Source of the DNA: a virus
DNA: 64,000 nucleotides
Virus record (IMG/VR): IMGVR_UViG_3300045988_168611
Coordinates: 32,001-96,000 of that record
Strand: one strand, 5' to 3'
In this document: in pieces, positions 1 through 64,000 of the stretch
Layout: each line of letters starts with the position of its first letter
Numbering within the stretch: the stretch's first letter is position 1
The notes under the pieces: model-generated
Databases searched by the model: none
The model's input: the letters and a program-made list of their open reading frames with translations, nothing else
What the model was told of the DNA's origin: nothing
Program-made: the position numbers and the translations under genes

Positions 1-926
1 TCGATTACGTCGGTATTCGTTCTATCGAAAAGCTCGACGCGAAAGAGAGCATGACCTGTATCTATGTCGACAACGATGAGCACCTGTATCAGGCTGGTGA
101 TTTCATCGTGACGCACAACACGGAGGTCACGAAGCAACTAGCGAAGATTCTTTTCGGTGATGATCAGCGGCACCTCATCCGGTTCGATATGACCGAATGG
201 GGTCGTGACGACAGTGTGGATCTGTTCCGCGAAGAGTTGTCGCGTCAGGTGTGGGCAACCAGTCACTGCGTGCTGCTCTTTGACGAGATCGAGAAGGCGT
301 CCCCGCTTGTCGTGCGTCTGCTGCTCCAGGTGCTCGATGATGGTCGACTCTCTGACAAAGATGGTCGACAGGTGTCGTTCTTGAACACCTACATCGTGTT
401 GACGACGAATGCTGGTTCGGAGATCTATCGCACCATTGGCGAGTACAACGCCGATGATCACGGTAGTGAGGCCAGCATGCGTGAGTATGAGAAGGTCATC
501 GAAGAGTCCATTAAGAGCACGGATGGCGGTAAGTTCCCGCCTGAGCTCCTGGGACGTATCGATGCGATCGTGCCGTTCCAGCCGTTGTCGCGGCCTACGT
601 TGCGCAAGATCATGATGAAGAAGCTGAGTGCTCTCAAGGCTGATGTGAAGCGTAAGCACGGTATCGATCTGACGATCGATAAGCGTGTTGTCGACTTCCT
701 GGTGGAAGATGAGTCGCGTAGTGATTCTGATGCAGGTGGTGCGCGTGACATGGTGCGTCGCATGCAGCGATACCTGTCGACGGAAGTTGCAGCGTTCATC
801 AACGAACACCCCGAGGAACGTGTGATCGCAGCCAAGATTGACGGCACGCTACGCAGCGAAGATGTGAATATTTTGAAGTCTGATGCTCGTGTGGTTGTCT
901 TGCCGTACGACAAGCCACAGGCTTAG
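1..926 (+). CDS. Clp/Hsp100-type AAA+ ATPase, D2-like C-terminal module; 5' end runs off the window
   Basis: The frame is open from nt 3 to TAG at 924-926. Hsp100 D2 hallmarks are present: Walker B LLFDEIEKA, LLLQVLDDGRLSDKDGRQVSF, sensor-1 IVLTTNAGS and PPELLGRIDAIVPF. The position aligned to the P-loop reads HNTEVTKQ instead of GxxGxGKT. Confidence 0.75.
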   Translation, partial: DYVGIRSIEKLDAKESMTCIYVDNDEHLYQAGDFIVTHNTEVTKQLAKILFGDDQRHLIRFDMTEWGRDDSVDLFREELSRQVWATSHCVLLFDEIEKASPLVVRLLLQVLDDGRLSDKDGRQVSFLNTYIVLTTNAGSEIYRTIGEYNADDHGSEASMREYEKVIEESIKSTDGGKFPPELLGRIDAIVPFQPLSRPTLRKIMMKKLSALKADVKRKHGIDLTIDKRVVDFLVEDESRSDSDAGGARDMVRRMQRYLSTEVAAFINEHPEERVIAAKIDGTLRSEDVNILKSDARVVVLPYDKPQA

Positions 927-1082
927 TCATATCGAATCTGCTCGTATGCGAGCACATTTGGCACAAAGTGTGATACCCTCGTATACGAGTGCAAACACAG
1001 TGTGCTTGCCGGTACCTGCACACATTCCCAATGATGCAGGTACCGGCTCACATACAACCGAATCGATCGAAAGGATTTGTCT

Positions 1083-3356
1083 ATGCTGTTTGGTAAGAAG
1101 GACGACACCAAGGTCGTCGACGAGCAGGTTGCTTCTGCCCCTGTTCTTGATAAGAAGGCTCAGAAGGCTGAGGCCAAGAAGGCCAAGGACTCTCTGGCGC
1201 TTGTCATCGATGAGACGGAGCCCGGTGCGGCTCTTGATCTCATCCGTAACAACGAGCGTTGGGCACTCCCCAATGGGGCTGGTGTCATCCTGTCTCTCCC
1301 CGTTGATGCACCCATCGAAGAAGGCGGTATCGGTGGCCTGGGCAAGGTCTCGTCCAAGGGGGACGAGAACAAAGGCTCGATTCTCCAGCGAATCGCTGAC
1401 GATAAGATTCAGGTCCTGATGACCCAGGATATGCTTCGTCACAACATTTTGGGCATTATCCCCACAGAGCAGTCTCTGAGCCCCGAAGGCATGGGTGAGT
1501 ACACCCTCTTCGACAAGGCTATTTTCATGCTCACGTCTGTTGACACGCGCGATGGGGCTCTCGTTGTGAACCCGATTCACTATGACGAACTGGCCGGTGT
1601 TCTCGACGTGCCTACTGGGGATGCCGATACGGTTACCCTGGCTCAGGCTCAGGCTATCTCTTCTGGGGCTGTGTCTCTGGCTTCTCTGATCCCGTCGCTG
1701 TGGCGTCGTCTGGGTGGCGAGGTTGACACTGAGTCGGTTGATTCGGAGTCCGAGGATCTCGTTGAGGATATTCCCGCGCCGCCATCGACAGACCATGCAG
1801 ATGAGTCTCTGGAAAATGTCGACAATCTGCCGGATTTCGACCCCGATGAGGTTCCAGACGAGCCTCTGGAAGACGAGCTTCCGTTCGATGAGGGCTCGTA
1901 TGACGACGATGATTCTGACATTGAAGATCCGTTCAAGGATCTCGATGTTGCATCGGATGTTGACACCGAGTCTGAGACTGATTCGTTTGGGGATGTTCCC
2001 GAGGTCGCAGAGAACCCCATCCCTGCCCCTGTCGTCGACAACCGTGTCTTCGATCGTGAGGCGGTGCGCAACACGATGGCGCGCAGGTTCCTCGATGAGG
2101 ATCTGGGCTTCACTGTCGATATGACGCCCTTCGAGGCCCTGTTTGGTCATGAAGAGGACGAAGCAAGCCGTTTCTCGCTGGATCATCTCAGCGATGAGAA
2201 CTGGCTCGATGGTCAGATCAAGCTGCTGTCTCAGCAGGCGAATGATGCACTGGCCCAGCAGCGTCGTCGTGACATCAGTGAGCTGCGCGATCTTTTCTTC
2301 TCGCTCGTGTCCAACACGGGCGATGAGATTGCTGCCCAGATGAGCACCGGACCTGGTGCTGACAACGTGTGGGCTCAGACGTTGGCTGAGGCTGATGCGA
2401 ACGCCGAGAAGTCTCGTGAGAGCCTTGTGGACATCGTGGGTGCACAGCGCGCCGCCATCATCGCCAAGTACGAGAAGGATAAGGAAGCGGATGCGCAGGC
2501 TAAAGCCGTGGAGGCGAAGTCTCTCTACGACGTGCGGCACAAGCCCAGTCTCGATCGAGAACTCGATGAGATTGAACCGAATCTCCGTGCAACCATCGAC
2601 GAGGATTACACTCTTCGTCGTCGCCAGATTCTCGATGCGCGCAAGCAGTCTGCGCAGGCTTCTTTCGACGCGGCTCTTACTCGCGTGATGGATCACCTGA
2701 TTCAGAAGCGCTCTGAGCAGGTTGCCCGTGAAGCGGAGCTCATGGAGCAGTTCCGTGACGATATGGGTCAGTTCTTGGATGAGAATCGCAAGGAAGACAT
2801 CGCTCGTGCCGAGGCTCTGCGAGAGCAGTTGTCTCGTGAGAATATCGTCGAGCAGAAGACTGTTGAATTTGCTGCTCGTGAGAAGGAGCTGCATGAGCAG
2901 ATCGCGCGTGAGCGCGAAGAGGCCGAGAAGCGTGCTCTGGCTGCTCAGGAGGAAACCAATAAGACTCTGGCGCGTATGCGTGAAGAGTGGGCTGTTCAGT
3001 TGGCTCAGGCCAAGGCTGAGGTCGAGCGTGCGAATGCGCGCACGGAAGAGGAAGCCGCTCGTGTGAATGTGGTGCGTGAGGAAATCTCGCGTCAGTATGA
3101 GAGCCAGATTGCTTTCCTGGAGAACGATCAGAAGACGCTGATGGCGCAGATGGACCGTGAGAGCCTTGTCGCCAAGCGCGCCAATCGTCTCTACATCGCC
3201 TTGGCGGTGCTGGTCGCTTTCGCGTTCCTCGCACTGGGTGTCATCGCTGGCATTCTGATTCACACTGCGTTCGGTGATGCACATACCGCAGCTGCGGCGA
3301 TCGCTGATGTCTCGGCACAGGTGAGCACCAATAGCGCAGCATCAATCGGTGTGTAA
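1083..3356 (+). CDS. Hypothetical acidic coiled-coil protein with C-terminal membrane anchor
   Basis: ATG at 1083 lies 7 nt after AAGGA (the track ORF begins at TTG 1077). The protein has a long D/E-rich disordered block (DSESEDLVEDI...DDDDSDIEDPF), about 350 aa of E/R/A/Q heptad-like sequence, and a terminal hydrophobic helix LYIALAVLVAFAFLALGVIAGILIH. A terminator follows. Confidence 0.7.
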   Translation: MLFGKKDDTKVVDEQVASAPVLDKKAQKAEAKKAKDSLALVIDETEPGAALDLIRNNERWALPNGAGVILSLPVDAPIEEGGIGGLGKVSSKGDENKGSILQRIADDKIQVLMTQDMLRHNILGIIPTEQSLSPEGMGEYTLFDKAIFMLTSVDTRDGALVVNPIHYDELAGVLDVPTGDADTVTLAQAQAISSGAVSLASLIPSLWRRLGGEVDTESVDSESEDLVEDIPAPPSTDHADESLENVDNLPDFDPDEVPDEPLEDELPFDEGSYDDDDSDIEDPFKDLDVASDVDTESETDSFGDVPEVAENPIPAPVVDNRVFDREAVRNTMARRFLDEDLGFTVDMTPFEALFGHEEDEASRFSLDHLSDENWLDGQIKLLSQQANDALAQQRRRDISELRDLFFSLVSNTGDEIAAQMSTGPGADNVWAQTLAEADANAEKSRESLVDIVGAQRAAIIAKYEKDKEADAQAKAVEAKSLYDVRHKPSLDRELDEIEPNLRATIDEDYTLRRRQILDARKQSAQASFDAALTRVMDHLIQKRSEQVAREAELMEQFRDDMGQFLDENRKEDIARAEALREQLSRENIVEQKTVEFAAREKELHEQIAREREEAEKRALAAQEETNKTLARMREEWAVQLAQAKAEVERANARTEEEAARVNVVREEISRQYESQIAFLENDQKTLMAQMDRESLVAKRANRLYIALAVLVAFAFLALGVIAGILIHTAFGDAHTAAAAIADVSAQVSTNSAASIGV

Positions 3357-3383
3357 TGCACGATGGTGTGATCACATAGAACA

Positions 3384-3424
3384 AGAGGTGCGGTGAGGGT
3401 TATCCTTGCCGCACCTCTTTTCTG
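3384..3424 (+). terminator. Rho-independent terminator
   Basis: AGAGGTGCGG (3384-3393) pairs with CCGCACCTCT (3409-3418) and is followed by TTTTCTGT. Confidence 0.7.
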
Positions 3425-3513
3425 TGTCTTTATCATCGTTTTCTCTGGTATGATTAGGTTGGTGAATCAACCGAATCGAAACGACGTAAGAGAAAGGTAG
3501 AAAGGTGGTGCAT

Positions 3514-6500
3514 ATGGCTTTCGGACGAAAGAAATCCGGTGGAGCAGCGCCCCGTGAACACGGTAGCCAAGCGTGGAATCAACTCGGTAAGCAGGATGAG
3601 CTTGACTCACTGGCTTACCAGGATGTTCATGGTGACCAGCAGCTAGAACGTAGTGACATCGAGGCAAAGATCTCTCCGGTGTCGCGCGAAGTCGCATCGG
3701 CTGTTGCCGGTGTGCTCGTCTTCATCCTCGTGTGGGCATTGTTCTCGTTTGGCACGATGGGTGTGACCATGGGCCGTGACGCCCTGTGGCGTTCGTCTGT
3801 TCCGAGCTACGCAGTACAGAACAAGGCTCTGACGAAGGAGCTGGGCAAGCCTGTGTGGAGCGAAGGGTGTTTCTCCCCAGCTCTGGAAACAGGTGAGATC
3901 GATACGTCCGATGAGACGTGCTATGAGGATGCTGAGGATGTTCCTGAGCCACAGTGGCACGTGGATGCCGTCGCAGCAGAAAAGGCTGATCGAGATGCTG
4001 AGTTGGCTCAGCGTCCGAACAGTGCGATCGGTTGGATGCTGTCGTTCGATTGGCTGAAGTTCGTCATGTCGTCGATTGCTGGTCTTGTTGTGTGGGGCTT
4101 GCTGCGTATGCGTTTGCTGCGCAACCTCAAGGCGCAGAATCTCATGCGCGATACCACTGACATCAACCAATACAAAAATGACCAGCACGTAGCACTCCCC
4201 GAAGAAGTGCGTGAGCGTTTCGATGTGGTGCCTGATGTGGGTGCGCACACGGGCGTGAGTGCAACGACGCTGATCTCTCACTCGATGGTTTCGAACAAGG
4301 GCATCGAGAAGGTTGCGTTTGCACAGCGAGCTGAGAAGGACATTCTCGATGAGGATGGCGATGTGGCTCTGTTCGAGGGAGAAGCTCTCACGGACGACAA
4401 TGGCGATGTTGTGACCAAGATGGTTCCGATGTTTGACGAAGAGTTCGGCACAGCCCTGTGGAACGCATCAGGACTGCCGGATAACAAGCAACTGCGTCGC
4501 CGTCTCGATCCTCGTAACGTGCCGTACAACCCAGGCAATGCCAACCGAGATAAGCTCAAGGGTTTCAATACCCTGGCTGATCTGGTGAACGGTGAGTGGG
4601 AACTTCCAACGTATGAGCCACAGCGTCCGGCTGGCGTCTACTACGTGGATACAGCTCCTGCGAACACCATGATTCTGGCTATGACTCGTGCCGGTAAGGG
4701 TCAGACGTACATTGAGCCAATGCTCGATATTTGGATGCGTCAGAAGCGTCCAGACAACATGATCATCAATGATCCTAAGGGTGAGCTCTTGGTGAAGAAC
4801 TATGTCCGCGCTACCATGCGCGGATTCCAGGTTGTGCAGTTCAACCTCATCAATGCCATGAAGACTGACATCTACAACCCTCTCGGAATGGCGGCTGAGG
4901 CTGCTCGTGAGGGTGACCAAACCAAGTGTGCTCTGTATGTCGAGAACATCGCAGATGTCTTCTTCCCTGTGGACGGCGCAGAAGATCCCGTGTGGCCGAA
5001 CGCTGCGAACAACGCGTTCAAGCGTGCAGCATATGGTCTCATTGATTACTACCTGGAAGAAGAGCACCAGCTGCGTCAGTACGCGATGCGCCACGGTATG
5101 GATCAGAAGGTTCTGGAACAGAAGCTCGATGCCATGTGGGGCAAGGTGACGCTCTACAACTGCTACCAGCTGTTCGTGCAGCTCACGAGTAAGAAGCGTA
5201 AGTCTCCGATGACTCAGGTGAACGAGCGCATCAAGAGCGGCTACTACGATCAGCAGTCGTCCGATCCTGATGAAGTCGACGCTCTGATTGAGCACGACAA
5301 GATGCAGGCTGAGCGCATTGAGTTCCTGTGGGAAGGTAAGCCGGAGTCTGACCTGCTCACCCTGTTCTTCAACGCCACTGAGGCTTTGCCTCAGTCGACG
5401 ATGCGTACGTTGATCGCTAACGCGAACAACGCGCTGCGTGCAATGGCTGGAGCCGAGAAGATGCTCGCATCTGTGTACGGTATTGCTATTACGGCAATGT
5501 CATTCTTCACGGATCCGACGATCTCTACTTTGACCTCTGGTACGCCGTCGCAGAACACCGACCTTGGGGGTCTGTCGTTCCCTCGTCGTTTCGGTGTGCG
5601 TTTTGCTCAGAACTTCACCAAGCGTGATGGTCTTATTGGCGCTCAGGCGAAGTGGGATGCATTTGATGATCCTGAGTTGAAGCACAACCTCGGTAAGGAT
5701 TTCGAGCACGAGGATACTGTGGTTCGAGAAGGATGGGCCCGGTACTATTTCGACGGTAAGTTCCCACATGACGTTGCCTACCTGCGACTGCGTTTGTTCA
5801 ACACCCATACGGGTGTTCTCCTGAAGACGTTCTACTTCCAGTTCACGAAGGGCTACCAGCTCTCGCTGAATGGTCGTAAGTTCGTCAAGGATCCGATCAC
5901 GGGTCAGAAGATCGTCCGTAATGGTGTTCTTGTGGAGATGGTGAAGGGTGAGAACGGTGTTCTCGTTCCTGGTCATCTGCGTTATCCGGCAACCCGTCTG
6001 TTGGATAAGGCTGGCAGTCTCAAGACTGTGCGAGAGAATGTTCCTGCGATCATCTTGTCGTCGGTTCGTTACTCGGAGCAACCAAAGGCTGTGTTCCTCG
6101 TGACGCCGCCTCACTTAATGAAGTACGCGAAGCTCGTGCTGATTCTTGTGAAGCAGTTGGTGGATCTGAATTTCGACAAGTCGTATATGACGAAGGCAAA
6201 CCAGAAGCCGCTCTACAAGACTCGTTTCATGTTGGACGAGCTCGGCAACTTGCAGTCTGAGGGCCACGGTATCTCTGGTTTTGAGACCATGCTCTCCATT
6301 GGTCTGGGTCAGGAGCAGCAATTTACGCTGATTCTTCAGACGTTGCAGCAGGCCAGAGACGTGTATGGCGACAGTGTGGATAAGATCATCCAGGGTAACG
6401 TGGCGAACATTGTGTTCCTGAAGTCGACGGATGACACGATGATCGAAACTTTGGCCAAGATGTCTGGTACACGCCACCGCGCTGTGCGAGATTCGAAGAC

Positions 6501-7560
6501 GGTGACTCAGGATACTGAGCGTCTCATCGAAGGTTTGAACGTTGAGGGCAAGGTGTCGTACACGATCAGTGCGAAGGAGGAAAGTGTCATCGGGTACAAC
6601 GATTTGGCGTTCTTGCCGGAGCGTAACTCGATTATCTTCTCGGCAGGCATCTCGCCAATCTGGAACCGTAATGCGGAGATTCTTCCGATGTCGTGGCGCT
6701 TGTTCAGCAACACCATCAAACACCCAGGTCACGAGTATTCGCTACAAACTATTCCGACGCTCTCGTCGGCACTAGAGTTTGACGTGCGTCTCAACCAGCC
6801 TGACTTCATGAAGATGCTCGATAAGCGTATCGAGCAGGCTGCAAATGCAGCTGAGGCGATGGAGTTGTACCAGGAGGCATACGATCTGGATGATTATGGC
6901 ATCTCGATTCTGGATCCCGATGTGTACTCGGCTGAGGTTATGGACCTCATCGCCTCGATCGAGGAAGAGCGTAAGGGCCACGACATGGAGAACGAAGAGT
7001 ATGACATGGACAGTGACGAGGCTCTGCGTGCTCAGTTGGGCTCTGGTTACGACATGTTCAACGAGGATGACGAGATTAACGAAGATGTCCGAGAGGATCT
7101 TGCTGCTCGTCAGGAGATGTTGGCCGATCGAGCGAAGATGCGCTACGCGGAAGGTCAGATTAGCCGTGAGCATCTGATGAGTGAGAGTGGACAGGTGTTG
7201 CACCATCTCGATGGTGACATCATTGCTGCGTATCGTGAAGCGAAGCACCCAATGGCGTCTGATGCACGGTTCTTCAGAACCGATGCGAATGGTTCGCTGT
7301 GCTCGTTGGATGGACAGATGTACATCAGTCAGGGTGTGTCGAGTGATGAGCTGCGTACTCTCCAAGCTGCATCGTCCGATGAGACGAGCGGTGTGTATGC
7401 AGACGATGAGTCGATCTCTGAGATCGCGGATCTGGGCTCGTGGCGAGTTCATGATGCGTTCTATAGGTTCTTGCACGGCCTGGAGTCGTGGGAGGATCTC
7501 GGCGGAGGCGCTTTCGATCGCGCTATTGCGCGAGTGTTCGAACGTCGAGAGAACGAGTGA
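3514..7560 (+). CDS. Type IV secretion coupling protein (VirD4/TraG family) with N-terminal TM segments and long acidic C-terminal extension
   Basis: ATG at 3514 follows GAAAGGTGG. Two hydrophobic helices lie near the N-terminus. The VirD4-type P-loop context is MILAMTRAGKGQTYIEPMLDIW...INDPKGELL. The Walker B / TraG motif is RFMLDELGNLQ...FTLILQTLQQARDVYG...NIVFLKSTD. Confidence 0.85.
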   Translation: MAFGRKKSGGAAPREHGSQAWNQLGKQDELDSLAYQDVHGDQQLERSDIEAKISPVSREVASAVAGVLVFILVWALFSFGTMGVTMGRDALWRSSVPSYAVQNKALTKELGKPVWSEGCFSPALETGEIDTSDETCYEDAEDVPEPQWHVDAVAAEKADRDAELAQRPNSAIGWMLSFDWLKFVMSSIAGLVVWGLLRMRLLRNLKAQNLMRDTTDINQYKNDQHVALPEEVRERFDVVPDVGAHTGVSATTLISHSMVSNKGIEKVAFAQRAEKDILDEDGDVALFEGEALTDDNGDVVTKMVPMFDEEFGTALWNASGLPDNKQLRRRLDPRNVPYNPGNANRDKLKGFNTLADLVNGEWELPTYEPQRPAGVYYVDTAPANTMILAMTRAGKGQTYIEPMLDIWMRQKRPDNMIINDPKGELLVKNYVRATMRGFQVVQFNLINAMKTDIYNPLGMAAEAAREGDQTKCALYVENIADVFFPVDGAEDPVWPNAANNAFKRAAYGLIDYYLEEEHQLRQYAMRHGMDQKVLEQKLDAMWGKVTLYNCYQLFVQLTSKKRKSPMTQVNERIKSGYYDQQSSDPDEVDALIEHDKMQAERIEFLWEGKPESDLLTLFFNATEALPQSTMRTLIANANNALRAMAGAEKMLASVYGIAITAMSFFTDPTISTLTSGTPSQNTDLGGLSFPRRFGVRFAQNFTKRDGLIGAQAKWDAFDDPELKHNLGKDFEHEDTVVREGWARYYFDGKFPHDVAYLRLRLFNTHTGVLLKTFYFQFTKGYQLSLNGRKFVKDPITGQKIVRNGVLVEMVKGENGVLVPGHLRYPATRLLDKAGSLKTVRENVPAIILSSVRYSEQPKAVFLVTPPHLMKYAKLVLILVKQLVDLNFDKSYMTKANQKPLYKTRFMLDELGNLQSEGHGISGFETMLSIGLGQEQQFTLILQTLQQARDVYGDSVDKIIQGNVANIVFLKSTDDTMIETLAKMSGTRHRAVRDSKTVTQDTERLIEGLNVEGKVSYTISAKEESVIGYNDLAFLPERNSIIFSAGISPIWNRNAEILPMSWRLFSNTIKHPGHEYSLQTIPTLSSALEFDVRLNQPDFMKMLDKRIEQAANAAEAMELYQEAYDLDDYGISILDPDVYSAEVMDLIASIEEERKGHDMENEEYDMDSDEALRAQLGSGYDMFNEDDEINEDVREDLAARQEMLADRAKMRYAEGQISREHLMSESGQVLHHLDGDIIAAYREAKHPMASDARFFRTDANGSLCSLDGQMYISQGVSSDELRTLQAASSDETSGVYADDESISEIADLGSWRVHDAFYRFLHGLESWEDLGGGAFDRAIARVFERRENE

Positions 7561-7585
7561 TTCTCGTGGTGTGAGAGATGCATGA

Positions 7586-7628
7586 GAACCGGGTGGTAGT
7601 CCAATAGACTGCCACCCGGTTCTTTGTT
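7586..7628. terminator. Bidirectional terminator between convergent genes
   Basis: AGAACCGGGTGG (7586-7597) pairs with CCACCCGGTTCT (7612-7623) and is followed by TTGTTG. Confidence 0.65.
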
Positions 7629-7643
7629 GTGTGCTATGCAGAT

Positions 7644-9428
7644 TCAGCGTTCGACGTTCTTGATCCACCGGGTCTTACCCGCGTCATAGATCCTGTAGAG
7701 CTTGTTGGCTAGTGCCGCTTGGTGCTCAGTTTGACCAGGTTTATAGACGAGATCAGGATTGTCGATGAAGCTCTGCTTGGTGTACGTGGAGCGGTGAACA
7801 CGTCGCCATCTCGTGTGGCGTCCGACGTAGCTGTAGCTCGGAGCTTGCTGTTTATCCACAACGAAGCCTGCTGCTTGGTACATCCCGCCGTCAGAGATGT
7901 CGTTATCGCTCCACGATGTCCACGTGTCGACAGGCACAAGCGTCTCAGCGTGAGCAAGGAGCTTGGTGAAACCACCGACGATGACACCCAGTGTTGCGTA
8001 ACGCTGGATGTCCCATGTTCCCGCTGGCAACGAAACGCGCGAACCGTGGTTTTTGCGACCGATGCCAAGCAGAGCACGCAAAACATCGTTCGAGTCATAG
8101 AGGCCAACGTTGACGGTGCAATGAACCGACCCCTGGAGGTGATTGTCCTGCCAGAAACGTCGGGCAATGCCGCCATGGACGAGTTTCACCGTCAGGTTGC
8201 GTGCGTAGAGACGCTCACAGGCCAGCGGGTTGATGTCCGGTAGGACATCGGGCAGACGGTCAACAGCGTGCAGCCTGTGGGCGAGAGCTCGTAGAACGAG
8301 ATCGCGTCGGTGCAGCCAGTCGTCTTCCCATACGTGGACGAGCTGGTACCCTTGCAAGCTCGCCTCGCGTGTTTTGCTCGCGTGGTAGCCGTGAGGCAGA
8401 GTGCGCGAGTGCGCTTCAACGGTTGCGGCCTCGGAGTGCCAGAACACGCCGTTGAACTCGATAGCCAGGTGTTGGTTAGGAATGACAATATCCAGTTCTT
8501 TACCCGAGGGGAGAACTGTATGGTCGTCACCGAGGACCGTGCTGTCGGGGACAAGCGCCTGGATCATCTCGGTCAGGAGTGTTTGCGATGGGTTGGCGTG
8601 GAGCCTGTAACACATTGGGCAACCCGAGGGTTTCACACGGTTACTTGGAGCAGCAAGCCATGTGTGTTCCGGGTTGACCTGGCATTGCCATAGCACAGGT
8701 TCGCCTCCACCCTTGCTCACTACAGTCGTCAAAGACTGATCAACGAGCTGCGAGGCCAAAGCAGGATGTGTGGTCGCTAGGTCATTAACACCAGGAACGA
8801 TCTTTCTCCCGGAGCAGTACGGGCAACCGGTCTTTTTAGTCGTACGGCTGTATGGCGTTGCTTCCCATGTATGATCAGGGTTTTTGGGGCACTGCCAGAG
8901 CACGGATGTGTTTGATCCTGGCTTGAGAGTGGTAGCAAGAGACCGGTCGACGAGCTCAGCAGCCAACTTGGGATGTGTAGTTGCCAAGTCGCTTTGACCA
9001 GAGACGGCACGGCGACCTGAACACTGAGGGCAGCGCGTTCCTTGGCGTGCGACGTTGCTGAGCGGAGCAGTCCAGTGATCGTGCATAGGGTTACCGCACC
9101 AGAACTCAACTTTCTTGTTGGAAGAGCCGGTGAGCTTTGTTTGTAGGCTCGTATCGACCATGAGAGCAGCCGCTTCGGGGTGAGTGGTGGCAACGTCGTT
9201 GACACCGGGGATCACAGTCTTGCCGTTACATACGCTGCATCCGGTGGGGTTCTTCGCGTTCGTGCGGTTCATGGGGCTGGCCCACCACACGTGACGAGAG
9301 TCAACGGGGCAGCGCCATTGAACCTTCTTGTTTGAACCGCGAGCGATGGATCGTAGGGATTGATCCACAAGCTGGTCAGCAAGGGCGGGATTGAACTGCT
9401 CAAGGGTCTGGGAGGGTTTTCTCGGCAT
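7644..9428 (-). CDS. Zinc-ribbon repeat protein (4 DUF4379-like treble-clef repeats) fused to an endonuclease-like (DUF559/Vsr-like) core and a C-terminal domain
   Basis: Four repeats of about 62 aa fit W-x-C-x(5-8)-H-x-W...GCPxCsG+x(3)PGVNDLATTHPxLAxxLVD. These are followed by ELDIVIPNQHLAIEFNGVFWHSE...LVHVWEDDW. Confidence 0.6.
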   Translation of the reverse strand: MPRKPSQTLEQFNPALADQLVDQSLRSIARGSNKKVQWRCPVDSRHVWWASPMNRTNAKNPTGCSVCNGKTVIPGVNDVATTHPEAAALMVDTSLQTKLTGSSNKKVEFWCGNPMHDHWTAPLSNVARQGTRCPQCSGRRAVSGQSDLATTHPKLAAELVDRSLATTLKPGSNTSVLWQCPKNPDHTWEATPYSRTTKKTGCPYCSGRKIVPGVNDLATTHPALASQLVDQSLTTVVSKGGGEPVLWQCQVNPEHTWLAAPSNRVKPSGCPMCYRLHANPSQTLLTEMIQALVPDSTVLGDDHTVLPSGKELDIVIPNQHLAIEFNGVFWHSEAATVEAHSRTLPHGYHASKTREASLQGYQLVHVWEDDWLHRRDLVLRALAHRLHAVDRLPDVLPDINPLACERLYARNLTVKLVHGGIARRFWQDNHLQGSVHCTVNVGLYDSNDVLRALLGIGRKNHGSRVSLPAGTWDIQRYATLGVIVGGFTKLLAHAETLVPVDTWTSWSDNDISDGGMYQAAGFVVDKQQAPSYSYVGRHTRWRRVHRSTYTKQSFIDNPDLVYKPGQTEHQAALANKLYRIYDAGKTRWIKNVER

Positions 9429-9520
9429 GGTGACGGTCCTTTCTTTGGTCCGTGTTGTTTACATTATTCAGTGTATCACGTGTGGTCTACTGTGCGTGTA
9501 CGTTTTTCTTGTGTTTCCAG

Positions 9521-9549
9521 TCGAAATAGGGGTTTTTCTCGGGTAGAAT
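9521..9549 (+). promoter_or_regulatory. Candidate sigma70-type promoter of the RNAP operon
   Basis: TCGAAA (9521-9526), a 17-nt spacer, then TAGAAT (9544-9549), about 60 nt upstream of the ATG at 9608. Confidence 0.35.
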
Positions 9550-9607
9550 GGAGGGCGTAATACCCGATCGATCCAGTGGATCGAAACTCCAGGAAGGAGA
9601 ATGCGTT

Positions 9608-12600
9608 ATGCAAACGCGCAATGCCGGACTCCGGCGTTACATGTACGAGCACATGATCGCTCGTACGATCAATCGAACCTCAGAATTGACCAAGACTCCC
9701 ATTCTTGTGTCGCAAGGTCGACGCCTGAGGGATCTCATGGAAGAGCGTCTCAACGAACAAGGCCGTTCTTTCAACGATGGTGATCTCCCTGTTGCTGATG
9801 CGTTGAACGCTATTCAAAGCGTCATGCAGGAGAACGTTCCCGGTTACAAAGACTTGTTCCAACCTGCCGATACGTCGAGCAAGGGTTACAAGGCCCTGTA
9901 TGAAGAGTTCAGGAACATGGTCGGTCTGAATGGCTCTGCTGGAGCTGCTGGTCCTCGTCTGCCGATCTCTCCGTATGATCCTCGGTGGGGGAGCCGTCGC
10001 ACTGTGAAGCAGGCGGGAACGTCTATCCTGTACGTTCTTGATGGTGACATCGCTGCGTATGCAGACGGTAAGCCGAGCAATGTTGAGAAGGTGACGACCT
10101 CGGAGCTCACTCTGTACCGCCTGACTGACGAAGGGAAGGCCAAAGAAGCAGGCCGCGCGTTGAGCCTTGATGATGTCTCGGGTCTCACCGAGCTCATGGG
10201 TCGTATGTCGACGGCTGAGTACAACGAGGTTCGTCAGTGGGTGCTGGACGGTGCTCGCAACCCTGAAACGGGGCGTTACAACGCCCGTCAGTTCATGAGC
10301 ACTGAGGCATTGGCTCGTTCCCGAGCTGTGCTCGATATGCTGGCGGAAGAGGGAATTCCGTACACGATCGAGAAGGATCTGCGTCCTGGCCAGATTCGTG
10401 CGCGTTTGACGGGCACGAATATGACAGTGCGCCTGACTGATACTCGCGACAAGGAGCAGTGGGTGGGCCGTGTTTACGACAACGGTGCGACTTTGTACTT
10501 CTCCACGACGGCTCGTCGAGACAACAAGCAGGTGGCGTATGTGCCAACTGTTGACGAGGTGTGCGACCTCGTGCGCGTTGCGTTGGGTCGACCGGTGGAG
10601 CGTAAGGACGGCAAGGGCCTCGTGGGCCGAGTGGGCGAGCGTCAGACCAGCAAGGGTAAGACGGTTCAGGAGTCGTATCTCTCCACTGGAACACTGACGA
10701 GTGCGTACAAAGACATGCCCGGTATGAACAGTGAGCAGATCGTGATTCGTCGTCAGATGAAGGAGCGTTCTGCGTCGTCCCGGTTCTTTGCTGATACACC
10801 AGAGGGCCGTGAGCAAGCGTCGGCATTCATCTCTGATGCAGTTCACAGCGCTCGCCACAACGTGGCTGAGCAGCTGGATGTCGATGGTCTGATCCAGCAG
10901 TTCCGCGATCACGAGGATGCTGCCCGTGAGGGCGCGTACATCCCTATGTTGTCTGGTGATCCTGATCTGGCGGCAGTTGGCCGTGCGTACTGGGATGTGC
11001 TTCGTGGTGCTGAGACGACGCTACTGAAGCCCGAGGCTACTCGTGCTGAATACGCTGAAGCGACGGGTCTGCTTGACGACATGGATCAAGAGAGCGATCT
11101 GTCGGGTGTTCACGACATGTTGGTTGGTTCCGTGGCGTACACGGGTACCCCGGAAGAGCGCGTTCGCGCTCATCTTCGGGATCTTCTCGATACCCAGATC
11201 GGTATCGATGAGCCTATCGACTCTGATGACTTCGTGTTCGATCCGGTGCGCGTTGCTCGTTACATGGCGAGTGAGCACGGCCAGTGGCGCAATAATGATG
11301 ATCTCGTGGCAGCTATGCGCAGTGCAGGTGTGCCCCAGGAGAAGATCGTCGGGGAGTCGTTCTACTCCAACACGTTCCGCGATCGACTGATCACTTTCGA
11401 TGAGTCCACGGCGTTGCCGATGGATGTCGTGGAGGATACCTTTACTCAGTCGATGCTCCAGGTCGTGTCGGATACGCTGGAGTCCTGCGCTGTGACGCCC
11501 GGTTCTATCCGCGTCGACGCCAACGGTGTTGTGGAGTGGACTGGCTCGATCATGCGCTCGCAGACAGGTAAGGAAGAGCCCGTGAGCGGTACGATCGGAC
11601 AGATCTTTGCTCGCGGCGAGAACGGTGAGATCATCACCCGGTTCAATTCCGGTAACGATCTGATGATCGTGCCTGGTTTTGATGCCCGTGTGGTGGCACA
11701 GAAGCCTGGGGAGAACAAGTCCCTCGAAGAGCGCACCCGGCTGATCGGTTACGAACAGCAGATGAGTGACGCGATTCGATACCGAGTTCAGGCTGATGTG
11801 CTCTCAGGTCGTTCCCGTGTGGGCGAGCCTGCCTCGCTGAACAGCGTGTACCGTCGTTTGTCGGATACGCGCCATCGCGCGGATCACTACGAGCGCGCTC
11901 TCGAAGAAGGCATGGATCGGAAGATCCTTGATGCCATTCTTGCTACCGAAGCGCGTCGTGTGCGTTACCCGAACGCTTTGCGTGATGGGTCGACGATCGA
12001 CGCTGACTTCCGTGCATCTCGTGCTCGGGAACAGGGTATTGGTGGCGATCCGGCCAACGACACGACCATGGATCCGTGGGTGTTGACCGGCGGTCGCAAT
12101 ATGTCGTTGCTCAGCGAAGAAGCCGATGGCTACTTCGATCCGATCATGACATCGGGCGGTGTGAACCAGGGTGTCACCCGTTACCTCGTGTCCGGTGCGC
12201 AGGTGAACCCTGATGGTTCGATCGTGCGTTCTGATAAGAACGATCGTGCGCCGCTGATGTTGACTGAGCAGGCTCAGCTGATGAGCTACGACCCGTTCGA
12301 TCGTCAGCAGATGACGACCTCCAATCTCATGAACGCATCGTCTGTGACGAAGCCTGTGGGTACGGCGTTCATGACTGCCGGTGGTTGGACGATGGAGGAC
12401 TCCATCGTTGTGTCTGCTGACTTCGCTCGTCAATACCGTGTTCGTGGCACTGATGGTCAGATGCGTGATCTGATCGTTGGCGACAAGATCTCTGACATGC
12501 ACGGCAACAAGGGTGTTATCTCGCTCATTGTTGACCGTGACGCGGATCTGTCTCCTGATGAGATCGAAGAGCTTCATGGGTCGACCGATATGATGACGCT

Positions 12601-15058
12601 CTTCCGGGAGAATCCGGGTCTGGATGTCGTCATGGCACCGTTCAGCGCTGTGTCTCGTTTCAACGGTGGTTCTGCCCGTGAGGCAATGCAGGAGACTGCG
12701 CCGCTTCGTTTGCCCAACGGTACGACCGTTGAGGCCGGTATGGGTAAGGTGTCGTTCATCGGTACCCATATGACGGTGGATGCAAAGACAGCCGCATACG
12801 ATGAAGCTGCGATCCGGGCTGGCCAGGGCCGTAAGGCGTCGTCTCAGCTTGCGTGGGCGTTGCAGTCCCAGGGCTGCGATAAGGTGCTGGAGCAGATGTA
12901 CGGTGGCAACCTACAAGCTCTTGCACAGCTGCGTGAGATGGCTCTGGTGTGCGGTTTGGACATCGAGCCTGATGGCACCTTGCGTGATGGTCATGATGAT
13001 CTTGCTGTCGGTGGGCAGCGCCGTCTCATTGAGATGGGCGATGTTCCGCTCACTGAACGTGGATCGTTCGACGTGCGTCGCGTTCGTAACGATTTCGCTT
13101 CGTTGATTGGTGACGCTGGCGGTGATATGGAGATTCCGTTCCCGCTGACGATGCCAACGGGTGCTCGTACGCCTCATGCGACTGATACGACGTGGCGTGT
13201 GCCGGTGCTGAGCTCGCATCTGCGATCGGGCCAGGATCTTGACGACGGTACGTCGACGGTCCATGACTACACGTATCGCTACCTTGCGATCCGTGAATGG
13301 TCGCTGCGCTACAAGCATGCTGCTGATCGAGCTGCGTCTGGTGAGCTGACTGGCAAGGAGCTTTCTGATGCTCGTCGAACGATGGCTGAGGCGATGCATC
13401 GCGCTCAGACTGCGTACGATGGCATTGCACAGGACATCATGCGTCGCCGGTTCACCGGCAAGCGCAATGTCTTCAAGGAAGGTCTCATGGCTTCGCGTCT
13501 GCCGCACTCGGCCACTGCTGTGTGGACGGGTGATCCTCGTCTGGACATCGACCAGGTCGGTGTTGGCCCGGAGCTGGCGAAGAAACTGCATCTGCGTGAC
13601 GGTGATTACGCGCTTGTGTGGCGTGACCCCGTTCTTCGTGATGCGGGTGTGCGTTACATGCGCGTGAGCCTTGACGATCGTCTCACTGGTGTGAGTGTCA
13701 ATCCCAATATGGTCAAGTGCTTCGACGGCGATTTCGATGGTGACTCTGTTGCCGTCGTGAAGCTGGGTGATGGTCCGGCACATGAGCAAGCGCTGGAGCG
13801 CCTGACTGTCGAGGCTAACCTCATTGATCTGGGTCAGAGCATGGATGACGAGGGTCGTTACCCTCTTGCGATGCACAACGCGCTCGATGTGAAGGTGTCG
13901 CAGCACTACGATTCTCGTCATGCGGATGCGATGGATGAGGTCCACCAGCGTGCGAACGACGCCTACTATGATCTCGTGGAAGGGGAGGCTAATCGCGAGC
14001 AGTTCCTGGACGAGGGTCGTGATGTCGTGGATGCAGCGTCCTACATGTACCGTGAGGCGCTCAAGCATCAGTACGGTGAGGCTGTGTTGTCGTTTGGTTC
14101 CGTTCAGGAGCACATGAAGTCTGTGGAGGCTGCGTGTATTGAGACGGGAGCTAAAGGCTCGCCTAAGAAGATGCTGGATTATGCTCGATACATCGGGTAT
14201 GACCCGGAGAACCAGGTGGATCTGGTGACCACGCGCGTGACGCGCGAGGAACAGCTGGGTACCATGTATGCAACGGCTGTGAAGTCGTTTGGTACCGGTG
14301 TTGCCGGTACGTTCTCTCAGCGCGGCGTGCGAGCTCTTCGTAACGACGAGCTCAAGGCTGTGTTGGAGCTGACGTACCCGGTGACGCAGAGTATTCTGCA
14401 AGCCAAGCACGATCCGGTGGATGCTCGTCACCGGTATGAGCTGCTGATGGGTCCGGCTCGAAGCTTGTGGCGTGGTCAGGCGATTGCACAGGATGGCAAC
14501 GGTGTGTGGAACACTGTGACGGACGACGATCGTAAGCCGGTTCAGGCCACCAAGGATCAGTGGGTTGCCATGTTCTCGCAGTTCTACGGCGATGCAGGTC
14601 TGGGTGTGGCTGTGAACAGCGACAACATCACGAAGGTTGCAAATGCGCTCAGCGATAGCAACGGAGTGATGGTGAACCTGGAAGATGAGAAGGTCATTGA
14701 GCAGCTTGCTTCTCCGATGGATCGTCTGGCTTACGGCGGTGACTTCACCACGATGCAAGCGTTGGCTGAGGCTCACGCTAACCTGTTCGAGGGTCAGTGG
14801 AACGCCAAGTTTGCGCCAGCTCGTGTGCGTGAGGTGATGGAGGCCGATGTGGAGACGCAGGCCGAGGCACCGGTGATCGCCATGGAAGACACAGTGGCTC
14901 GTGTGGATCGTGATGAGAAGATCGGTCGACGTAAGTCGACATCGTGGGCTGTTCCGGTGCGTTCGCATACGGGTACCAGTGCAGCTGAGCGTTACGGTCT
15001 GACGGCACAGGTGGACAATGAGGCAGATGTGTCTGTCGACGACGGTTTCGAGTTGTGA
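9608..15058 (+). CDS. Single-polypeptide RNA polymerase with fused beta-like and beta-prime-like double-psi beta-barrel modules
   Basis: ATG at 9608 lies 9 nt after GGAAGGAG. Beta motifs: MEDSIVVSADFARQYRV, GDKISDMHGNKGVISLIV (nt 12478-12530), LDVVMAPFSAVSRFNGG. Beta-prime motifs: RRRFTGKRNVF, GDPRLDIDQVGVGPELAKKL, VWRDPVLRDAGVRYMRV, catalytic CFDGDFDGDSVAVV (DFDGD at nt 13730-13744), GAKGSPKKM and the bridge-helix-like ATAVKSFGTGVAGTFSQRG. Confidence 0.85.
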   Translation: MQTRNAGLRRYMYEHMIARTINRTSELTKTPILVSQGRRLRDLMEERLNEQGRSFNDGDLPVADALNAIQSVMQENVPGYKDLFQPADTSSKGYKALYEEFRNMVGLNGSAGAAGPRLPISPYDPRWGSRRTVKQAGTSILYVLDGDIAAYADGKPSNVEKVTTSELTLYRLTDEGKAKEAGRALSLDDVSGLTELMGRMSTAEYNEVRQWVLDGARNPETGRYNARQFMSTEALARSRAVLDMLAEEGIPYTIEKDLRPGQIRARLTGTNMTVRLTDTRDKEQWVGRVYDNGATLYFSTTARRDNKQVAYVPTVDEVCDLVRVALGRPVERKDGKGLVGRVGERQTSKGKTVQESYLSTGTLTSAYKDMPGMNSEQIVIRRQMKERSASSRFFADTPEGREQASAFISDAVHSARHNVAEQLDVDGLIQQFRDHEDAAREGAYIPMLSGDPDLAAVGRAYWDVLRGAETTLLKPEATRAEYAEATGLLDDMDQESDLSGVHDMLVGSVAYTGTPEERVRAHLRDLLDTQIGIDEPIDSDDFVFDPVRVARYMASEHGQWRNNDDLVAAMRSAGVPQEKIVGESFYSNTFRDRLITFDESTALPMDVVEDTFTQSMLQVVSDTLESCAVTPGSIRVDANGVVEWTGSIMRSQTGKEEPVSGTIGQIFARGENGEIITRFNSGNDLMIVPGFDARVVAQKPGENKSLEERTRLIGYEQQMSDAIRYRVQADVLSGRSRVGEPASLNSVYRRLSDTRHRADHYERALEEGMDRKILDAILATEARRVRYPNALRDGSTIDADFRASRAREQGIGGDPANDTTMDPWVLTGGRNMSLLSEEADGYFDPIMTSGGVNQGVTRYLVSGAQVNPDGSIVRSDKNDRAPLMLTEQAQLMSYDPFDRQQMTTSNLMNASSVTKPVGTAFMTAGGWTMEDSIVVSADFARQYRVRGTDGQMRDLIVGDKISDMHGNKGVISLIVDRDADLSPDEIEELHGSTDMMTLFRENPGLDVVMAPFSAVSRFNGGSAREAMQETAPLRLPNGTTVEAGMGKVSFIGTHMTVDAKTAAYDEAAIRAGQGRKASSQLAWALQSQGCDKVLEQMYGGNLQALAQLREMALVCGLDIEPDGTLRDGHDDLAVGGQRRLIEMGDVPLTERGSFDVRRVRNDFASLIGDAGGDMEIPFPLTMPTGARTPHATDTTWRVPVLSSHLRSGQDLDDGTSTVHDYTYRYLAIREWSLRYKHAADRAASGELTGKELSDARRTMAEAMHRAQTAYDGIAQDIMRRRFTGKRNVFKEGLMASRLPHSATAVWTGDPRLDIDQVGVGPELAKKLHLRDGDYALVWRDPVLRDAGVRYMRVSLDDRLTGVSVNPNMVKCFDGDFDGDSVAVVKLGDGPAHEQALERLTVEANLIDLGQSMDDEGRYPLAMHNALDVKVSQHYDSRHADAMDEVHQRANDAYYDLVEGEANREQFLDEGRDVVDAASYMYREALKHQYGEAVLSFGSVQEHMKSVEAACIETGAKGSPKKMLDYARYIGYDPENQVDLVTTRVTREEQLGTMYATAVKSFGTGVAGTFSQRGVRALRNDELKAVLELTYPVTQSILQAKHDPVDARHRYELLMGPARSLWRGQAIAQDGNGVWNTVTDDDRKPVQATKDQWVAMFSQFYGDAGLGVAVNSDNITKVANALSDSNGVMVNLEDEKVIEQLASPMDRLAYGGDFTTMQALAEAHANLFEGQWNAKFAPARVREVMEADVETQAEAPVIAMEDTVARVDRDEKIGRRKSTSWAVPVRSHTGTSAAERYGLTAQVDNEADVSVDDGFEL

Positions 15059-15089
15059 TCATCATGTGATCATGCGCTGAAGCTATGAA

Positions 15090-15130
15090 GAAGCAGGTCT
15101 CGCCTTTAGGTGGGGCCTGCTTCTTTGTAT
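15090..15130 (+). terminator. Rho-independent terminator/attenuator after the RNAP gene
   Basis: GAAGCAGGTCTC pairs with GGGGCCTGCTTC (two G-U pairs that work only on the + strand) and is followed by TTTGTATT. Confidence 0.7.
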
Positions 15131-15213
15131 TAGTGGAGGCTGGCTTGTGTCGTAATCGTTGCAATAGTGCGATATACTGGTATACGAGTCGAATGCAACT
15201 AAACGAAAGGAAG

Positions 15214-16566
15214 ATGGTCATGTCGACGATATGGTACGAGGGTCCAGCTGATGGCAACATTCAGAGGCGTTACGGTCTTGATTCTCATGAGTGGGTGGGA
15301 TCGCTGTCCGATAGGGTGGCGACAATCATTGACAAGGATGATCCTTGGAAGGAAACGCATGTGAATGCGCTTCTGCGTGATGGTGTGGAATTCTTTGCGC
15401 AGAAGTCTCAGGATCATCCAGAATTGGGTGATGATGACCAGATGCGTGATGCTGTCTCGTATGTGGCACACAGCGGTGTTCTCATCGATGATGAGACTCT
15501 GTTGGCTCTTATAGAAGCGGATGACAAGTATGTTGTTCCGTTTGGTGCAGAGTCGCTTATGTATGAATACAACAAGATGCATCAGCCTGATTACGGACGG
15601 CTGTATCAGCGTGAGCGTGATGCTGCACAGTTGCCGTACGCGGAGGCAACAGATGAAGAGATCAAGCAGTACTATGGCCTTGATCCACATGAGTGGAAGG
15701 GGAGCCTTGCCGATAAGGTGATGGCGATCGTCAACAAGAATACGCCTGACAAGGAAACGCATGTGAATGCGCTCTTGCGCGATGGCGCACGTCTGTTCGC
15801 TCAGAATATGGAAGCTCAACCGGTATCGGGTGTGAGTGACGATGATTTGCGTTACGCGGTGGAATCTGGTGGCGATGAGCTGCGTGCTGCCATCTCTGAC
15901 GCATCATGGGCTGGTGTCCTCATCAACGATGAGGCGATGGAAGCTATCAAGCATGTGGAGAAGGAGTACATCACCGAGTTTGGTGGAGATTCTCTCACAC
16001 GTGCGTACGATCAGATGCGCAAGTTGAACGATGCGCGCGCTCATTACCGCGAGGCTGCGAAGGAGATGCGCACGGCTGCCCCTGTTGCTCCGGCTCCGAC
16101 AACCCCGAGTTTTGATCGGTTCGCTCCGCCTCAGGGTGCGCGTGTGACGACGGTTCCGCCGCCTGTGCGTACTGTTGGGTCTGCTCGATCTGCCCGCTCT
16201 GTACAGCCTGTGCAGTCTGTGCCGCCTATTCCTCAGCCCCCGAAGACGCCGGGATCTCAGGTTCGTACAGGTGGTCCTGTGCGAGTGGGTAATGTCGCCA
16301 AAGATTGGCTCGCGTCGATGGGTCGTGACGAGAAGGGTCATCCTCTTGCGTCTGCGCCTGCACCGTCTGCACAGTCCCCTGCATCGTCTGGGCCTAAGAT
16401 TCCGGCTCAGCGATCGGGTTCGATTCAGGCTGCGCTCCCTGGCAGTGGTGTCACCGTGGGTCGATCGACGCCGCGTGTGCCACCTACTGCTGGTACAGCT
16501 CGTCGTATGAGTGCTCCTGAGCCCCAGGTGCAGACCCCAAGCGTTGATGACGGCTTCGAGCTGTAA
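15214..16566 (+). CDS. Hypothetical protein: tandem duplicated about 110-aa domain, P/A/S-rich linker and VDDGFEL tail
   Basis: ATG at 15214 (or 15220) follows GAAAGGAAG; the track start at 15085 lies inside the terminator. Repeat 1 is nt 15271-15579 (YGLDSHEWVGSLSDRV...KETHVNALLRDG...). Repeat 2 is nt 15673-16017 (YGLDPHEWKGSLADKV...KETHVNALLRDG...). An about 170-aa proline-rich tract follows, ending PSVDDGFEL. Confidence 0.75.
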   Translation: MVMSTIWYEGPADGNIQRRYGLDSHEWVGSLSDRVATIIDKDDPWKETHVNALLRDGVEFFAQKSQDHPELGDDDQMRDAVSYVAHSGVLIDDETLLALIEADDKYVVPFGAESLMYEYNKMHQPDYGRLYQRERDAAQLPYAEATDEEIKQYYGLDPHEWKGSLADKVMAIVNKNTPDKETHVNALLRDGARLFAQNMEAQPVSGVSDDDLRYAVESGGDELRAAISDASWAGVLINDEAMEAIKHVEKEYITEFGGDSLTRAYDQMRKLNDARAHYREAAKEMRTAAPVAPAPTTPSFDRFAPPQGARVTTVPPPVRTVGSARSARSVQPVQSVPPIPQPPKTPGSQVRTGGPVRVGNVAKDWLASMGRDEKGHPLASAPAPSAQSPASSGPKIPAQRSGSIQAALPGSGVTVGRSTPRVPPTAGTARRMSAPEPQVQTPSVDDGFEL

Positions 16567-16608
16567 CGCGCCTTCGAAGAGATTGAAAGCAATAGAAAGG
16601 AGGAAAAG

Positions 16609-18282
16609 ATGGTTCGCCCACCTCGTCAACTTCCAGCACCTCGGTACGGGGGTGACGTTGGTCCGCAGAAGGATCAAGACGAAACTGCGACGATGGTTGT
16701 TACCAAGGAGCAGATTTTCGATGAGAAGCCTGAACCTGCCGAGCCTACCCAGGCAGTAGAGCCAAAGCCTGCGCTTGATTGGGCGCAACAGCTGAGGCTT
16801 GATATGCGCTACCACGCTGATGGGTATCTTCATGCTCTCAGCCAGATCGATATGAAGTCGATGAAGCGAAAGGCTGACATCGCTTCTCGCATGAACGATC
16901 TTCAGGGTAAGCACAAAGCGTATGCCTCGATGATGGTTCTCAGCGCTCTCATTCCACTGAAAGACGGTGTGTCGATGTCGGCTGTGGCCGAATCTGTTGG
17001 CATGGGCGTCACGATGTGGATGCTGTCGCCTAACTTCCGTCAACAGGTGAAGTCGTTTGCTCGCGATGCTCGTATGGCTGTCGAAGACATGGCAGAGGCT
17101 CGTCGACGCAGTCAGTCGAAACAGTTGCATGATCAGGCCGATCGACATCGGCAGAAGCATGGTGGTGAACTACCGCCATCTCTGAAGCGTCGTCTGGAGC
17201 GTATTGAAGCCAAGGAGCGTAATGGTCGCATCCCGTTTAATGAAGCGAGTGCGGCGTTGACACATCTCGGTTTGAGCGAAGCGATGTTCAACCAGATGCG
17301 TCAACCTGGTGTGGATCCTGCTGGGGTCCAAGAGGGCTATGCACACCTGATGGAGCGTTTCTGGGACGATGTTCAGAAGGACGGCCTGGACCCTGAACGA
17401 GTGAACACCGTCAGCCGCATGCTTATGGGTCAACGGATGCGTTATGAGCCTCATTGGGCGAATGCGTTCGTTGAGACGGCTCATGGTGAAGTCGACATGG
17501 ACATGGTGGAGCAAGTGGATGCTCAGACGGGTGAACCGCGTCGAACGTGGACCGGTATCTGGTCCACGCGCATGGGCGAGCCCATCGTGGGCGGTTCTTT
17601 CACTGTCCGTCCTCCGTACAACGAGATGCAGCATGAGTTGTCTCTGAGTACGTGCATGGCTCGTGAGATGGAGCGTGCAGCGCTGAATGGCAACATTGCG
17701 GATTTGAACGAATCGCTGCTTGCCTATGGTTCTGCCTGGTCTGTTCGGGACAAGAACCTGGATGTGCACAGCGTTCCTGGTGCGATGGGTGAGAAGATTC
17801 GTCGAGCTCGTCGTGGTCTCGATGCCATGGAATTCGATGGTTTCGATCGAGATGCGCAGCGAGACATCTATGCGACATCGTTCGTTCACGCCATGGACAT
17901 GGTGGCGAAGGCTCACCCGGACATCGAACGTCACTGGGCGCAGCAGTATGGGTCTCAGTGGCGATCAGAAATGCGAGACTTCGCAGCGACGCCTGAAGAG
18001 ACCTACAACCGGTGGCAACGGGGGGAGTTTTATTCTGATGCACGTGAATCTCCAGGGCATGACAACGCCCATGCGGATCCCCACACGGAGCGTATGAGGG
18101 AAGACTCAAGGCGCAGGCGCAGCGCGTACAACCGCGCGCGTGACAACCAGGAGTACAACGCTCATGAGACATCAGCGTTTAGCGCTGATACTGATTTCGA
18201 ACTCAACGATGTCGACGACGGGTTTGACATGGGTGGGTACGATCGACCTAATGACAATGATGGCTTTGAGCCGTCTCTATGA
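16609..18282 (+). CDS. Hypothetical protein with acidic DDGF-repeat C-terminus
   Basis: RGS GAAAGGAGGAAAAG precedes the ATG. I recognised no family. The C-terminus is DTDFELNDVDDGFDMGGYDRPNDNDGFEPSL. Confidence 0.7.
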   Translation: MVRPPRQLPAPRYGGDVGPQKDQDETATMVVTKEQIFDEKPEPAEPTQAVEPKPALDWAQQLRLDMRYHADGYLHALSQIDMKSMKRKADIASRMNDLQGKHKAYASMMVLSALIPLKDGVSMSAVAESVGMGVTMWMLSPNFRQQVKSFARDARMAVEDMAEARRRSQSKQLHDQADRHRQKHGGELPPSLKRRLERIEAKERNGRIPFNEASAALTHLGLSEAMFNQMRQPGVDPAGVQEGYAHLMERFWDDVQKDGLDPERVNTVSRMLMGQRMRYEPHWANAFVETAHGEVDMDMVEQVDAQTGEPRRTWTGIWSTRMGEPIVGGSFTVRPPYNEMQHELSLSTCMAREMERAALNGNIADLNESLLAYGSAWSVRDKNLDVHSVPGAMGEKIRRARRGLDAMEFDGFDRDAQRDIYATSFVHAMDMVAKAHPDIERHWAQQYGSQWRSEMRDFAATPEETYNRWQRGEFYSDARESPGHDNAHADPHTERMREDSRRRRSAYNRARDNQEYNAHETSAFSADTDFELNDVDDGFDMGGYDRPNDNDGFEPSL

Positions 18283-18299
18283 AAGGAGTTGAGTGATCA

Positions 18300-18626
18300 A
18301 TGTTGGGTTTTCCAAAGGATGACGATACGATCGCCGGTCTGTTCGGTGTCAGCGAAGAGGATCGTCACGCATGGGCTAAGGAGCACCAGATGAGGTTGGA
18401 GCGTCAGCAGGCGCAAAAGCCGGGTCTGGCGAAGAAGGCAACGATGGCCGCCTACGAAATCGCTGCTGCGGGTATTACCTCGCAGATGCGTGCGGCGTAC
18501 ATCGAAGAGGCTCGTGGCACGATGGCGAAAGAGACGACTACGACGACTCGTAGTCAGTCTCGAAACATCGATCCTGAATTCGAAGAGATCCGTCGCGAGA
18601 GTGGTGGCTACGAATTCGGTGGCTGA
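18300..18626 (+). CDS. Small hypothetical protein (108 aa)
   Basis: It starts 18 nt after the previous stop, preceded by AAAGGAG. It ends ...RRESGGYEFGG, and a strong terminator follows. Confidence 0.55.
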   Translation: MLGFPKDDDTIAGLFGVSEEDRHAWAKEHQMRLERQQAQKPGLAKKATMAAYEIAAAGITSQMRAAYIEEARGTMAKETTTTTRSQSRNIDPEFEEIRRESGGYEFGG

Positions 18627-18648
18627 TGTGTCGTTGTGGCGCTGGCTG

Positions 18649-18686
18649 ATATATCCCCAGGGGTTCATCCCCTGGGGATATATTTA
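18649..18686 (+). terminator. Rho-independent terminator ending the RNAP operon
   Basis: A perfect 13-bp stem, ATATCCCCAGGGG / CCCCTGGGGATAT, with loop TTCAT and followed by ATTTAT. Confidence 0.75.
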
Positions 18687-18798
18687 TGTATCGGTCGGTT
18701 AGGCATCGGTGTGTTCCGATATGTTAGACTGATATACGAACATAATCAGAAAGCGGCTATGTGCCGTGACACGTAGGGAAAGGATGAGAGGTTGGATC

Positions 18799-19140
18799 AT
18801 GGCGCTCTACAAGAAGGACGCGGAGAAGAATGTGAGGGTGGACGATGACACTCGTATGACGAAGACGAGGTTGATACAAGCTGTATCGAAGCGGACGGGT
18901 ATCGATGCGGCGACGGTGCGAGCTGTGTATGCGGCAATCGTTGATGAGATCATCACGACTACCCGTTCTGGCCGATCGGTCATGCTGACGGGGTTCGGTC
19001 GTTTCTACCGGCTGCATAAGGCCGGTCATACTGTGCAGTTCACCAAGTCGGGTACAGGCGTAGTACCTGGCTACGACGTGCTGAAGTTTTCTGCTTCGTC
19101 GACATTGAACCGATCTTTGACAAATGAGTCGAGTGAGTAG
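18799..19140 (+). CDS. HU/IHF-family DNA-binding protein
   Basis: MTKTRLIQAVSKRTGIDAATVRAVYAAIVDEIITTTRSGRSVMLTGFGRFYRLHKAG fits the HU pattern (elI..ia...gls...a...v.a....i...l..g..v.l.GFG.F). The start at 18799 is preferred (GAGAGG, 7-nt spacing); 18766 and 18856 are also possible. Confidence 0.8.
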   Translation: MALYKKDAEKNVRVDDDTRMTKTRLIQAVSKRTGIDAATVRAVYAAIVDEIITTTRSGRSVMLTGFGRFYRLHKAGHTVQFTKSGTGVVPGYDVLKFSASSTLNRSLTNESSE

Positions 19141-19154
19141 TCGTACGATCGTGA

Positions 19155-19195
19155 GAACAAAACCCTGAGCACGTGATGTGCCCAGGGTTTTGTTC
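19155..19195. terminator. Bidirectional terminator
   Basis: GAACAAAACCCTG (19155-19167) pairs with CAGGGTTTTGTTC (19183-19195), with A/T runs on both sides. Confidence 0.7.
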
Positions 19196-19204
19196 ATGCG
19201 GAAG

Positions 19205-20362
19205 TCATTGGGGGATGGATCCATTGATCTCGACATATGTCGTCTGCACATTTGTTTGATCAGGTTTCTTTTCCCACATGACCCACCCATTCGTCAACAA
19301 TTCTCGATTACTGTCGTGTTCTTTCCATCTAAACGATAGCCAGAACGATGAGCCATTGAGAATGGATTTCCTAGTATCGATGGGTAGTTGGGACAATCGG
19401 TGTGTCGCATATTTGACGACATCATCAATTGTATATCGTTGGCCATGCACTGCCGCCCCTTGGAACTTCACAGATGTGGTAAACATCTGAGGTTCTATTT
19501 CGCCAATGTCAATGTTGTGACGATCGAATTTCATACGATAGCCATTGGCGCGAGGTGTTGTATCGTCATCCGAAGTAGCGAAGATGGATACCAACGTGCG
19601 AATTTCTGATTCACTCGATGCAGTGATGTCGACCGTACCCTCCACAATGGATGTTGTCGGATGCTCTCTCATTATATCGAGAAGTTTGTCTCGAAATTCG
19701 ATAGCATCTGCTTCGTTGAAATTCTCTAGGTAATAGAGATAGCCACGCCCATGGGGTTTCGCGAAGTACACAAGATCGTCGATGTCATACTGAGAAAGCT
19801 CACCAATGATTGCCTCGTTGTTTTTGAACCTTGTCATGAAATTGGTGATTCCGGTACGAGTGTAGTCGGCATACTTCCATGACGAAAAGCCCCATTGATC
19901 CAGGAGGTCAACAGTGAGATCTCTGCGGTCGTAGTACATGGTGTCCAAAATCGCAGAGTATAGTGCTGTTCCCTTGCTTTTCTGGATGAGGGTTTGTCCA
20001 CGTGCGATGAATGAGTCCTCTGTCGCGAATTCTGTCCATGTGACGACAATGTCCAACTTTTTATCCGTGAGTTGTTGGATTTTGGAACCCATGTCTTTTT
20101 GCTTGTGGCGTCGACCAATCACATCGAACATATCGATGAGGTTTTGGCGATAGTCGTTGCGACCTTTCGCCTTGAAGGGAATGCCGTAACACATTTTGTC
20201 GTCAGGCTGAGGACTCCATAGAGTAATTTTGGGACCAATTTTTGTTGACCACTCGTATTTCTCAGGATGCAACTCATTAACGATGTCGATAAACGTTTGG
20301 GCTACGTCTAACGATTCAGCAGTGATGTGGAAGTACCCTTTCACTGTGGTTGTGACTACCAT
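19205..20362 (-). CDS. Hypothetical protein (385 aa), visibly lower-GC gene
   Basis: A long uninterrupted ORF with GAAAGGGG before the ATG. I recognised no motif. It looks AT-richer than its neighbours by eye. Confidence 0.65.
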   Translation of the reverse strand: MVVTTTVKGYFHITAESLDVAQTFIDIVNELHPEKYEWSTKIGPKITLWSPQPDDKMCYGIPFKAKGRNDYRQNLIDMFDVIGRRHKQKDMGSKIQQLTDKKLDIVVTWTEFATEDSFIARGQTLIQKSKGTALYSAILDTMYYDRRDLTVDLLDQWGFSSWKYADYTRTGITNFMTRFKNNEAIIGELSQYDIDDLVYFAKPHGRGYLYYLENFNEADAIEFRDKLLDIMREHPTTSIVEGTVDITASSESEIRTLVSIFATSDDDTTPRANGYRMKFDRHNIDIGEIEPQMFTTSVKFQGAAVHGQRYTIDDVVKYATHRLSQLPIDTRKSILNGSSFWLSFRWKEHDSNRELLTNGWVMWEKKPDQTNVQTTYVEINGSIPQ

Positions 20363-20436
20363 GGTTGACCCCTTTCGTTATTGTGCGCTCACTACTGTGA
20401 GTCTGATGTGGGTGCGTTTATTTAGTGCACCACAAT

Positions 20437-20790
20437 TCAGTCAAGGCCGAGAGCGACAGCGATACCGTCCTGAATGGTCTCCAGCTCATGGTCTTCCACA
20501 TGGCCGATGCGGCTCGTGAGTCGGGATTTATCGACGTTTGTCACCTGATTGCACACAGCAATTGATTCTCGGCTGTTGATGTGAACCGTGGGGTTGATGG
20601 TGTTGGTACGACGCTGCTTGTTTGGGGACGTGAGATAAACGACTTGGACGACACCAGATCGCTGGTTGATACCATCGTTGCTCACGATAACAGCAGGTCG
20701 ACCGGACCAGATTTCATTGCCAACAGTTCCGCCACCGGGGACGGGTGCGGCTTCGACGAACCAAACGTCGCCTTGGCGGATAGCACGCAT
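20437..20790 (-). CDS. MazF/PemK-family toxin (endoribonuclease fold)
   Basis: ATG at 20790 follows GAAAGGAG. The sequence is MRAIRQGDVWFVE...GRPAVIVSNDGINQRSGVVQVVYLTS...SIAVCNQVTNVDKSRL...LETIQDGIAVALGLD, which fits the family pattern GD.w.v......RP.vIvS.d..N.....v.vvPlTs...........Q.r.vdk.RL. Confidence 0.8.
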   Translation of the reverse strand: MRAIRQGDVWFVEAAPVPGGGTVGNEIWSGRPAVIVSNDGINQRSGVVQVVYLTSPNKQRRTNTINPTVHINSRESIAVCNQVTNVDKSRLTSRIGHVEDHELETIQDGIAVALGLD

Positions 20791-20844
20791 GTGCGCTCCT
20801 TTCGAGTAGGGGAGTAGGGAATTAAGTAGATAGAGTGTGAGGGT

Positions 20845-20882
20845 GCCACATTGCCCCTGGGAAACCCCAGGGGCAATGTGGC
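20845..20882 (-). terminator. 17-bp hairpin after the helicase gene
   Basis: GCCACATTGCCCCTGGG pairs with CCCAGGGGCAATGTGGC around a 4-nt loop, directly downstream of the stop at 20905. Confidence 0.65.
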
Positions 20883-20904
20883 AGGAGGACGGCATAAGGG
20901 CTTG

Positions 20905-23900
20905 TCAGTCCTCGTCCGTCGTCGGATCACTTGGATCCACAGTAAGACCAGCAACGATGCTTCGAATCTGATCGAGATCGTTCTGTGCTGGTTGGGTGGT
21001 GTCCGCCTGAGCAGCGTCTGTCTGATCAGACGGGATTGCATCCTCGATGGCATCAAGGACATCATCCTCGTCAACGACGATTGCGTCGACGGCATGGTTC
21101 TCACCATCGTCATCAATGTCGTTACCAGAGGCGGGGTTGGTCAGCGAGTCAACGATGAGGTTGTAATCGCTGACGATGCGGGCCGACAGCGTGGTGCCAT
21201 GAGAAAGAACGAAGAGAGAGTTCTTGGCGCGCGTGAACGCGACGTAGTAGAGCCTCTTCTTCTCTTCCGTCATGTCCGACTGGTCCTTGTAGACGACAAC
21301 AACGTTGTCGAACTCAAGGCCCTTCACACCATGGACCGTCGACACGATCAGATCCGCCTTGGTTTCAAGATTACGGATCTTGCGTTCCTCGTTGTTGCGA
21401 TGCATAAGCGCATCGCGAATCGAGTTATGGCGAATCTCGTGGTCCAAGATGCACTTCTTCAAACGATCGAAGAAGACCTCCTTGGTGATGATGCCTGCCT
21501 GGTATTCGTACACCCAACCCTGGATAGTGAGGGCGGACGCAGTCCACCATTCACTAGCCATCTTGGCAAGTGCTGCCTGAGCGTTCGGGTTGGCACCCGG
21601 ACCTCGGCTTACGAGTTCCTTGGTGAACACGAACGACGCATTCGCCGGATCAACTGCCTCGATGTCGCTCCAGTGGTGCTCGATGAACGATGAGAAGAAC
21701 GTCGACGCGCGACGCCGATCAGAGATCATCGAGATGACCGAGCGACCAGGGAAGATCTCTTCCAGACGCTTCTGGATGGCGAAAGCCTCTCGACGGGTGA
21801 ACGCCAAGAAGGCGACCTGCTCTCCGCGATTCAGGCATTCCTGGATGTAGGAGTTGACGTGTTTCGAGAGAAGCATCGGTAGGTCGGTGAGGAACTTTCG
21901 ATCAGCCGTGTAGTGCTCGTGCACCACGCGCACCTTCTCCTGGAAGGAGTTTGCCGTCACAGGGGTCAGCGAGTTGGCTCGCAGACGAATCTGTGCAAAC
22001 TGGTTTGCTTCGATCTCAGACAAGAGGTGGACATTCGCCATGTCGAGAACCTCTTGGTTCGATCGATAGTTGGTTTCCAGCTTGTAGGGCGTGAAGACAC
22101 CGGATGATTCGAGTGCATTCAGAGCCTTCGGGTTCGCTGAACGGAACTCGTAGAGCGTCTGCGAACAATCCCCGACAATAAAGAGTGAACAGCCCAACTT
22201 GTTCACCAGACGAAGCAGATAGATAAACTCGAAGACCGAGTTATCCTGTACCTCGTCAATGATGAGGTGGCGGATGTTCAACCCAGTAGGCAGCGGCATC
22301 TTGTCGATCATCTGGTAAGCCAGGATGATCTCAAGCTCTAGCGATGTCTGCTTGATGAGGTTGAGTGCGTCAACCGTCTGCTCCAGGTGTGACTCGATGA
22401 AGTTGTTCAGCGCGGTGTGCGCACCCTCAGAGTTACGACCCTCCAGCCTGCGCAGCTTCTCAGCAAACTGGAACGCGAATGGATCCCCCGGCATATAGAT
22501 GCCCAAGGAGTTAGCGATCGTCTCCACAGAGCTGAGCTCATGAGTGGGGAAGTACGTCATGTACAGATCGTGAATCATTCGCGCGATCGTCATGGAGCGA
22601 ACGTTGGGGTTCTTACGGATGATGTTGTCTGCTGCCGCGTTGGTGAACGACAAGACAGTGATGTCAGCCGGATTGACACCGCACAGGCTGAGCTGCTGGA
22701 TGCGCTCAAGAATGACAGTGCTCTTGCCAGCACCTGCGCCCGCCTGAGTCAGGATGAGCGGTTCAGTCGAGCGCACAGCAGCAAGCTGCTGAGGCGAGAG
22801 CTGTCGCTGCACAGGAATAGTCTTGATGGTCTCCGGTGCACGCTCCAGCTGATCACGCTTGCTACCGAGGTCGCTGAGCGTGTCGTTCATCAGCAAGTTC
22901 ATATTCTGCTTGACCAGGAGCGAAGCGGTCTGGGGATCGCAGAGCATGTTGATGGACGCGTAGATCTTCTTGTATGCAGATAGTGGAACGTTGTACTGCT
23001 CCATGTAGCGCAGCTCGTAGACCATCTGAGCCAACTGTTCATCGTCGTACGAGTGCTTCTTCGACACAAGAGCGTCAATGACATCGTGGATGTCATCGGC
23101 AATGTCATCGCTGCTCCAGCGCTGTGCACTGTCCGTGACGTTGTCGTAGACGCTGTAGTCGGCATAGAACTCAGCCAGCGTGTCAAGGAAGCCGCGCTTA
23201 CGCGAGTGGTTGATTCCGGTGGCTCGGAAGATCTCATCCCACGGCAGATTCTCAGCGTCCTCAGCAGGAGCGTAGCTCCAGTCGGCAATGGCCCACGCCA
23301 GGTTGGCAGCGCTCATCCTGACGGCCTTGTTGGGGAAGGTGCTGATCGTCGTGCTGAGCAACGTAGCGCGAGTGCGGTAGCTCTCGTCCTCTGTGATGAT
23401 GAGCGTGTCATCGGCTTCATCATCGAACAGATCGATGTCATCATCGTCGACCTCAATGAAGTCAGGATCGTCAGGATCGATGGCATCCAGATCATTGATG
23501 AGACGGGCGAGCATCTGATCGCTGAGATCATCGATGTCTTCGCACCTCTTGGGCGGGACAACATAGAGCACAGTGCGGTAAGAGATCTGCAAGTCCTTGA
23601 CCTTGGTCTTGCCGCTGTTGTCCTCACGCATAGCAAGGCCCTGTACGTGGCACGATGCCCAGATGTCAAACGTGTCGGTGTCGTCGGTGAGACGCACAGC
23701 GAACTGGTCCATGTCATCAGGGACAGGCAGGGTCATACGACCGTAGCCCTGCTCGTAGGCGCGCTTCACGATGGTGCCGGTCGGAACGATGCGACTGGTG
23801 ACTGCGTTGGATGTCTGCGACACCTTGTAGCGCAGGTCTGTGGTTCCCATGGTGGTGCGATCCAGTCCCATGGGATAGCGGCCTGGGATGACAGAGCTGT

Positions 23901-24045
23901 TGAGCAAGCCCTGCTTTTTTCCACGACCGGTCAGATGCGACGAGAAGTACTTGGGCGTCACTGCTTTAATGGTGCGCGCCTTGGTTGCTTCGACGGCGGT
24001 GCTGAACTTAGCCGCTTCGTCGAGGTTATCGAGGAGGATGGGCAT
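20905..24045 (-). CDS. UvrD/PcrA/Rep-type SF1 helicase with about 400-aa N-terminal extension
   Basis: Motifs present: LILTQAGAGAGKSTVILERI (Walker A), HLIIDEVQDNS (Walker B), IVGDCSQTLYEFRSANP, LETNYRSNQEVL, TVHGVKGLEFDNVVVV and YYVAFTRAKNSLFVL. Confidence 0.9.
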   Translation of the reverse strand: MPILLDNLDEAAKFSTAVEATKARTIKAVTPKYFSSHLTGRGKKQGLLNSSVIPGRYPMGLDRTTMGTTDLRYKVSQTSNAVTSRIVPTGTIVKRAYEQGYGRMTLPVPDDMDQFAVRLTDDTDTFDIWASCHVQGLAMREDNSGKTKVKDLQISYRTVLYVVPPKRCEDIDDLSDQMLARLINDLDAIDPDDPDFIEVDDDDIDLFDDEADDTLIITEDESYRTRATLLSTTISTFPNKAVRMSAANLAWAIADWSYAPAEDAENLPWDEIFRATGINHSRKRGFLDTLAEFYADYSVYDNVTDSAQRWSSDDIADDIHDVIDALVSKKHSYDDEQLAQMVYELRYMEQYNVPLSAYKKIYASINMLCDPQTASLLVKQNMNLLMNDTLSDLGSKRDQLERAPETIKTIPVQRQLSPQQLAAVRSTEPLILTQAGAGAGKSTVILERIQQLSLCGVNPADITVLSFTNAAADNIIRKNPNVRSMTIARMIHDLYMTYFPTHELSSVETIANSLGIYMPGDPFAFQFAEKLRRLEGRNSEGAHTALNNFIESHLEQTVDALNLIKQTSLELEIILAYQMIDKMPLPTGLNIRHLIIDEVQDNSVFEFIYLLRLVNKLGCSLFIVGDCSQTLYEFRSANPKALNALESSGVFTPYKLETNYRSNQEVLDMANVHLLSEIEANQFAQIRLRANSLTPVTANSFQEKVRVVHEHYTADRKFLTDLPMLLSKHVNSYIQECLNRGEQVAFLAFTRREAFAIQKRLEEIFPGRSVISMISDRRRASTFFSSFIEHHWSDIEAVDPANASFVFTKELVSRGPGANPNAQAALAKMASEWWTASALTIQGWVYEYQAGIITKEVFFDRLKKCILDHEIRHNSIRDALMHRNNEERKIRNLETKADLIVSTVHGVKGLEFDNVVVVYKDQSDMTEEKKRLYYVAFTRAKNSLFVLSHGTTLSARIVSDYNLIVDSLTNPASGNDIDDDGENHAVDAIVVDEDDVLDAIEDAIPSDQTDAAQADTTQPAQNDLDQIRSIVAGLTVDPSDPTTDED

Positions 24046-24063
24046 ATGAGCCCTCCTTTCTTT

Positions 24064-24090
24064 TTGAATAAAGTGACAAGAATTGAATAA
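24064..24090 (-). promoter_or_regulatory. TTTATTCAA box pair upstream of the helicase RBS
   Basis: The minus strand reads TTATTCAATTCTTGTCACTTTATTCAAAAAGAAAGGAGGGCTCATATG. Confidence 0.4.
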
Positions 24091-24174
24091 GTGTGTGCAT
24101 GCGCACTATCGATCGGCCTGTCAGCGTATATTGCCAACAGGCCGACCGATGAGAATGGTGATTGGGATTGGTGA

Positions 24175-24846
24175 TCACACAAGCTTGTAGCCGATGATCT
24201 CCATATCGTCGTCAGTGTCGGGATCGATGAGAGTTCCCACATCGGGCAGATCGCTCAGCGGCTGGTCGTAGAGACAGCCTTTTTCGTCCGTGTAGACGAT
24301 GTACACCGAGTCAAGGTTCTTGTGGAGCTTGGGCGCATAGGGCGACAGCAGACCGTAGAGTGCGAGGGTGCTCTCGACCTGCTTTTCCCATGCTGGGGTA
24401 AGGGTTGTCTCAATGAGACGCGCGAGGCCTTCCTTTGTCTCGATGCCTTCGAGCATGCAGGGTGTCGTGCGTAGATACTGCGCAGCACGGCGTTGGCTCT
24501 TATCGGTGATGATGGTGTTGTGACGATCGTTGGGATCGTCTTCTCGCAGCCAATACCAACCATTGTCAAGTGCGTACATGGGCGCACCAGTTCGTGCATC
24601 AGAAAGATGGAGATCGACGAGCTGGCGAAGCCACGGGAACGCCTGAAGGATGTGGTCATGGACCATGCCGCAGTCGTCGGGTTCACTGTCGAAGAAGAAT
24701 CCGTCGTTGTCTTGGCGCTCGTAATACACCTCGCCAGTAACGCTGATGCGGTCATCGTTAATGCCGTATGTGGCGATGACCTTGATGCGGGTGCCGTTAG
24801 ATTCAGTGATGATGTCCTCAACGGTATTCGTGCATGTGTAACGCAT
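24175..24846 (-). CDS. Hypothetical protein (223 aa)
   Basis: An ORF with TAAGGAG before the ATG, co-oriented within the ATPase/helicase cluster. No motif recognised. Confidence 0.6.
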   Translation of the reverse strand: MRYTCTNTVEDIITESNGTRIKVIATYGINDDRISVTGEVYYERQDNDGFFFDSEPDDCGMVHDHILQAFPWLRQLVDLHLSDARTGAPMYALDNGWYWLREDDPNDRHNTIITDKSQRRAAQYLRTTPCMLEGIETKEGLARLIETTLTPAWEKQVESTLALYGLLSPYAPKLHKNLDSVYIVYTDEKGCLYDQPLSDLPDVGTLIDPDTDDDMEIIGYKLV

Positions 24847-24885
24847 GGAAGCTCCTTATGTGTCAGTGATGAGAAATGTGGGTGT

Positions 24886-24939
24886 GGTTCGCCTACGCAA
24901 TGAGGTGGGATATACACCTGTTTGTTGCGTAGGCGAACC
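24886..24939 (-). terminator. 15-bp-stem, large-loop intergenic hairpin
   Basis: GGTTCGCCTACGCAA pairs with TTGCGTAGGCGAACC around a 24-nt loop. Confidence 0.5.
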
Positions 24940-24947
24940 GTTGCTGG

Positions 24948-26816
24948 TTAGTTACTCGCAGCGGAGAGCAGAGAGTCTTCGATGAAACCTCGAATAGCGC
25001 GAACAGCAGGGCGTGCGCCCTGATCCTTCAAGTATGTCTCTGCCACCAATCGATCGATGGTGTCATCGTCGATGGGATCGAAGCTCATACCTGGGTTCTC
25101 AGCGCAAATACGCGCCACTTGGCGATCATATTCATCACGCAGAATCTCAGCGTATTCGCTGGTTCCTAGCGGCATGAATGCGATGAGGTCATCGAACCTA
25201 CCAAGTAGTTCTGCGTCAAAGCTATTCTGGAGCTCATTGGTGAGGACCTGTTTGGTGATACTCTGCGTATGGTTACCGAACCCCATCTGGGAGCCAGAGA
25301 GCTTTTGCCTACCAGCATTCGTTGTTGCGATGACAATGCAACGAGACATGTCGACAGCAGGGCCGTTGGCCATCTGGATTTCGCCAGTATCGAGCGCGGA
25401 GAGGAACAGTCGCTGTACCGACATGTGAGCCTTCTCGAACTCATCCAGAACGATGACTCGATAGGGGTTCGATGCCAACGTGTCAAACGGTCGTTCTCGT
25501 GCACTCTCAGACCCAACGTATCCAGAGGGGGAACCAATGATCCTGTTGATCGTGTGGGCATCGTGGAACTCAGCCATGTTGAGCAAAATAGGTTCCTGTC
25601 CCGTGACCATCTGGGAGATGATCTTGGCGGTCTCGGACTTGCCCACGCCGGATGCTCCGGCGAAAAGCCACGATGTTGGTCGCGTTTGGGGGAAGATGTT
25701 CAGCTCGCGGCGACGCAGTGCGTCAACGAGACGCGGAAGCACGTCTTCCTGGCCCTTGAGCCTGGAGAGTTCACTCTCCAGAGTCTCGACATCAAGCTGC
25801 GGTGGCTGTGACTGGCCGGTTACAAGCAGCATGGCGATCGTATTGAGGCGCTTGGAGGTCAACGGGATCTGGGTGATTTGCTGAAGCATCTGTGCATACG
25901 ATGCGTTGCCAGAAGCAAGTGCTTCCTGGATCGCAGCGTGATGGCTGATCACGCTGTGGCTCAGTGCTCGATCGAGCAGCGTGATGGCCGTATCGGGGCG
26001 GTGTCCGGTGCTCATGAGACGATCAGCCGTGACAACGATGTCATCGAGGACATCAGATGCCACACTGACCTTGTTCTGGTAGTGCGTGAGCATGCCGGGC
26101 AGAACGACATCGAGAATCGAACGGGTCTGCTCTCGGTTAAGCTCATCGACGATGACAGACGAGAAGCGACGCTTGAATGCCGGATCGTCATCGAGGCGCT
26201 TTGCCTCACCCATCGTCGTTGCTGCGATGACGCGCAGGTATCCTCGGGCCAATGCGGGCTTGAGGATCTGTGCGATTTTTGAGTACGTAGGGTTGCTGTC
26301 ATCGGCGATGATGTGGATCTCATCAATGAAGAGCAGTGCGTCATTGTCTGGATCCTGGGCGAACTTAATAATGTCGGTGATCCTGTTTTCCAGTTCACCG
26401 ACGATACCAGCGCCTGCAACGAGAGTGGCGATCGGCAACTCATAGATGGTGGTGTTCTTGAGTTGCGGAGGCACGGATGCTTCCTGGTTAGCAATGCGCC
26501 GGGCGATCTCTTCGACGATGGCGGTCTTGCCAACACCTGCTGGTCCGACAAGAAGCGCGTTCGGCTTGCGCGACGATGAGATGATGCTCATCGTCTGAGT
26601 GACGATCTCGTCACGGAAGAGTGCTGGAGAGGACTTCTTGTATTCCTCGTTGTAGTTGATGAGCATGTCATCAATCTCGGAGCCACCGGTGATCGCGTGA
26701 TTGTGCGATGGCGCAGACGGGCCGACGCTGACGATGTTAGGCGCACCAGAGCCAACGCCTGATCCGGTCGGGTTGTTAGCGTCGTCGTCATTGGGCGTGA
26801 AGTTGGACAGGCCCAT
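24948..26816 (-). CDS. Two-ring Clp/Hsp100-type AAA+ ATPase lacking N-domain and long M-domain
   Basis: D1: LLVGPAGVGKTAIVEEIARRI, LLFIDEIHII, LKPALARGYLRVIAATT, DPAFKRRF. D2: LFAGASGVGKSETAKII, GSPSGYVGSE, VIVLDEFEKAH, IVIATTNAG. Confidence 0.85.
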   Translation of the reverse strand: MGLSNFTPNDDDANNPTGSGVGSGAPNIVSVGPSAPSHNHAITGGSEIDDMLINYNEEYKKSSPALFRDEIVTQTMSIISSSRKPNALLVGPAGVGKTAIVEEIARRIANQEASVPPQLKNTTIYELPIATLVAGAGIVGELENRITDIIKFAQDPDNDALLFIDEIHIIADDSNPTYSKIAQILKPALARGYLRVIAATTMGEAKRLDDDPAFKRRFSSVIVDELNREQTRSILDVVLPGMLTHYQNKVSVASDVLDDIVVTADRLMSTGHRPDTAITLLDRALSHSVISHHAAIQEALASGNASYAQMLQQITQIPLTSKRLNTIAMLLVTGQSQPPQLDVETLESELSRLKGQEDVLPRLVDALRRRELNIFPQTRPTSWLFAGASGVGKSETAKIISQMVTGQEPILLNMAEFHDAHTINRIIGSPSGYVGSESARERPFDTLASNPYRVIVLDEFEKAHMSVQRLFLSALDTGEIQMANGPAVDMSRCIVIATTNAGRQKLSGSQMGFGNHTQSITKQVLTNELQNSFDAELLGRFDDLIAFMPLGTSEYAEILRDEYDRQVARICAENPGMSFDPIDDDTIDRLVAETYLKDQGARPAVRAIRGFIEDSLLSAASN

Positions 26817-26832
26817 AGGCGTGCCTCCTTTT

Positions 26833-26855
26833 TTGAATAAATGGGAATTGAATGA
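26833..26855 (-). promoter_or_regulatory. TTTATTCAA box upstream of the Clp-like gene RBS
   Basis: The minus strand reads CATTCAATTCCCATTTATTCAAAAAAGGAGGCACGCCTATG. Confidence 0.4.
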
Positions 26856-26927
26856 ATAGTTTGTGGACCCTCCCTCCCTCTCTTTTTCACCAGTAGGTGG
26901 TCACAAGAGGGGAGAGAGGGCTCAGTG

Positions 26928-28628
26928 TCACTTGGTCATGCCGAGGATGCGAGAGCCCGTACTGGGGTCGATCGTCTGCATGTGATGAGTGAAACTCTTA
27001 GCGCTTTCGCGCAAGGAGTTGTACCAGTTGTCTGGGACAGAGATTGGTACGTAATAGAGGTTCTCAGGAACCTCAAGGTGGTACGAACCGGGCCACCACT
27101 CGAAGTCGGTGATGACCAGGTTGAGTCGACGCTTGAGCGTCTGGTGTTCGTTAATGAGCTTGTAAATCTGCTCATAATCGGTACCCCCGCTCACCTTGGG
27201 CACGGCAGCAAACTGCTTCCATACCTGAGTGATAGAGCGATTCTTGATGCGAAGGCGCACAGGTGTCGACATGACGTGCGAGAAACTCGTGAAGTACAAA
27301 TCCACGCCCATTCGCTGAGCGAACTGGATGAGCATCTTGATCGTGTCCTCGTAGTTCTCCGTGGAAATCGATCCAGACGTATCCAGGTAAATGTGAATGT
27401 CTGGCATGTACTTGCGGGAGACAACCTTGCCTGGCTTATTCGGGTCGTTCGGCTGACGCCTATTGGCTCGAACAAAGCTCGTGCTCACATTCCTGATGGA
27501 ATTGAGAGACTGATTGACCTTCGACATGCGCGTGAGAACTCGCATGACCGACTTGTAGATGTCGACAGGTCTGGTGGGTCGCTTGCGGAACACCACACGA
27601 CCGCTACGGCCCGCTTGTTGCTGTGCGTTGGACAGGCTGTTGGCAGCCTGTACAGACGCCTTTTGCTGGGCGCGTGCCAGCGCTGTCAGCTTGCTGAGCT
27701 GACCCGGCGTGATGAGCTTGACCGGGTTGTGGAGGGACTTCATGATGAGATCCCACTCAGCGTTGATCTTGCGCATCGACGCCCTGGCATGAGCTTCGAC
27801 GTTGATGAGAACCAACGTACGAGGCAGTGCCAGCTCAGCGATGCTGAATGGCAGCATGCCGCATGTTTCAGGCGCACCAGGCTGGTTAGTCTGCTGCATA
27901 TGGGTCCACGTACTGAGAGCCCACATGAGCACACGTGCGAACGAGTACTCATCGAGGGCCTGCGAGTCATTCGCTCGCAGAATCAGAGACTCAGTGAGGC
28001 CGTTCAGGTCAATTTTGTCGAACTGCTGGAACATCCGGTTGTTAGCCGGAGTAATGTTCGATGCGATCTTGCTGAGCTCGCCACGTAGCCATGTCTTGAA
28101 ACTGTCGAATTCTGCATCTGTGCGGAACCAGAAGCCGATTGTGTGCGGATGGAACGTCCATCCCAGGGACACCAACAGGAGGTCCGTACCGGCATTGCCA
28201 GCAAGTACATCCTTAGCGGTAGGCATCACGTCGCTCTGCGTGGTGTACAGAGCCTTGCTGGGATCAGGGAGCTTACAACGCGCAGCTGCCTGGGTGATGA
28301 ACGCTTCGTCGATAGGCGATGATGCGGACGGAATCCATCGAACAAGAGACTGTTCGAAGATCGCACCCATAGTGGCTTGTGCGTCTGCATCGAGGACTTC
28401 GCCAACGGCTCGAAGAAGGAGGTCGTTCACTTCGTCAGAGTCACAGTCGCGTCCGTCGATCGTCAGATCGACATGACCGCCTGGAGTGAGTGGCTCGAAG
28501 ATGGTCTGTGTGATCATCGTTTCGAGTGTAGCGAGGGGTTCGCAATCACCCGTGAAAGGGGCGATGGGAACATACTGGTCGATATGATTGGGCTTTTGCC
28601 CGGTGAGGGTAATAGATGGAGAAGCCAT
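26928..28628 (-). CDS. VWA-domain protein (C-terminal MIDAS-type domain), partner of the upstream MoxR-like ATPase
   Basis: C-terminal IHIYLDTSGSIS (DxSGS), ...GGTDYEQI... and LNLVITDFE. ATG at 28628 lies 5 nt after AAAGGGG (the track start is GTG at 28634). Confidence 0.65.
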   Translation of the reverse strand: MASPSITLTGQKPNHIDQYVPIAPFTGDCEPLATLETMITQTIFEPLTPGGHVDLTIDGRDCDSDEVNDLLLRAVGEVLDADAQATMGAIFEQSLVRWIPSASSPIDEAFITQAAARCKLPDPSKALYTTQSDVMPTAKDVLAGNAGTDLLLVSLGWTFHPHTIGFWFRTDAEFDSFKTWLRGELSKIASNITPANNRMFQQFDKIDLNGLTESLILRANDSQALDEYSFARVLMWALSTWTHMQQTNQPGAPETCGMLPFSIAELALPRTLVLINVEAHARASMRKINAEWDLIMKSLHNPVKLITPGQLSKLTALARAQQKASVQAANSLSNAQQQAGRSGRVVFRKRPTRPVDIYKSVMRVLTRMSKVNQSLNSIRNVSTSFVRANRRQPNDPNKPGKVVSRKYMPDIHIYLDTSGSISTENYEDTIKMLIQFAQRMGVDLYFTSFSHVMSTPVRLRIKNRSITQVWKQFAAVPKVSGGTDYEQIYKLINEHQTLKRRLNLVITDFEWWPGSYHLEVPENLYYVPISVPDNWYNSLRESAKSFTHHMQTIDPSTGSRILGMTK

Positions 28629-28640
28629 CGTCACCCCTTT

Positions 28641-28649
28641 CTGAATAAA
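28641..28649 (-). promoter_or_regulatory. TTTATTCAG box upstream of the VWA gene RBS
   Basis: The minus strand reads CCGTTTATTCAGAAAGGGGTGACGATG. Confidence 0.35.
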
Positions 28650-28667
28650 CGGGAGCTATATGTGGTC

Positions 28668-28711
28668 GTGTCCGGCGTAGCCGAAGGAGAATGAAGTGCT
28701 ACGCCGGACAC
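28668..28711 (-). terminator. 14-bp intercistronic hairpin between MoxR-like and VWA genes
   Basis: GTGTCCGGCGTAGC pairs with GCTACGCCGGACAC around a 16-nt loop. Confidence 0.5.
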
Positions 28712-28724
28712 GATGTCTGTGAAC

Positions 28725-29975
28725 TCAGTCGATGCCCATGGCTGCGATGACCGTGTTGATCTTGAGCGCGACACCGTCGCTCAGATGCATGAGCGTGTCG
28801 CAGTTCTTCTTATGGAGTGCGTCACTCGACCACAAGACAATGAGATCGTTGATGTGGCTCTGTTCGAGCTTGTCGAGTCGTGCATTCAACGCCTGGATAA
28901 TCACATGGTTGTCTTCGCGCTCGTACATAGCGAACACGAGGCAACCGGATGCGTCATTGTCGGTCATGGTTGCAACAACCTGGTTGACAGCATCAACGCT
29001 GGTCATCGCGGCCTTCTTGAGCTCGTTGTAGATGCGAGGCTTGACAACGCGCTGAGCATTGTTGTTACCCGTGCTGCCCTTGCTGAGCTCATCGCTGATG
29101 GCGCCCATCAGCAAGGTGGTGAACGAGGTGTTGCCGGTCATACCTTCGATGACCTCCTGGAGATAGGAGACATGTCGACCGTCTCGGGTCGTCGATGGAG
29201 TAGCCATGAGACTGGCAATCTCTTCGAATGACAGCACGTTGAGATACTGCGACACACCGTCGATCGTACGCGGAGTAGCGAACGGTCGAATCTCTTCGGT
29301 TCCGTCGAAAAGGTCGAAGACGGACACCGTGGCGTTGTCGTCATCATCGTCGTCTTGACCATCTGCGACAGCCTGCTCGTTGGTGTTCTTGACGAACACC
29401 GTCTCAGGGTGCTTTTCGAGCACAGTTTTCACGCACGGGTGAAGGTTCTTGTCGAGAACCTCGATAAGCGTCGACGCGTCGGGCGCAACGTTGATGATGG
29501 CGAATCGGGAGACCGACGCGTCATCAAGGGCAGTCACGTTGCCCTTGTCATTACCCGCCACGATAATGCGCAGGTTCTTAGGTAGATCCTCGTTACCAAT
29601 GCGACGCAGCGTCACAAGGGTGAGAGTTCCCGAAGTCACGTCAGACGTGGTTCGGTTGATCTCGTCAAGAAAGAGAATCGGCTGCTCGTTTGGGTTGTTC
29701 TTGGCGTAATTGATTGCCTGGGAGATGGTGTCATGTGGGAAGAACTTCTGGGACCAGATACCGGTCTTTTCGTCCAGAACAAGACGTGCGCCCGTCAGGT
29801 CAGCCTTGTCGGCCAACAGGTTGCACGGAAGCGTGAAGCACTTCGTGTTGGTGCGTCGTGCCACGTCTTCGACAAACGACGACTTGCCGATACCCGGCTC
29901 TCCCATGAGAGCAGGGACACGGTTAGCATCCAGTAGCTTGATCGTGGTGGTGACAAGCATCTCGTTGAATAGCAT
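28725..29975 (-). CDS. MoxR/AAA_5-type ATPase
   Basis: Walker A is ALMGEPGIGKSSFVEDVARR and Walker B is ILFLDEINRTTSDV. RIIVAGND is also present. It sits immediately upstream of a VWA protein, the classic MoxR-VWA pairing. Confidence 0.75.
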   Translation of the reverse strand: MLFNEMLVTTTIKLLDANRVPALMGEPGIGKSSFVEDVARRTNTKCFTLPCNLLADKADLTGARLVLDEKTGIWSQKFFPHDTISQAINYAKNNPNEQPILFLDEINRTTSDVTSGTLTLVTLRRIGNEDLPKNLRIIVAGNDKGNVTALDDASVSRFAIINVAPDASTLIEVLDKNLHPCVKTVLEKHPETVFVKNTNEQAVADGQDDDDDDNATVSVFDLFDGTEEIRPFATPRTIDGVSQYLNVLSFEEIASLMATPSTTRDGRHVSYLQEVIEGMTGNTSFTTLLMGAISDELSKGSTGNNNAQRVVKPRIYNELKKAAMTSVDAVNQVVATMTDNDASGCLVFAMYEREDNHVIIQALNARLDKLEQSHINDLIVLWSSDALHKKNCDTLMHLSDGVALKINTVIAAMGID

Positions 29976-29989
29976 GGGGTATTGCCTCC

Positions 29990-30012
29990 TGAATAAAGGT
30001 TGGTTGAATAAA
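29990..30012 (-). promoter_or_regulatory. TTTATTCA box pair upstream of the MoxR-like gene RBS
   Basis: The minus strand reads CTTTATTCAACCAACCTTTATTCAGGAGGCAATACCCCATG. Confidence 0.4.
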
Positions 30013-30203
30013 GAAGAAGAAGAAGATGGGAGTCAGACCGCGCCGTGAGGCGGTCTGACTCTCTATTTCTTGTCTCGGGTCGTACTTTGTACGACCACGC
30101 ATACGCACAACGTGCAGAGGGGTGCATAACTCTCACGAAAACCCTGGTGTTCCAGTAGAATAGGTACATACTGTTGAACATACATAGGAAAGGCGAGGGA
30201 GTT

Positions 30204-30944
30204 ATGCGGGGTTCGAATCACATCATTGCCGGATTGGCGATGCTCGGTATTGGACGCGCTGTTGTTGTGATTGGTGAGAATGCCGATCGTTCACGTGAGA
30301 TACCGTTGATTGACACAGAGGCGATAGAGGATAGCTACGGGGTTATCGACTCTGTTACATCGTGGGTATCTGATGGCCTGGATGCGCTTGGCGGGTCTAT
30401 CGCGTCATGGAGCACGTGGATCCATAGTTTGTTTGTGAGCGATGATGAACGCTGGTATATCAGTGTTGCGATCGGTCTCCCGCTGTTCATTGTTGGTACG
30501 GTGTTGGCGGATGCTGATTTGCCACACTCTCTTGCCGGGCGTTTTATGCTATGGGGAACGATGTGGCAGCGCAAGAACGCGAGCCGTTCTGCTGCAACGT
30601 CGCCTATCGCCCACAGAGGTTGGACACATACACTTTGGGTGTTGCTCGGAGTGGGTGTCTTGACTGCGATGGTGTCACCGATCTTTGTGTGGCTGTTGGC
30701 CGGTATGATGACCCATGTTCTGCTCGATGCTATGAGTATGGCTGGGTGGGTGTGGTACTACCCGCTGATACCGTCGACATGGGAGATTATCGAGAGAGGT
30801 GACACGCGGATCGTTGTGTCAACCCGACGACGGAGTGTTGTCGGTGATCGCTTGAGGTATCACGCTGGTGTGCCGTGGCTGGAGCATGTGTATGTTGCAG
30901 TGCTCGTTGCTGGAGCTATCGGCGCAACGTGGTACACGTGGTGA
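30204..30944 (+). CDS. Membrane-bound metal-dependent hydrolase family protein (YdjM/DUF457-like)
   Basis: ATG at 30204 follows GGCGAGGGAG. The N-terminus is SNHIIAGLAML. Later motifs are IAHRGWTHTLW and MTHVLLDAMSMAGWVWYYP, with several TM helices. Confidence 0.6.
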   Translation: MRGSNHIIAGLAMLGIGRAVVVIGENADRSREIPLIDTEAIEDSYGVIDSVTSWVSDGLDALGGSIASWSTWIHSLFVSDDERWYISVAIGLPLFIVGTVLADADLPHSLAGRFMLWGTMWQRKNASRSAATSPIAHRGWTHTLWVLLGVGVLTAMVSPIFVWLLAGMMTHVLLDAMSMAGWVWYYPLIPSTWEIIERGDTRIVVSTRRRSVVGDRLRYHAGVPWLEHVYVAVLVAGAIGATWYTW

Positions 30945-30960
30945 CAGTGAGTACGGTAAT

Positions 30961-30999
30961 AGGCCCTGAGAGCGGTGTGGTAGCCAATCTCAGGGCCTA
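30961..30999. terminator. Bidirectional terminator between convergent genes
   Basis: AGGCCCTGAGA pairs with TCTCAGGGCCT around a 17-nt loop. Confidence 0.55.
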
Positions 31000-31006
31000 T
31001 TGCTTG

Positions 31007-31429
31007 TTACGAAGAGCTTTCGCTGGAGTTGACATCGTCAATGATCCAGTCAAGGACGCGATCGCATACCTCGTTGAAGAGTTCCCATGCTCGTTCGTCA
31101 TTGATTGACGAAATGAGAGCATTGAGATTGCCATCATCCATGGACTTGATTTTGTCACGGGCATCAAGAACCCGTTTGTTATCGGGGTCACTTGCGTTGA
31201 GTGTAGTGATGAGGAATCCCAGCTTTTCTCGAATGACGGAAGCGTCAATGGTGATGCCTCGGGTGTACTTTTCGGGCTGAAGATCGTATACATCGTAGTC
31301 AATTTCATACGGAAAACCGTAGTCTTCGTCGTAATGAATACGTTCGTTGAGGACTATCTCAGCATTGTCGATAGTGTCAGTGGTGACGGTGACAATAGTG
31401 TTGTAGCGGTTCATGTTTTCAGTCGTCAT
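31007..31429 (-). CDS. Hypothetical acidic protein (140 aa)
   Basis: AGGAG lies 6 nt before the ATG. It overlaps the upstream gene by 11 nt. Confidence 0.6.
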   Translation of the reverse strand: MTTENMNRYNTIVTVTTDTIDNAEIVLNERIHYDEDYGFPYEIDYDVYDLQPEKYTRGITIDASVIREKLGFLITTLNASDPDNKRVLDARDKIKSMDDGNLNALISSINDERAWELFNEVCDRVLDWIIDDVNSSESSS

Positions 31430-31745
31430 GGGGATCTCCTAATAGTTTCTTACATACATCGGGTGTGGTGAATTCGTTAAACAACGGCATCATGAGAGCT
31501 TTGCGGGCAATATATTCCAAGACTTCAGGGAGTCTAATATATTTCCATGCTCTGAGACCACCCATGGGGTAGCGTACCGAATGATCTGGCAAGGTGATAT
31601 AGTCAGGCCCCTTATTGTCATACCAAGCACGCCAAACACGTAGTTGTGCAGGTGAGATTTCAAGAAATTCAGCTGCTTGTTCGGTAGTCAGTAGATCGGA
31701 GTTAGCCAAATTAGCAAAGTCTTTACCCATTAGTGTTTCTTTCAT
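31419..31745 (-). CDS. Small HTH protein (MerR/excisionase-like helix-turn-helix)
   Basis: LLTTEQAAEFLEISPAQLRVWR resembles HTH_17/Xis-type recognition helices. The RBS is weak. Confidence 0.5.
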   Translation of the reverse strand: MKETLMGKDFANLANSDLLTTEQAAEFLEISPAQLRVWRAWYDNKGPDYITLPDHSVRYPMGGLRAWKYIRLPEVLEYIARKALMMPLFNEFTTPDVCKKLLGDPHDD

Positions 31746-31754
31746 TTGGTATTT

Positions 31755-32342
31755 TTAGACGATCGGGCGCAACATATCCCTGATGCCGCAGATGAGTGCA
31801 GCGAGACCGTCAAGACCCTTAGCGTTTCGGTCGTAGGTCAAGTGTCGCGTATCTGTCCCGTGGGACAGATAGAGATCCCCAAGGGACCGAGAGCAATGCT
31901 CGATCATCACGTAGTCGCAGTCGTCGGATAGTGAACAGTCGATGTCATCGATCCCAGGAATGGTGTTCAGGAGGGTGACGGTATCTCGGATGCAATCCTT
32001 GAAGTTGAGAGTGTCAACGTAAGACTGGAATGTCTCAGCGAATTCATCGATGCTCTCCATAATGTCAGGGTGGTTGTGTGCGAGTTCCTTGAGCACGCTG
32101 ATCATGTTGTGTTGATCGGCATCCATGAAGCTCTGGGGGTACACCCGAGCTTCGCGCACAGAGAGCAGTTGTGACGGGTGGGTCGCTGTGCTCATCTGTC
32201 GGAAATAGTCACAGTTGATGATGGCTTCGACCAACGTCGGCGCTTCGATGATTTGACTCTTTGGGGTGTACCTTCCCAGATTCTCATCGTACTGGTCGAG
32301 GACGATGATGTACTGTTTGTTCTTTCGTTCGGAGAGCAGCAT
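31755..32342 (-). CDS. Hypothetical protein (195 aa)
   Basis: A co-oriented ORF with AAAGAGG before the ATG. No motif recognised. Confidence 0.55.
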   Translation of the reverse strand: MLLSERKNKQYIIVLDQYDENLGRYTPKSQIIEAPTLVEAIINCDYFRQMSTATHPSQLLSVREARVYPQSFMDADQHNMISVLKELAHNHPDIMESIDEFAETFQSYVDTLNFKDCIRDTVTLLNTIPGIDDIDCSLSDDCDYVMIEHCSRSLGDLYLSHGTDTRHLTYDRNAKGLDGLAALICGIRDMLRPIV

Positions 32343-32368
32343 GTTGCACCTCTTTCTTTGTCGTCGGT

Positions 32369-33394
32369 CTATTCGTTAGTTTCTCGCGTTGCGACAACAC
32401 GGGTTGCAAGGTTGAGCAACAACGGCATGTCACTGCGAGTCTCATCATGCTTGGCGCGATGTTCTAGGTAATGATCAAGAGTCTCGTAAATCAACCATGA
32501 GGCTGTTGCGTTGTCGACAACGATGCTGTTCATCGCGATGCTGTCACCCGATGGCAAGCTGATCGTCTGTGGACTCACGCGCAACTGCAACAAGTTGTTG
32601 TAAATGTATTGCGCATAGGCCCATTCGTAGCGAGAGTGATCATGCTCGAAATTGTCGAGCGTGCGACCGAAGAAGCGCGAACGAGCAATGAGAGTATGGA
32701 GAACCGGTTCATACCAATCGTGGTTTGGCCGCTTATCGGTGTTGATGTCAATGCTGTCGTATGTGGCGACCGGTGCATTGTTGATCTCTTCAGCAACAGA
32801 ACGCCACAGGCTATCCCACTTGTCGTAATCAATAGCTGATGCCACGGGCATCGGTGTGGGGTTGCGCGTATAGGTGACGAAATGGTTGCTCTGGAGGATT
32901 TCCCACCAGCCGTGTGGACCCTTCAAGACTGCTTTGTTGGCTGCGATCGGCAAGCTATGGAACGATCGAGGCAAGGGGAGAATGAGATGGTAGCCCTTAC
33001 CAGACAGTGACGTTTCTGCGTAGAGAGCGCCGATGGCGAGAAGCTCATCGCGTACGTCGTCGGGACATGTCTTCTCGATGTCGAGAACGACGCATCCCTG
33101 CGAAGGGGCGTCGACAAACATAGCACAATTAGCGGCTGTAGGGAGACCAGCGGTGAGTTCATCGAGAGTGACGAGCACGCGTTCATCGCGCGCCCATGCG
33201 CCGCGCACAGGGCCTGGGTGTGAGCATTGTTCGGAGCAACCGGTGAGCAGATGCTTGATGTCGATTGGCATCTTTGAGGTTGGATCTGACACCGTCCAGA
33301 TGGCACGAGGGCCAAGTACATGCGTGATGATCTCGTTGTTATAGAACGAGGGGAACGCAGTACGGGGGTTGAATGTGTCTGAAGACACGGTCAT
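32369..33394 (-). CDS. Archaeo-eukaryotic primase (AEP) / primase-polymerase-like protein
   Basis: ATG at 33394 follows GAAAGGG (the track start at 33517 lacks an RBS). AEP-like motif I is GCVVLDIEKT. Motif II is ETSLSGKGYHLILPL. Downstream lies GWWEILQSNHFVTYT. Confidence 0.55.
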   Translation of the reverse strand: MTVSSDTFNPRTAFPSFYNNEIITHVLGPRAIWTVSDPTSKMPIDIKHLLTGCSEQCSHPGPVRGAWARDERVLVTLDELTAGLPTAANCAMFVDAPSQGCVVLDIEKTCPDDVRDELLAIGALYAETSLSGKGYHLILPLPRSFHSLPIAANKAVLKGPHGWWEILQSNHFVTYTRNPTPMPVASAIDYDKWDSLWRSVAEEINNAPVATYDSIDINTDKRPNHDWYEPVLHTLIARSRFFGRTLDNFEHDHSRYEWAYAQYIYNNLLQLRVSPQTISLPSGDSIAMNSIVVDNATASWLIYETLDHYLEHRAKHDETRSDMPLLLNLATRVVATRETNE

Positions 33395-33542
33395 GAGTAG
33401 AGCCCTTTCGTGTCGACATGTGATGTTGATGAGAGATGGGAAAGACGGGGAGAACGATGAGACGGATGCTGCTATTACTGCGTGGTGCAGTATGGAAGCA
33501 GCATCCGTCTCAATCATGTGTCGTTGACTCTATGAGCCTCTG

Positions 33543-34571
33543 TCAGATGGCCCAGGGGGAATCGACAGACGCCTCAGGAGCAACCGGCTGAGGCTGAGCC
33601 TCGGGGGTCACGCCGAAGGCAGACGCAGGATCGGCCTGAACGGGAGCCTGCTGCTGCGCGACAGCGTTGAGAATCTGTGCGGCCTGCGGATTAGGCGCAG
33701 CCTGTGCAGCAGCCGGAACCACAGGAACAGCGGGCGCAACGGGCGCGACAGCCTGGGTCACCGGGGCGGGCATTGCCAGCCCCGAGGTGGCGTCGACCAC
33801 CGTGTTCTGGGGCGCAGCCTGCTGAACAATGGGAGCAGCAGCAACAACCGGAACAGCAGGAGAGACAGGCTGGGCAACAGCCGGAGCCACAGGAGCGGCG
33901 ACGGGTGCGGCAACCTGCTGGGCAGGCTCGTTCACGACAACGCCTTCCTGGGCGACGATCGGGCCGCTCAGCGTGATGCCGAGAGCCGCGAGTGCGTTGT
34001 TGTTAACAGCAGAATTGCCACCAGTGAACCATTCGGGCTCGCCATCGAAGATGATGGTCTGAAGGCCGATGCCGTTGTTGGCGTTCATACCAGACGAGTA
34101 GACGTTGAGAACAACGGTGACGAGCTGATCTCGTGCTGGCTCCGTTGGCATCGACATGGCCGACGCAGGGATCTCATCGTCCGTAATCTGCACAGCCTTG
34201 CCGTCGACAACCTTGAGAAGAACCGGCAAGCGGTTCCCCTTGTTGTCAATGCTCCAACGATTGCCTAGTTCGGGCTTATCGGGAGTCTGGAACAAACGCT
34301 CATAGACGTAGTACTCTTCCAGATCAGGCTGGCCATCGGGACTCTTGAAGACGACCTCAACGTTAGATAGCGAGAGCCGCGTGAGCGGCTTGTTGCGGTC
34401 CAACGGGTAGAACGGTGCACCGGGCTTGCGCTTAGCACGACGGGTCTCGTTGAGCTTGTCGATGTCTTCAGGTCCCATGAGACTGCGCACACGGGCGTAT
34501 TCGATCTTGCCTCGGAGGATGATCGTAGAACCAGGGCGGATCTGCGATGCGGAAATCTGATGCTGAGCCAT
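33543..34571 (-). CDS. Phage-type ssDNA-binding protein (DUF2815 / T7 gp2.5-like) with long A/P/V/Q-rich tail
   Basis: The N-terminal about 190 aa include STIILRGKIEYARV... and LVTVVLNVYSSGMNANNGIGLQTIIFDGEPEW, which fits the family pattern V.iN.Y.....N.GI..gL..vq...dGEP. About 140 aa of low-complexity sequence follow, ending SVDSPWAI. The gene sits within the replication cluster. Confidence 0.5.
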   Translation of the reverse strand: MAQHQISASQIRPGSTIILRGKIEYARVRSLMGPEDIDKLNETRRAKRKPGAPFYPLDRNKPLTRLSLSNVEVVFKSPDGQPDLEEYYVYERLFQTPDKPELGNRWSIDNKGNRLPVLLKVVDGKAVQITDDEIPASAMSMPTEPARDQLVTVVLNVYSSGMNANNGIGLQTIIFDGEPEWFTGGNSAVNNNALAALGITLSGPIVAQEGVVVNEPAQQVAAPVAAPVAPAVAQPVSPAVPVVAAAPIVQQAAPQNTVVDATSGLAMPAPVTQAVAPVAPAVPVVPAAAQAAPNPQAAQILNAVAQQQAPVQADPASAFGVTPEAQPQPVAPEASVDSPWAI

Positions 34572-34712
34572 AATATTGGTCTCCTTCGTGTTATATGTAT
34601 GCGGATTGGATTATCCTGCTACACCAGTATAATCCATCCTTTTCTGACGCATGCGTGTATGATTGTTTGTGAGAGAATCTCACGTACACGTAACATCAGA
34701 AAGGAGGGTGTC

Positions 34713-35207
34713 ATGGGAGAGGATAAGAAGAGTGTTTCTTCAGTGAAGAACCCCAATGCTGTCTTTGTCGCATTGGGTGTCGTAGCTGTGGTGATCTTGG
34801 CTGTGTTGATGGCTGTGTGGTCCCACATCGGGTACCAACGACCAGCAACACAGTCTCAAGCCCACTCTGACCATCAAGTTTCTTCTCAATCACCCTCGGG
34901 ACGCGGTAGCGTCTCCGAGAATCAACAATCGGGTGTACCACCGGTGAAACCGGTGGACACTCAAAAACCGTCTGAAACGCCAGGGGATGAGAAAGATCCG
35001 GTTCCCCCGGCGGTTCAGCCTGTCGATGGTAGCAATGTCAACGATGGCAGGGGTGCCAGCATTTATATCGTGCAGCCGGGGGATACGCTGTCGAGTATCT
35101 CGGCGGCGACCGGCGTGAGTGTCGACAAGATCGCTCAGGCTAACAGTCTTGTCGATGTCAATCGCATCTACAAGGATTCGGCCCTGGTGATCCCGCCGTC
35201 TCAGTGA
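34713..35207 (+). CDS. Membrane-anchored LysM-domain protein
   Basis: ATG at 34713 follows AAGGAGG (34701-34707). The TM helix is AVFVALGVVAVVILAVLMAVW. The C-terminal LysM domain is YIVQPGDTLSSISAATGVSVDKIAQANSLVDVNRIYKDSALVIP. Confidence 0.8.
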   Translation: MGEDKKSVSSVKNPNAVFVALGVVAVVILAVLMAVWSHIGYQRPATQSQAHSDHQVSSQSPSGRGSVSENQQSGVPPVKPVDTQKPSETPGDEKDPVPPAVQPVDGSNVNDGRGASIYIVQPGDTLSSISAATGVSVDKIAQANSLVDVNRIYKDSALVIPPSQ

Positions 35208-35228
35208 TCTGATAGCGCGATGCACCCA

Positions 35229-35264
35229 CCAACACCCAGCCATTTGGCTGGGTGTTGGTTTTTA
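35229..35264. terminator. Bidirectional terminator
   Basis: CCAACACCCAGCC pairs with GGCTGGGTGTTGG around loop ATTT, followed by TTTTTA. Confidence 0.7.
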
Positions 35265-36593
35265 TGCACCCTCATGGGTATCGAGTTGGGTGAGACTTTC
35301 GATTGCTTGCAGTCGACGAGCGATGACTGTTTCATGGCCGATACCTGCGCCATCGAGACGGAAGATCGCAGCGTCTGGCTGACCAATGAGATCATCGGGG
35401 AGATACGTCTGAGCCACGACATGGTGCGGGTAGTCGTGGGGATACTTGTACCCCACACCGTTGCCGTATAGCTTCTTGGCGTCTTGGTAGTGTGCGTCGG
35501 CTAGATGCCCCGGCACAGGCAATGAGCCTGTGGTTCGCACCAGCTCGATTGCTCGATCGATCGCTTGGTAGGTAGCGTTCGACTTAGGAGCCGTGGCAAC
35601 TGCGAGTGCTGCCTCAGCCAGCGGGATGCGCGCTTCTGGTAGTCCGATGAGCGCGACGCACTGTTGTGCAGCAACAGCAAGAGGCAGCACAGATGGGTCT
35701 GCGAGGCCCACATCTTCAGCTGCGTGGATGACGATTCGCCTGGCGATGAATCTAGGGTCTTCGCCTCCTTCAATGAGTCTGGCCAACCAGTACAGCGTTG
35801 CATCGGGATCGGAGCCCCTCATGGACTTGATGAAAGCAGACACGATGTTGTAGTGCTGGTCCCCATCGCGGTCGTAACGCTGGATAGCGTGTGGCGCAAG
35901 AGATGTCAGCATGTCGATTGTGGCGGGTTGATTGCCACGCACGGCATCGAGAGTCTCCAAAAGCGTGAGCGCTTGTCGGGCATCGCCCGATGCATTCATA
36001 GCAATGGTACGAAGAACGTCATCGGGGATGGATGTGTCCTGTGGATCATGGCCTAGTCCATCTGGATGATGAATGGCCCGCTGGAGGATCTTGTAGATGT
36101 CGTCATCGGTGAGCGTTGACAGCGTGACGACAATGCACCGGGACAAGAGCGCGCTGTTGACGGAGAAGCTAGGGTTCTCCGTCGTTGCACCGACAAGCCT
36201 GATAACGCCGTGTTCGGCCCCAGGAAGCAGCACGTCTTGCTGCGACTTGGAGAACCGATGGATCTCGTCGATGAAGACGATCGTTGGTGTGCCGTCTTCA
36301 TTCAGATGATGCTGCGCGTCGGTGAGAACCTTTCGCACATCTGACACTTTGGCTGAGGTTGCTGATAATTCAACAAAGTGAATTCCGGCTGTTTCAGCCA
36401 TGATGCGCGCGATCGTCGTTTTCCCACTTGCCGGAGGGGCGTACATGATGACGCTGATAGGTGGGGCGGATACATCGAGCATGTGGCGAATGATGGATCC
36501 TTCACCTAATGCAGCGTCCTGGCCAATAACGTCATCGATCGATGTCGGTCGAACTCTGACAGCTAAAGGTTGTCTGTGTTGAGGTCGGCTCAT
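35262..36593 (-). CDS. rarA: Replication-associated recombination protein A (RarA/MgsA AAA+ ATPase)
   Basis: ATG at 36593 follows AAGAGGTGA. Motifs: RPTSIDDVIGQD, MYAPPASGKTTIARIMA, IVFIDEIHRFSKSQQDVLLP, RLVGATTENPSFSVNSALLSRC, HYNIVSAFIKSMRGSDPDA. Confidence 0.9.
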   Translation of the reverse strand: MSRPQHRQPLAVRVRPTSIDDVIGQDAALGEGSIIRHMLDVSAPPISVIMYAPPASGKTTIARIMAETAGIHFVELSATSAKVSDVRKVLTDAQHHLNEDGTPTIVFIDEIHRFSKSQQDVLLPGAEHGVIRLVGATTENPSFSVNSALLSRCIVVTLSTLTDDDIYKILQRAIHHPDGLGHDPQDTSIPDDVLRTIAMNASGDARQALTLLETLDAVRGNQPATIDMLTSLAPHAIQRYDRDGDQHYNIVSAFIKSMRGSDPDATLYWLARLIEGGEDPRFIARRIVIHAAEDVGLADPSVLPLAVAAQQCVALIGLPEARIPLAEAALAVATAPKSNATYQAIDRAIELVRTTGSLPVPGHLADAHYQDAKKLYGNGVGYKYPHDYPHHVVAQTYLPDDLIGQPDAAIFRLDGAGIGHETVIARRLQAIESLTQLDTHEGA

Positions 36594-36690
36594 GGTGATC
36601 ACCTCTTTCTCGTTGATATGGGGACGCAACGGCCCAGATTTACCTGAGTGGTTATCCAGGCCGTTGCGTGAATGTGATGGTGTTACATCA

Positions 36691-38262
36691 TCACGTCATG
36701 ATGTCTTCGACGGTCTTCTCGACAGCATCGATGAGAGATTGCTGCAAGTGCTCTTTCTTCTCTAGGGCACCTGGGAGTTTCTCGTCGATCGTGCCTCGTG
36801 TGAGGATCTGATAGACGTTCACCGGATGTTGCTGACCCACACGATGCAGTCGTTTGTTCGTCTGCATGTAGTGCTCTAGCGACGCCGGAAGCGTGTACCA
36901 CACGAGGGTGTGACCACCATCTTGCAGGTTGAGCCCGTGCCCGGCAGATGCCGGGTGGATGAGCATGACCTGGATCTCACCGCGATTCCATGCTTCGTAC
37001 ATATCACGGGTGCCGTCAAAGACACGCACGTCATAGCCGTGGAACATGAGGTAGTTCGTGATGATGTCACGATCGCACGTGAAGTAATACGCGATGAGGA
37101 CAGGGCTATCCTGCTGTCTGAGTAGATGCAACAGAGCTGTTACCTTGGCATTGTGCACGATCGCATACTGCCTCCCGTTGGGCGCAGTCAGAGACTGTGA
37201 CGCGGTAGGGAGCATCGAGACATCGATGCGTACGCCGAACTGTTGGAGTTCTTCTTCGGTCTCTACGTCCTCGGTGTCATCGAGATAGATGGTTCCCGAA
37301 GCAAGCTGCACAAGCTTGGTGCGCAGCACTGCCTTGTTGGTTGCAGACACAGAGCTCAGCGTCCGGTCAGCTTGCGGATCGATACCTGCTGATTGGGCGA
37401 TGTCGAGGACCAAGGTGTTGGCCAGCGTTCGGTATGCCTGACGTGAGTTGTTGCTCATGTCGACCATGATGTTGTGGAACGTCATGTCCGGGATCGGCTT
37501 GCGAGCAACTGTTGGAGCACTCATCACTAGGTGGTTGATACGCTGGTAGATCGCTTCTTTCGCACCAGGGCGAGGTTGCCAGTTGACCTGTGTACCGTTG
37601 GCGAGACGCACTTTCGATTCGAAGTACGTCATACGGTACTGGGTCATTGTTGGTCCAAGCGCTTGGCCCATATCGAGTAGATAGACTTGCGACCACAGGT
37701 CTTCCAGGCTGTTGGGCGCTGGTGTGCCCGATAGGAGCACCATGCGTGAGATCTGGCTACGTACAGCTCTGACAGCCTTGAATCGCTGCGATGACGCTGA
37801 TTTGAAGCCCTGGGACTCGTCAATGATGACGGTCGGGAAGGGCCAGATCGGTGTCGGGAGCTTCTTACGATCGCGTGGATCAAGGGGTGGTAGCCATGTG
37901 ACGAGATCGTAGATGAGCTCCTGGTTGATGAACCAAAGCGTTGGGGGTGTCGACGGATCGAGAAGCTCAGCGTAACGACTGAGTCGTTGTTCGCGGGAGA
38001 GCTTGCGATCCTTTTCGTCGACGATCAACGATCGAGCACGAACGTTGACACCCCATTTTTCGATCTCGGAGATCCACGAGAGCCTGGCGATCTTGATGGG
38101 TGCAATGATCAGCACATGCCCTGCTGGTTGGATTTTGGAGAGCGCATGAAGCGTTGCCAGTGACTTGCCACCTGACATATCCAGGAAGACGCCCGCATAG
38201 GGCCTCGTCTGGATGAACTGGGAAGCAGCGGCTTGCTGATCCATCAGCACAGGGAATCCCAT
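36691..38262 (-). CDS. SNF2-family helicase
   Basis: Motifs: VIIDESQGFKS (DExx), LLSGTPAPNSLEDLWSQVYLLD, LIHPASAGHGLNLQDGGHTLVWYTLPASLEHYMQTNKRLHRVGQ. Confidence 0.85.
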   Translation of the reverse strand: MGFPVLMDQQAAASQFIQTRPYAGVFLDMSGGKSLATLHALSKIQPAGHVLIIAPIKIARLSWISEIEKWGVNVRARSLIVDEKDRKLSREQRLSRYAELLDPSTPPTLWFINQELIYDLVTWLPPLDPRDRKKLPTPIWPFPTVIIDESQGFKSASSQRFKAVRAVRSQISRMVLLSGTPAPNSLEDLWSQVYLLDMGQALGPTMTQYRMTYFESKVRLANGTQVNWQPRPGAKEAIYQRINHLVMSAPTVARKPIPDMTFHNIMVDMSNNSRQAYRTLANTLVLDIAQSAGIDPQADRTLSSVSATNKAVLRTKLVQLASGTIYLDDTEDVETEEELQQFGVRIDVSMLPTASQSLTAPNGRQYAIVHNAKVTALLHLLRQQDSPVLIAYYFTCDRDIITNYLMFHGYDVRVFDGTRDMYEAWNRGEIQVMLIHPASAGHGLNLQDGGHTLVWYTLPASLEHYMQTNKRLHRVGQQHPVNVYQILTRGTIDEKLPGALEKKEHLQQSLIDAVEKTVEDIMT

Positions 38263-38293
38263 ATGAAGCCCTCCTTTCTATTTGCGTTTTGGG

Positions 38294-39055
38294 TTAGATG
38301 CCTACTACTTGAGGCTTGACCAACGGTGGATGTTCACACAGAGTCATATGCTTCTGTGTGGCTAGGTATCGCCTTGTTTGCTTCTGCTTCCTGTAGGACT
38401 GTGCGGCTGCGTAAGTCTGCGCGGTCCATTGAAGGGCCATGCACGTCCTGACCCATTCGAGTGTGTAGTGCTCACCTGGGGTATTTTCAGGGTCGATGAT
38501 GTCGCGCATGTCTTCTGAGTAGCTATAAGGATCGGGGTAGAAGGGGACATCAAGCAACTGTTCAAAAGGATGGCGAGAGTCGTCAAATGAGATAGCTTCG
38601 CGAATGGCGTTCATCGTGAGATCGATACGCTCATCATTGTGTGGATATTCATTGTCGACGTACCATTCTTTGATGAGATTCCTAACGTCCTCGAAGAAAG
38701 CATTGGTATCGATAGCCATAATGGCTGCGTTCTTTGTGTGCTCGTTCATATCAAGCTTCTCAGCCCAATAACCGATGGCAATACCTTTATCATTGCAGAA
38801 GTCGAGCAACATATCCTGGTCGCCGTAGCGACGAAGTGTGAATGCACTCATCCAATCACCGTAGATGGTGATGGATCCCGGCGCAGTGATGACATCAAAC
38901 GAGCAGTTGTTAGGTCCGATGGGGTCATCGGGCCAATAGCAATGCAGGTGCTTGTATGCTTCTTGATCATGGCGGATGTCCATGACGTACTTGGATAGCC
39001 TGTGCGTTATATGATCTTTATCGGTTTGCGTGACGCGCGGTTCGTAGTAGACCAT
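38294..39055 (-). CDS. Hypothetical protein (about 253 aa)
   Basis: ATG at 39055 lies 5 nt after GAGAAGGTGG (the track start is GTG at 39064). No motif recognised. Confidence 0.6.
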   Translation of the reverse strand: MVYYEPRVTQTDKDHITHRLSKYVMDIRHDQEAYKHLHCYWPDDPIGPNNCSFDVITAPGSITIYGDWMSAFTLRRYGDQDMLLDFCNDKGIAIGYWAEKLDMNEHTKNAAIMAIDTNAFFEDVRNLIKEWYVDNEYPHNDERIDLTMNAIREAISFDDSRHPFEQLLDVPFYPDPYSYSEDMRDIIDPENTPGEHYTLEWVRTCMALQWTAQTYAAAQSYRKQKQTRRYLATQKHMTLCEHPPLVKPQVVGI

Positions 39056-39092
39056 GGCATCCACCTTCTCTCTGTGTTCTCTCTGTTGCTTG

Positions 39093-39455
39093 TCAGTCCT
39101 GAGTATCGGGAGCGATCGCCTTGATGAAGTCCGGTCGGAATCCGGTCCAGAACGATGCGTCCATGTAGATAGACGTGTCGATCTCGTTTGTCAGTCGATG
39201 GTTCTTGACGAGAACGACGGGTGCAGCCTGTGCACCAAGCGTCTGAGTGACGAACTCATACGCAGTCTTGTAACGCTGATCGGTGAGGCGGATCTCTTCG
39301 TTCTCAAGGTTCATCTCGTGGAAATTGATGCTGTTCTTACGCAGCAGTCGCTTGGTCTGGTCGCACTGGACGCATCTGGACTTGGTAAACACGATGACAT
39401 CATGGTCCATCGTTGCATCGAGCAACTCTCGATCGATAGTAATGTTGTCGGTCAT
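39093..39455 (-). CDS. nrdH: NrdH-like glutaredoxin
   Basis: ATG at 39455 follows AAGGAG. VIVFTKSRCVQCDQTKRLL carries the CVQC redox motif. The C-terminal WTGFRPDFIKAI matches the NrdH WSGFRPD signature. Confidence 0.8.
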   Translation of the reverse strand: MTDNITIDRELLDATMDHDVIVFTKSRCVQCDQTKRLLRKNSINFHEMNLENEEIRLTDQRYKTAYEFVTQTLGAQAAPVVLVKNHRLTNEIDTSIYMDASFWTGFRPDFIKAIAPDTQD

Positions 39456-39468
39456 AGGTTGTATCTCC

Positions 39469-39768
39469 TTACGTTGGTTGGTCATTGAGCAGCTGTAGCT
39501 CATTGATAATACTGTCGACTTCTTCTCGTGTGTACGCGGTGTACACGAGTGCGCCACTACGGCGCATATGGGTGATGACTCGGATTTGTTGGCGTCTGAG
39601 GGAGCCGTTGTCGCTCTTTGTTTCAACGAAACAGGTGGTAGCCGGAGTGACAATGATCTGATCGGGAACACCTCGCATACCGGGGGAGGTGAACTTTGCA
39701 GTCCACCACCCCCGGCGTCGACATTCATCGACAAGATAGCCCTCAACGTAGTGTTCAGGGCGACCCAT
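39469..39768 (-). CDS. VRR-NUC domain nuclease
   Basis: ATG at 39768. The sequence PEHYVEGYLVDECRRRGWW...GMRGVPDQIIV...CFVETKSDNGSLRRQQ...MRRSGALVY fits the E...G.PD...ExK...Q pattern. Confidence 0.7.
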   Translation of the reverse strand: MGRPEHYVEGYLVDECRRRGWWTAKFTSPGMRGVPDQIIVTPATTCFVETKSDNGSLRRQQIRVITHMRRSGALVYTAYTREEVDSIINELQLLNDQPT

Positions 39769-39985
39769 TGGCGATGACCTCCTGCTTATGAGCAGCGTGC
39801 CAACGAATACGGGCTCTGTCTGACGTGAGGGGGTCAGACATGATCCCGCATGAACACTTGGCACGACCCTTGACGTTGGTCTGGTCATCCGGTCCCACTT
39901 CGGGGAAGATTCGATCACCCCACTTGGTGAACGGCTTCCCCTCAGCGATGAGGGTATGGCCTCGTACACGTACTTGCTTAGGCAT
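39755..39985 (-). CDS. Small hypothetical protein (76 aa)
   Basis: The ORF overlaps the VRR-NUC start by 14 nt and lies 22 nt downstream of the polymerase stop. No motif recognised. Confidence 0.45.
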   Translation of the reverse strand: MPKQVRVRGHTLIAEGKPFTKWGDRIFPEVGPDDQTNVKGRAKCSCGIMSDPLTSDRARIRWHAAHKQEVIANGSP

Positions 39986-40007
39986 CGTTGTGCTCCCTTC
40001 TGTTGTT

Positions 40008-43000
40008 TTACTCTTGTTCCGGCTTTTGTTCTGGGATCGTATTCATCCAGTTGGACTCATACGCATCGCAGAACATCTGAGCATAAGTGTCCAGATCCAG
40101 TTGCTCGATGAGAGCGCGGCGCTGATCCTCGCTCAGACACATGAGATCCTCGTTGAGAACCATCATGTGCCAGGTAGGCTCGATACCGGTGATCTTGCGG
40201 ATGGAAATATCCTGATCAACCGGAGCCTGCTGGATGCTGTACTGATGCGCAGTCATTGCATCTGGCGCATAGCCGTTAGCGATCATGATCGCATTGGCGG
40301 TTGCGTCAGTGCGCACCACAGGAGCGTCGCCGCGCTTCTTGCGAGACTGGGCCACTGTGGCGTTGACTTTCCAGGCTCCAGCAGCACGCAAAGAGACTGC
40401 GCCCTCGGTGCCTGGCTTGACAACGAACACTCGGTTGTAGTGCTGGAGCGCTCGCGGGTTGCGAGCAGCCAGCTCAGGAGAATCCTCCTGATCAGCCGGG
40501 ATGGGATCAGCCGCGTAGTGGAAGGTGAGCATACCAGGGGATGCTGCGATCACGTTCTGGAAGAGAAGCAACGCTTCGACGCTGTCCTCCTGATGCGCAA
40601 TAGCCGTCATGATGTCACGCGCAGTATCTAGCTCAACTGGCTTGTTGATCAGCTCTGGATTCGTCACCGCGATAGCTCGTAGATACACAGCCATTGCTCG
40701 ATCGAGAGCAGCGGGGTGCGCCAACGAGTTCGTGGGTGATGGCTTACGCCAACATGCCAGAGATGAGCCGGACGCGCTGAGAATCTTCGCATCCTGAGGT
40801 TTGGCAGTACCGTCTGCATACGCAGGTGGCACAGCCAGCTCGATACGGTTGTTCGAGTCCTTGGAGACCAGAAGGAGCTCTTCGGGTTCAATCAAGACAT
40901 GGATGCGCTCAGATTGCTCATCGAGCACTCGGTTGTTTGTCTCTAGGTCGATGTCTGCTGAGTACAGACCGTCGGTGTTCGTGGAGATGATGCGAGCACC
41001 TTCAAGAGTCTGAGCCTGTCCGATCATCCAGGAGAACAACTGGCCGATCAGCCTCATGGAGATGATCATGTTGTTCATGCGGATGGGCGAGCCTTCGAAC
41101 TCAGTGTCACCTGCACCAGAAGCGCTGTTGAGCAGTAGCTTGACACCGCTTCGTTTGGAGCTGAACATGTCTCGCTCATCAGCAGTGATGGAGGGATCCT
41201 TCATCAGCTGACCGAATCGTTCTTTGTCGAGGTAGAGCTTGCCATAGCGGTCCTCACCCAACGCCTCGTTGTAAAACGCGGAGAGGTTGGTGAGCAGCAA
41301 GGGGTAGTACGACGAGAAGTCCTCGTGGACGGCCTTTGCGACCGATGTCATCGCGTACTTGGGATCAAGCTTGGTCGACCCGTCGCTACGCTTGACGAAG
41401 AGTTCCTTGTTGCGTACCGGTTTGAAGAACGCACCTCGCTCCGGCTTGGGCGACGACTTGCTCATCAAGACCTGTTGCCAAGGAATGACCTGCCCTCCCT
41501 GACTATCTGGCAGAGTGACACGAATGCTCTTGCGGATGGCCATGGCTTGCTCTGGTTCGGGTAGATCCCGAACCTGGAGAGTGTCAATGACTGCGTCAAT
41601 GAGATCTCGCAGAGCATTTGCCTCAGCGTTGTGATCCTTGAAAAGGATCATATTTGCCTCAGCACCATGGATGCCACCGGTTGAGAACGTCGCGAAACAC
41701 GATGTCGGTGTACCGTCCGCTCGGAAGTAGGGGACGTTGGTGGCGCGCTTGGGGATTTCATTAAGCCTGTAGGCTCCGATGACCCCATCGCCGTCGACAT
41801 TGTTACAGTCTGGATCCAGGCTGTAATCTTCCGCGTATGCCTTGCTTCCGTTGAAGTTCTTGCCTCGGATGCTCGCGTAGTATTCGTAGACTTCATTGAA
41901 AGCAGCGCGAGCACGGTTGTCTTCGATGTTCTCGTAGAAGAAGCTCTTGGCCAGTTCGAGAACGTCGAACTGTTCGATACCCAGTTCCTGGGCACGCTGC
42001 TTGGATGGATACATGAACGACACCGTTTTGATGTCCTTCAGCCTCTCGTAGGGCGCGAGAACGCGCGCAACGAACTTGGCTGAGGTTGAGTCAGGGGTGA
42101 GGCGATCGCGTCTGACGCGGTTTGGTCGACAATCTGGCTTTGACTTGGAACCGTCGACAGCCTGATAGACAGTCTCAGGGTAATCGACCATGAGCGCATG
42201 CTTGAGGTCGAAACCACCTGAGTACGTTGGGTGATCAGCCAGATATGCCAGGTTGACGACATCGCTCACGTTGTAAGCGATAAGTTCAACCAGGTCATCG
42301 ATTGTTTCGATGATCGAGTCATGCTTCAATCGATCAGATTCGAGGATCTGATAACCCAGCATGCCGAGTAGGCGCTTGAGGCCCACACGTTGCTGCTTCT
42401 CATTGAAGCGTGCGATGTCGAGGTGTCGGCCAGAATGCAGCATGGCCCGCCTGACCTTGTTGGCGGTTCCGTCCCAGCCCTTACCGTTAGCAACAGCAGA
42501 AGAGGTGAGGTACGACGGCATCTGGCGGATGTATTCATCCGTGAAGAGCGCGTCGTTGTGTCGACGGATCTCAGCGGCAGTGACAGGTGTGGTGCGCTGG
42601 AACGCAAGCTTGCATGTGTCCATCATCTCTTCGTAGATACGACGTTTTTCATCGTCTGTCGAGGCGAGCATGGCACGCTCATGGGCCTGGCGGACAGGCT
42701 CTTGAATGCTTTCCATGACGCTTGCGAGATAGATGGCCATGAGGGTCGTATCGTAGTTGGCGGAGTTGTAGCCACACACGAACGGATGAGTCTCAGGATC
42801 GTAGTTCGGATCTGTGTCACACACAGGTCGATACTCTCGCAGGTACGTGCTCTGGGAACGTGGGTCGTTCACAGAAGCTGCATCGCTGAGCCCAATGATG
42901 TGAGCCAGAGTGTGGTTGGCTTGCCACGTACTTAGGTTATGCAACCGTAGGATGGGGTTTTCGTCTGGCTTCCACAGGCGAGCCCATGCCGGATTGCGCT

Positions 43001-43199
43001 TGAGGATAGCCATGAGCACCGTGTGGTGGTCCAGGTCGCGGCGACGCAGCGCATCACCAACGGGGGTGCCCACGTCGACGAGATAGAACACATTGAGAGC
43101 GCGGGTTTCACGGTCGAAGAAAGCGACGGTGAAGACGTTTGTCAGTGACTCGATGTCCCAGAAGACGAATCGAGCTTTTTTATAGGTGGTTCGCTTCAT
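40008..43199 (-). CDS. Family-B DNA polymerase with 3'-5' exonuclease domain
   Basis: Exo I FVFWDIESL, Exo II GYNSANYDTTLM, Exo III YNVSDVVNL. Pol motif A is DFSSYYPLLL (DxxSLYPS), motif B is KLLLNSASGAG (KxxxNSxYG) and motif C is ISTNTDGLY (YxDTDS). Confidence 0.85.
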   Translation of the reverse strand: MKRTTYKKARFVFWDIESLTNVFTVAFFDRETRALNVFYLVDVGTPVGDALRRRDLDHHTVLMAILKRNPAWARLWKPDENPILRLHNLSTWQANHTLAHIIGLSDAASVNDPRSQSTYLREYRPVCDTDPNYDPETHPFVCGYNSANYDTTLMAIYLASVMESIQEPVRQAHERAMLASTDDEKRRIYEEMMDTCKLAFQRTTPVTAAEIRRHNDALFTDEYIRQMPSYLTSSAVANGKGWDGTANKVRRAMLHSGRHLDIARFNEKQQRVGLKRLLGMLGYQILESDRLKHDSIIETIDDLVELIAYNVSDVVNLAYLADHPTYSGGFDLKHALMVDYPETVYQAVDGSKSKPDCRPNRVRRDRLTPDSTSAKFVARVLAPYERLKDIKTVSFMYPSKQRAQELGIEQFDVLELAKSFFYENIEDNRARAAFNEVYEYYASIRGKNFNGSKAYAEDYSLDPDCNNVDGDGVIGAYRLNEIPKRATNVPYFRADGTPTSCFATFSTGGIHGAEANMILFKDHNAEANALRDLIDAVIDTLQVRDLPEPEQAMAIRKSIRVTLPDSQGGQVIPWQQVLMSKSSPKPERGAFFKPVRNKELFVKRSDGSTKLDPKYAMTSVAKAVHEDFSSYYPLLLTNLSAFYNEALGEDRYGKLYLDKERFGQLMKDPSITADERDMFSSKRSGVKLLLNSASGAGDTEFEGSPIRMNNMIISMRLIGQLFSWMIGQAQTLEGARIISTNTDGLYSADIDLETNNRVLDEQSERIHVLIEPEELLLVSKDSNNRIELAVPPAYADGTAKPQDAKILSASGSSLACWRKPSPTNSLAHPAALDRAMAVYLRAIAVTNPELINKPVELDTARDIMTAIAHQEDSVEALLLFQNVIAASPGMLTFHYAADPIPADQEDSPELAARNPRALQHYNRVFVVKPGTEGAVSLRAAGAWKVNATVAQSRKKRGDAPVVRTDATANAIMIANGYAPDAMTAHQYSIQQAPVDQDISIRKITGIEPTWHMMVLNEDLMCLSEDQRRALIEQLDLDTYAQMFCDAYESNWMNTIPEQKPEQE

Positions 43200-43230
43200 G
43201 AGCGATGACCCCCTTTCGTTGATATGTCGT

Positions 43231-43818
43231 TCAGAAGAGCGTCTCTAGCTGAGGTGGCTCATGCGGGATGTAGTTCTCGATGTAGTGCTTGACGGCACTT
43301 TCAGCATCATCAGCGTAGATGCCACACAGTGTGTCGTAATCGGGGTGATCGGGGGATACAATCCACACATCGCCTCGTGCCCATGCGGCAAAGGTGTCAA
43401 TGTTGTCACGAGCTGAACCGTAACCCTCCTTGACTGCTGCGATGATAGTGAACCAGCTGGATTGACTGGTGTGAATTGTCATCATCTCGATGTCATATGA
43501 GGGGTGATTCAGTTTGGCGTTGTGGATCCATTCTTCCAACCACGCGCTGTTGATGTCGCTTGGATCATCGATGTCATGTTTCTCCATGGCCTGAAGAAGA
43601 TCGTTGATGACCGGGTTGTCATTGTAGTCATTGATGTCGTCGGTTCGCGTGTTGCGATCGGCGTTGATGACAACGAGAGCTGCCTCTTCGTGGGTGAGCC
43701 ACGACCTGGGATCGTCGGCGTCAGTGTCCTGGTAGACGGTGTAGTTGACGCCGTTGGGATCTGTATACACATCGTCTTGACGAATGTATCCAGCGTGGGT
43801 GGTGTGTTCCAGAATCAT
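43231..43818 (-). CDS. Hypothetical acidic protein (195 aa)
   Basis: ATG at 43818 follows GAAAGGA (the track start is GTG at 43860). No motif recognised. Confidence 0.55.
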   Translation of the reverse strand: MILEHTTHAGYIRQDDVYTDPNGVNYTVYQDTDADDPRSWLTHEEAALVVINADRNTRTDDINDYNDNPVINDLLQAMEKHDIDDPSDINSAWLEEWIHNAKLNHPSYDIEMMTIHTSQSSWFTIIAAVKEGYGSARDNIDTFAAWARGDVWIVSPDHPDYDTLCGIYADDAESAVKHYIENYIPHEPPQLETLF

Positions 43819-43862
43819 TGGGGATCCTTTCTGAACACCTGGGGAAATTGCGGTGTTCACGG

Positions 43863-43871
43863 TTGAATAAA
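43863..43871 (-). promoter_or_regulatory. TTTATTCAA box between two hairpins upstream of the 43818 gene
   Basis: The minus strand runs: hairpin 43925-43876 (CACGACCCCTG/CAGGGGTCGTG), TTTATTCAA, hairpin 43858-43833 (GAACACC/GGTGTTC), RBS. Confidence 0.35.
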
Positions 43872-43936
43872 TGGATCACGACCCCTGACTCGTCCCAGTT
43901 TGTATGTGGGGGAGCAGGGGTCGTGTGTCTGAATGG

Positions 43937-45694
43937 TTAGTTCACAGCGTTAGTGCGGTTTGGATCGTCTTGATCGTCATCTGTTGATCCAGTAGTGGAG
44001 GCAACAGTGGCGCGTAGGAGTCCTCGTGTGGAGATCGGTATGTTGTGAGGGATACCGATCTTGCGCATAGAGCCTCCGGCCGGTTGGATGTCAATCCAAT
44101 CGTGGAGATCGTACTCGACAGCCAGTGGTTCATCACCAACAATGCGGTTCTTGGTGCGTGTGGCCGTTGGTGTGACGATCCAGTTCTTACCCTCATCGGG
44201 CGTGTCTTGAAGCACAAGTGTCAGCTGCTGGACGAACTTGTTGTAGCCCAAAGGCAGGTTCGATGGCTGATCTTTGACCAACCACGCTCGGTAGAGCGCG
44301 TAGAGGAATCGCCACGGGAGCAGATCCCAGACCATGCGATCGAGGAACTCTTCGACAAACGCTCTGATGGGGTCGTTTTCGATCTTGTACCGATGGAGCG
44401 CCATTTTGACGGCAGCGGGCTCAGACAGCTCGTAGAAGTTGCCGCTCAGTACACGGTGGAGGACATATTCCAACACCTCGGTGCGGTGCATGTAATCTTG
44501 CTTGATGTACTTGCGCTCAGCACCTGTGAATGACTTGTTGAACGGGATGATGAGCTGCCGACGGTAGAGCGATCCAGACTTGTCTCGGAACCGAGGCGTG
44601 TCGTTCACGCACTGCACCATGAAACCCCTGAATTGGTATGCGATAGGGGTCTTGTTCTTGCGGTTGATCAAGATGACATCATTGGTGATGACAGCCTTGA
44701 GATTTGCCGCCTTATCGACATATTCACCGACATCGTTCTCATCAACAAGGACCGCGTTGGTCCTGATGAGAGGCTCAAGGTGGAAATCCTTGCCGAAATC
44801 GGCAACGGAGATAGAAGTCCACGCACGCTCACCGCACAGGTTACGCATGAGCGTGAGAAGCGTGCCTTTACCGTTGTTGCCAACTTCGGAGAGAAGCCAT
44901 GCAGTCTTGTCCCAAGCGACGTTTGGCCTGATGATGGCCGACATGATCTCCCACAGGAGGTTCACGATCTCGGGATCGTCGTTGAGATCATCCATCCACG
45001 ATTCGATGTCCCAGTCGGTACCGTCTGCATCGTTATGAATGACGGGGTTGACTGGGTTGTCCTTGTAGTCGATCGCAGATTTCGCGGTAAAGACGATCTC
45101 AGGTGTGAACGGCAACAGTTGCTTTGATTTATAGTCAAAGATGCCGTTGTTAACTGCCACGAGATCGCGGTTGGTGTTCACCATGACGCGAGGAGCATTA
45201 TCCCTGAGCATGTCGATCACGTGGTCAAGTTCTTTAGGTGAAATTGAGTAGTTGTATTCACGGGCAAGTACTCGGATAGAGACTTCATCAGTGACGTAAA
45301 TGCCGGTATCTGGACCGTGGTTCATGTATACGGCGAGCACGTCGTAATTGGGATCTGTGTTCTTATCCGAGAGCATGATATTTACGACCCGGTTGCGATG
45401 GAGCATGCAATCGGCGATCACTGCCGGTGAGAGTGCGCTCAGTGTCTGAAAGGCTCGTGTGCCCTTGAGCTCATAGTTCGCGTTTTCTGCGATCAACCGG
45501 TTGTTGATGCGGTTGAGTAGCTGGAACTCAACGCCTTTCGCATCAAGGACTTCTTGGTTCTGTGTGGCAAAAAACAGCTCGACCTCATCAGAGATCAGTT
45601 GGTTGCGCGGCGGCAACATAGCCTGACTAGGCTTTGCCTGCTTCTGAGCAGGGGCAGAGGTAGTAGAGGCGGTGTTTGTCGTCATTGAAGCCAC
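43937..45694 (-). CDS. D5/P4-type SF3 replicative helicase (phage/plasmid primase C-terminal family)
   Basis: LLSEVGNNGKGTLLTLMRNLCG (Walker A), AVLVDENDVG (Walker B), then ...ITNDVILINRKNKTPIAYQFRGFMVQCVNDTPRFRDKSGSLYRRQLIIPF. The start is ambiguous (GTG 45694 or ATG 45685). Confidence 0.8.
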   Translation of the reverse strand: MASMTTNTASTTSAPAQKQAKPSQAMLPPRNQLISDEVELFFATQNQEVLDAKGVEFQLLNRINNRLIAENANYELKGTRAFQTLSALSPAVIADCMLHRNRVVNIMLSDKNTDPNYDVLAVYMNHGPDTGIYVTDEVSIRVLAREYNYSISPKELDHVIDMLRDNAPRVMVNTNRDLVAVNNGIFDYKSKQLLPFTPEIVFTAKSAIDYKDNPVNPVIHNDADGTDWDIESWMDDLNDDPEIVNLLWEIMSAIIRPNVAWDKTAWLLSEVGNNGKGTLLTLMRNLCGERAWTSISVADFGKDFHLEPLIRTNAVLVDENDVGEYVDKAANLKAVITNDVILINRKNKTPIAYQFRGFMVQCVNDTPRFRDKSGSLYRRQLIIPFNKSFTGAERKYIKQDYMHRTEVLEYVLHRVLSGNFYELSEPAAVKMALHRYKIENDPIRAFVEEFLDRMVWDLLPWRFLYALYRAWLVKDQPSNLPLGYNKFVQQLTLVLQDTPDEGKNWIVTPTATRTKNRIVGDEPLAVEYDLHDWIDIQPAGGSMRKIGIPHNIPISTRGLLRATVASTTGSTDDDQDDPNRTNAVN

Positions 45695-46127
45695 ATCCTC
45701 GTCATGTTGGATGCGGCGTTAGTGGAGTGCAGCATGTGGGACCTTCTTTCAATTCTAAGGAGCACGAGCGGTGGGACTGCCGCGCATGTGGGATACAGGG
45801 AAGTACTCGTACGCCAGAGGAATCGTACATCATATGGGGTTACCGCGCAAGCTGCGCACGGTGTTCAACGACCATGTTACCGGTCGTCATCTTCCGTTGT
45901 CTCTCGACGCGCGGTAGCGCGTTATCCAGAGAGACTACAAGAGTGTGAGGTCTCGTGTGCCCTAGATGCGTCTGTGGGGCTCTGAAATGACCTCAATGCA
46001 TCTGAGTGCCGGTTTTTGTCTCCCAGGGCCGTAGAGACGCGCCTGGGGGCCTTCTCGGGGATGTGGAGCCTCTTCAGCGGAGCGCATTGCTCATGAGGGT
46101 AGGTTGGCGGATGCTGTGAGAGGGGCC

Positions 46128-46650
46128 TGTAGCAGTTTTTCTTCTGTATGTAGCAGATGTAGAAAAATATCTGCTACAGGGTTTTTCGGCGGTATTACAC
46201 GAGAAAGTTCTTATTGAGAATTACTTTTAATAAATATCTGCTACATATATAACCGTTGGTATTTCAAGGAAAAACCTGATTTGTAGCAGATGTAGCAGAT
46301 ATTTTCCTCGCTATGCACGCATGTGCGCACACGCACGTGTGATACCTGGAGAAGCTGTTTCTGTCAACCCTGAGAATCGATGTATTCCGTATCGTGAGAT
46401 TATTACTTGACTATGTTTCAGGATGCGTGTATCACGCGCACATACGCGCATGCGCACCTGAAGACTTGGGTCGAAAAAGCTGCTACATCTGCTACGAGCG
46501 GTACTTTTCGTTGCAATGATGCGCGAAAGTGCCGTAGCGGCTATTTTTGGTTCTGTAGCAGCTTTTGCTACACATGTTGTTTAGCTTGATATTCCAAGGA
46601 AAACAGGGGTGTCGTATGTAGCGGTTTTTGTTGCAACATTTGCTACAGCT
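46128..46650. other. Candidate vegetative replication origin: iteron array plus AT-rich stretch
   Basis: At least 12 copies of TGTAGCAG(AT)/(AT)CTGCTACA occur in both orientations (46128, 46149, 46167, 46234, 46282 and 46291 tandem, 46479 and 46488 tandem, 46553, 46566, 46617, 46641). An AT-rich segment lies at 46200-46260. A second repeat, ATT(T/C)CAAGGAAAAC, occurs at 46261 and 46581. An imperfect inverted GCGCAC-rich pair lies at 46318-46345 and 46427-46457. The array is adjacent to the helicase gene. Confidence 0.65.
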
Positions 46651-46863
46651 TGCTTTTCAGCTGTGCGTTGGTGATCGGGACCACAGTTGGCTGGGCTGTC
46701 GTTTTTCAATATATGTCGGAGATCACAATCGGCCCCATTGTCTCTATGCGCATTGGTGTTGCGTGTATGTGCGATGTTTGTGTATACTTGCGTCGACAGG
46801 TTGATTCGGGTTCGTGGAACGCACCTCTAAGATCTGGGACGATGTGGGACCGCACAACGTGAG

Positions 46864-46904
46864 ACGAACGGGAGCTGGTGGGACGGCTCCCGTTCGTGTT
46901 TTTG
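46864..46904 (+). terminator. Plus-strand rho-independent terminator downstream of the origin region
   Basis: ACGAACGGGAGC pairs with GCTCCCGTTCGT, followed by GTTTTTGG. Confidence 0.6.
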
Positions 46905-46922
46905 GGGAGAAGTCGCAGCAAG

Positions 46923-46965
46923 ATAAAACAGGGGCCATCCGGTGAGGATGGCCCCTGTTCTTTTC
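46923..46965. terminator. Bidirectional terminator (serves the minus-strand 47015-47527 gene)
   Basis: AACAGGGGCCATCC pairs with GGATGGCCCCTGTT, with CTTTTC on the + strand and TTTTATCT on the - strand. Confidence 0.7.
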
Positions 46966-47014
46966 GCGAAAGGATCGCTTTTCACGATCCCGAGTCTGTG
47001 TGTCTACGGTGATG

Positions 47015-47527
47015 TCATGCCGCCTGAGTACGTGCACGGTACTTTGCCTGCTGCTTAGCACGGTGCTTGGCGGGGTTCCACCGTAGAGAATGGCGGTCTG
47101 CGAGTCGTTCACGCTGAGCCTTCTGCTCCGCGAGGAACTCAGCTCGGGTGAGTCCTCCGTGGTTCTGGCGCTGACGCCACAGCTCGAACTCCCAGGAAGA
47201 CGTGTCAGGCAGCGCGTAGATGAACTCAGCAGCGTACACGCGAGCTCGCTTCAGGAAGACGATGCGCTCGCGGATGAGGACGCCGCGACGATCGCGGATT
47301 CGCCTCTTGGTCTCCCGGTATTGCCAGTTGCTCAGGAGATCCTGCTTTGTTTCGCTGGGCAGGCGGTTGTACACCACGTGTCGCAGGATTGCGCCAGGGG
47401 TACCATCGAATCCTGTGATACCTTCTCCTGGCTTCGGAGGATCCCATGGAAGCCCGAGATCCTTTGGCAGATTCGGAATGACGATGTTCTGCTTGTTGTC
47501 GTAGATGAGACCACGTTGGATAATCAT
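47015..47527 (-). CDS. Hypothetical basic protein (170 aa)
   Basis: ATG at 47527 follows AAAGGAGG. The C-terminus is Arg/Lys-rich. No motif recognised. Confidence 0.6.
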   Translation of the reverse strand: MIIQRGLIYDNKQNIVIPNLPKDLGLPWDPPKPGEGITGFDGTPGAILRHVVYNRLPSETKQDLLSNWQYRETKRRIRDRRGVLIRERIVFLKRARVYAAEFIYALPDTSSWEFELWRQRQNHGGLTRAEFLAEQKAQRERLADRHSLRWNPAKHRAKQQAKYRARTQAA

Positions 47528-47594
47528 GGTGATCCTCCTTTCTGAAAGCCTTAGTTTTGAAAGATTTGAAGAAACTTGTTTCTTCACTCCAATC

Positions 47595-47660
47595 CCCGGT
47601 TCGTACCGTGTACGAACCGGGAGGTGTGACGGGGGTACTCCACCCACCGTCACACCTCCC
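47595..47660 (-). terminator. Two abutting perfect hairpins downstream of the CPBP gene
   Basis: The first is CCCGGTTCGTAC-cgt-GTACGAACCGGG (47595-47621). The second is GGGAGGTGTGACGG-14 nt-CCGTCACACCTCCC (47619-47660). They share the GGG. Confidence 0.55.
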
Positions 47661-47671
47661 ATGTATCTCCA

Positions 47672-48460
47672 TCAACGCTCTTCGATCAACTGATTCACTC
47701 GGCGCTTTGCTTGGATGCGTGGAATGCACATCCATAGTCCGAGCGTGATGACAATGAGCGATGCGGCTGCTACAGCATCCAGTCTTCCGACATGGACGCT
47801 TGGTAGCAACAATGCTGTGGCGTTGAACAGCATGTGCATGCTGATGCACGCAAGGAGATTGTGCGTTCTCTCGTACAGATACCCGAGGGCAATACCTAGT
47901 GGGATTGTGAGGATGACCTGTATGAGATTTCCGTGCAGCATAGCGAACAGTAGTGCCGTGATCACGATTGTCGATGTCACCGATAGCTTTCGCCTGAGGA
48001 CCGGGTAGATGAACCCTCGCATGAGAGCTTCTTCACCGATTGGTGCGATGATGAGACTCATGATGACAATGGCGATAGCCGGTGTCGTCTCGCTGAGTTT
48101 CTGCATGGGTGATGGTTGATTCAACGATTGTTTGACCCACAGGGCAAGAACTGTTGAGCCGAGAGTCATCACGATGGTGATAACGGGCACCATGACGCAT
48201 TCCACGGTTGGGATGCGTTGCTTCTTGATCATTGGAGCTGCGCTGTTACGTCGTCTCCAGAAGATGACGCACGTTGCTGCAAATGCGTTGGTATAGGTGA
48301 CGGCGAATACCGGTCTTCCAACGATTGTGTAGGCGAGCGCCATGATTCCTGCGTATGCGAAGATGGACATAAAAGCCATGACTACGAGACCTGTTCGGCT
48401 CTCTCGGCTTTCTCGTGTACCATCCCACATCTCGTAGATGGCATTCTTTAGTGTGATCAT
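47672..48460 (-). CDS. CPBP-family intramembrane glutamic endopeptidase (CAAX/Abi-like)
   Basis: Multi-TM protein with the three family motifs: IAPIGEEALMRGFIY (EExxxR), ALLFAMLHGN (FxxxH) and SMHMLFNA (HxxxN). Its start overlaps the recJ stop (TAATG). Confidence 0.8.
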   Translation of the reverse strand: MITLKNAIYEMWDGTRESRESRTGLVVMAFMSIFAYAGIMALAYTIVGRPVFAVTYTNAFAATCVIFWRRRNSAAPMIKKQRIPTVECVMVPVITIVMTLGSTVLALWVKQSLNQPSPMQKLSETTPAIAIVIMSLIIAPIGEEALMRGFIYPVLRRKLSVTSTIVITALLFAMLHGNLIQVILTIPLGIALGYLYERTHNLLACISMHMLFNATALLLPSVHVGRLDAVAAASLIVITLGLWMCIPRIQAKRRVNQLIEER

Positions 48461-50352
48461 TACGCCCTTTCTTGTTCGTCTTGATGTTCTGGTTGCTCTA
48501 CCTCATGGTCGACGATTCCTTGCAGGGTGGTACGGCCTGCGAAGGTGTTGAGGCCCAACGCCACCCTGAGACGGCACACCATGTCTGCCCCGTCGACGCT
48601 GTTTTTCCGTTCAGTGAGATGGGGCGCGAGATCCGATCGGTTCCACCACAGCAACGCAACACCTTCAGGCGTGACGATTTTCAGGTGTTGCTTGTGGTCC
48701 CCCATCGTGTGGATCGAGCACATGGACAGGTTGATGACCACATCAACAGGTGGGGCTGGGAACCCGTGCCCGAATGGGGCGAGCTCTTTCACCTTGTCCA
48801 TGTATTGCGTGATCGCTCGAATCTCATCGAGTGGTGCGTCTGCATCTGGGGCTGTTCCCAACACGAGAGCTGCCGGATCGGAATGGATGAGCACGCCTGT
48901 CTGTGCGATGACAGCATCACGCTGCTGCGGCACAAGGGTGGCCAGTGCGTCATAGAGTTGCTGTGGTGAGCGTGCGCGTACACCACAAGCGAACTCGTGA
49001 CCTTGGGCACCGATGGTCGGATCTTGCAACGATGAGAGCTGCTCGATGACAGGGAACCATGTGGGGGATCGCATGGAACCCGAGCATGATCCGTCCGCGT
49101 GGATACGGACAACTGCAACAGGGTGTCCGTGCATGAGCATGAGGTTCTGAGCAATGAGTCCTAGCATGCCTGGTAGCGCATCCGTGGGGAACACGTACGG
49201 TGCCCATGGCTGATCCGTGTCCATGATGGAGTTGAGGATCTCACGGACCTGGTTCTTCCTCTGCACGTTGTACTCAACGAGACGTTGTGCCGCTTCTTGT
49301 TGTTCATCAAGAGTGTCAGCCGTGAAGACTGCGAACCCTGTTCGGTAGTCTCCGTCGACACGCCTGGTGGCGTTGAATGCCGGAGCCACTGAGAATCCAT
49401 AGAGCTGCTCGTCGACTCGATCGTGCGTTGTGCCTAGCTCTTGTAGGAGCAGGTACATGCCTTCGAATGCTCGCATGTAAACCGGATGGTGGTTCTGCGA
49501 GCGCAGCATGGCCAGTAGCGTGGGCGTTCGATCAATGTGGATCTCAACGTCATCGAACTCGTCTGGCTCTTCGTACTTGGACTTCACCTTCTTGTAGGTG
49601 GGTGCGGGCTCAGGGGTAGGAACGAGTAGTCTGGTGAACATGAGAGCTTCGCGCACGAGGTTCCTGTTCTCGTATACAAGACTCATCACGTCCGCTACGG
49701 TTCCGATGCCTGCGAAGACCTTGAGCCACGTGATAGCGGAGAGCTTGTCTGGGTGGTAGAGCGATGCGTATCGTTCCACCACTTGGTACGCCACGTGGGC
49801 ACCGCATATCTCCCTGTTGGGGTACGTCTCATCGATCCTGTTGGGGTTGACGAGGATATGTGCAAGCGACTTGCTCTCTTCGACGTGGTGATCGGTTACA
49901 AGCGTGATGAGACCGATGTTGTCTGCGTAGGCGAGAGCATCCCGGCTGTTGGTTCCAGCATCGCAGGTGATAACAGCTTCCGTGTTGGGGAACTGCTGCT
50001 TGACTGTGTGTATCACTGATGGCTGGATCTCGTGTCCAAGGTGGTAGTCGGGGACATGAAGATTGGTCGTGAGGCCGATCTCGTTGAGTCCTGCGTAGAG
50101 AATCATGCCCGCGCAGATACCGTCTGTATCGAAGTCTGGCACGACGGTGATCTCTTTGTCGGTTGATCGCAGGATTTCTAGTGCCATGACCATCTGATCG
50201 ATGTCCTTGAGCAAGGGATGCTGGGCATCGTTGATGCTCTTCAGGTACTGATCGGTCCACCCCATCCTCTCTCGGACACGGGTGAACAGTTCTAGGCCAC
50301 TGATCTCGAACATTGATTCATCGATGTCGAGAGGGGGTGATTGTGTCGCCAT
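48460..50352 (-). CDS. recJ: RecJ-like DHH-family ssDNA exonuclease
   Basis: VVPDFDTDGICAGMILY (DxDxDG), VITCDAGTNS and LVTDHHV (DHH), with a DHHA1-like downstream GHGFPAP. Confidence 0.85.
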   Translation of the reverse strand: MATQSPPLDIDESMFEISGLELFTRVRERMGWTDQYLKSINDAQHPLLKDIDQMVMALEILRSTDKEITVVPDFDTDGICAGMILYAGLNEIGLTTNLHVPDYHLGHEIQPSVIHTVKQQFPNTEAVITCDAGTNSRDALAYADNIGLITLVTDHHVEESKSLAHILVNPNRIDETYPNREICGAHVAYQVVERYASLYHPDKLSAITWLKVFAGIGTVADVMSLVYENRNLVREALMFTRLLVPTPEPAPTYKKVKSKYEEPDEFDDVEIHIDRTPTLLAMLRSQNHHPVYMRAFEGMYLLLQELGTTHDRVDEQLYGFSVAPAFNATRRVDGDYRTGFAVFTADTLDEQQEAAQRLVEYNVQRKNQVREILNSIMDTDQPWAPYVFPTDALPGMLGLIAQNLMLMHGHPVAVVRIHADGSCSGSMRSPTWFPVIEQLSSLQDPTIGAQGHEFACGVRARSPQQLYDALATLVPQQRDAVIAQTGVLIHSDPAALVLGTAPDADAPLDEIRAITQYMDKVKELAPFGHGFPAPPVDVVINLSMCSIHTMGDHKQHLKIVTPEGVALLWWNRSDLAPHLTERKNSVDGADMVCRLRVALGLNTFAGRTTLQGIVDHEVEQPEHQDEQERA

Positions 50353-50397
50353 GAGTAACGCCCCTTTCTTGGTTTGTATTTACTTCTTATGATGACG

Positions 50398-50439
50398 AAG
50401 CCCCGTAGCGGGTTAAGAACCACGCTACGGGGCTTTTTG
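50398..50439. terminator. Intergenic hairpin
   Basis: AAGCCCCGTAGCG pairs with CGCTACGGGGCTT around a 12-nt loop. The T-run is on the + strand only. Confidence 0.45.
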
Positions 50440-50458
50440 TGATCGTTAGATCAGAAGA

Positions 50459-51586
50459 TCAGCAGACGGTGCGGCCTTCAATGACCACGCAACCGGGACG
50501 GTCTGCCTGGCCGGGGCCGAAGTCAATGCGACCGTCAGAAGAACCCGAGCCAGAGTTGTTGGCCGGAGGTGCCGGAGCGGGCGCAGGCGGATTGTAGGCA
50601 GGCGGCGTGTAGGAGTTGCCACCAGAATACGAGGAGCCACCGGAGTAGCTGGAACCGTTGCTGTTGCCGCTACCGCCGTTGTCGTAGCCGTACGACGGCG
50701 CAGAGGTGTTGTTCTGGTTAGCTCCAGTGTCGCCAGACGCAGCAGGGGCACTGCCAGCCTTTGCCTCCTGGTAGGTGGTAATAGCCTCCTGTAGCGGTGC
50801 TACGGAAGCCGTCACCTCAGCAGCCTTCTGCTCAACGGTCTTCGCCTTCTCGATGGAGGCCACAGCCTCATCGTAGGTGGTCACCGTGATCGTGGTCGAC
50901 AGCTTGTGAGACTCGTCGTTCACAGCCTTGAGGGCATCATACGCAGCCTTCACGGATGCATCAGACTCCATGCTGGGGTCGGCCTCAACAGCGGCGATCT
51001 GCTCTGCCGCGCTCTGCTGCGCGCTTGCAAGGTTCGACTTCGCAGTGTCCATCAGCTCGTTGGCCTCATCGGTCGCCTTGGTCAGACGGTAGGCGTCGCG
51101 CACGTCGATGAACGACTGCGTCTGACCCTCGATGGCCTTGATGGCAGCGTCAATAGAGGTGGTGTCCTGATCCTTGGAGCACTGCTTGTTCTTCTTGTCG
51201 GTAGCAGCAGCGTTCACCTTGGCGTCCTCAGTCTCCTTGGCCTTCTTAGCAGCGTCGACGGCCTTGCTCAGGTCGTTGATCGCACTCTGGCCCTCAGAGG
51301 ACAGAGGGAAGCCGTCCGTGTGCGCGAGGCGGGTGCCTTCACCGGGCTTCAGGGATGCGTCGACAGTGGCGAGAGCATCCTTGGCGTCCTGGATCGCCTG
51401 ATCCAGCTGAGCGGTCTTGCCGGTGATGAGCTCCTGGTAAGACGTGCAGTCCTTCGCATTGTTGGAATGCGAGCCGAGGATTGCGACAGTGATGCCGGTG
51501 AGAGCGAGGATTACAGCGATCGCTGCGGCGATGATCTTGTTGCGGGTCGACCACGTACGGGGGTCGATGTTCTTGGTGGTAGTCAT
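50459..51586 (-). CDS. Membrane-anchored Ala-rich coiled-coil protein with G/S/Y/N- and Pro-rich C-terminus
   Basis: ATG at 51586 follows AAGGAG. The TM helix is IIAAAIAVILALTGITVAILG. The C-terminus carries SGGSSYSGGNSYTPPAYNPPAPAPAPP and ends CVVIEGRTVC. Confidence 0.65.
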   Translation of the reverse strand: MTTTKNIDPRTWSTRNKIIAAAIAVILALTGITVAILGSHSNNAKDCTSYQELITGKTAQLDQAIQDAKDALATVDASLKPGEGTRLAHTDGFPLSSEGQSAINDLSKAVDAAKKAKETEDAKVNAAATDKKNKQCSKDQDTTSIDAAIKAIEGQTQSFIDVRDAYRLTKATDEANELMDTAKSNLASAQQSAAEQIAAVEADPSMESDASVKAAYDALKAVNDESHKLSTTITVTTYDEAVASIEKAKTVEQKAAEVTASVAPLQEAITTYQEAKAGSAPAASGDTGANQNNTSAPSYGYDNGGSGNSNGSSYSGGSSYSGGNSYTPPAYNPPAPAPAPPANNSGSGSSDGRIDFGPGQADRPGCVVIEGRTVC

Positions 51587-51686
51587 TGTTGTTTCTCCTT
51601 GATTGATGGTGATGAATATGTGGTTCGGGTGTGGGGCGATTACCTTTTCCTTGGCCACATGGTCACCATCATCAAGGGTTGTTGAT

Positions 51687-52289
51687 TTAGGCGTCCTTGT
51701 TGGCCTCGGGATCTTGGTCTGCGAGGTGGACGTAGGTGGGCATCGCCACGACACGGATGTATGTGTCGGGGTCGATGTTGGACGGCGTCATTCGATATTC
51801 CGGTGGAAGCATCAACGCGATAAACGTGTCGTGAATGCGCTTACCGTCATTATCGCGGCGCAGGATCTCGTCTTGCACGCGAACGAGGATGTTGTTCTCG
51901 TCGGGCGGTAGCGAGATGTTGCCTTCTTCTGCGTTGATTGCTAGGTTCTCGGCAGCTGGGACGACGATCGTCGTCATGATGTCCTCGTTTTCGAGGACGT
52001 TCAGGATGCCCTCATCGTCAACGAGGCGGGTGTTGCGCCCGTTCTTCTTGAGCCACCCATTCAGGTAGGCATTGTTCGTGACGACATTGACCTCGACATG
52101 GGGGATGTCGATGAGAGTACTGATGTCGTTATCATTGCCGATTGGCTGCTTGGTGTCGCTTGCGACGTGTGGGAGAAGTGCAAGATTCATCTGCGCGATA
52201 GTCTCCGCTACGGTTTCCCCGAGCTGGAACACTTTGGTGGTGGGCTCGGTCGCAACAGCGATGGTAATCGTGTTGTTGGTGTCGGTCAT
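51687..52289 (-). CDS. Hypothetical protein (200 aa)
   Basis: ATG at 52289 follows AGGAG. The upstream part of the track ORF lacks an RBS and overlaps hairpins. Confidence 0.55.
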   Translation of the reverse strand: MTDTNNTITIAVATEPTTKVFQLGETVAETIAQMNLALLPHVASDTKQPIGNDNDISTLIDIPHVEVNVVTNNAYLNGWLKKNGRNTRLVDDEGILNVLENEDIMTTIVVPAAENLAINAEEGNISLPPDENNILVRVQDEILRRDNDGKRIHDTFIALMLPPEYRMTPSNIDPDTYIRVVAMPTYVHLADQDPEANKDA

Positions 52290-52880
52290 ATAGATGGCTC
52301 CTGTCTGTCGTTTTCTATGGTTCTTATCTGGCCATGTATTGGCCACGATAAGACTCTTCTCAACTGCTCGGCTCGCCAGCGGCGAGCTGATCTGTTGGGA
52401 CGAAATCATTGCAGGAATCATTTTTTGAAATGATTTCCATCTTTCGATGAAAAGCCCGGTGCCACCTGCGGTGGCACTCGATGTATCGGAGCATGTGGAA
52501 CAGACAGCCCGAGGCAGGGGTGGGTTGTTCCACATGCGATCCAGCGATTCTTATTGATCCGACTGATTATGCACTCGTGTTGAGACTTGTGAGAGTCTCA
52601 GTGGGATACGTTTGCGCCATGTCGGATGGGATCTGGCGTTTATTACTGCTTGCTGTTGCTCGTATGAGGTTGTTGAGACCTACCGTGTATTCTGTTTGTT
52701 ATGTACGGGTCGCATATTGCGTGCATATTTGGTTGCACACTAGATGTTAATAACCTTATGAGCAGTGTTGGTACGGGGTGCATCCACCCCTGTATTTCCA
52801 GTCACTGTATTTCCTGTGATGGAACCTGTGGTGACCGTAGTGACACTCGGTACAGCCTGTGGATGTACGGTTACCGAATC

Positions 52881-52959
52881 CTGTTGCTCTCTATTGTGTG
52901 TAACTCTTACGTTTTTGCGCGAAGCATCAAAAACGTAAGAGTTAGGTGACGAGCAACAG
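52881..52959. repeat. Long composite palindrome
   Basis: The outer arms are CTGTTGCTC (52881-52889) and GAGCAACAG (52951-52959). The inner perfect 17-bp arms are TAACTCTTACGTTTTTG (52901-52917) and CAAAAACGTAAGAGTTA (52928-52944). Confidence 0.8.
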
Positions 52960-53099
52960 GTGTTTCTTAGGGTCTGAGTGATGAGACCGTGAATCGTATA
53001 TGTTGATGAGGCAGGTGTGATTTTATCTTGTGCCTCCCTCAGCGACATATACGACCAAGGTGGTTTGTAGTCATCGACTTGTGAATCGTAGATTAGGGT

Positions 53100-53960
53100 C
53101 GATGATTTGTTTCCCATCGCCTTGGGACACGGGACTCATCGCGAAGACCCGATGGCACAGATGCATCAACAATGCGTCTGTGCCGTGTTTCAAGCGTCTG
53201 GAACAGACGCGCAGAGGGCACCCGAGACAGCCCCAGTGGGGCTGTGGAGGGCAAGCCTGTGAAGCGATAGCGAAACAGGCGCAGTAAGAGCCCCAAGGAG
53301 CAACGCGACGCAGGGGTGAGGGAGGGGTCGAAGCGGAGCGAGACCACGACCGAAGGGCTGTCGGCTATGCCGACCGAAGGAGTACGCGTAGCGTACGACT
53401 GAGCCAGCCCCTCTTATGCCCTTTTTTACCTGATCCACCGCCAGCGACCATTAGGGAGCGTAAGGTGGGCAAAGTGGCGTAACGAAGGGGAAAACAGGCG
53501 ATACCACCCCCGGTGGGACCACGGGTCGTTGAGGCGGTACCGCCTCCGAGACGTGGTACCACGGGTGCCTGTTTTCCCTGTTAAGACGGGGTTTAGGTGA
53601 GACCATGGTCCGAGCTTGCTTGGCACCGTGGTCTCACCATGCGGCACAGCCGCTGTAACAGGGTGACGAACCGAGCGAGCGCAGGTTTGGCACACTGCCC
53701 TGACCCCCGTCTTGCCGGGTCGTGAAACGGCCCGTCAGCGCCGTGAAGGAGCGCAGTGCAACTGGGCTCCGTTGACACTCTGTAAGGCCCTGAGACAGGC
53801 TGTTGTGGCACCGTATGGTGATATGGCAGCCTGGTTCAGGGCCGATTGTTTCTGTGCTCTTCAGACATTGAGACAGCAGCTGTTACGGCAGCTGCTGGTG
53901 AGTACACCAGATGGAGTTCCATCTGGTGTCTGAGTACCCTGTTTCAGTACCTGTTAGAAG
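53100..53960 (+). ncRNA. Candidate large structured non-coding RNA (family not recognised)
   Basis: There is no credible ORF. At least 12 local hairpins and nested long-range helices are present: 53154-53184, 53194-53210, 53486-53499 with 53567-53579 (enclosing 53531-53546), 53583-53591 with 53705-53713 (enclosing 53596-53638), 53874-53897 and 53904-53929. T-G/G-T pairs in stems are wobble-compatible only on the + strand. A possible promoter is TTGTAG (53065)-18 nt-TAGATT (53089). The boundaries are approximate. Confidence 0.5.
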
Positions 53961-54095
53961 AGCGCAGAAACATGTTGGCGAAGCCTCCATTAACAGTCCA
54001 CCGGATAACACGCCATTGGCTGATACACATGCATCTGAGCAGGTGAATCAGCCAATGTTTCAGAGCGTTTATATAGAGTTATTCGGTGGCATATT

Positions 54096-54530
54096 TCAGC
54101 CACATGTCACAGGGCTATAACAACGCTGTTTTCGAAGCAGTGGAGAGCCCTGTTACATGTGTGAATACCGTGTTGTTGCGTGGTTGTTGTATGGCTGCCT
54201 ATTCCCCATCTGAGACTATCTCTCTTTTCGAGCGTGTCTCAGATGGGGGTACAACAGATAAAACAGAACGTGAATCACCACATGTGACAGCCTTCGTATA
54301 AACGCTTGCGTAGCAACGTTGTAGATGTGGTGTGCAGCAGCTTTGTATTCGTTGTTTTGCCTAGAGGCTGAGAACCCATTTATCTGTGCCTCGTATCAAC
54401 GTCTTGAAACAGCCCAGTAACAGCGCTGTAGCGCTGTTGTAGCATGCGTCCGTATCACGGTTGTGACCATCGATCGATACAGCCTAAATAAACGTTGTGA
54501 TGCATGGTTATGCGTGTCTGTGACAGCCTT
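54096..54530. repeat. Dispersed repeat array ACAGCC-N(3-7)-TAA(A)C(A/G)
   Basis: Copies: CACAGGGCTATAACAACGCTG (54102), GACAGCCTTCGTATAAACGCTTG (54286), AACAGCCCAGTAACAGCGCTG (54408), TACAGCCTAAATAAACGTTGTG (54478) and GACAGCCTTTAGCC (54521). An inverted AGCGTTTATA lies at 54064. TGTAGC-type words occur at 54311-54330, 54426-54443 and 54618. Confidence 0.55.
54204..54249. repeat. CCCC(A)TCTGAGAC hairpin family member
   Basis: CCCCATCTGAGAC pairs with GTCTCAGATGGGG around a 19-nt loop. Confidence 0.6.
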
Positions 54531-54627
54531 TAGCCCCGGTTGATGACTGCCTGAATGCGCAGCTGCAACCGGGGCTGTGATGCAGCGTGGCTGCGTATCT
54601 GGCTGTGCTTAGACGTTTGTAGCTGGC

Positions 54628-54991
54628 GCAATGGTGACCAGATAATGGCCAATGAAAGACCAATAAGTGGTCAATGGTGACCAGTTTGGAGCCGGATAAG
54701 CGCCAGAGGATAGTAAGAGGCAGCAGCAGGTCTTTATCTGGTCCAATGATGGCCAGATAAAGGCGCTTTGTTGGCCGCTCTATGACCGGTGGTACCCTAT
54801 GGTCGTTATCGGGTTCTTTGTTGGCCTCATAACGGCCCATTATTAGACCATGTAAGAGCCAGGAGACAGCCCGGATCAATGATGGGTCAACAATGGGCGG
54901 AAGATGCGCCAGTGTATGGCGCAATGGTGACCATAGTGTGGCGCTTTCCGGGTCAGGAAAAGCCTAGTAGATGCTGGTGCAATGGTGGTCA
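54628..54991. repeat. Direct-repeat array (GC)AATGGTGACCA, often flanked by GGCGC/GCGCC
   Basis: Copies: GCAATGGTGACCAG (54628), TCAATGGTGACCAG (54671), CCAATGATGGCCAG (54743), TCAATGATGGGTCA (54876), GCAATGGTGACCAT (54920) and GCAATGGTGGTCAT (54978). Partial copies are ATAATGGCCAATG (54642) and ACAATGGGCGG (54889). Confidence 0.65.
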
Positions 54992-55043
54992 TGAAAGCGC
55001 CAGGTGGCTGCCAGCATCAACGCAGCATTGCCAGCGTCGAATG

Positions 55044-55083
55044 AAAAACCCCCGGACACAGGAGCCTGTGTCCGGGGGTTTGC
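55044..55083. terminator. Strong bidirectional terminator closing the non-coding island
   Basis: AACCCCCGGACACAGG pairs with CCTGTGTCCGGGGGTT around a 2-nt apex. There are A5 upstream and TTTG downstream; the T-run is better on the - strand. Confidence 0.7.
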
Positions 55084-55120
55084 GTGTTGCTGCTGTGGTC
55101 AACATGTATGTGGTTTCTGC

Positions 55121-55149
55121 TTCGGTTGAGGGACTGAATACGGTATAAT
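55121..55149 (+). promoter_or_regulatory. Candidate promoter of the GH16 gene
   Basis: A perfect -10 TATAAT lies at 55144-55149. The -35 is weak (TTCGGT, 17-nt spacing). It sits about 100 nt upstream of the ATG at 55248. Confidence 0.4.
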
Positions 55150-55247
55150 GCTGTGGGCCTACGCACACTGACTACCTGCTCAGTTTTAGTACGTAGAAGC
55201 CAATCGATCAAGATCAATGACAAGACCGAAAGAGAGGTGTGATCTCT

Positions 55248-56975
55248 ATGAAGATCCCTCGTCAATCCAACAAGCAGCTCATTCGACCTGGCTTGCGTCG
55301 GCTGCCTGTGATGGCAGCCCTGACTGTAGCGATGGGCGCATCTGTTGCAGTGATGCCGACTACCGCTGCAACCGCCGCGCCTGCCAGCGCAGAAAGTACT
55401 GCGAGCACTGCCGGGCTACCGGCTGCTGTCGCAAGTGGCTACAAGATGACGTTCCACGATGAGTTCGACGGCGACAAGCTCGATACCTCTAAATGGGGTT
55501 ATCAGTACGGCTGTTTCGATCCTGCGCAGCGATCGCAAGCGCAGTACACCGACTCTCCCGATAACGTCTCTGTGCGAGATGGTTATCTGAATCTGACGGC
55601 CAGGTACTCGCCCATGAAGACCAAGTGGGACGGCTCGCAGATCGCGCGCACCTGCAAGGACGGCAGCACGACCTATGATGCCCCGTTCACGTCGGGCATG
55701 GTCACCACAAAAACAAAAGACGGCAAGGTGTTGTATGCCGCGCCAGGAACCGGCTTCTATGCCGAGGCGCGCGTCAAGCTTCCGACCGCACGTTCGTCCT
55801 GGTCTGCTTTCTGGGGTACCGGTACCAAGGGTGGCTGGCCCGGTAACGGTGAGATCGACGTGTTCGAGTCCAAGGGCTACGACCCGAGCTTCTTGATGAG
55901 CAACATCCACACTCCCAGGGTCGGCAACCCCAAGAAGACCCAGCAACACCAGGGCATGATGAAGGGCGACACTGCGACTTCTCAGAGCGAGTTCCATACC
56001 TACGGTGTCTTGAAGACCGCTGATGCCATTGAGTTCTACTTCGATGGGAACATGACTCACCGCGTGAAGATGCAGGATATGAAGGGCGCGAGCAACCCCT
56101 TCGCGGATCCAGAGAACGGTCTGGTGTTGAAGCTCAACCAGATGGTGGGCGGCAGCTACTTGGCCAAGCACGACAACTGGTCGGATAAGACCTTTGTCGA
56201 TGCAAGCAAGTACGCGGATGACTACAAGAGCGCTGATGGCGCGGGTTCGACCATGTATGTCGACTACGTGCGTGTGTATGAGCCGAAAACCCAGGCAGAT
56301 CAGCCTGCCCAGCCTGCTCCTGCCCCTGAGCAACCGACTCCGACGCCTGCTCCCGAGCAGCCCGCGCAGCCTTCTGAGCCTACGCCCACCCCTGCTCCAG
56401 AACAGCCTGCACCTGAGCAGCCAACTCAGCCTGAGACCCCGGCCCAGCCTGAACAACCTGCGGTTCCAGAAACGCCTGCTGCACCTGAGACTCCGGCTCA
56501 ACCCGAGCAACCTTCTCAGCCAGAGACTCCTGCCCAGCCTGAGCAGCCCGCTCCTGCTCCGACTCCAGAGCAGCCAGCACCTACGCCTGCCCCTGAGCCC
56601 TCTCAGCCTGCGCCTGTGACTCCGGCACCTGCGAAGCCCACCCCTGAGCAGCCTGTTCCGGCCAAGCCAACGCCTGCACCGGCGAAGCCAACTCCGGCCA
56701 AGCCTCAACCAGCACAGCCTGTTCCGTCTCAGCCGTCTCAGCCGTCCGATAACCAGACTGACCAGAACAGCCAGCAGTCTGGACAGGCAGAGCAGAACAG
56801 CCAGCGGTCTGAACAGGAGGGGCAGAGCAAGCAGACCAAGCCAGAGCAGCCCAAGAAGTCACAGAAGCCTAGTGCTGATCGTTTGGCGAACACGGGTATG
56901 ACCTCGTGGTATCGCCCGATCGTTGTCATGTGGCGAAGCTTCTGTGGCTGGATCACCAGCTGGTGGTTCTGGTGA
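55248..56975 (+). CDS. Secreted, probably cell-wall-anchored glycoside hydrolase family 16 (beta-glucanase/laminarinase-like)
   Basis: ATG at 55248 follows AGAGAGG. The signal peptide is ...AALTVAMGASVAVMPTTAATAAPASA. The GH16 catalytic motif is WPGNGEIDVFES (ExDxxE). A long PAPEQP/PETPAQPEQP linker follows. The C-terminus carries LANTG (LAxTG-type sorting motif) plus a hydrophobic tail. Confidence 0.85.
   Translation: MKIPRQSNKQLIRPGLRRLPVMAALTVAMGASVAVMPTTAATAAPASAESTASTAGLPAAVASGYKMTFHDEFDGDKLDTSKWGYQYGCFDPAQRSQAQYTDSPDNVSVRDGYLNLTARYSPMKTKWDGSQIARTCKDGSTTYDAPFTSGMVTTKTKDGKVLYAAPGTGFYAEARVKLPTARSSWSAFWGTGTKGGWPGNGEIDVFESKGYDPSFLMSNIHTPRVGNPKKTQQHQGMMKGDTATSQSEFHTYGVLKTADAIEFYFDGNMTHRVKMQDMKGASNPFADPENGLVLKLNQMVGGSYLAKHDNWSDKTFVDASKYADDYKSADGAGSTMYVDYVRVYEPKTQADQPAQPAPAPEQPTPTPAPEQPAQPSEPTPTPAPEQPAPEQPTQPETPAQPEQPAVPETPAAPETPAQPEQPSQPETPAQPEQPAPAPTPEQPAPTPAPEPSQPAPVTPAPAKPTPEQPVPAKPTPAPAKPTPAKPQPAQPVPSQPSQPSDNQTDQNSQQSGQAEQNSQRSEQEGQSKQTKPEQPKKSQKPSADRLANTGMTSWYRPIVVMWRSFCGWITSWWFW
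56290..56720 (+). repeat. In-frame degenerate tandem repeats encoding a Pro/Gln/Glu/Thr/Ala linker
   Basis: Reiterated cctgagcagcc / cctgagac(c/t)ccggc units encode PAPEQPxQPETPAQPEQP. Confidence 0.8.
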
Positions 56976-57022
56976 TCATGTGAACACATGAGCTCAGTGT
57001 CCCAAGAATAAGCACCGAAAAA

Positions 57023-57088
57023 GAAAGCCCCTGCGGGCGTCAACGCTGCGTCATTAAGACTGAGCAGCGAAGACCCGCAGGGGCTTTC
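57023..57088. terminator. 15-bp-stem, 36-nt-loop hairpin after the GH16 gene
   Basis: GAAAGCCCCTGCGGG pairs with CCCGCAGGGGCTTTC. The loop holds an inner GCTGC/GCAGC hairpin. Confidence 0.55.
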
Positions 57089-57184
57089 AGGGTTTAGAGA
57101 GAGGAAAGGTGGGGTTAGGGGGACTAGGTGAGCTTAGAGAGGCTAGGCAGGTTTAGCTGCGTGGGCAGACAGAGCGAACAGAGC

Positions 57185-57325
57185 TCAGCCCACGAAGTAA
57201 TCGATGGTGTTGGTGGTCAGGAAGATTGCGAACCACACGACGAGCGTGACACTCAGCAGCCTGAGGCCAGGGGTGGTGTCAGCGTAGATCCATTCATAGA
57301 GGTTGGTGAGCTTGTTCTTCAGCAT
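57185..57325 (-). CDS. Small membrane protein (46 aa; below the ORF-track cutoff)
   Basis: The ORF encodes MLKNKLTNLYEWIYADTTPGLRLLSVTLVVWFAIFLTTNTIDYFVG, preceded by AAAGGAAAG 5 nt upstream. It lies downstream of conserved element A. Confidence 0.5.
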   Translation of the reverse strand: MLKNKLTNLYEWIYADTTPGLRLLSVTLVVWFAIFLTTNTIDYFVG

Positions 57326-57425
57326 GGTTGCTTTCCTTTGCGGATTGAGAGAGGTGTGAGACAGAGAGTTCTGTCAATTCAGGATTCGGGGCATCGATAG
57401 ATGCCCTGTTAACAAGAGGGAGAGG
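57326..57425 (-). promoter_or_regulatory. Conserved upstream element, copy A (hairpin 57389-57406)
   Basis: Alignable with copies B and C, including GGTTG(C/T)TTCCTT (RBS complement), CAGTTC..GATTCGGGG and the hairpin GGGCATC-GATA-GATGCCC. Confidence 0.55.
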
Positions 57426-57483
57426 TATCCTTGTTGTGGCGTGAGCCAAGCAACAAGAATCCAAGAATCAAGGAGGATGAATC

Positions 57484-58329
57484 ATGAGAATTATGAGCGA
57501 GATTGTGGATCCGGAGGGATGGCTTGCACTACTCCCCAGACGAATTGATTGGTCAATGAACAGCTATACTCACCCGAAGTGGCTCAAGGTTCCACCTTTT
57601 GACGATAATGAGGAAGGCTCTGATGTGTTGAACCCAGTGGAGAATGTCAGCTCTGCTTTGGTTGATGCGGTTGTTGACTGTATGGCTCGCTTTGCGTTGG
57701 GAGTTTCTGTAGAAAAGGCATTTTCGATGCCTTTGAGGTATTTCCAAGCGCACAGGGGGCGTAGCGAGGCATCGGACCTTATGAATGCCATCAAAGGTCT
57801 GGACGACGGATCCATCATCAACGCTGTGAAGCTGTTTAGGTTTGCTGACTATGATGATCGTTTTGGTATCGGGCACCTTCCATTTAATGAGGGTATTGAG
57901 CCCGATGAAGCGACGATCCAGAACGTGAGAATGATGGTCGAACGCTCGCTTCGTTTCTTCAAACCGCGTGGCCCAGAGTGGTGGAATGGGAAGATGCCTG
58001 AGGGGTTCACGCTCGCGCGTGAGAGCTTTGTCCCTGTTCGTATACCTGACGGAGACGCTATGTTGCCTGATACCTGTTGGGATCTCAAGGCATCAGAGTC
58101 ATGCCCGACGACGTATGATGTGCTTCGATTGATCATGTACCGTTTTATAGGGATTTGTTCGAATTGCCCATGGTTGTTCCGAGATATTCCCTATCTAGGT
58201 GTCTACAACCCCCGTCTGGATGAAGCCTATCGGATCAACGTTGGCGACATCTCTGAGGATATGATTGCCGAGGTTGAGGGATGTGTGATCTACCACGCTT
58301 TGCGTCGATTGCGATCATACCTGATTTAG
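57484..58329 (+). CDS. Hypothetical protein (281 aa)
   Basis: AAGGAGG lies 7 nt before the ATG. No motif recognised. Confidence 0.65.
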   Translation: MRIMSEIVDPEGWLALLPRRIDWSMNSYTHPKWLKVPPFDDNEEGSDVLNPVENVSSALVDAVVDCMARFALGVSVEKAFSMPLRYFQAHRGRSEASDLMNAIKGLDDGSIINAVKLFRFADYDDRFGIGHLPFNEGIEPDEATIQNVRMMVERSLRFFKPRGPEWWNGKMPEGFTLARESFVPVRIPDGDAMLPDTCWDLKASESCPTTYDVLRLIMYRFIGICSNCPWLFRDIPYLGVYNPRLDEAYRINVGDISEDMIAEVEGCVIYHALRRLRSYLI

Positions 58330-58333
58330 AAAC

Positions 58334-58400
58334 ATAGCCCCTCTGAGACAGCGCCAACGCCTGTTTATTAACAAGCGAGGCTACGTCCCAGAGGGGCTAT
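58334..58400. repeat. CCCCTCTGAGAC hairpin family member (bidirectional terminator position)
   Basis: ATAGCCCCTCTGAGAC pairs with GTCCCAGAGGGGCTAT around a 35-nt loop, between convergent genes. Confidence 0.65.
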
Positions 58401-58431
58401 CTGTGTTGTTGGGCTAGGATCTCATCACAGA

Positions 58432-59295
58432 TCACAGATCGACAGGACGGAAGTCCTGCGTGATGAGGTGCTTCGCGCACTGCAACGGCGAGCACTTATC
58501 GAAGTACTCCCACTGTGTCATACCACTCATGATCTGGCAGGCTGCCCTCAGGACGATCGGCGGCCTGTAATCCCATGACGTTTCATCGCACAGCTTTTCC
58601 GGTGTGAGATCCTCCAGCGGGGTGGGCCACACATCCAAACAGTCAATCCTGTTGATGTTCACGCCATACACCGTTGCACAGTCCTGGATGTAACCCGGCA
58701 TGATGAGCGACGGGAAATCCCACGATGTGTCGCGGCGCTCCGCATCAGCTTCAGCTGCCTTCTTGTGAGCCCACTTGCCCTTGGTGAGACCAGGCAAGTT
58801 GATCTGATCCACGGGTGCCATGACAGCCATCTTACCCAGCTTGTCTGCGTTGTCATCGGACTGGGCAGAGTCGACAGTGCATGCCACAGGACGGCACTCG
58901 GCGGGCGAGTGTACAGTCTTCATCTTTGTCGCATGCGCGAGAGCACACTCAGCTGCCCATTCACCGAGAATACGGGGAATGATGACACAGCCATCTGTGT
59001 TCCAGCCCCAGAAGAGCGCACCCTGAACAGGCTCGTCCTGGTACGCCGCCGACTTGTAGATCAGCCTGTCGCGCCTCGACGGGATGAGCACAGAGCCTTC
59101 CCAGTAATGGTCGCCGTCTGAGTCTTCGTCGAATGCTTCGACGAGAATGCCGCCGTAACCGAGGTCGTAGACATCTGCCGCTCGGTGGTAGTAGCGGATG
59201 TCTTCAAGTTCCTTGATGAGATCGCTTCCCGCTTCTGTCATGGACAGAGCCTGGATCATGGTGTGGGCCGCTTCATGGTTGACTTGGTTCAACAT
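58432..59295 (-). CDS. Hypothetical protein (287 aa) with N-terminal HEAAH
   Basis: AAAGGAAAC precedes the ATG. Residues 7-11 read HEAAH (HExxH-like). No other family signature recognised. Confidence 0.6.
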   Translation of the reverse strand: MLNQVNHEAAHTMIQALSMTEAGSDLIKELEDIRYYHRAADVYDLGYGGILVEAFDEDSDGDHYWEGSVLIPSRRDRLIYKSAAYQDEPVQGALFWGWNTDGCVIIPRILGEWAAECALAHATKMKTVHSPAECRPVACTVDSAQSDDNADKLGKMAVMAPVDQINLPGLTKGKWAHKKAAEADAERRDTSWDFPSLIMPGYIQDCATVYGVNINRIDCLDVWPTPLEDLTPEKLCDETSWDYRPPIVLRAACQIMSGMTQWEYFDKCSPLQCAKHLITQDFRPVDL

Positions 59296-59380
59296 GGTTG
59301 TTTCCTTTGAGTGTGAATTGTGGATGAGAGTAGGACTCAGTTCTGCGATCGGGACATCGCAGATGTCCTGCTAACAAGAC
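59296..59380 (-). promoter_or_regulatory. Conserved upstream element, copy B (hairpin 59352-59368)
   Basis: CTCAGTTCTGCGATCGGGACATCGCAGATGTCCTGCTAACAAGA. The hairpin is GGACATC-GCA-GATGTCC. Confidence 0.5.
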
Positions 59381-59402
59381 ACAGTGGTGAGAGAAGAAAA
59401 AA

Positions 59403-59484
59403 ATAGCTCCCCCACCCCGCCTCATTCTCTGTCGAGCGTGTGTCACCACACTGCTCTGAGAGAGGGTGGGGGTAGGGGAGCTAT
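59403..59484. repeat. Large-loop hairpin (variant of the intergenic family)
   Basis: ATAGCTCCCCCACCCC pairs with GGGGTAGGGGAGCTAT, with additional inner pairing GCCTC/GAGAG. Confidence 0.5.
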
Positions 59485-59503
59485 CTGGAGACGGTGTTAC
59501 TGC

Positions 59504-59773
59504 TCAGTCTTCGTACTCGTAGTACTCGCGAGCACTACGGTAGTAGCCCTTGAGCGAGTTCCTGAGTTCCTGACGCTTGCTACGCTTCTTAGCACGACGA
59601 GCAGCAACCCTGGCCTTGCCGGGTGCATCGCCGCAGCAGACACAGTCACGGCCACCAGGGCCGTACGGGCACGTGCACCCAATCATGGTCACGTGAGTGG
59701 GGCTCGCCAGAGCCAGAGCGTCGAGCATAGTAGATATGTCAGTGTTGTGGGAACGCTTGTTACGACGAGGCAT
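59504..59773 (-). CDS. Small basic Cys-rich protein (89 aa)
   Basis: AAGGA lies 7 nt before the ATG. The protein contains GCTCPYGPGGRDCVCCGD followed by an Arg/Lys-rich tail. Confidence 0.5.
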   Translation of the reverse strand: MPRRNKRSHNTDISTMLDALALASPTHVTMIGCTCPYGPGGRDCVCCGDAPGKARVAARRAKKRSKRQELRNSLKGYYRSAREYYEYED

Positions 59774-59832
59774 GATTCATCCTTGTGTGTGTAGTTGTTG
59801 GTTGAGTGGGTAGTGGGTGAAAGTGGGTTGGT

Positions 59833-60231
59833 TCAGAGCTCGATGGGATCGTCGCCCCAGTACGTAACGTTCTCGTCGCGTAGAGTCTGGATAGCCTTCT
59901 GGTCGGAGTTAGGCGATGTGGCGACATAGAGCGCGTTGATGAGTTTGCGCAGACGTGCTGATGTCGTCTCGTCGTGATTGAATGCGCCCGGTACAATGAA
60001 GACCTTCGGGGGCTTGTTTCGAGACGGGTCGTAATCAGGACGAAGCCGCACTGTCGCGATGAAGGTTCGGGAGGCGAAAACCCTGTAGTCGATCGCCGTA
60101 GGAGTGAGTCGGGTCATCTGTACGATGGTGAAATCCCCTGCGATCGGAATGATCATGGGTTGGTCGCGCAGCAGCTCCTGCGCTGCTGCGTCGATGTCAG
60201 CGAGGATGGTAGACGACTGTGACTGAGTCAT
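59833..60231 (-). CDS. Hypothetical protein (132 aa)
   Basis: AGAAGGAAC precedes the ATG. The gene lies downstream of conserved element C. Confidence 0.6.
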   Translation of the reverse strand: MTQSQSSTILADIDAAAQELLRDQPMIIPIAGDFTIVQMTRLTPTAIDYRVFASRTFIATVRLRPDYDPSRNKPPKVFIVPGAFNHDETTSARLRKLINALYVATSPNSDQKAIQTLRDENVTYWGDDPIEL

Positions 60232-60330
60232 GGTTTTGTTCCTTCTGGAGATAAAGAGTGGTGACAGAGAGTATCTATCAGTTCAAGATTCGGGGCATTG
60301 ATAAATGCCCTATATATAGGAGAGGGAGGA
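60232..60330 (-). promoter_or_regulatory. Conserved upstream element, copy C (hairpin 60293-60310)
   Basis: GACAGAGAGTATCTATCAGTTCAAGATTCGGGGCATTGATAAATGCCCTATATATAGGAGAGGGAGG. The hairpin is GGGCATT-GATA-AATGCCC. Confidence 0.55.
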
Positions 60331-60336
60331 AAAGAG

Positions 60337-60354
60337 AAAAAAAAAGGGGGGGGG
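60337..60354. repeat. Abutting homopolymers A9 G9
   Basis: A9 at 60337-60345 and G9 at 60346-60354, in an intergenic region. A second tract, C6 G8, lies at 60426-60439. Confidence 0.9.
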
Positions 60355-60376
60355 TAGGCGAGAGATCAGAAAACTA

Positions 60377-60440
60377 ACCCCTCTGAGACGTACCTGCGAT
60401 CGTGCTGATCACATACTGTCTCTATCCCCCCGGGGGGGGT
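60377..60440. repeat. CCCCTCTGAGAC hairpin family member
   Basis: ACCCCTCTGAGAC (60377-60389)...GTCTC (60418-60422)...GGGGGGGGT (60432-60440), downstream of the 60449 stop. Confidence 0.5.
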
Positions 60441-60448
60441 GCTGTTAC

Positions 60449-61006
60449 TCAGATCGAGATCTTGTACCGATCGAAGCGAGGATCTCGGTTCGGGTAGAAC
60501 CTGAGAGGCGTGATCGTCTCATAGAGATTCCAATCCCACAGCACCCTGTTCAGTGCGTAGGTCGTGTTTCGCGCTTCCTGTCGAGTTTTGTGATCAAGCG
60601 ATGTATCGTCCTTCATCTCATAGCATCGATCAAGAAGCGCATCGATCTGCTCTCGTGTGGGTTGCTTGTTGAGAGTCTCTCGGACAAGTCCAGAGAGCTT
60701 GTCCCATGCAATGATGACCTTTTCGCAGCGAATACGATCATGCTTATCTGCGATTGCCATCGCGTGAACGTCCGGTTCCACCTTATTGATCATCTGCTCG
60801 AACTCAGTATCGCTACGAGCAATTTCGGCAACCTGAGGGTAGATGTGGGTGAGCATGATCGTCTCAAAGCGATGCGCTCGCTCCATCCAGTCAGCCATCT
60901 CGTCGACGGCCTTGTGGTGGTAGACGAGACATGAGGTCCAGTCGTTCCAAGGGGTGTTTGTTGCGGAGAGGATCCTGTGAAGGAGAGGGTGAGCGGGTGC
61001 ACCCAT
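60449..61006 (-). CDS. Hypothetical protein (185 aa)
   Basis: ATG at 61006 follows AAGGAG. No motif recognised. Confidence 0.6.
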   Translation of the reverse strand: MGAPAHPLLHRILSATNTPWNDWTSCLVYHHKAVDEMADWMERAHRFETIMLTHIYPQVAEIARSDTEFEQMINKVEPDVHAMAIADKHDRIRCEKVIIAWDKLSGLVRETLNKQPTREQIDALLDRCYEMKDDTSLDHKTRQEARNTTYALNRVLWDWNLYETITPLRFYPNRDPRFDRYKISI

Positions 61007-61034
61007 GGTGTTGTCTCCTTTTCTGTGTTGTGAT

Positions 61035-61226
61035 TTATATTGATAGCGCCAGGTTGAGGACAACAGGTGTCATGACGATCGCCATGATCGCGCTTGCAAC
61101 GAGCACAGACTTACCGATGCAGATCATGTCCTGCTTCGTGATCGTGAGAGCACTTGCTTCAGCCGGATCGAGATGCCTGGTTTGATGGGTGTCACCAAGG
61201 ATCCAGCCGGTGATTGCGTTCAGCAT
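61035..61226 (-). CDS. Small membrane protein (63 aa)
   Basis: ATG at 61226 follows AAGGCAGGAA. The C-terminal hydrophobic helix is SVLVASAIMAIVMTPVVLNLAL. The upstream part of the track ORF overlaps the preceding gene. Confidence 0.45.
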   Translation of the reverse strand: MLNAITGWILGDTHQTRHLDPAEASALTITKQDMICIGKSVLVASAIMAIVMTPVVLNLALSI

Positions 61227-61254
61227 ATTTCCTGCCTTGTCTTGTGATGTCTGG

Positions 61255-62145
61255 TTAGTATCCGATGCCGAGCATCTGCTCGACACGGCGGTTGTTGCGT
61301 GGCATACCGACGCCTCGCAGGTAGTCGTCGACCATGTTCTTCGTCGCATGGGCCCGAGAGAGCACATCGCGTGGAACATACGGATCTCGCATGGGTCCGT
61401 ATTCTGCCCAGGTCTTGCCGGTTCCTTCCTGCACGAGGTAGAAATCGTAATGGCGATTTAGAGTGGGAATATCAGCATACGTGTTACCCCAGGTGTAACT
61501 CACGCCAGAGCCTCTGGTGGGGTTCTGCGAGTAACACGTGCCTTCGACATGTCCGGGGCAGATGTCTTCCAACCCGATGCATTCGATGTAGTCATCGAAT
61601 CCCTGGAAGCCGGTCATACCGAGGACGATGGCGTGACCGACGCAGCTTTCTGCACTTTCATGAGACTTACCTCGTCGAGCCAGCAGTACGCTACCAACTG
61701 TGAGCTGTGCTAGATCATCAACCGGCACCATCTGCCGGATAACATCTGCAACCTTACTCTTGCGAGCAGGCTCCGACACCTTCCACTCAATCTTGTTGAG
61801 CGCTTCGTAGAACTCATTGTTGAGCTCATAACGGATGGTGCCGCTGTAGGTACGATCGTTGTCGTAGCATTCCTTGGTGGCATCGTGGATGTCCATCTCA
61901 GCATGGGTGTTGTACACACGCAGAGGTCCGCACGCGAGTGCGTTGTGCACGCACTGGACCTCATTGTGTCGGTACTCAGTGTGGTCGGGGTGCACGATCT
62001 TGGTGGGATTCTCGTACAATCCGTCGAAGAAACGGAACTTCGAGATGTGTGCCCACGTGACGAACATGTCACGCTTCTCCTGCTTGTTCTTGGGTTCGGA
62101 TCCGGGAGCAGGCGTAAACGTTGCTCCGGGGAATGAGGTGGTCAT
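61255..62145 (-). CDS. Hypothetical protein (296 aa)
   Basis: A long ORF with a weak GAAAGAA RBS. No motif recognised. Confidence 0.6.
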   Translation of the reverse strand: MTTSFPGATFTPAPGSEPKNKQEKRDMFVTWAHISKFRFFDGLYENPTKIVHPDHTEYRHNEVQCVHNALACGPLRVYNTHAEMDIHDATKECYDNDRTYSGTIRYELNNEFYEALNKIEWKVSEPARKSKVADVIRQMVPVDDLAQLTVGSVLLARRGKSHESAESCVGHAIVLGMTGFQGFDDYIECIGLEDICPGHVEGTCYSQNPTRGSGVSYTWGNTYADIPTLNRHYDFYLVQEGTGKTWAEYGPMRDPYVPRDVLSRAHATKNMVDDYLRGVGMPRNNRRVEQMLGIGY

Positions 62146-62208
62146 GATGGTTCTTTCTATTGTTGGGGTTTGACGGTAGCGATCAGTGTTGGCGTGCTAC
62201 ATGTGCGC

Positions 62209-62505
62209 TTAGTTGCGACCACGGATACGCTTGCATATTGCCTCAGTGGCGACGTAGGCCAAGAGGGCTGATAGTGTGAATGTGGCTGCTGACATTGCGG
62301 TGTGGTGCCATGCGCGCGGCGCGACGGTGGGTGCATCTTCAGCGTTGTTGCTGTTGTTGTTGTTGGTAGGGGTGCCGTCGGTGACGGGTGTGCGGATCTC
62401 GTCGACGAGGGGTGTGTACCCTGCGTTGCATCCGGTTGAAGACTGCTCTTCGAGTTCGTCATCGTCCAGCATGCGCATCCACATCATGGCAGGAAGCCAG
62501 CTCAT
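62209..62505 (-). CDS. Small protein with C-terminal TM helix (98 aa)
   Basis: Weak RBS. The protein has an acidic N-terminus, an Asn-rich stretch and the helix AATFTLSALLAYVATEAI. Confidence 0.45.
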   Translation of the reverse strand: MSWLPAMMWMRMLDDDELEEQSSTGCNAGYTPLVDEIRTPVTDGTPTNNNNSNNAEDAPTVAPRAWHHTAMSAATFTLSALLAYVATEAICKRIRGRN

Positions 62506-62536
62506 AATGTTGTGTTCTTTCTACTCTGTTCTGTTG

Positions 62537-63187
62537 TTATGCAGGAAGCTCGCCTTCGTAGAGATCGATGATCCGTGTCGATGACATAGCGCCGTTGTAT
62601 TCGACTGACGCCTTCGGGTGCTTCAACTGAGCGATACTGTACGTGATCTCCTTACATGTGATAATTTCTTCGCTGGCGAAGCCGTAAGCCCTGAGCGAGC
62701 CCCAATCGCCCGCGAAGAACGTGAACAGATTGCTATCGAGATCCCACAAGTACGACACTGCGTCCTGTGCATGTCGGTGCTCCTTGACGAACTGCTCGGC
62801 AGAGCGTCGCGTATGGAATGTGTTCGCATTGCCTGTCAGTGCGAACGTACCGTCACCATGGTCGAGACCGAGACGGTACTCCTTGTTGCTGTCCTCGTGG
62901 TTGTGAGCCACGATGCTGTAGCCGCCTTCCATGGGGCGAGAACGGTTGTAGAATCTGTAGTCTTCGTCCATGAGATCGAACGCACTGATGTGCGACATGC
63001 TCCGAACCGTCTTTTCGAGACAGTTGAGGAACTCAGTCTGGCTGTATCCGTCCTTGCCCGCGTGCTGCAACGCGAACTTGATGATCTCAGCGATGTGCAG
63101 ACTCCACTGGACAGTGGTGAGGTGGACGACGAAACGACCTGTGTTTTCGTCTTTGTTGATCGTGGCGTGTACGCCGCGCTGGCCCAT
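62537..63187 (-). CDS. Hypothetical protein (216 aa)
   Basis: ATG at 63187 follows GAAGGAG. No motif recognised. Confidence 0.6.
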   Translation of the reverse strand: MGQRGVHATINKDENTGRFVVHLTTVQWSLHIAEIIKFALQHAGKDGYSQTEFLNCLEKTVRSMSHISAFDLMDEDYRFYNRSRPMEGGYSIVAHNHEDSNKEYRLGLDHGDGTFALTGNANTFHTRRSAEQFVKEHRHAQDAVSYLWDLDSNLFTFFAGDWGSLRAYGFASEEIITCKEITYSIAQLKHPKASVEYNGAMSSTRIIDLYEGELPA

Positions 63188-63227
63188 GGTGTGTACTCCT
63201 TCTTTTTTATCTTTGTGCTGTGTATAT

Positions 63228-63268
63228 GAGAGGGGGAAGGGTAGCATTTATCCGCCCTTCCCCCTCTC
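63228..63268. terminator. 14-bp intergenic hairpin
   Basis: GAGAGGGGGAAGGG pairs with CCCTTCCCCCTCTC around a 13-nt loop. Confidence 0.5.
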
Positions 63269-63293
63269 CTGCTCTATGACCCTTGATCAGCCC

Positions 63294-63857
63294 TCACCAC
63301 GTGAGGTGGAACATGATCGGGTCAGGGTACAACCGATCGAGCTTCAGGATCGGCTCAACGAAGCTAACCGTGCGTTCCAAGAACGCGCGGTAATCTTTGA
63401 AGTCAACCTGCTTGAGCATCTCGAAAGGAACCGGGAGATTCATCTCGATCGCGCGCAGGATGACATCAGCCGACTTGTCGTTGTCTGCGTATGCAGCGTT
63501 GTTGAGCACGCGCCGCATGGCCTGGCAGCTAGAGATGAGATCATCGAGCTGACCAAGATCGCTGATTCGGTAGCCCTGGTACAGATCAGCCTGGTCAGGT
63601 TCATCCATGTAGTTCGCAGCAGTCTTCTTGAAGAAATGGGACAGGGCGTTAGCCTCTGCACCATTCCACTGAGCGAGCAGTTCCTCATAAGGAAGCTGCT
63701 CGATGACGTCACGCATGTCTCCCAGCTTCATCGATGCAGCAAGATGTGCAGTCATCGACGGGTACATGTTCGCAAGTGCGATCTGACGCAGTTCCATCTG
63801 CGTGTTAGGCGGGACATCCGAAATGTCTCGGAGGTAAACAAGCTGTGCTCCGTTCAT
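63294..63857 (-). CDS. Hypothetical protein (187 aa)
   Basis: GGAAGGAG lies upstream of the ATG. No motif recognised. Confidence 0.6.
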   Translation of the reverse strand: MNGAQLVYLRDISDVPPNTQMELRQIALANMYPSMTAHLAASMKLGDMRDVIEQLPYEELLAQWNGAEANALSHFFKKTAANYMDEPDQADLYQGYRISDLGQLDDLISSCQAMRRVLNNAAYADNDKSADVILRAIEMNLPVPFEMLKQVDFKDYRAFLERTVSFVEPILKLDRLYPDPIMFHLTW

Positions 63858-64000
63858 GATGAGGGCACTCCTTCCTATGATTGTATGAGGGGTTAGTCAG
63901 TGATAGTGGTCGATTCTGTGTTCCTGATCAGATCAATGATGCGATCCAGACCGAGACGTAGGAAGGATGTTTCCTGACTTTCCGGGACGCCGTGCGTGCG

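Follow-up and report, generated by a model that had tools for sequence, protein, structure and literature searches.

Within the window (the whole 64-kb stretch of DNA that was analysed), three minus-strand genes or gene pairs are each preceded by a copy of the same short module. Copy A (57347..57420) lies upstream of gene A (57185..57325), which is present in the ORF list and as a called gene on a public contig and encodes a hydrophobic peptide of 46 amino acids; copy B (59308..59382) lies upstream of gene B (58432..59295), an ORF with homologues that encodes a Cys-rich protein of 287 amino acids; and copy C (60248..60324) lies upstream of a two-gene unit (59504..60231), in which both ORFs, of 132 aa (59833-60231) and 89 aa (59504-59773), are called genes. 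No Pfam match was obtained for the product of gene A or for the proteins of the copy C unit, and the gene B protein matched neither Pfam nor PHROG. The gene B protein has 127 homologues (70-93% identity), every one of them encoded on a contig of the present element family; its AlphaFold model (pLDDT 32) is unusable.

Long hairpins are found on the minus strand at the ends of these units. The unit upstream of copy C ends, just 5' of that copy, in a long hairpin (60337..60431; RNA fold -42 kcal/mol, followed by TTTTTTTTT) with a T9 run, and the copy C unit ends, just 5' of copy B, in a hairpin of -59 kcal/mol (59394..59486; fold z-score -5.1) with a T7 run. A hairpin of -54 kcal/mol (58334..58400; z-score -7.7) follows gene B, between convergent genes, and one of -49 kcal/mol with a T run (57023..57088; z-score -7.3) follows gene A.

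Each module consists of a 7-bp hairpin with a loop of 3-4 nt, an invariant CGA, and a motif of single-stranded type, WY-N3-GAAYTGAYAGA...CTCTCT, in which the spacing before CTCTCT varies between copies. Read on the minus strand, the hairpins are GGGCATC-TATC-GATGCCC in copy A (57406-57389), GGACATC-TGC-GATGTCC in copy B (59368-59352; loop TGC) and GGGCATT-TATC-AATGCCC in copy C (60310-60293). The invariant C-G-A follows directly (57386-57388, 59349-59351 and 60290-60292 in copies A, B and C), with GAAYTGA 8 nt further on; in copy A the latter is GAATTGA at 57374-57380, and the CTCTCT tract is at 57363-57368. For copy B alone, folding also predicts another pairing, of 8 bp (TCTGCGAT/ATCGCAGA). 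The start codons lie 56-63 nt past the stem (63, 56 and 61 nt for copies A, B and C), after an AAGGAA ribosome-binding site. A preliminary description of this DNA had reported an element of about 95 nt; the shared block is real, but the part common to the different cassettes measures only about 60-75 nt, starting ∼12 nt before the stem and ending at the CTCTCT tract, and the rest is cassette-specific leader and ribosome-binding site.

The pattern TCGGGRCATYN{3,4}RATGYCC matches three times in the window, compared to 0.00 matches expected from 100 shuffles. Similarly, a covariance model run with filters off over the whole 64-kb window finds copies A, B and C only, all on the minus strand (78.9, 63.0 and 80.2 bits; E values from 1e-19 to 1e-14). 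Thus, the upstream regions of three minus-strand genes do share an element, as had been described, and the 7-bp hairpins with loops of 3-4 nt are found exactly where they had been placed. Extending the search, as the same description had proposed, yielded two further copies in the same genome, just past the window end, and, in relatives, 53 distinct copies. A stretch of 13 kb contains at least five copies, with a constant spacing to the ribosome-binding site and start codon 3' of each, and every one of ∼20 further copies in five relatives is in gene orientation.

The pairing of the stem is maintained as its sequence changes. Across the 53 copies of the relatives, 99.5% of the cells in the 7-bp stem are paired, and compensatory double changes are found at four of the seven stem pairs, in agreement with the compensation first noted among three copies; of the 256 combinations of arms that were admitted by the pattern used to find the relatives' copies, 16 are fully paired. 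The observed covariation score was reached by none of 500 shuffles, a statistic that overstates independence because the many copies share descent. Registers slid off the true stem are paired in only 29-44% of cells, and RNAalifold predicts the 7-bp helix and no other. Orthologous cassettes tell the same story: the stem upstream of gene B is GGACATC or GAGCGTC, and that upstream of gene A is GGGCATC, GGGCGTT or GGGCGTC, all of them paired. In the divergent fifth type, represented by the head-of-run copy F, the stem is GGCGCTGC/GCAGCGCC, or ...GT/AC..., ahead of GATAAACAGATTGAT, such that nearly all bases differ and pairing is intact. Four to five different stem variants coexist in one genome. 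Only three imperfect stems, the kind of non-compensatory change that had been named as evidence against the hairpin, occur among the 53 copies; two would be G.T if the template strand folds, whereas one is G.U if the coding strand does, and because of this split the direction of wobble leaves the folding strand unsettled. Judged from these alignments, selection on the hairpin acts on pairing, not on sequence.

The module occupies the place expected of a promoter, and no housekeeping promoter is visible there. Copies B, C and E lie ∼30 nt downstream of terminator hairpins (-42 to -59 kcal/mol) and their T runs, and copies A and F lie in divergent intergenic regions. The ∼30 nt from the terminator T run to the stem are unconserved between cassette types, while conservation extends ∼35 nt 3' of the stem. 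The preliminary description had seen no sigma70 -35/-10 pair, and the scan and the alignment agree: only one sigma70-like pair is found in 54-64 kb, compared to 6.0 expected, with none at a module, and no column of the 53-copy alignment has TANNNT in more than 12 copies. Some copies have TATATA immediately 5' of the stem. We also considered the module stem as an intrinsic terminator and rejected this, as the stem runs into CGAAT/CGATC on one strand, runs into TGTTAAC/TATATA on the opposite strand and is absent from the terminator scan.

The loops carry a signature on the template (+) strand, where they read 5'-G..A-3' in 43 of the 53 copies (GAA 18, GATA 18, GACA 3, GCA 2, GGAA 1 and GGTA 1) and are closed by a C:G pair in 45 of 53. 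About half of the loops are 4 nt. Ten of the 53 copies do not fit, and G..A template loops are lacking in the E-type and F-type copies and in one B-type copy. In the RNA (coding) reading, the conserved loop ends are U..C.

The modules lie on a ∼118-kb MobL/T4CP conjugative plasmid-like replicon from human oral metagenomes, one copy of which was binned with Actinomyces. The conjugative context is marked by the gene for a VirD4-like type IV coupling protein (T4CP; 3505..7560, + strand; Pfam T4SS-DNA_transf, 3e-19; NCBIfam conju_CD1115, 3e-44). We rejected a phage identity, since a MobL relaxase and the T4CP are present and no virion genes were detected among the proteins of the roughly 105 kb of the element sampled. 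On the element map the modules are restricted to the accessory-gene arm, ∼60 kb from the MobL gene, and the covariance model found no copy in the tra arm. The + (module template) strand is G/T-rich, uniformly over at least 85 kb and independently of gene direction. Many of the element's proteins have no assigned function, and no sigma factor or HTH regulator was found among those scanned.

The element encodes a candidate reader of the module, a single-chain two-barrel RNA polymerase of 1836 aa (9548..15058, + strand; Pfam Rpb2 domain 6 and Rpb1 domain 2), which is the only RNA polymerase type found on the element. Its DFDGD motif aligns to that of the P23-45 tape-measure RNAP (8h2n), and P23-45 gp96 is its closest relative of solved structure. 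Homologues with 39-43% identity adjoin T4CP on actinobacterial plasmids; this synteny of polymerase and coupling protein is common to Gordonia, Rhodococcus and Streptomyces plasmids, in which the polymerase gene is annotated merely as ‘hypothetical protein’. Around the polymerase homologues of Gordonia pGKT2 and Staphylococcus SAP020A, no repeated module of this kind was found, and we know of no hairpin-dependent promoter for any two-barrel RNAP.

The modules are quite possibly, if short of probably, promoters that contain a structural DNA hairpin and are read by a non-host polymerase; we infer a transcription start at the module, the strand that folds and the polymerase that reads it. Each copy would then drive, as a promoter module, its own independent transcription unit of one or two genes in the accessory-gene arm, and its hairpin would be recognised by structure, with a sequence that may drift as long as pairing stays. 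In the working form, the template (+) strand would fold into a DNA hairpin, which could be extruded when the DNA is supercoiled or could form on single-stranded DNA as it enters, and the reader would most likely be the element's own two-barrel enzyme of 1836 aa, whose gene adjoins that of the coupling protein. This logic would be that of the early promoters of phage N4, with a polymerase of a different class. If N4 geometry applies, the start would fall on the conserved purine in the CGA, 3 nt past the stem. Alternatively, given the ∼35 nt of conservation past this N4-type start, transcription could begin near CTCTCT, with the hairpin as an upstream element. We propose more tentatively, and with some doubt, that in a family of Gram-positive conjugative plasmids the plasmid's own single-chain two-barrel RNAP, encoded in the transfer gene cluster, initiates at small template-strand hairpins. 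It might do so on the strand that enters the cell and might itself have been carried over with that strand, and early expression would then be independent of the host.

The modules resemble the N4 early promoters studied in the Rothman-Denes laboratory in several respects. On the template strand of N4 promoters, a sheared 5'G:A3' pair and closure by C:G stabilise the hairpins, whose stems tolerate any sequence provided that pairing holds (PMC4496689). The module likewise has a small hairpin with a stem in the N4 range of 5-7 bp and a very short loop, and a stem whose identity is free while paired. Most template loops are 5'G...A3' closed by C:G, but about half of the loops are 4 nt and 10 of 53 copies do not fit. 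The N4 start lies at a fixed distance from the loop, with the loop centre at -11, and the invariant CGA sits at the corresponding module position; its conserved purine lies 3 nt past the 7-bp stem, the place at which N4 starts and a putative start here. Both systems do without sigma70 boxes, and in both a mobile element brings a dedicated polymerase. The N4 analogy of the preliminary description gains unexpected support from the loops and from the element's possession of an RNA polymerase, but none as regards the enzyme, which is a two-barrel beta/beta'-type single chain and not a T7-like virion RNAP. Moreover, the replicon is conjugative and plasmid-like whereas N4 is a podovirus, module loops are 3 or 4 nt whereas those of N4 are 3 nt, and the module is conserved ∼35 nt past the putative start whereas N4 conservation spans -17 to +1. 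The module has no sequence similarity to the N4 consensus.

Phages with polymerases of the two-barrel class offer another comparison. The AR9 nvRNAP reportedly recognises the template strand of its promoters (PMC5449584), and we know of no hairpin in AR9 promoters. P23-45 gp96/gp64 resembles the present system in polymerase class, in the use of element-specific motifs instead of sigma70 boxes and in having two motif classes, which in P23-45 serve two transcription regimes; the word hairpin appears nowhere in the text of the P23-45 promoter paper (PMC10770324). P23-45 and AR9 are both phages, unlike the plasmid-like element described here. On this element, a second upstream motif, TTTATTCA, unrelated to the module, occurs six times compared to 0.6 expected, always on the minus strand and always in intergenic regions, and marks replication genes.

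Other explanations differ in the nucleic acid in which the hairpin would act and in the protein that would read it. It is unlikely, in our view, that the hairpin acts in RNA, made from a host promoter just upstream, as a 5'-terminal stem-loop that stabilises the mRNA or binds a regulator, with the downstream tract as a leader element. Such mRNA-protecting stem-loops are well known, those of the ompA, ermC and aprE leaders blocking 5'-end-dependent decay, and the module resembles them in having a short stable hairpin ∼60 nt ahead of the start codon, close to the putative 5' end of the leader. The coding-strand stem is as stable as the template-strand stem (-6.9 to -7.6 kcal/mol as DNA), one imperfect stem has a coding-strand G.U pair, and ∼35 nt of conservation 3' of the stem is expected of a transcribed leader. 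However, a promoter upstream of the stem is required and none is conserved in the ∼30 nt available, where TANNNT reaches at most 12 of 53 copies per column; a TATATA box that abuts the stem, as in some copies, would have transcription begin within the 5' arm. Covarying RNA helices usually contain many wobble pairs, which here occupy just 1 of 368 cells, the U..C loop ends correspond to no known stable RNA loop while the bias to G..A fits the opposite strand, and Rfam gave no match, only sub-threshold miRNA-precursor matches located on the long terminators. We consider it quite unlikely that host RNAP, with an alternative sigma or a plasmid specificity factor, reads GAAYTGAYAGA...CTCTCT while the hairpin or cruciform serves a plasmid regulator as an operator or architectural element. 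The sequence-conserved part is indeed a single-copy motif 3' of the stem, the variable spacing before CTCTCT looks like a spacer, and many of the element's proteins are of unassigned function. However, by inspection the motif is unlike the GGAAC...GTT layout of ECF type, and the protein scan gave no sigma factor or HTH regulator. Furthermore, a dimeric operator needs no joint change of both half-sites, and the coexistence of different stems in one genome therefore argues for intrastrand pairing rather than a dimeric operator.

We give little weight to the idea that the hairpins are single-strand initiation sites (sso/ssi/Frpo-like), at which an RNA primer for the complementary strand is made on transferred ssDNA and expression is a by-product. 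Frpo-type single-strand promoters, in the leading regions of F and ColIb-P9, have a long, imperfectly paired stem-loop in which -35/-10 boxes are re-formed for host RNAP with sigma70. The modules share with these a secondary structure that would enable early expression on a conjugative element, and small genes of no known function, all in one direction, behind the structure; but the Frpo precedent that had been invoked does not fit a stem of just 7 bp with no -35/-10 boxes, and a leading-region place for the module is putative. In favour of priming, the MobL relaxase and the T4CP mark the element as conjugative, the polymerase lies within the transfer cluster in several plasmids, the G/T-rich strand over at least 85 kb fits exposure of one strand as single-stranded DNA, and transferred primases are an established strategy (PMC5512222). 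However, at least five copies in 13 kb between a terminator and a ribosome-binding site and start codon form an mRNA-promoter layout rather than that of a priming site or two, the copies are restricted to the accessory arm, and the idea rests on a putative transferred strand. It is very improbable that the hairpin and its 3' flank are a nick or recognition site for an HUH enzyme, of relaxase or transposase-like type, or another cassette-moving recombinase (cf. attC, IS200/IS605 ends, oriT). A hairpin with a conserved 3' single-strand motif is the general form of HUH substrates, and cassettes are indeed present, absent or swapped among relatives with junctions at the module. However, the covariance model found no copy near the MobL gene, the expected place of oriT, no integrase, transposase or other recombinase was seen beside the cassettes, and each cassette has one perfect-stem hairpin, on the 5' side only, at a fixed spacing to the start codon; moreover, homologous recombination between the repeated modules accounts for the swaps.

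If the plasmid polymerase does read the module, hairpin promoters would have evolved convergently in an unrelated class of enzyme, and plasmids would have reinvented the N4 strategy with an unrelated polymerase fold. To our knowledge, only a handful of systems use structure-dependent promoters, the main ones being N4 and the single-strand promoters of F/ColIb. It would also mean that conjugative plasmids of Actinomycetota possess a host-independent transcription system, which is relevant to the expression of establishment or anti-defence genes by plasmids right after transfer.

The modules also double as recombination points at which relatives exchange cassettes. The copy C two-gene unit is missing in some relatives, and the gene behind the A-type module codes for 46 aa in one set of relatives and for 138 aa in another. 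A junction just past CTCTCT links a C-type hairpin to a D-type leader; in one relative, an A-type copy is retained with CGA changed to CAA although its gene is deleted. We attribute these swaps to homologous recombination between repeated modules, as in the PeSLs of T4-type phages (PMC2839356, PMC4122927), in which repeated terminator-plus-promoter modules likewise flank small ORFan cassettes in a plastic region, and the cassettes gained, lost or replaced among close relatives are joined at the module. In a PeSL the stem-loop serves as the terminator and the promoter is an early one for host sigma70, whereas here a second, small covarying hairpin belongs to the promoter-like module itself. The modules also document promoter-mediated cassette shuffling beyond T4-type phages.

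In the preliminary description, the regions immediately 5' of the minus-strand genes starting at 57325, 59295 and 60231 were said to be alignable with one another. They do align, and on the minus strand we find a perfect 7-bp hairpin in each: GGGCATC-TATC-GATGCCC at 57406-57389 (copy A), GGACATC-TGC-GATGTCC at 59368-59352 (copy B) and GGGCATT-TATC-AATGCCC at 60310-60293 (copy C). In all three copies, C-G-A lies directly 3' of the hairpin and GAAYTGA follows another 8 nt on. A degenerate pattern of the hairpin plus CGA has 3 matches in the window, compared to 0.00 expected from shuffles, and a covariance model scored at every window position reports copies A, B and C alone, all on the minus strand, at 63-80 bits; with its filters off, the model found no weaker copies in the window. 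The shared element had been put at about 95 nt; a shared block does exist, but between cassettes it spans about 60-75 nt, ending at a CTCTCT tract. Between CTCTCT and the ATG, each type of cassette has a leader of its own, with an AAGGAA ribosome-binding site.

The search for further copies in the replicon yielded two in the source genome, both just past the window end. One (L001, 4022-4098) has the stem GGAGCATC/GATGCTCC. The other, a divergent copy at the head of a run of small genes, has the stem GGCGCTGC/GCAGCGCC, followed by GATAAACAGATTGAT; nearly all the bases of this stem differ from those of the other copies while pairing is kept, and its eighth pair has changed from C:G to T:A in one relative. 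Copy B alone (59345-59364, minus strand) offers an alternative that would compete with the conserved hairpin: its loop and 3' arm can form 8 bp (TCTGCGAT/ATCGCAGA) with CGATCGCAGA further downstream. Most B-type relatives have a mismatch at one position of this alternative helix, which is therefore probably incidental.

To follow the stem across relatives, we used 53 distinct copies, found via the 287-aa cysteine-rich protein encoded behind copy B and via DNA patterns. The selection pattern left the purine and pyrimidine choices in the two arms independent; only 16 of the 256 arm combinations that it admits are fully paired. The claim that pairing is kept through compensatory changes held in this sample, with double changes in 4 of the 7 pairs and standard pairs in 99.5% of stem cells. 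The observed covariation was reached by no shuffle, pairing was just 29-44% in slid registers, and the sole helix predicted by RNAalifold was the 7-bp stem. There are eight stem haplotypes, and orthologous cassettes differ in haplotype; thus, the changes are not one inherited event. Just three copies have an imperfect stem: two with A.C on the coding strand, which become G.T if the template strand is read, and one with U.G on the coding strand. We consider it close to certain that the hairpin is a selected nucleic-acid structure. We rejected a dimeric operator because the two half-sites vary in concert and a single genome has four different stems.

Every copy is oriented in the same direction as the gene downstream; unusually long hairpins, which fold at -42 to -59 kcal/mol and are followed by T runs, precede copies B and C and also the one at L001 4022, and divergent intergenic regions hold copy A and the head-of-run copy. 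The covariance model found no copy in the transfer-gene arm of relatives. The earlier impression that no sigma70 pair is obvious agrees with our scan, which found one sigma70-like site, away from the elements, in a 10-kb region where 6.0 were expected. Scans for sigma70 promoters and for terminators place the module in neither class. A TANNNT box of the actinobacterial type is present in at most 12 of 53 copies at any one alignment column, the ECF-type GGAAC-N17-GTT layout was absent on inspection of the alignment by eye, and an Rfam search gave no relevant match. As read from the sequence, the copies are laid out like a promoter with no obvious means of recognition by the housekeeping holoenzyme, and we think it likely that the module is a promoter. 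The cassette terminators (57023-57088, 58334-58400, 59401-59486 and 60346-60431, all on the minus strand) are unusually long hairpins of 65-85 nt with energies of -42 to -59 kcal/mol, and GTCTCAGAGGGG is present both in the hairpin after gene B and in the structure before copy C. These terminators are far stronger than ordinary intrinsic terminators and may be needed for stopping a non-host polymerase.

The loops bear on which strand folds. The two outer loop positions are conserved, with T first and C last on the coding strand; on the template (+) strand this gives G...A, and the loops there read GAA (18 copies), GATA (18), GACA (3), GCA (2), GGAA (1) and GGTA (1), a total of 43 of the 53 copies; on the same strand, the closing pair is C:G in 45 of 53. 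In N4, it is the template strand that folds into the promoter hairpins; these are stabilised by a C:G closing pair together with a sheared 5'G:A3' pair in the loop, accept any pairing stem sequence and set the start at a fixed distance from the loop (PMC4496689). With N4 geometry and a 7-bp stem, the start would fall 3 nt past the stem, which is here the nearly invariant A of CGA. The loop rule is broken by 10 of the 53 copies, and loops of 4 nt make up half of the total; the likeness of the template-strand loops to N4 is a resemblance and no proof. Of the two precedents proposed earlier, our tests excluded the Frpo architecture and, for N4, membership of the family by enzyme; the module may still work in an N4-like way.

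The strand that serves as template for the cassette genes is also distinct in composition. Along the whole 64-kb stretch, each 2-kb step shows a + strand rich in G and, for the most part, in T, and flanking parts taken from relatives (L062, L001, L003 and L004) show the same bias, whatever the gene direction. The sign of the GC skew is constant over at least 85 kb despite a flip in gene orientation at ~18.3 kb, suggesting either that replication is asymmetric or that one strand is preferentially single-stranded. These patterns suggest that one strand, the cassette-gene template, is preferentially exposed as single-stranded DNA, and they would fit a transfer of the + strand.

The element encodes its own single-chain two-barrel RNA polymerase of 1836 aa (9548-15058, + strand), which matches Rpb2 domain 6 and Rpb1 domain 2 and whose DFDGD metal-binding motif aligns to that of the tape-measure-fused virion polymerase of Thermus phage P23-45 (8h2n). 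Among phages, a weak match to the P23-45 group was the only one. Full-length homologues with 39-43% identity occur on plasmids of Gordonia, Rhodococcus and Streptomyces, and more distant, partial homologues on Staphylococcus and Lactococcus plasmids. In 3/3 actinobacterial plasmids, the polymerase gene, annotated 'hypothetical protein', comes directly after the coupling-protein gene; the plasmid polymerase genes (20001-25820 in Gordonia pGKT2, 9124-14862 in Rhodococcus pGS01 and 8986-14532 in the Streptomyces plasmid, L167) encode roughly 1800-1900 aa. The window keeps this order, with the VirD4-like coupling protein at 3505-7560 and a single opposite-strand gene in between (7644-9428, minus strand; 594 aa with four DUF4379 treble-clef zinc fingers). 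We found no description of a two-barrel polymerase in a transfer cluster in the literature searched.

Similarly repeated modules were not found in Gordonia pGKT2, Rhodococcus pGS01, the Streptomyces plasmid or Staphylococcus SAP020A by repeat searches and intergenic reading, and pGKT2 gave no match to the covariance model. The sole lead in other plasmids is a single hairpin at the head of a small-gene run in Gordonia and Rhodococcus. In pGKT2 (L058 ~35990-36030, reverse), it reads GCCGGGGC-AAG-GCCCCGGC, then CGGAAACGTG, at the head of a reverse-strand run; in pGS01 (L166 ~22730-22770, reverse), an imperfect CCAGGGC-AAC-GCCCAGG is followed by CCGGACGTG. By position and form, these may be distant counterparts of the element's head-of-run copy.

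The best single reading, drawn from analogy and co-occurrence and held tentatively, is that the promoter module would fold as a template-strand DNA hairpin and that the element's own polymerase would read it. The main rival, in which a host promoter that goes unrecognised is followed by a stem-loop at the 5' end of the RNA, appears unlikely to us. Next in rank is a host-polymerase promoter combined with a cruciform operator, which is less likely again; then come priming sites, an improbable role for the hairpins, and last recombination sites, which we regard as highly improbable.

Cassettes themselves vary in ways that, by sequence comparison, point to swapping at the module. Behind the A-type module, some relatives have a gene of 46 aa and others one of 138 aa, joined to it straight after CTCTCT; another relative has a D-type leader joined to a C-type hairpin, and some relatives are without copies C and A. 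The PeSL terminator/promoter modules of T4-type phages offer a parallel (PMC4122927). At 11725-11797 of L003, the A-type copy is kept and its 46-aa gene deleted; the hairpin GGGCGTT-TTC-AACGCCC is intact, CGA now reads CAA and TTGTTAGA stands in place of TTGATAGA, so this gene-less module is possibly a decaying copy.

A different upstream motif, TTTATTCA, occurs 6 times (0.6 expected), always intergenic and on the minus strand: at 24065-24072, 26834-26841, 28642-28649, 29990-29997, 30005-30012 and 43864-43871. These copies follow long hairpins and belong to genes of the replication module, whose ribosome-binding sites begin 5-15 nt further on; the motif probably marks another class of promoter, one in which leaders are very short. 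Two motif classes recall P23-45, which has two promoter classes for its two polymerases (PMC10770324).

The family is catalogued as viral, in IMG/VR UViGs and in a public record as 'MAG TPA Caudoviricetes sp.'. We reject the Caudoviricetes label because the element has a MobL relaxase, a coupling protein, a MazF toxin and ParM-like and sortase/adhesin genes, and because no virion genes were seen in the ~105 kb sampled. The element also carries genes for a replisome of its own. The only nucleotide similarity to phages was a 96-nt chance-level match to a Streptomyces phage. The viral cataloguing is thus probably a misclassification of an element with the gene content of a conjugative plasmid. 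In a relative with 99% identity across the window's first ORF, the relaxase (E 1e-62) is encoded ~4-6 kb ahead of the point where the window starts, and relatives also carry ParM-like, sortase and antigen I/II-type adhesin genes. A MazF/PemK-type toxin gene (20437-20895, minus strand; E 4e-19) is consistent with a plasmid addiction module, and the element has a cell-wall hydrolase that we take to be of the kind belonging to Gram-positive transfer systems.

A 118,163-nt JGI metagenome contig encodes an identical 287-aa protein and matches the window exactly over 10.4 kb. This protein has 127 homologues with 70-93% identity, many on 100-128-kb contigs; it had no Pfam or PHROG match, and its AlphaFold2 model reached a pLDDT of only 32. 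Those fetched contigs that name a source come from human oral metagenomes, and species-representative genomes gave a single match, to a contig placed in the bin of an uncultured Actinomyces.

Several other features were noted. The window's first ORF (51-926, + strand) encodes the C-terminal portion of a ClpB-like AAA+ protein of 1257 aa (L062 7103-10876) that carries a LAGLIDADG homing-endonuclease (intein-like) insert, and a second ClpB-like gene lies at 24948-26816. An iteron-like repeat, TGGCGCAATGGTGACCAGATAATGGC, occurs three times, and two large non-coding regions are rich in GCTACA/GCTGCTACA repeats (54624-54942; 45695-46705; 53696-54507); these are candidate origins, oriV or oriT. Within the minus-strand block, a glycoside hydrolase family 16 gene (55239-56975, + strand) has Pro/Glu/Gln-rich repeats of 18-nt periodicity in its C-terminal half (56279-56734).
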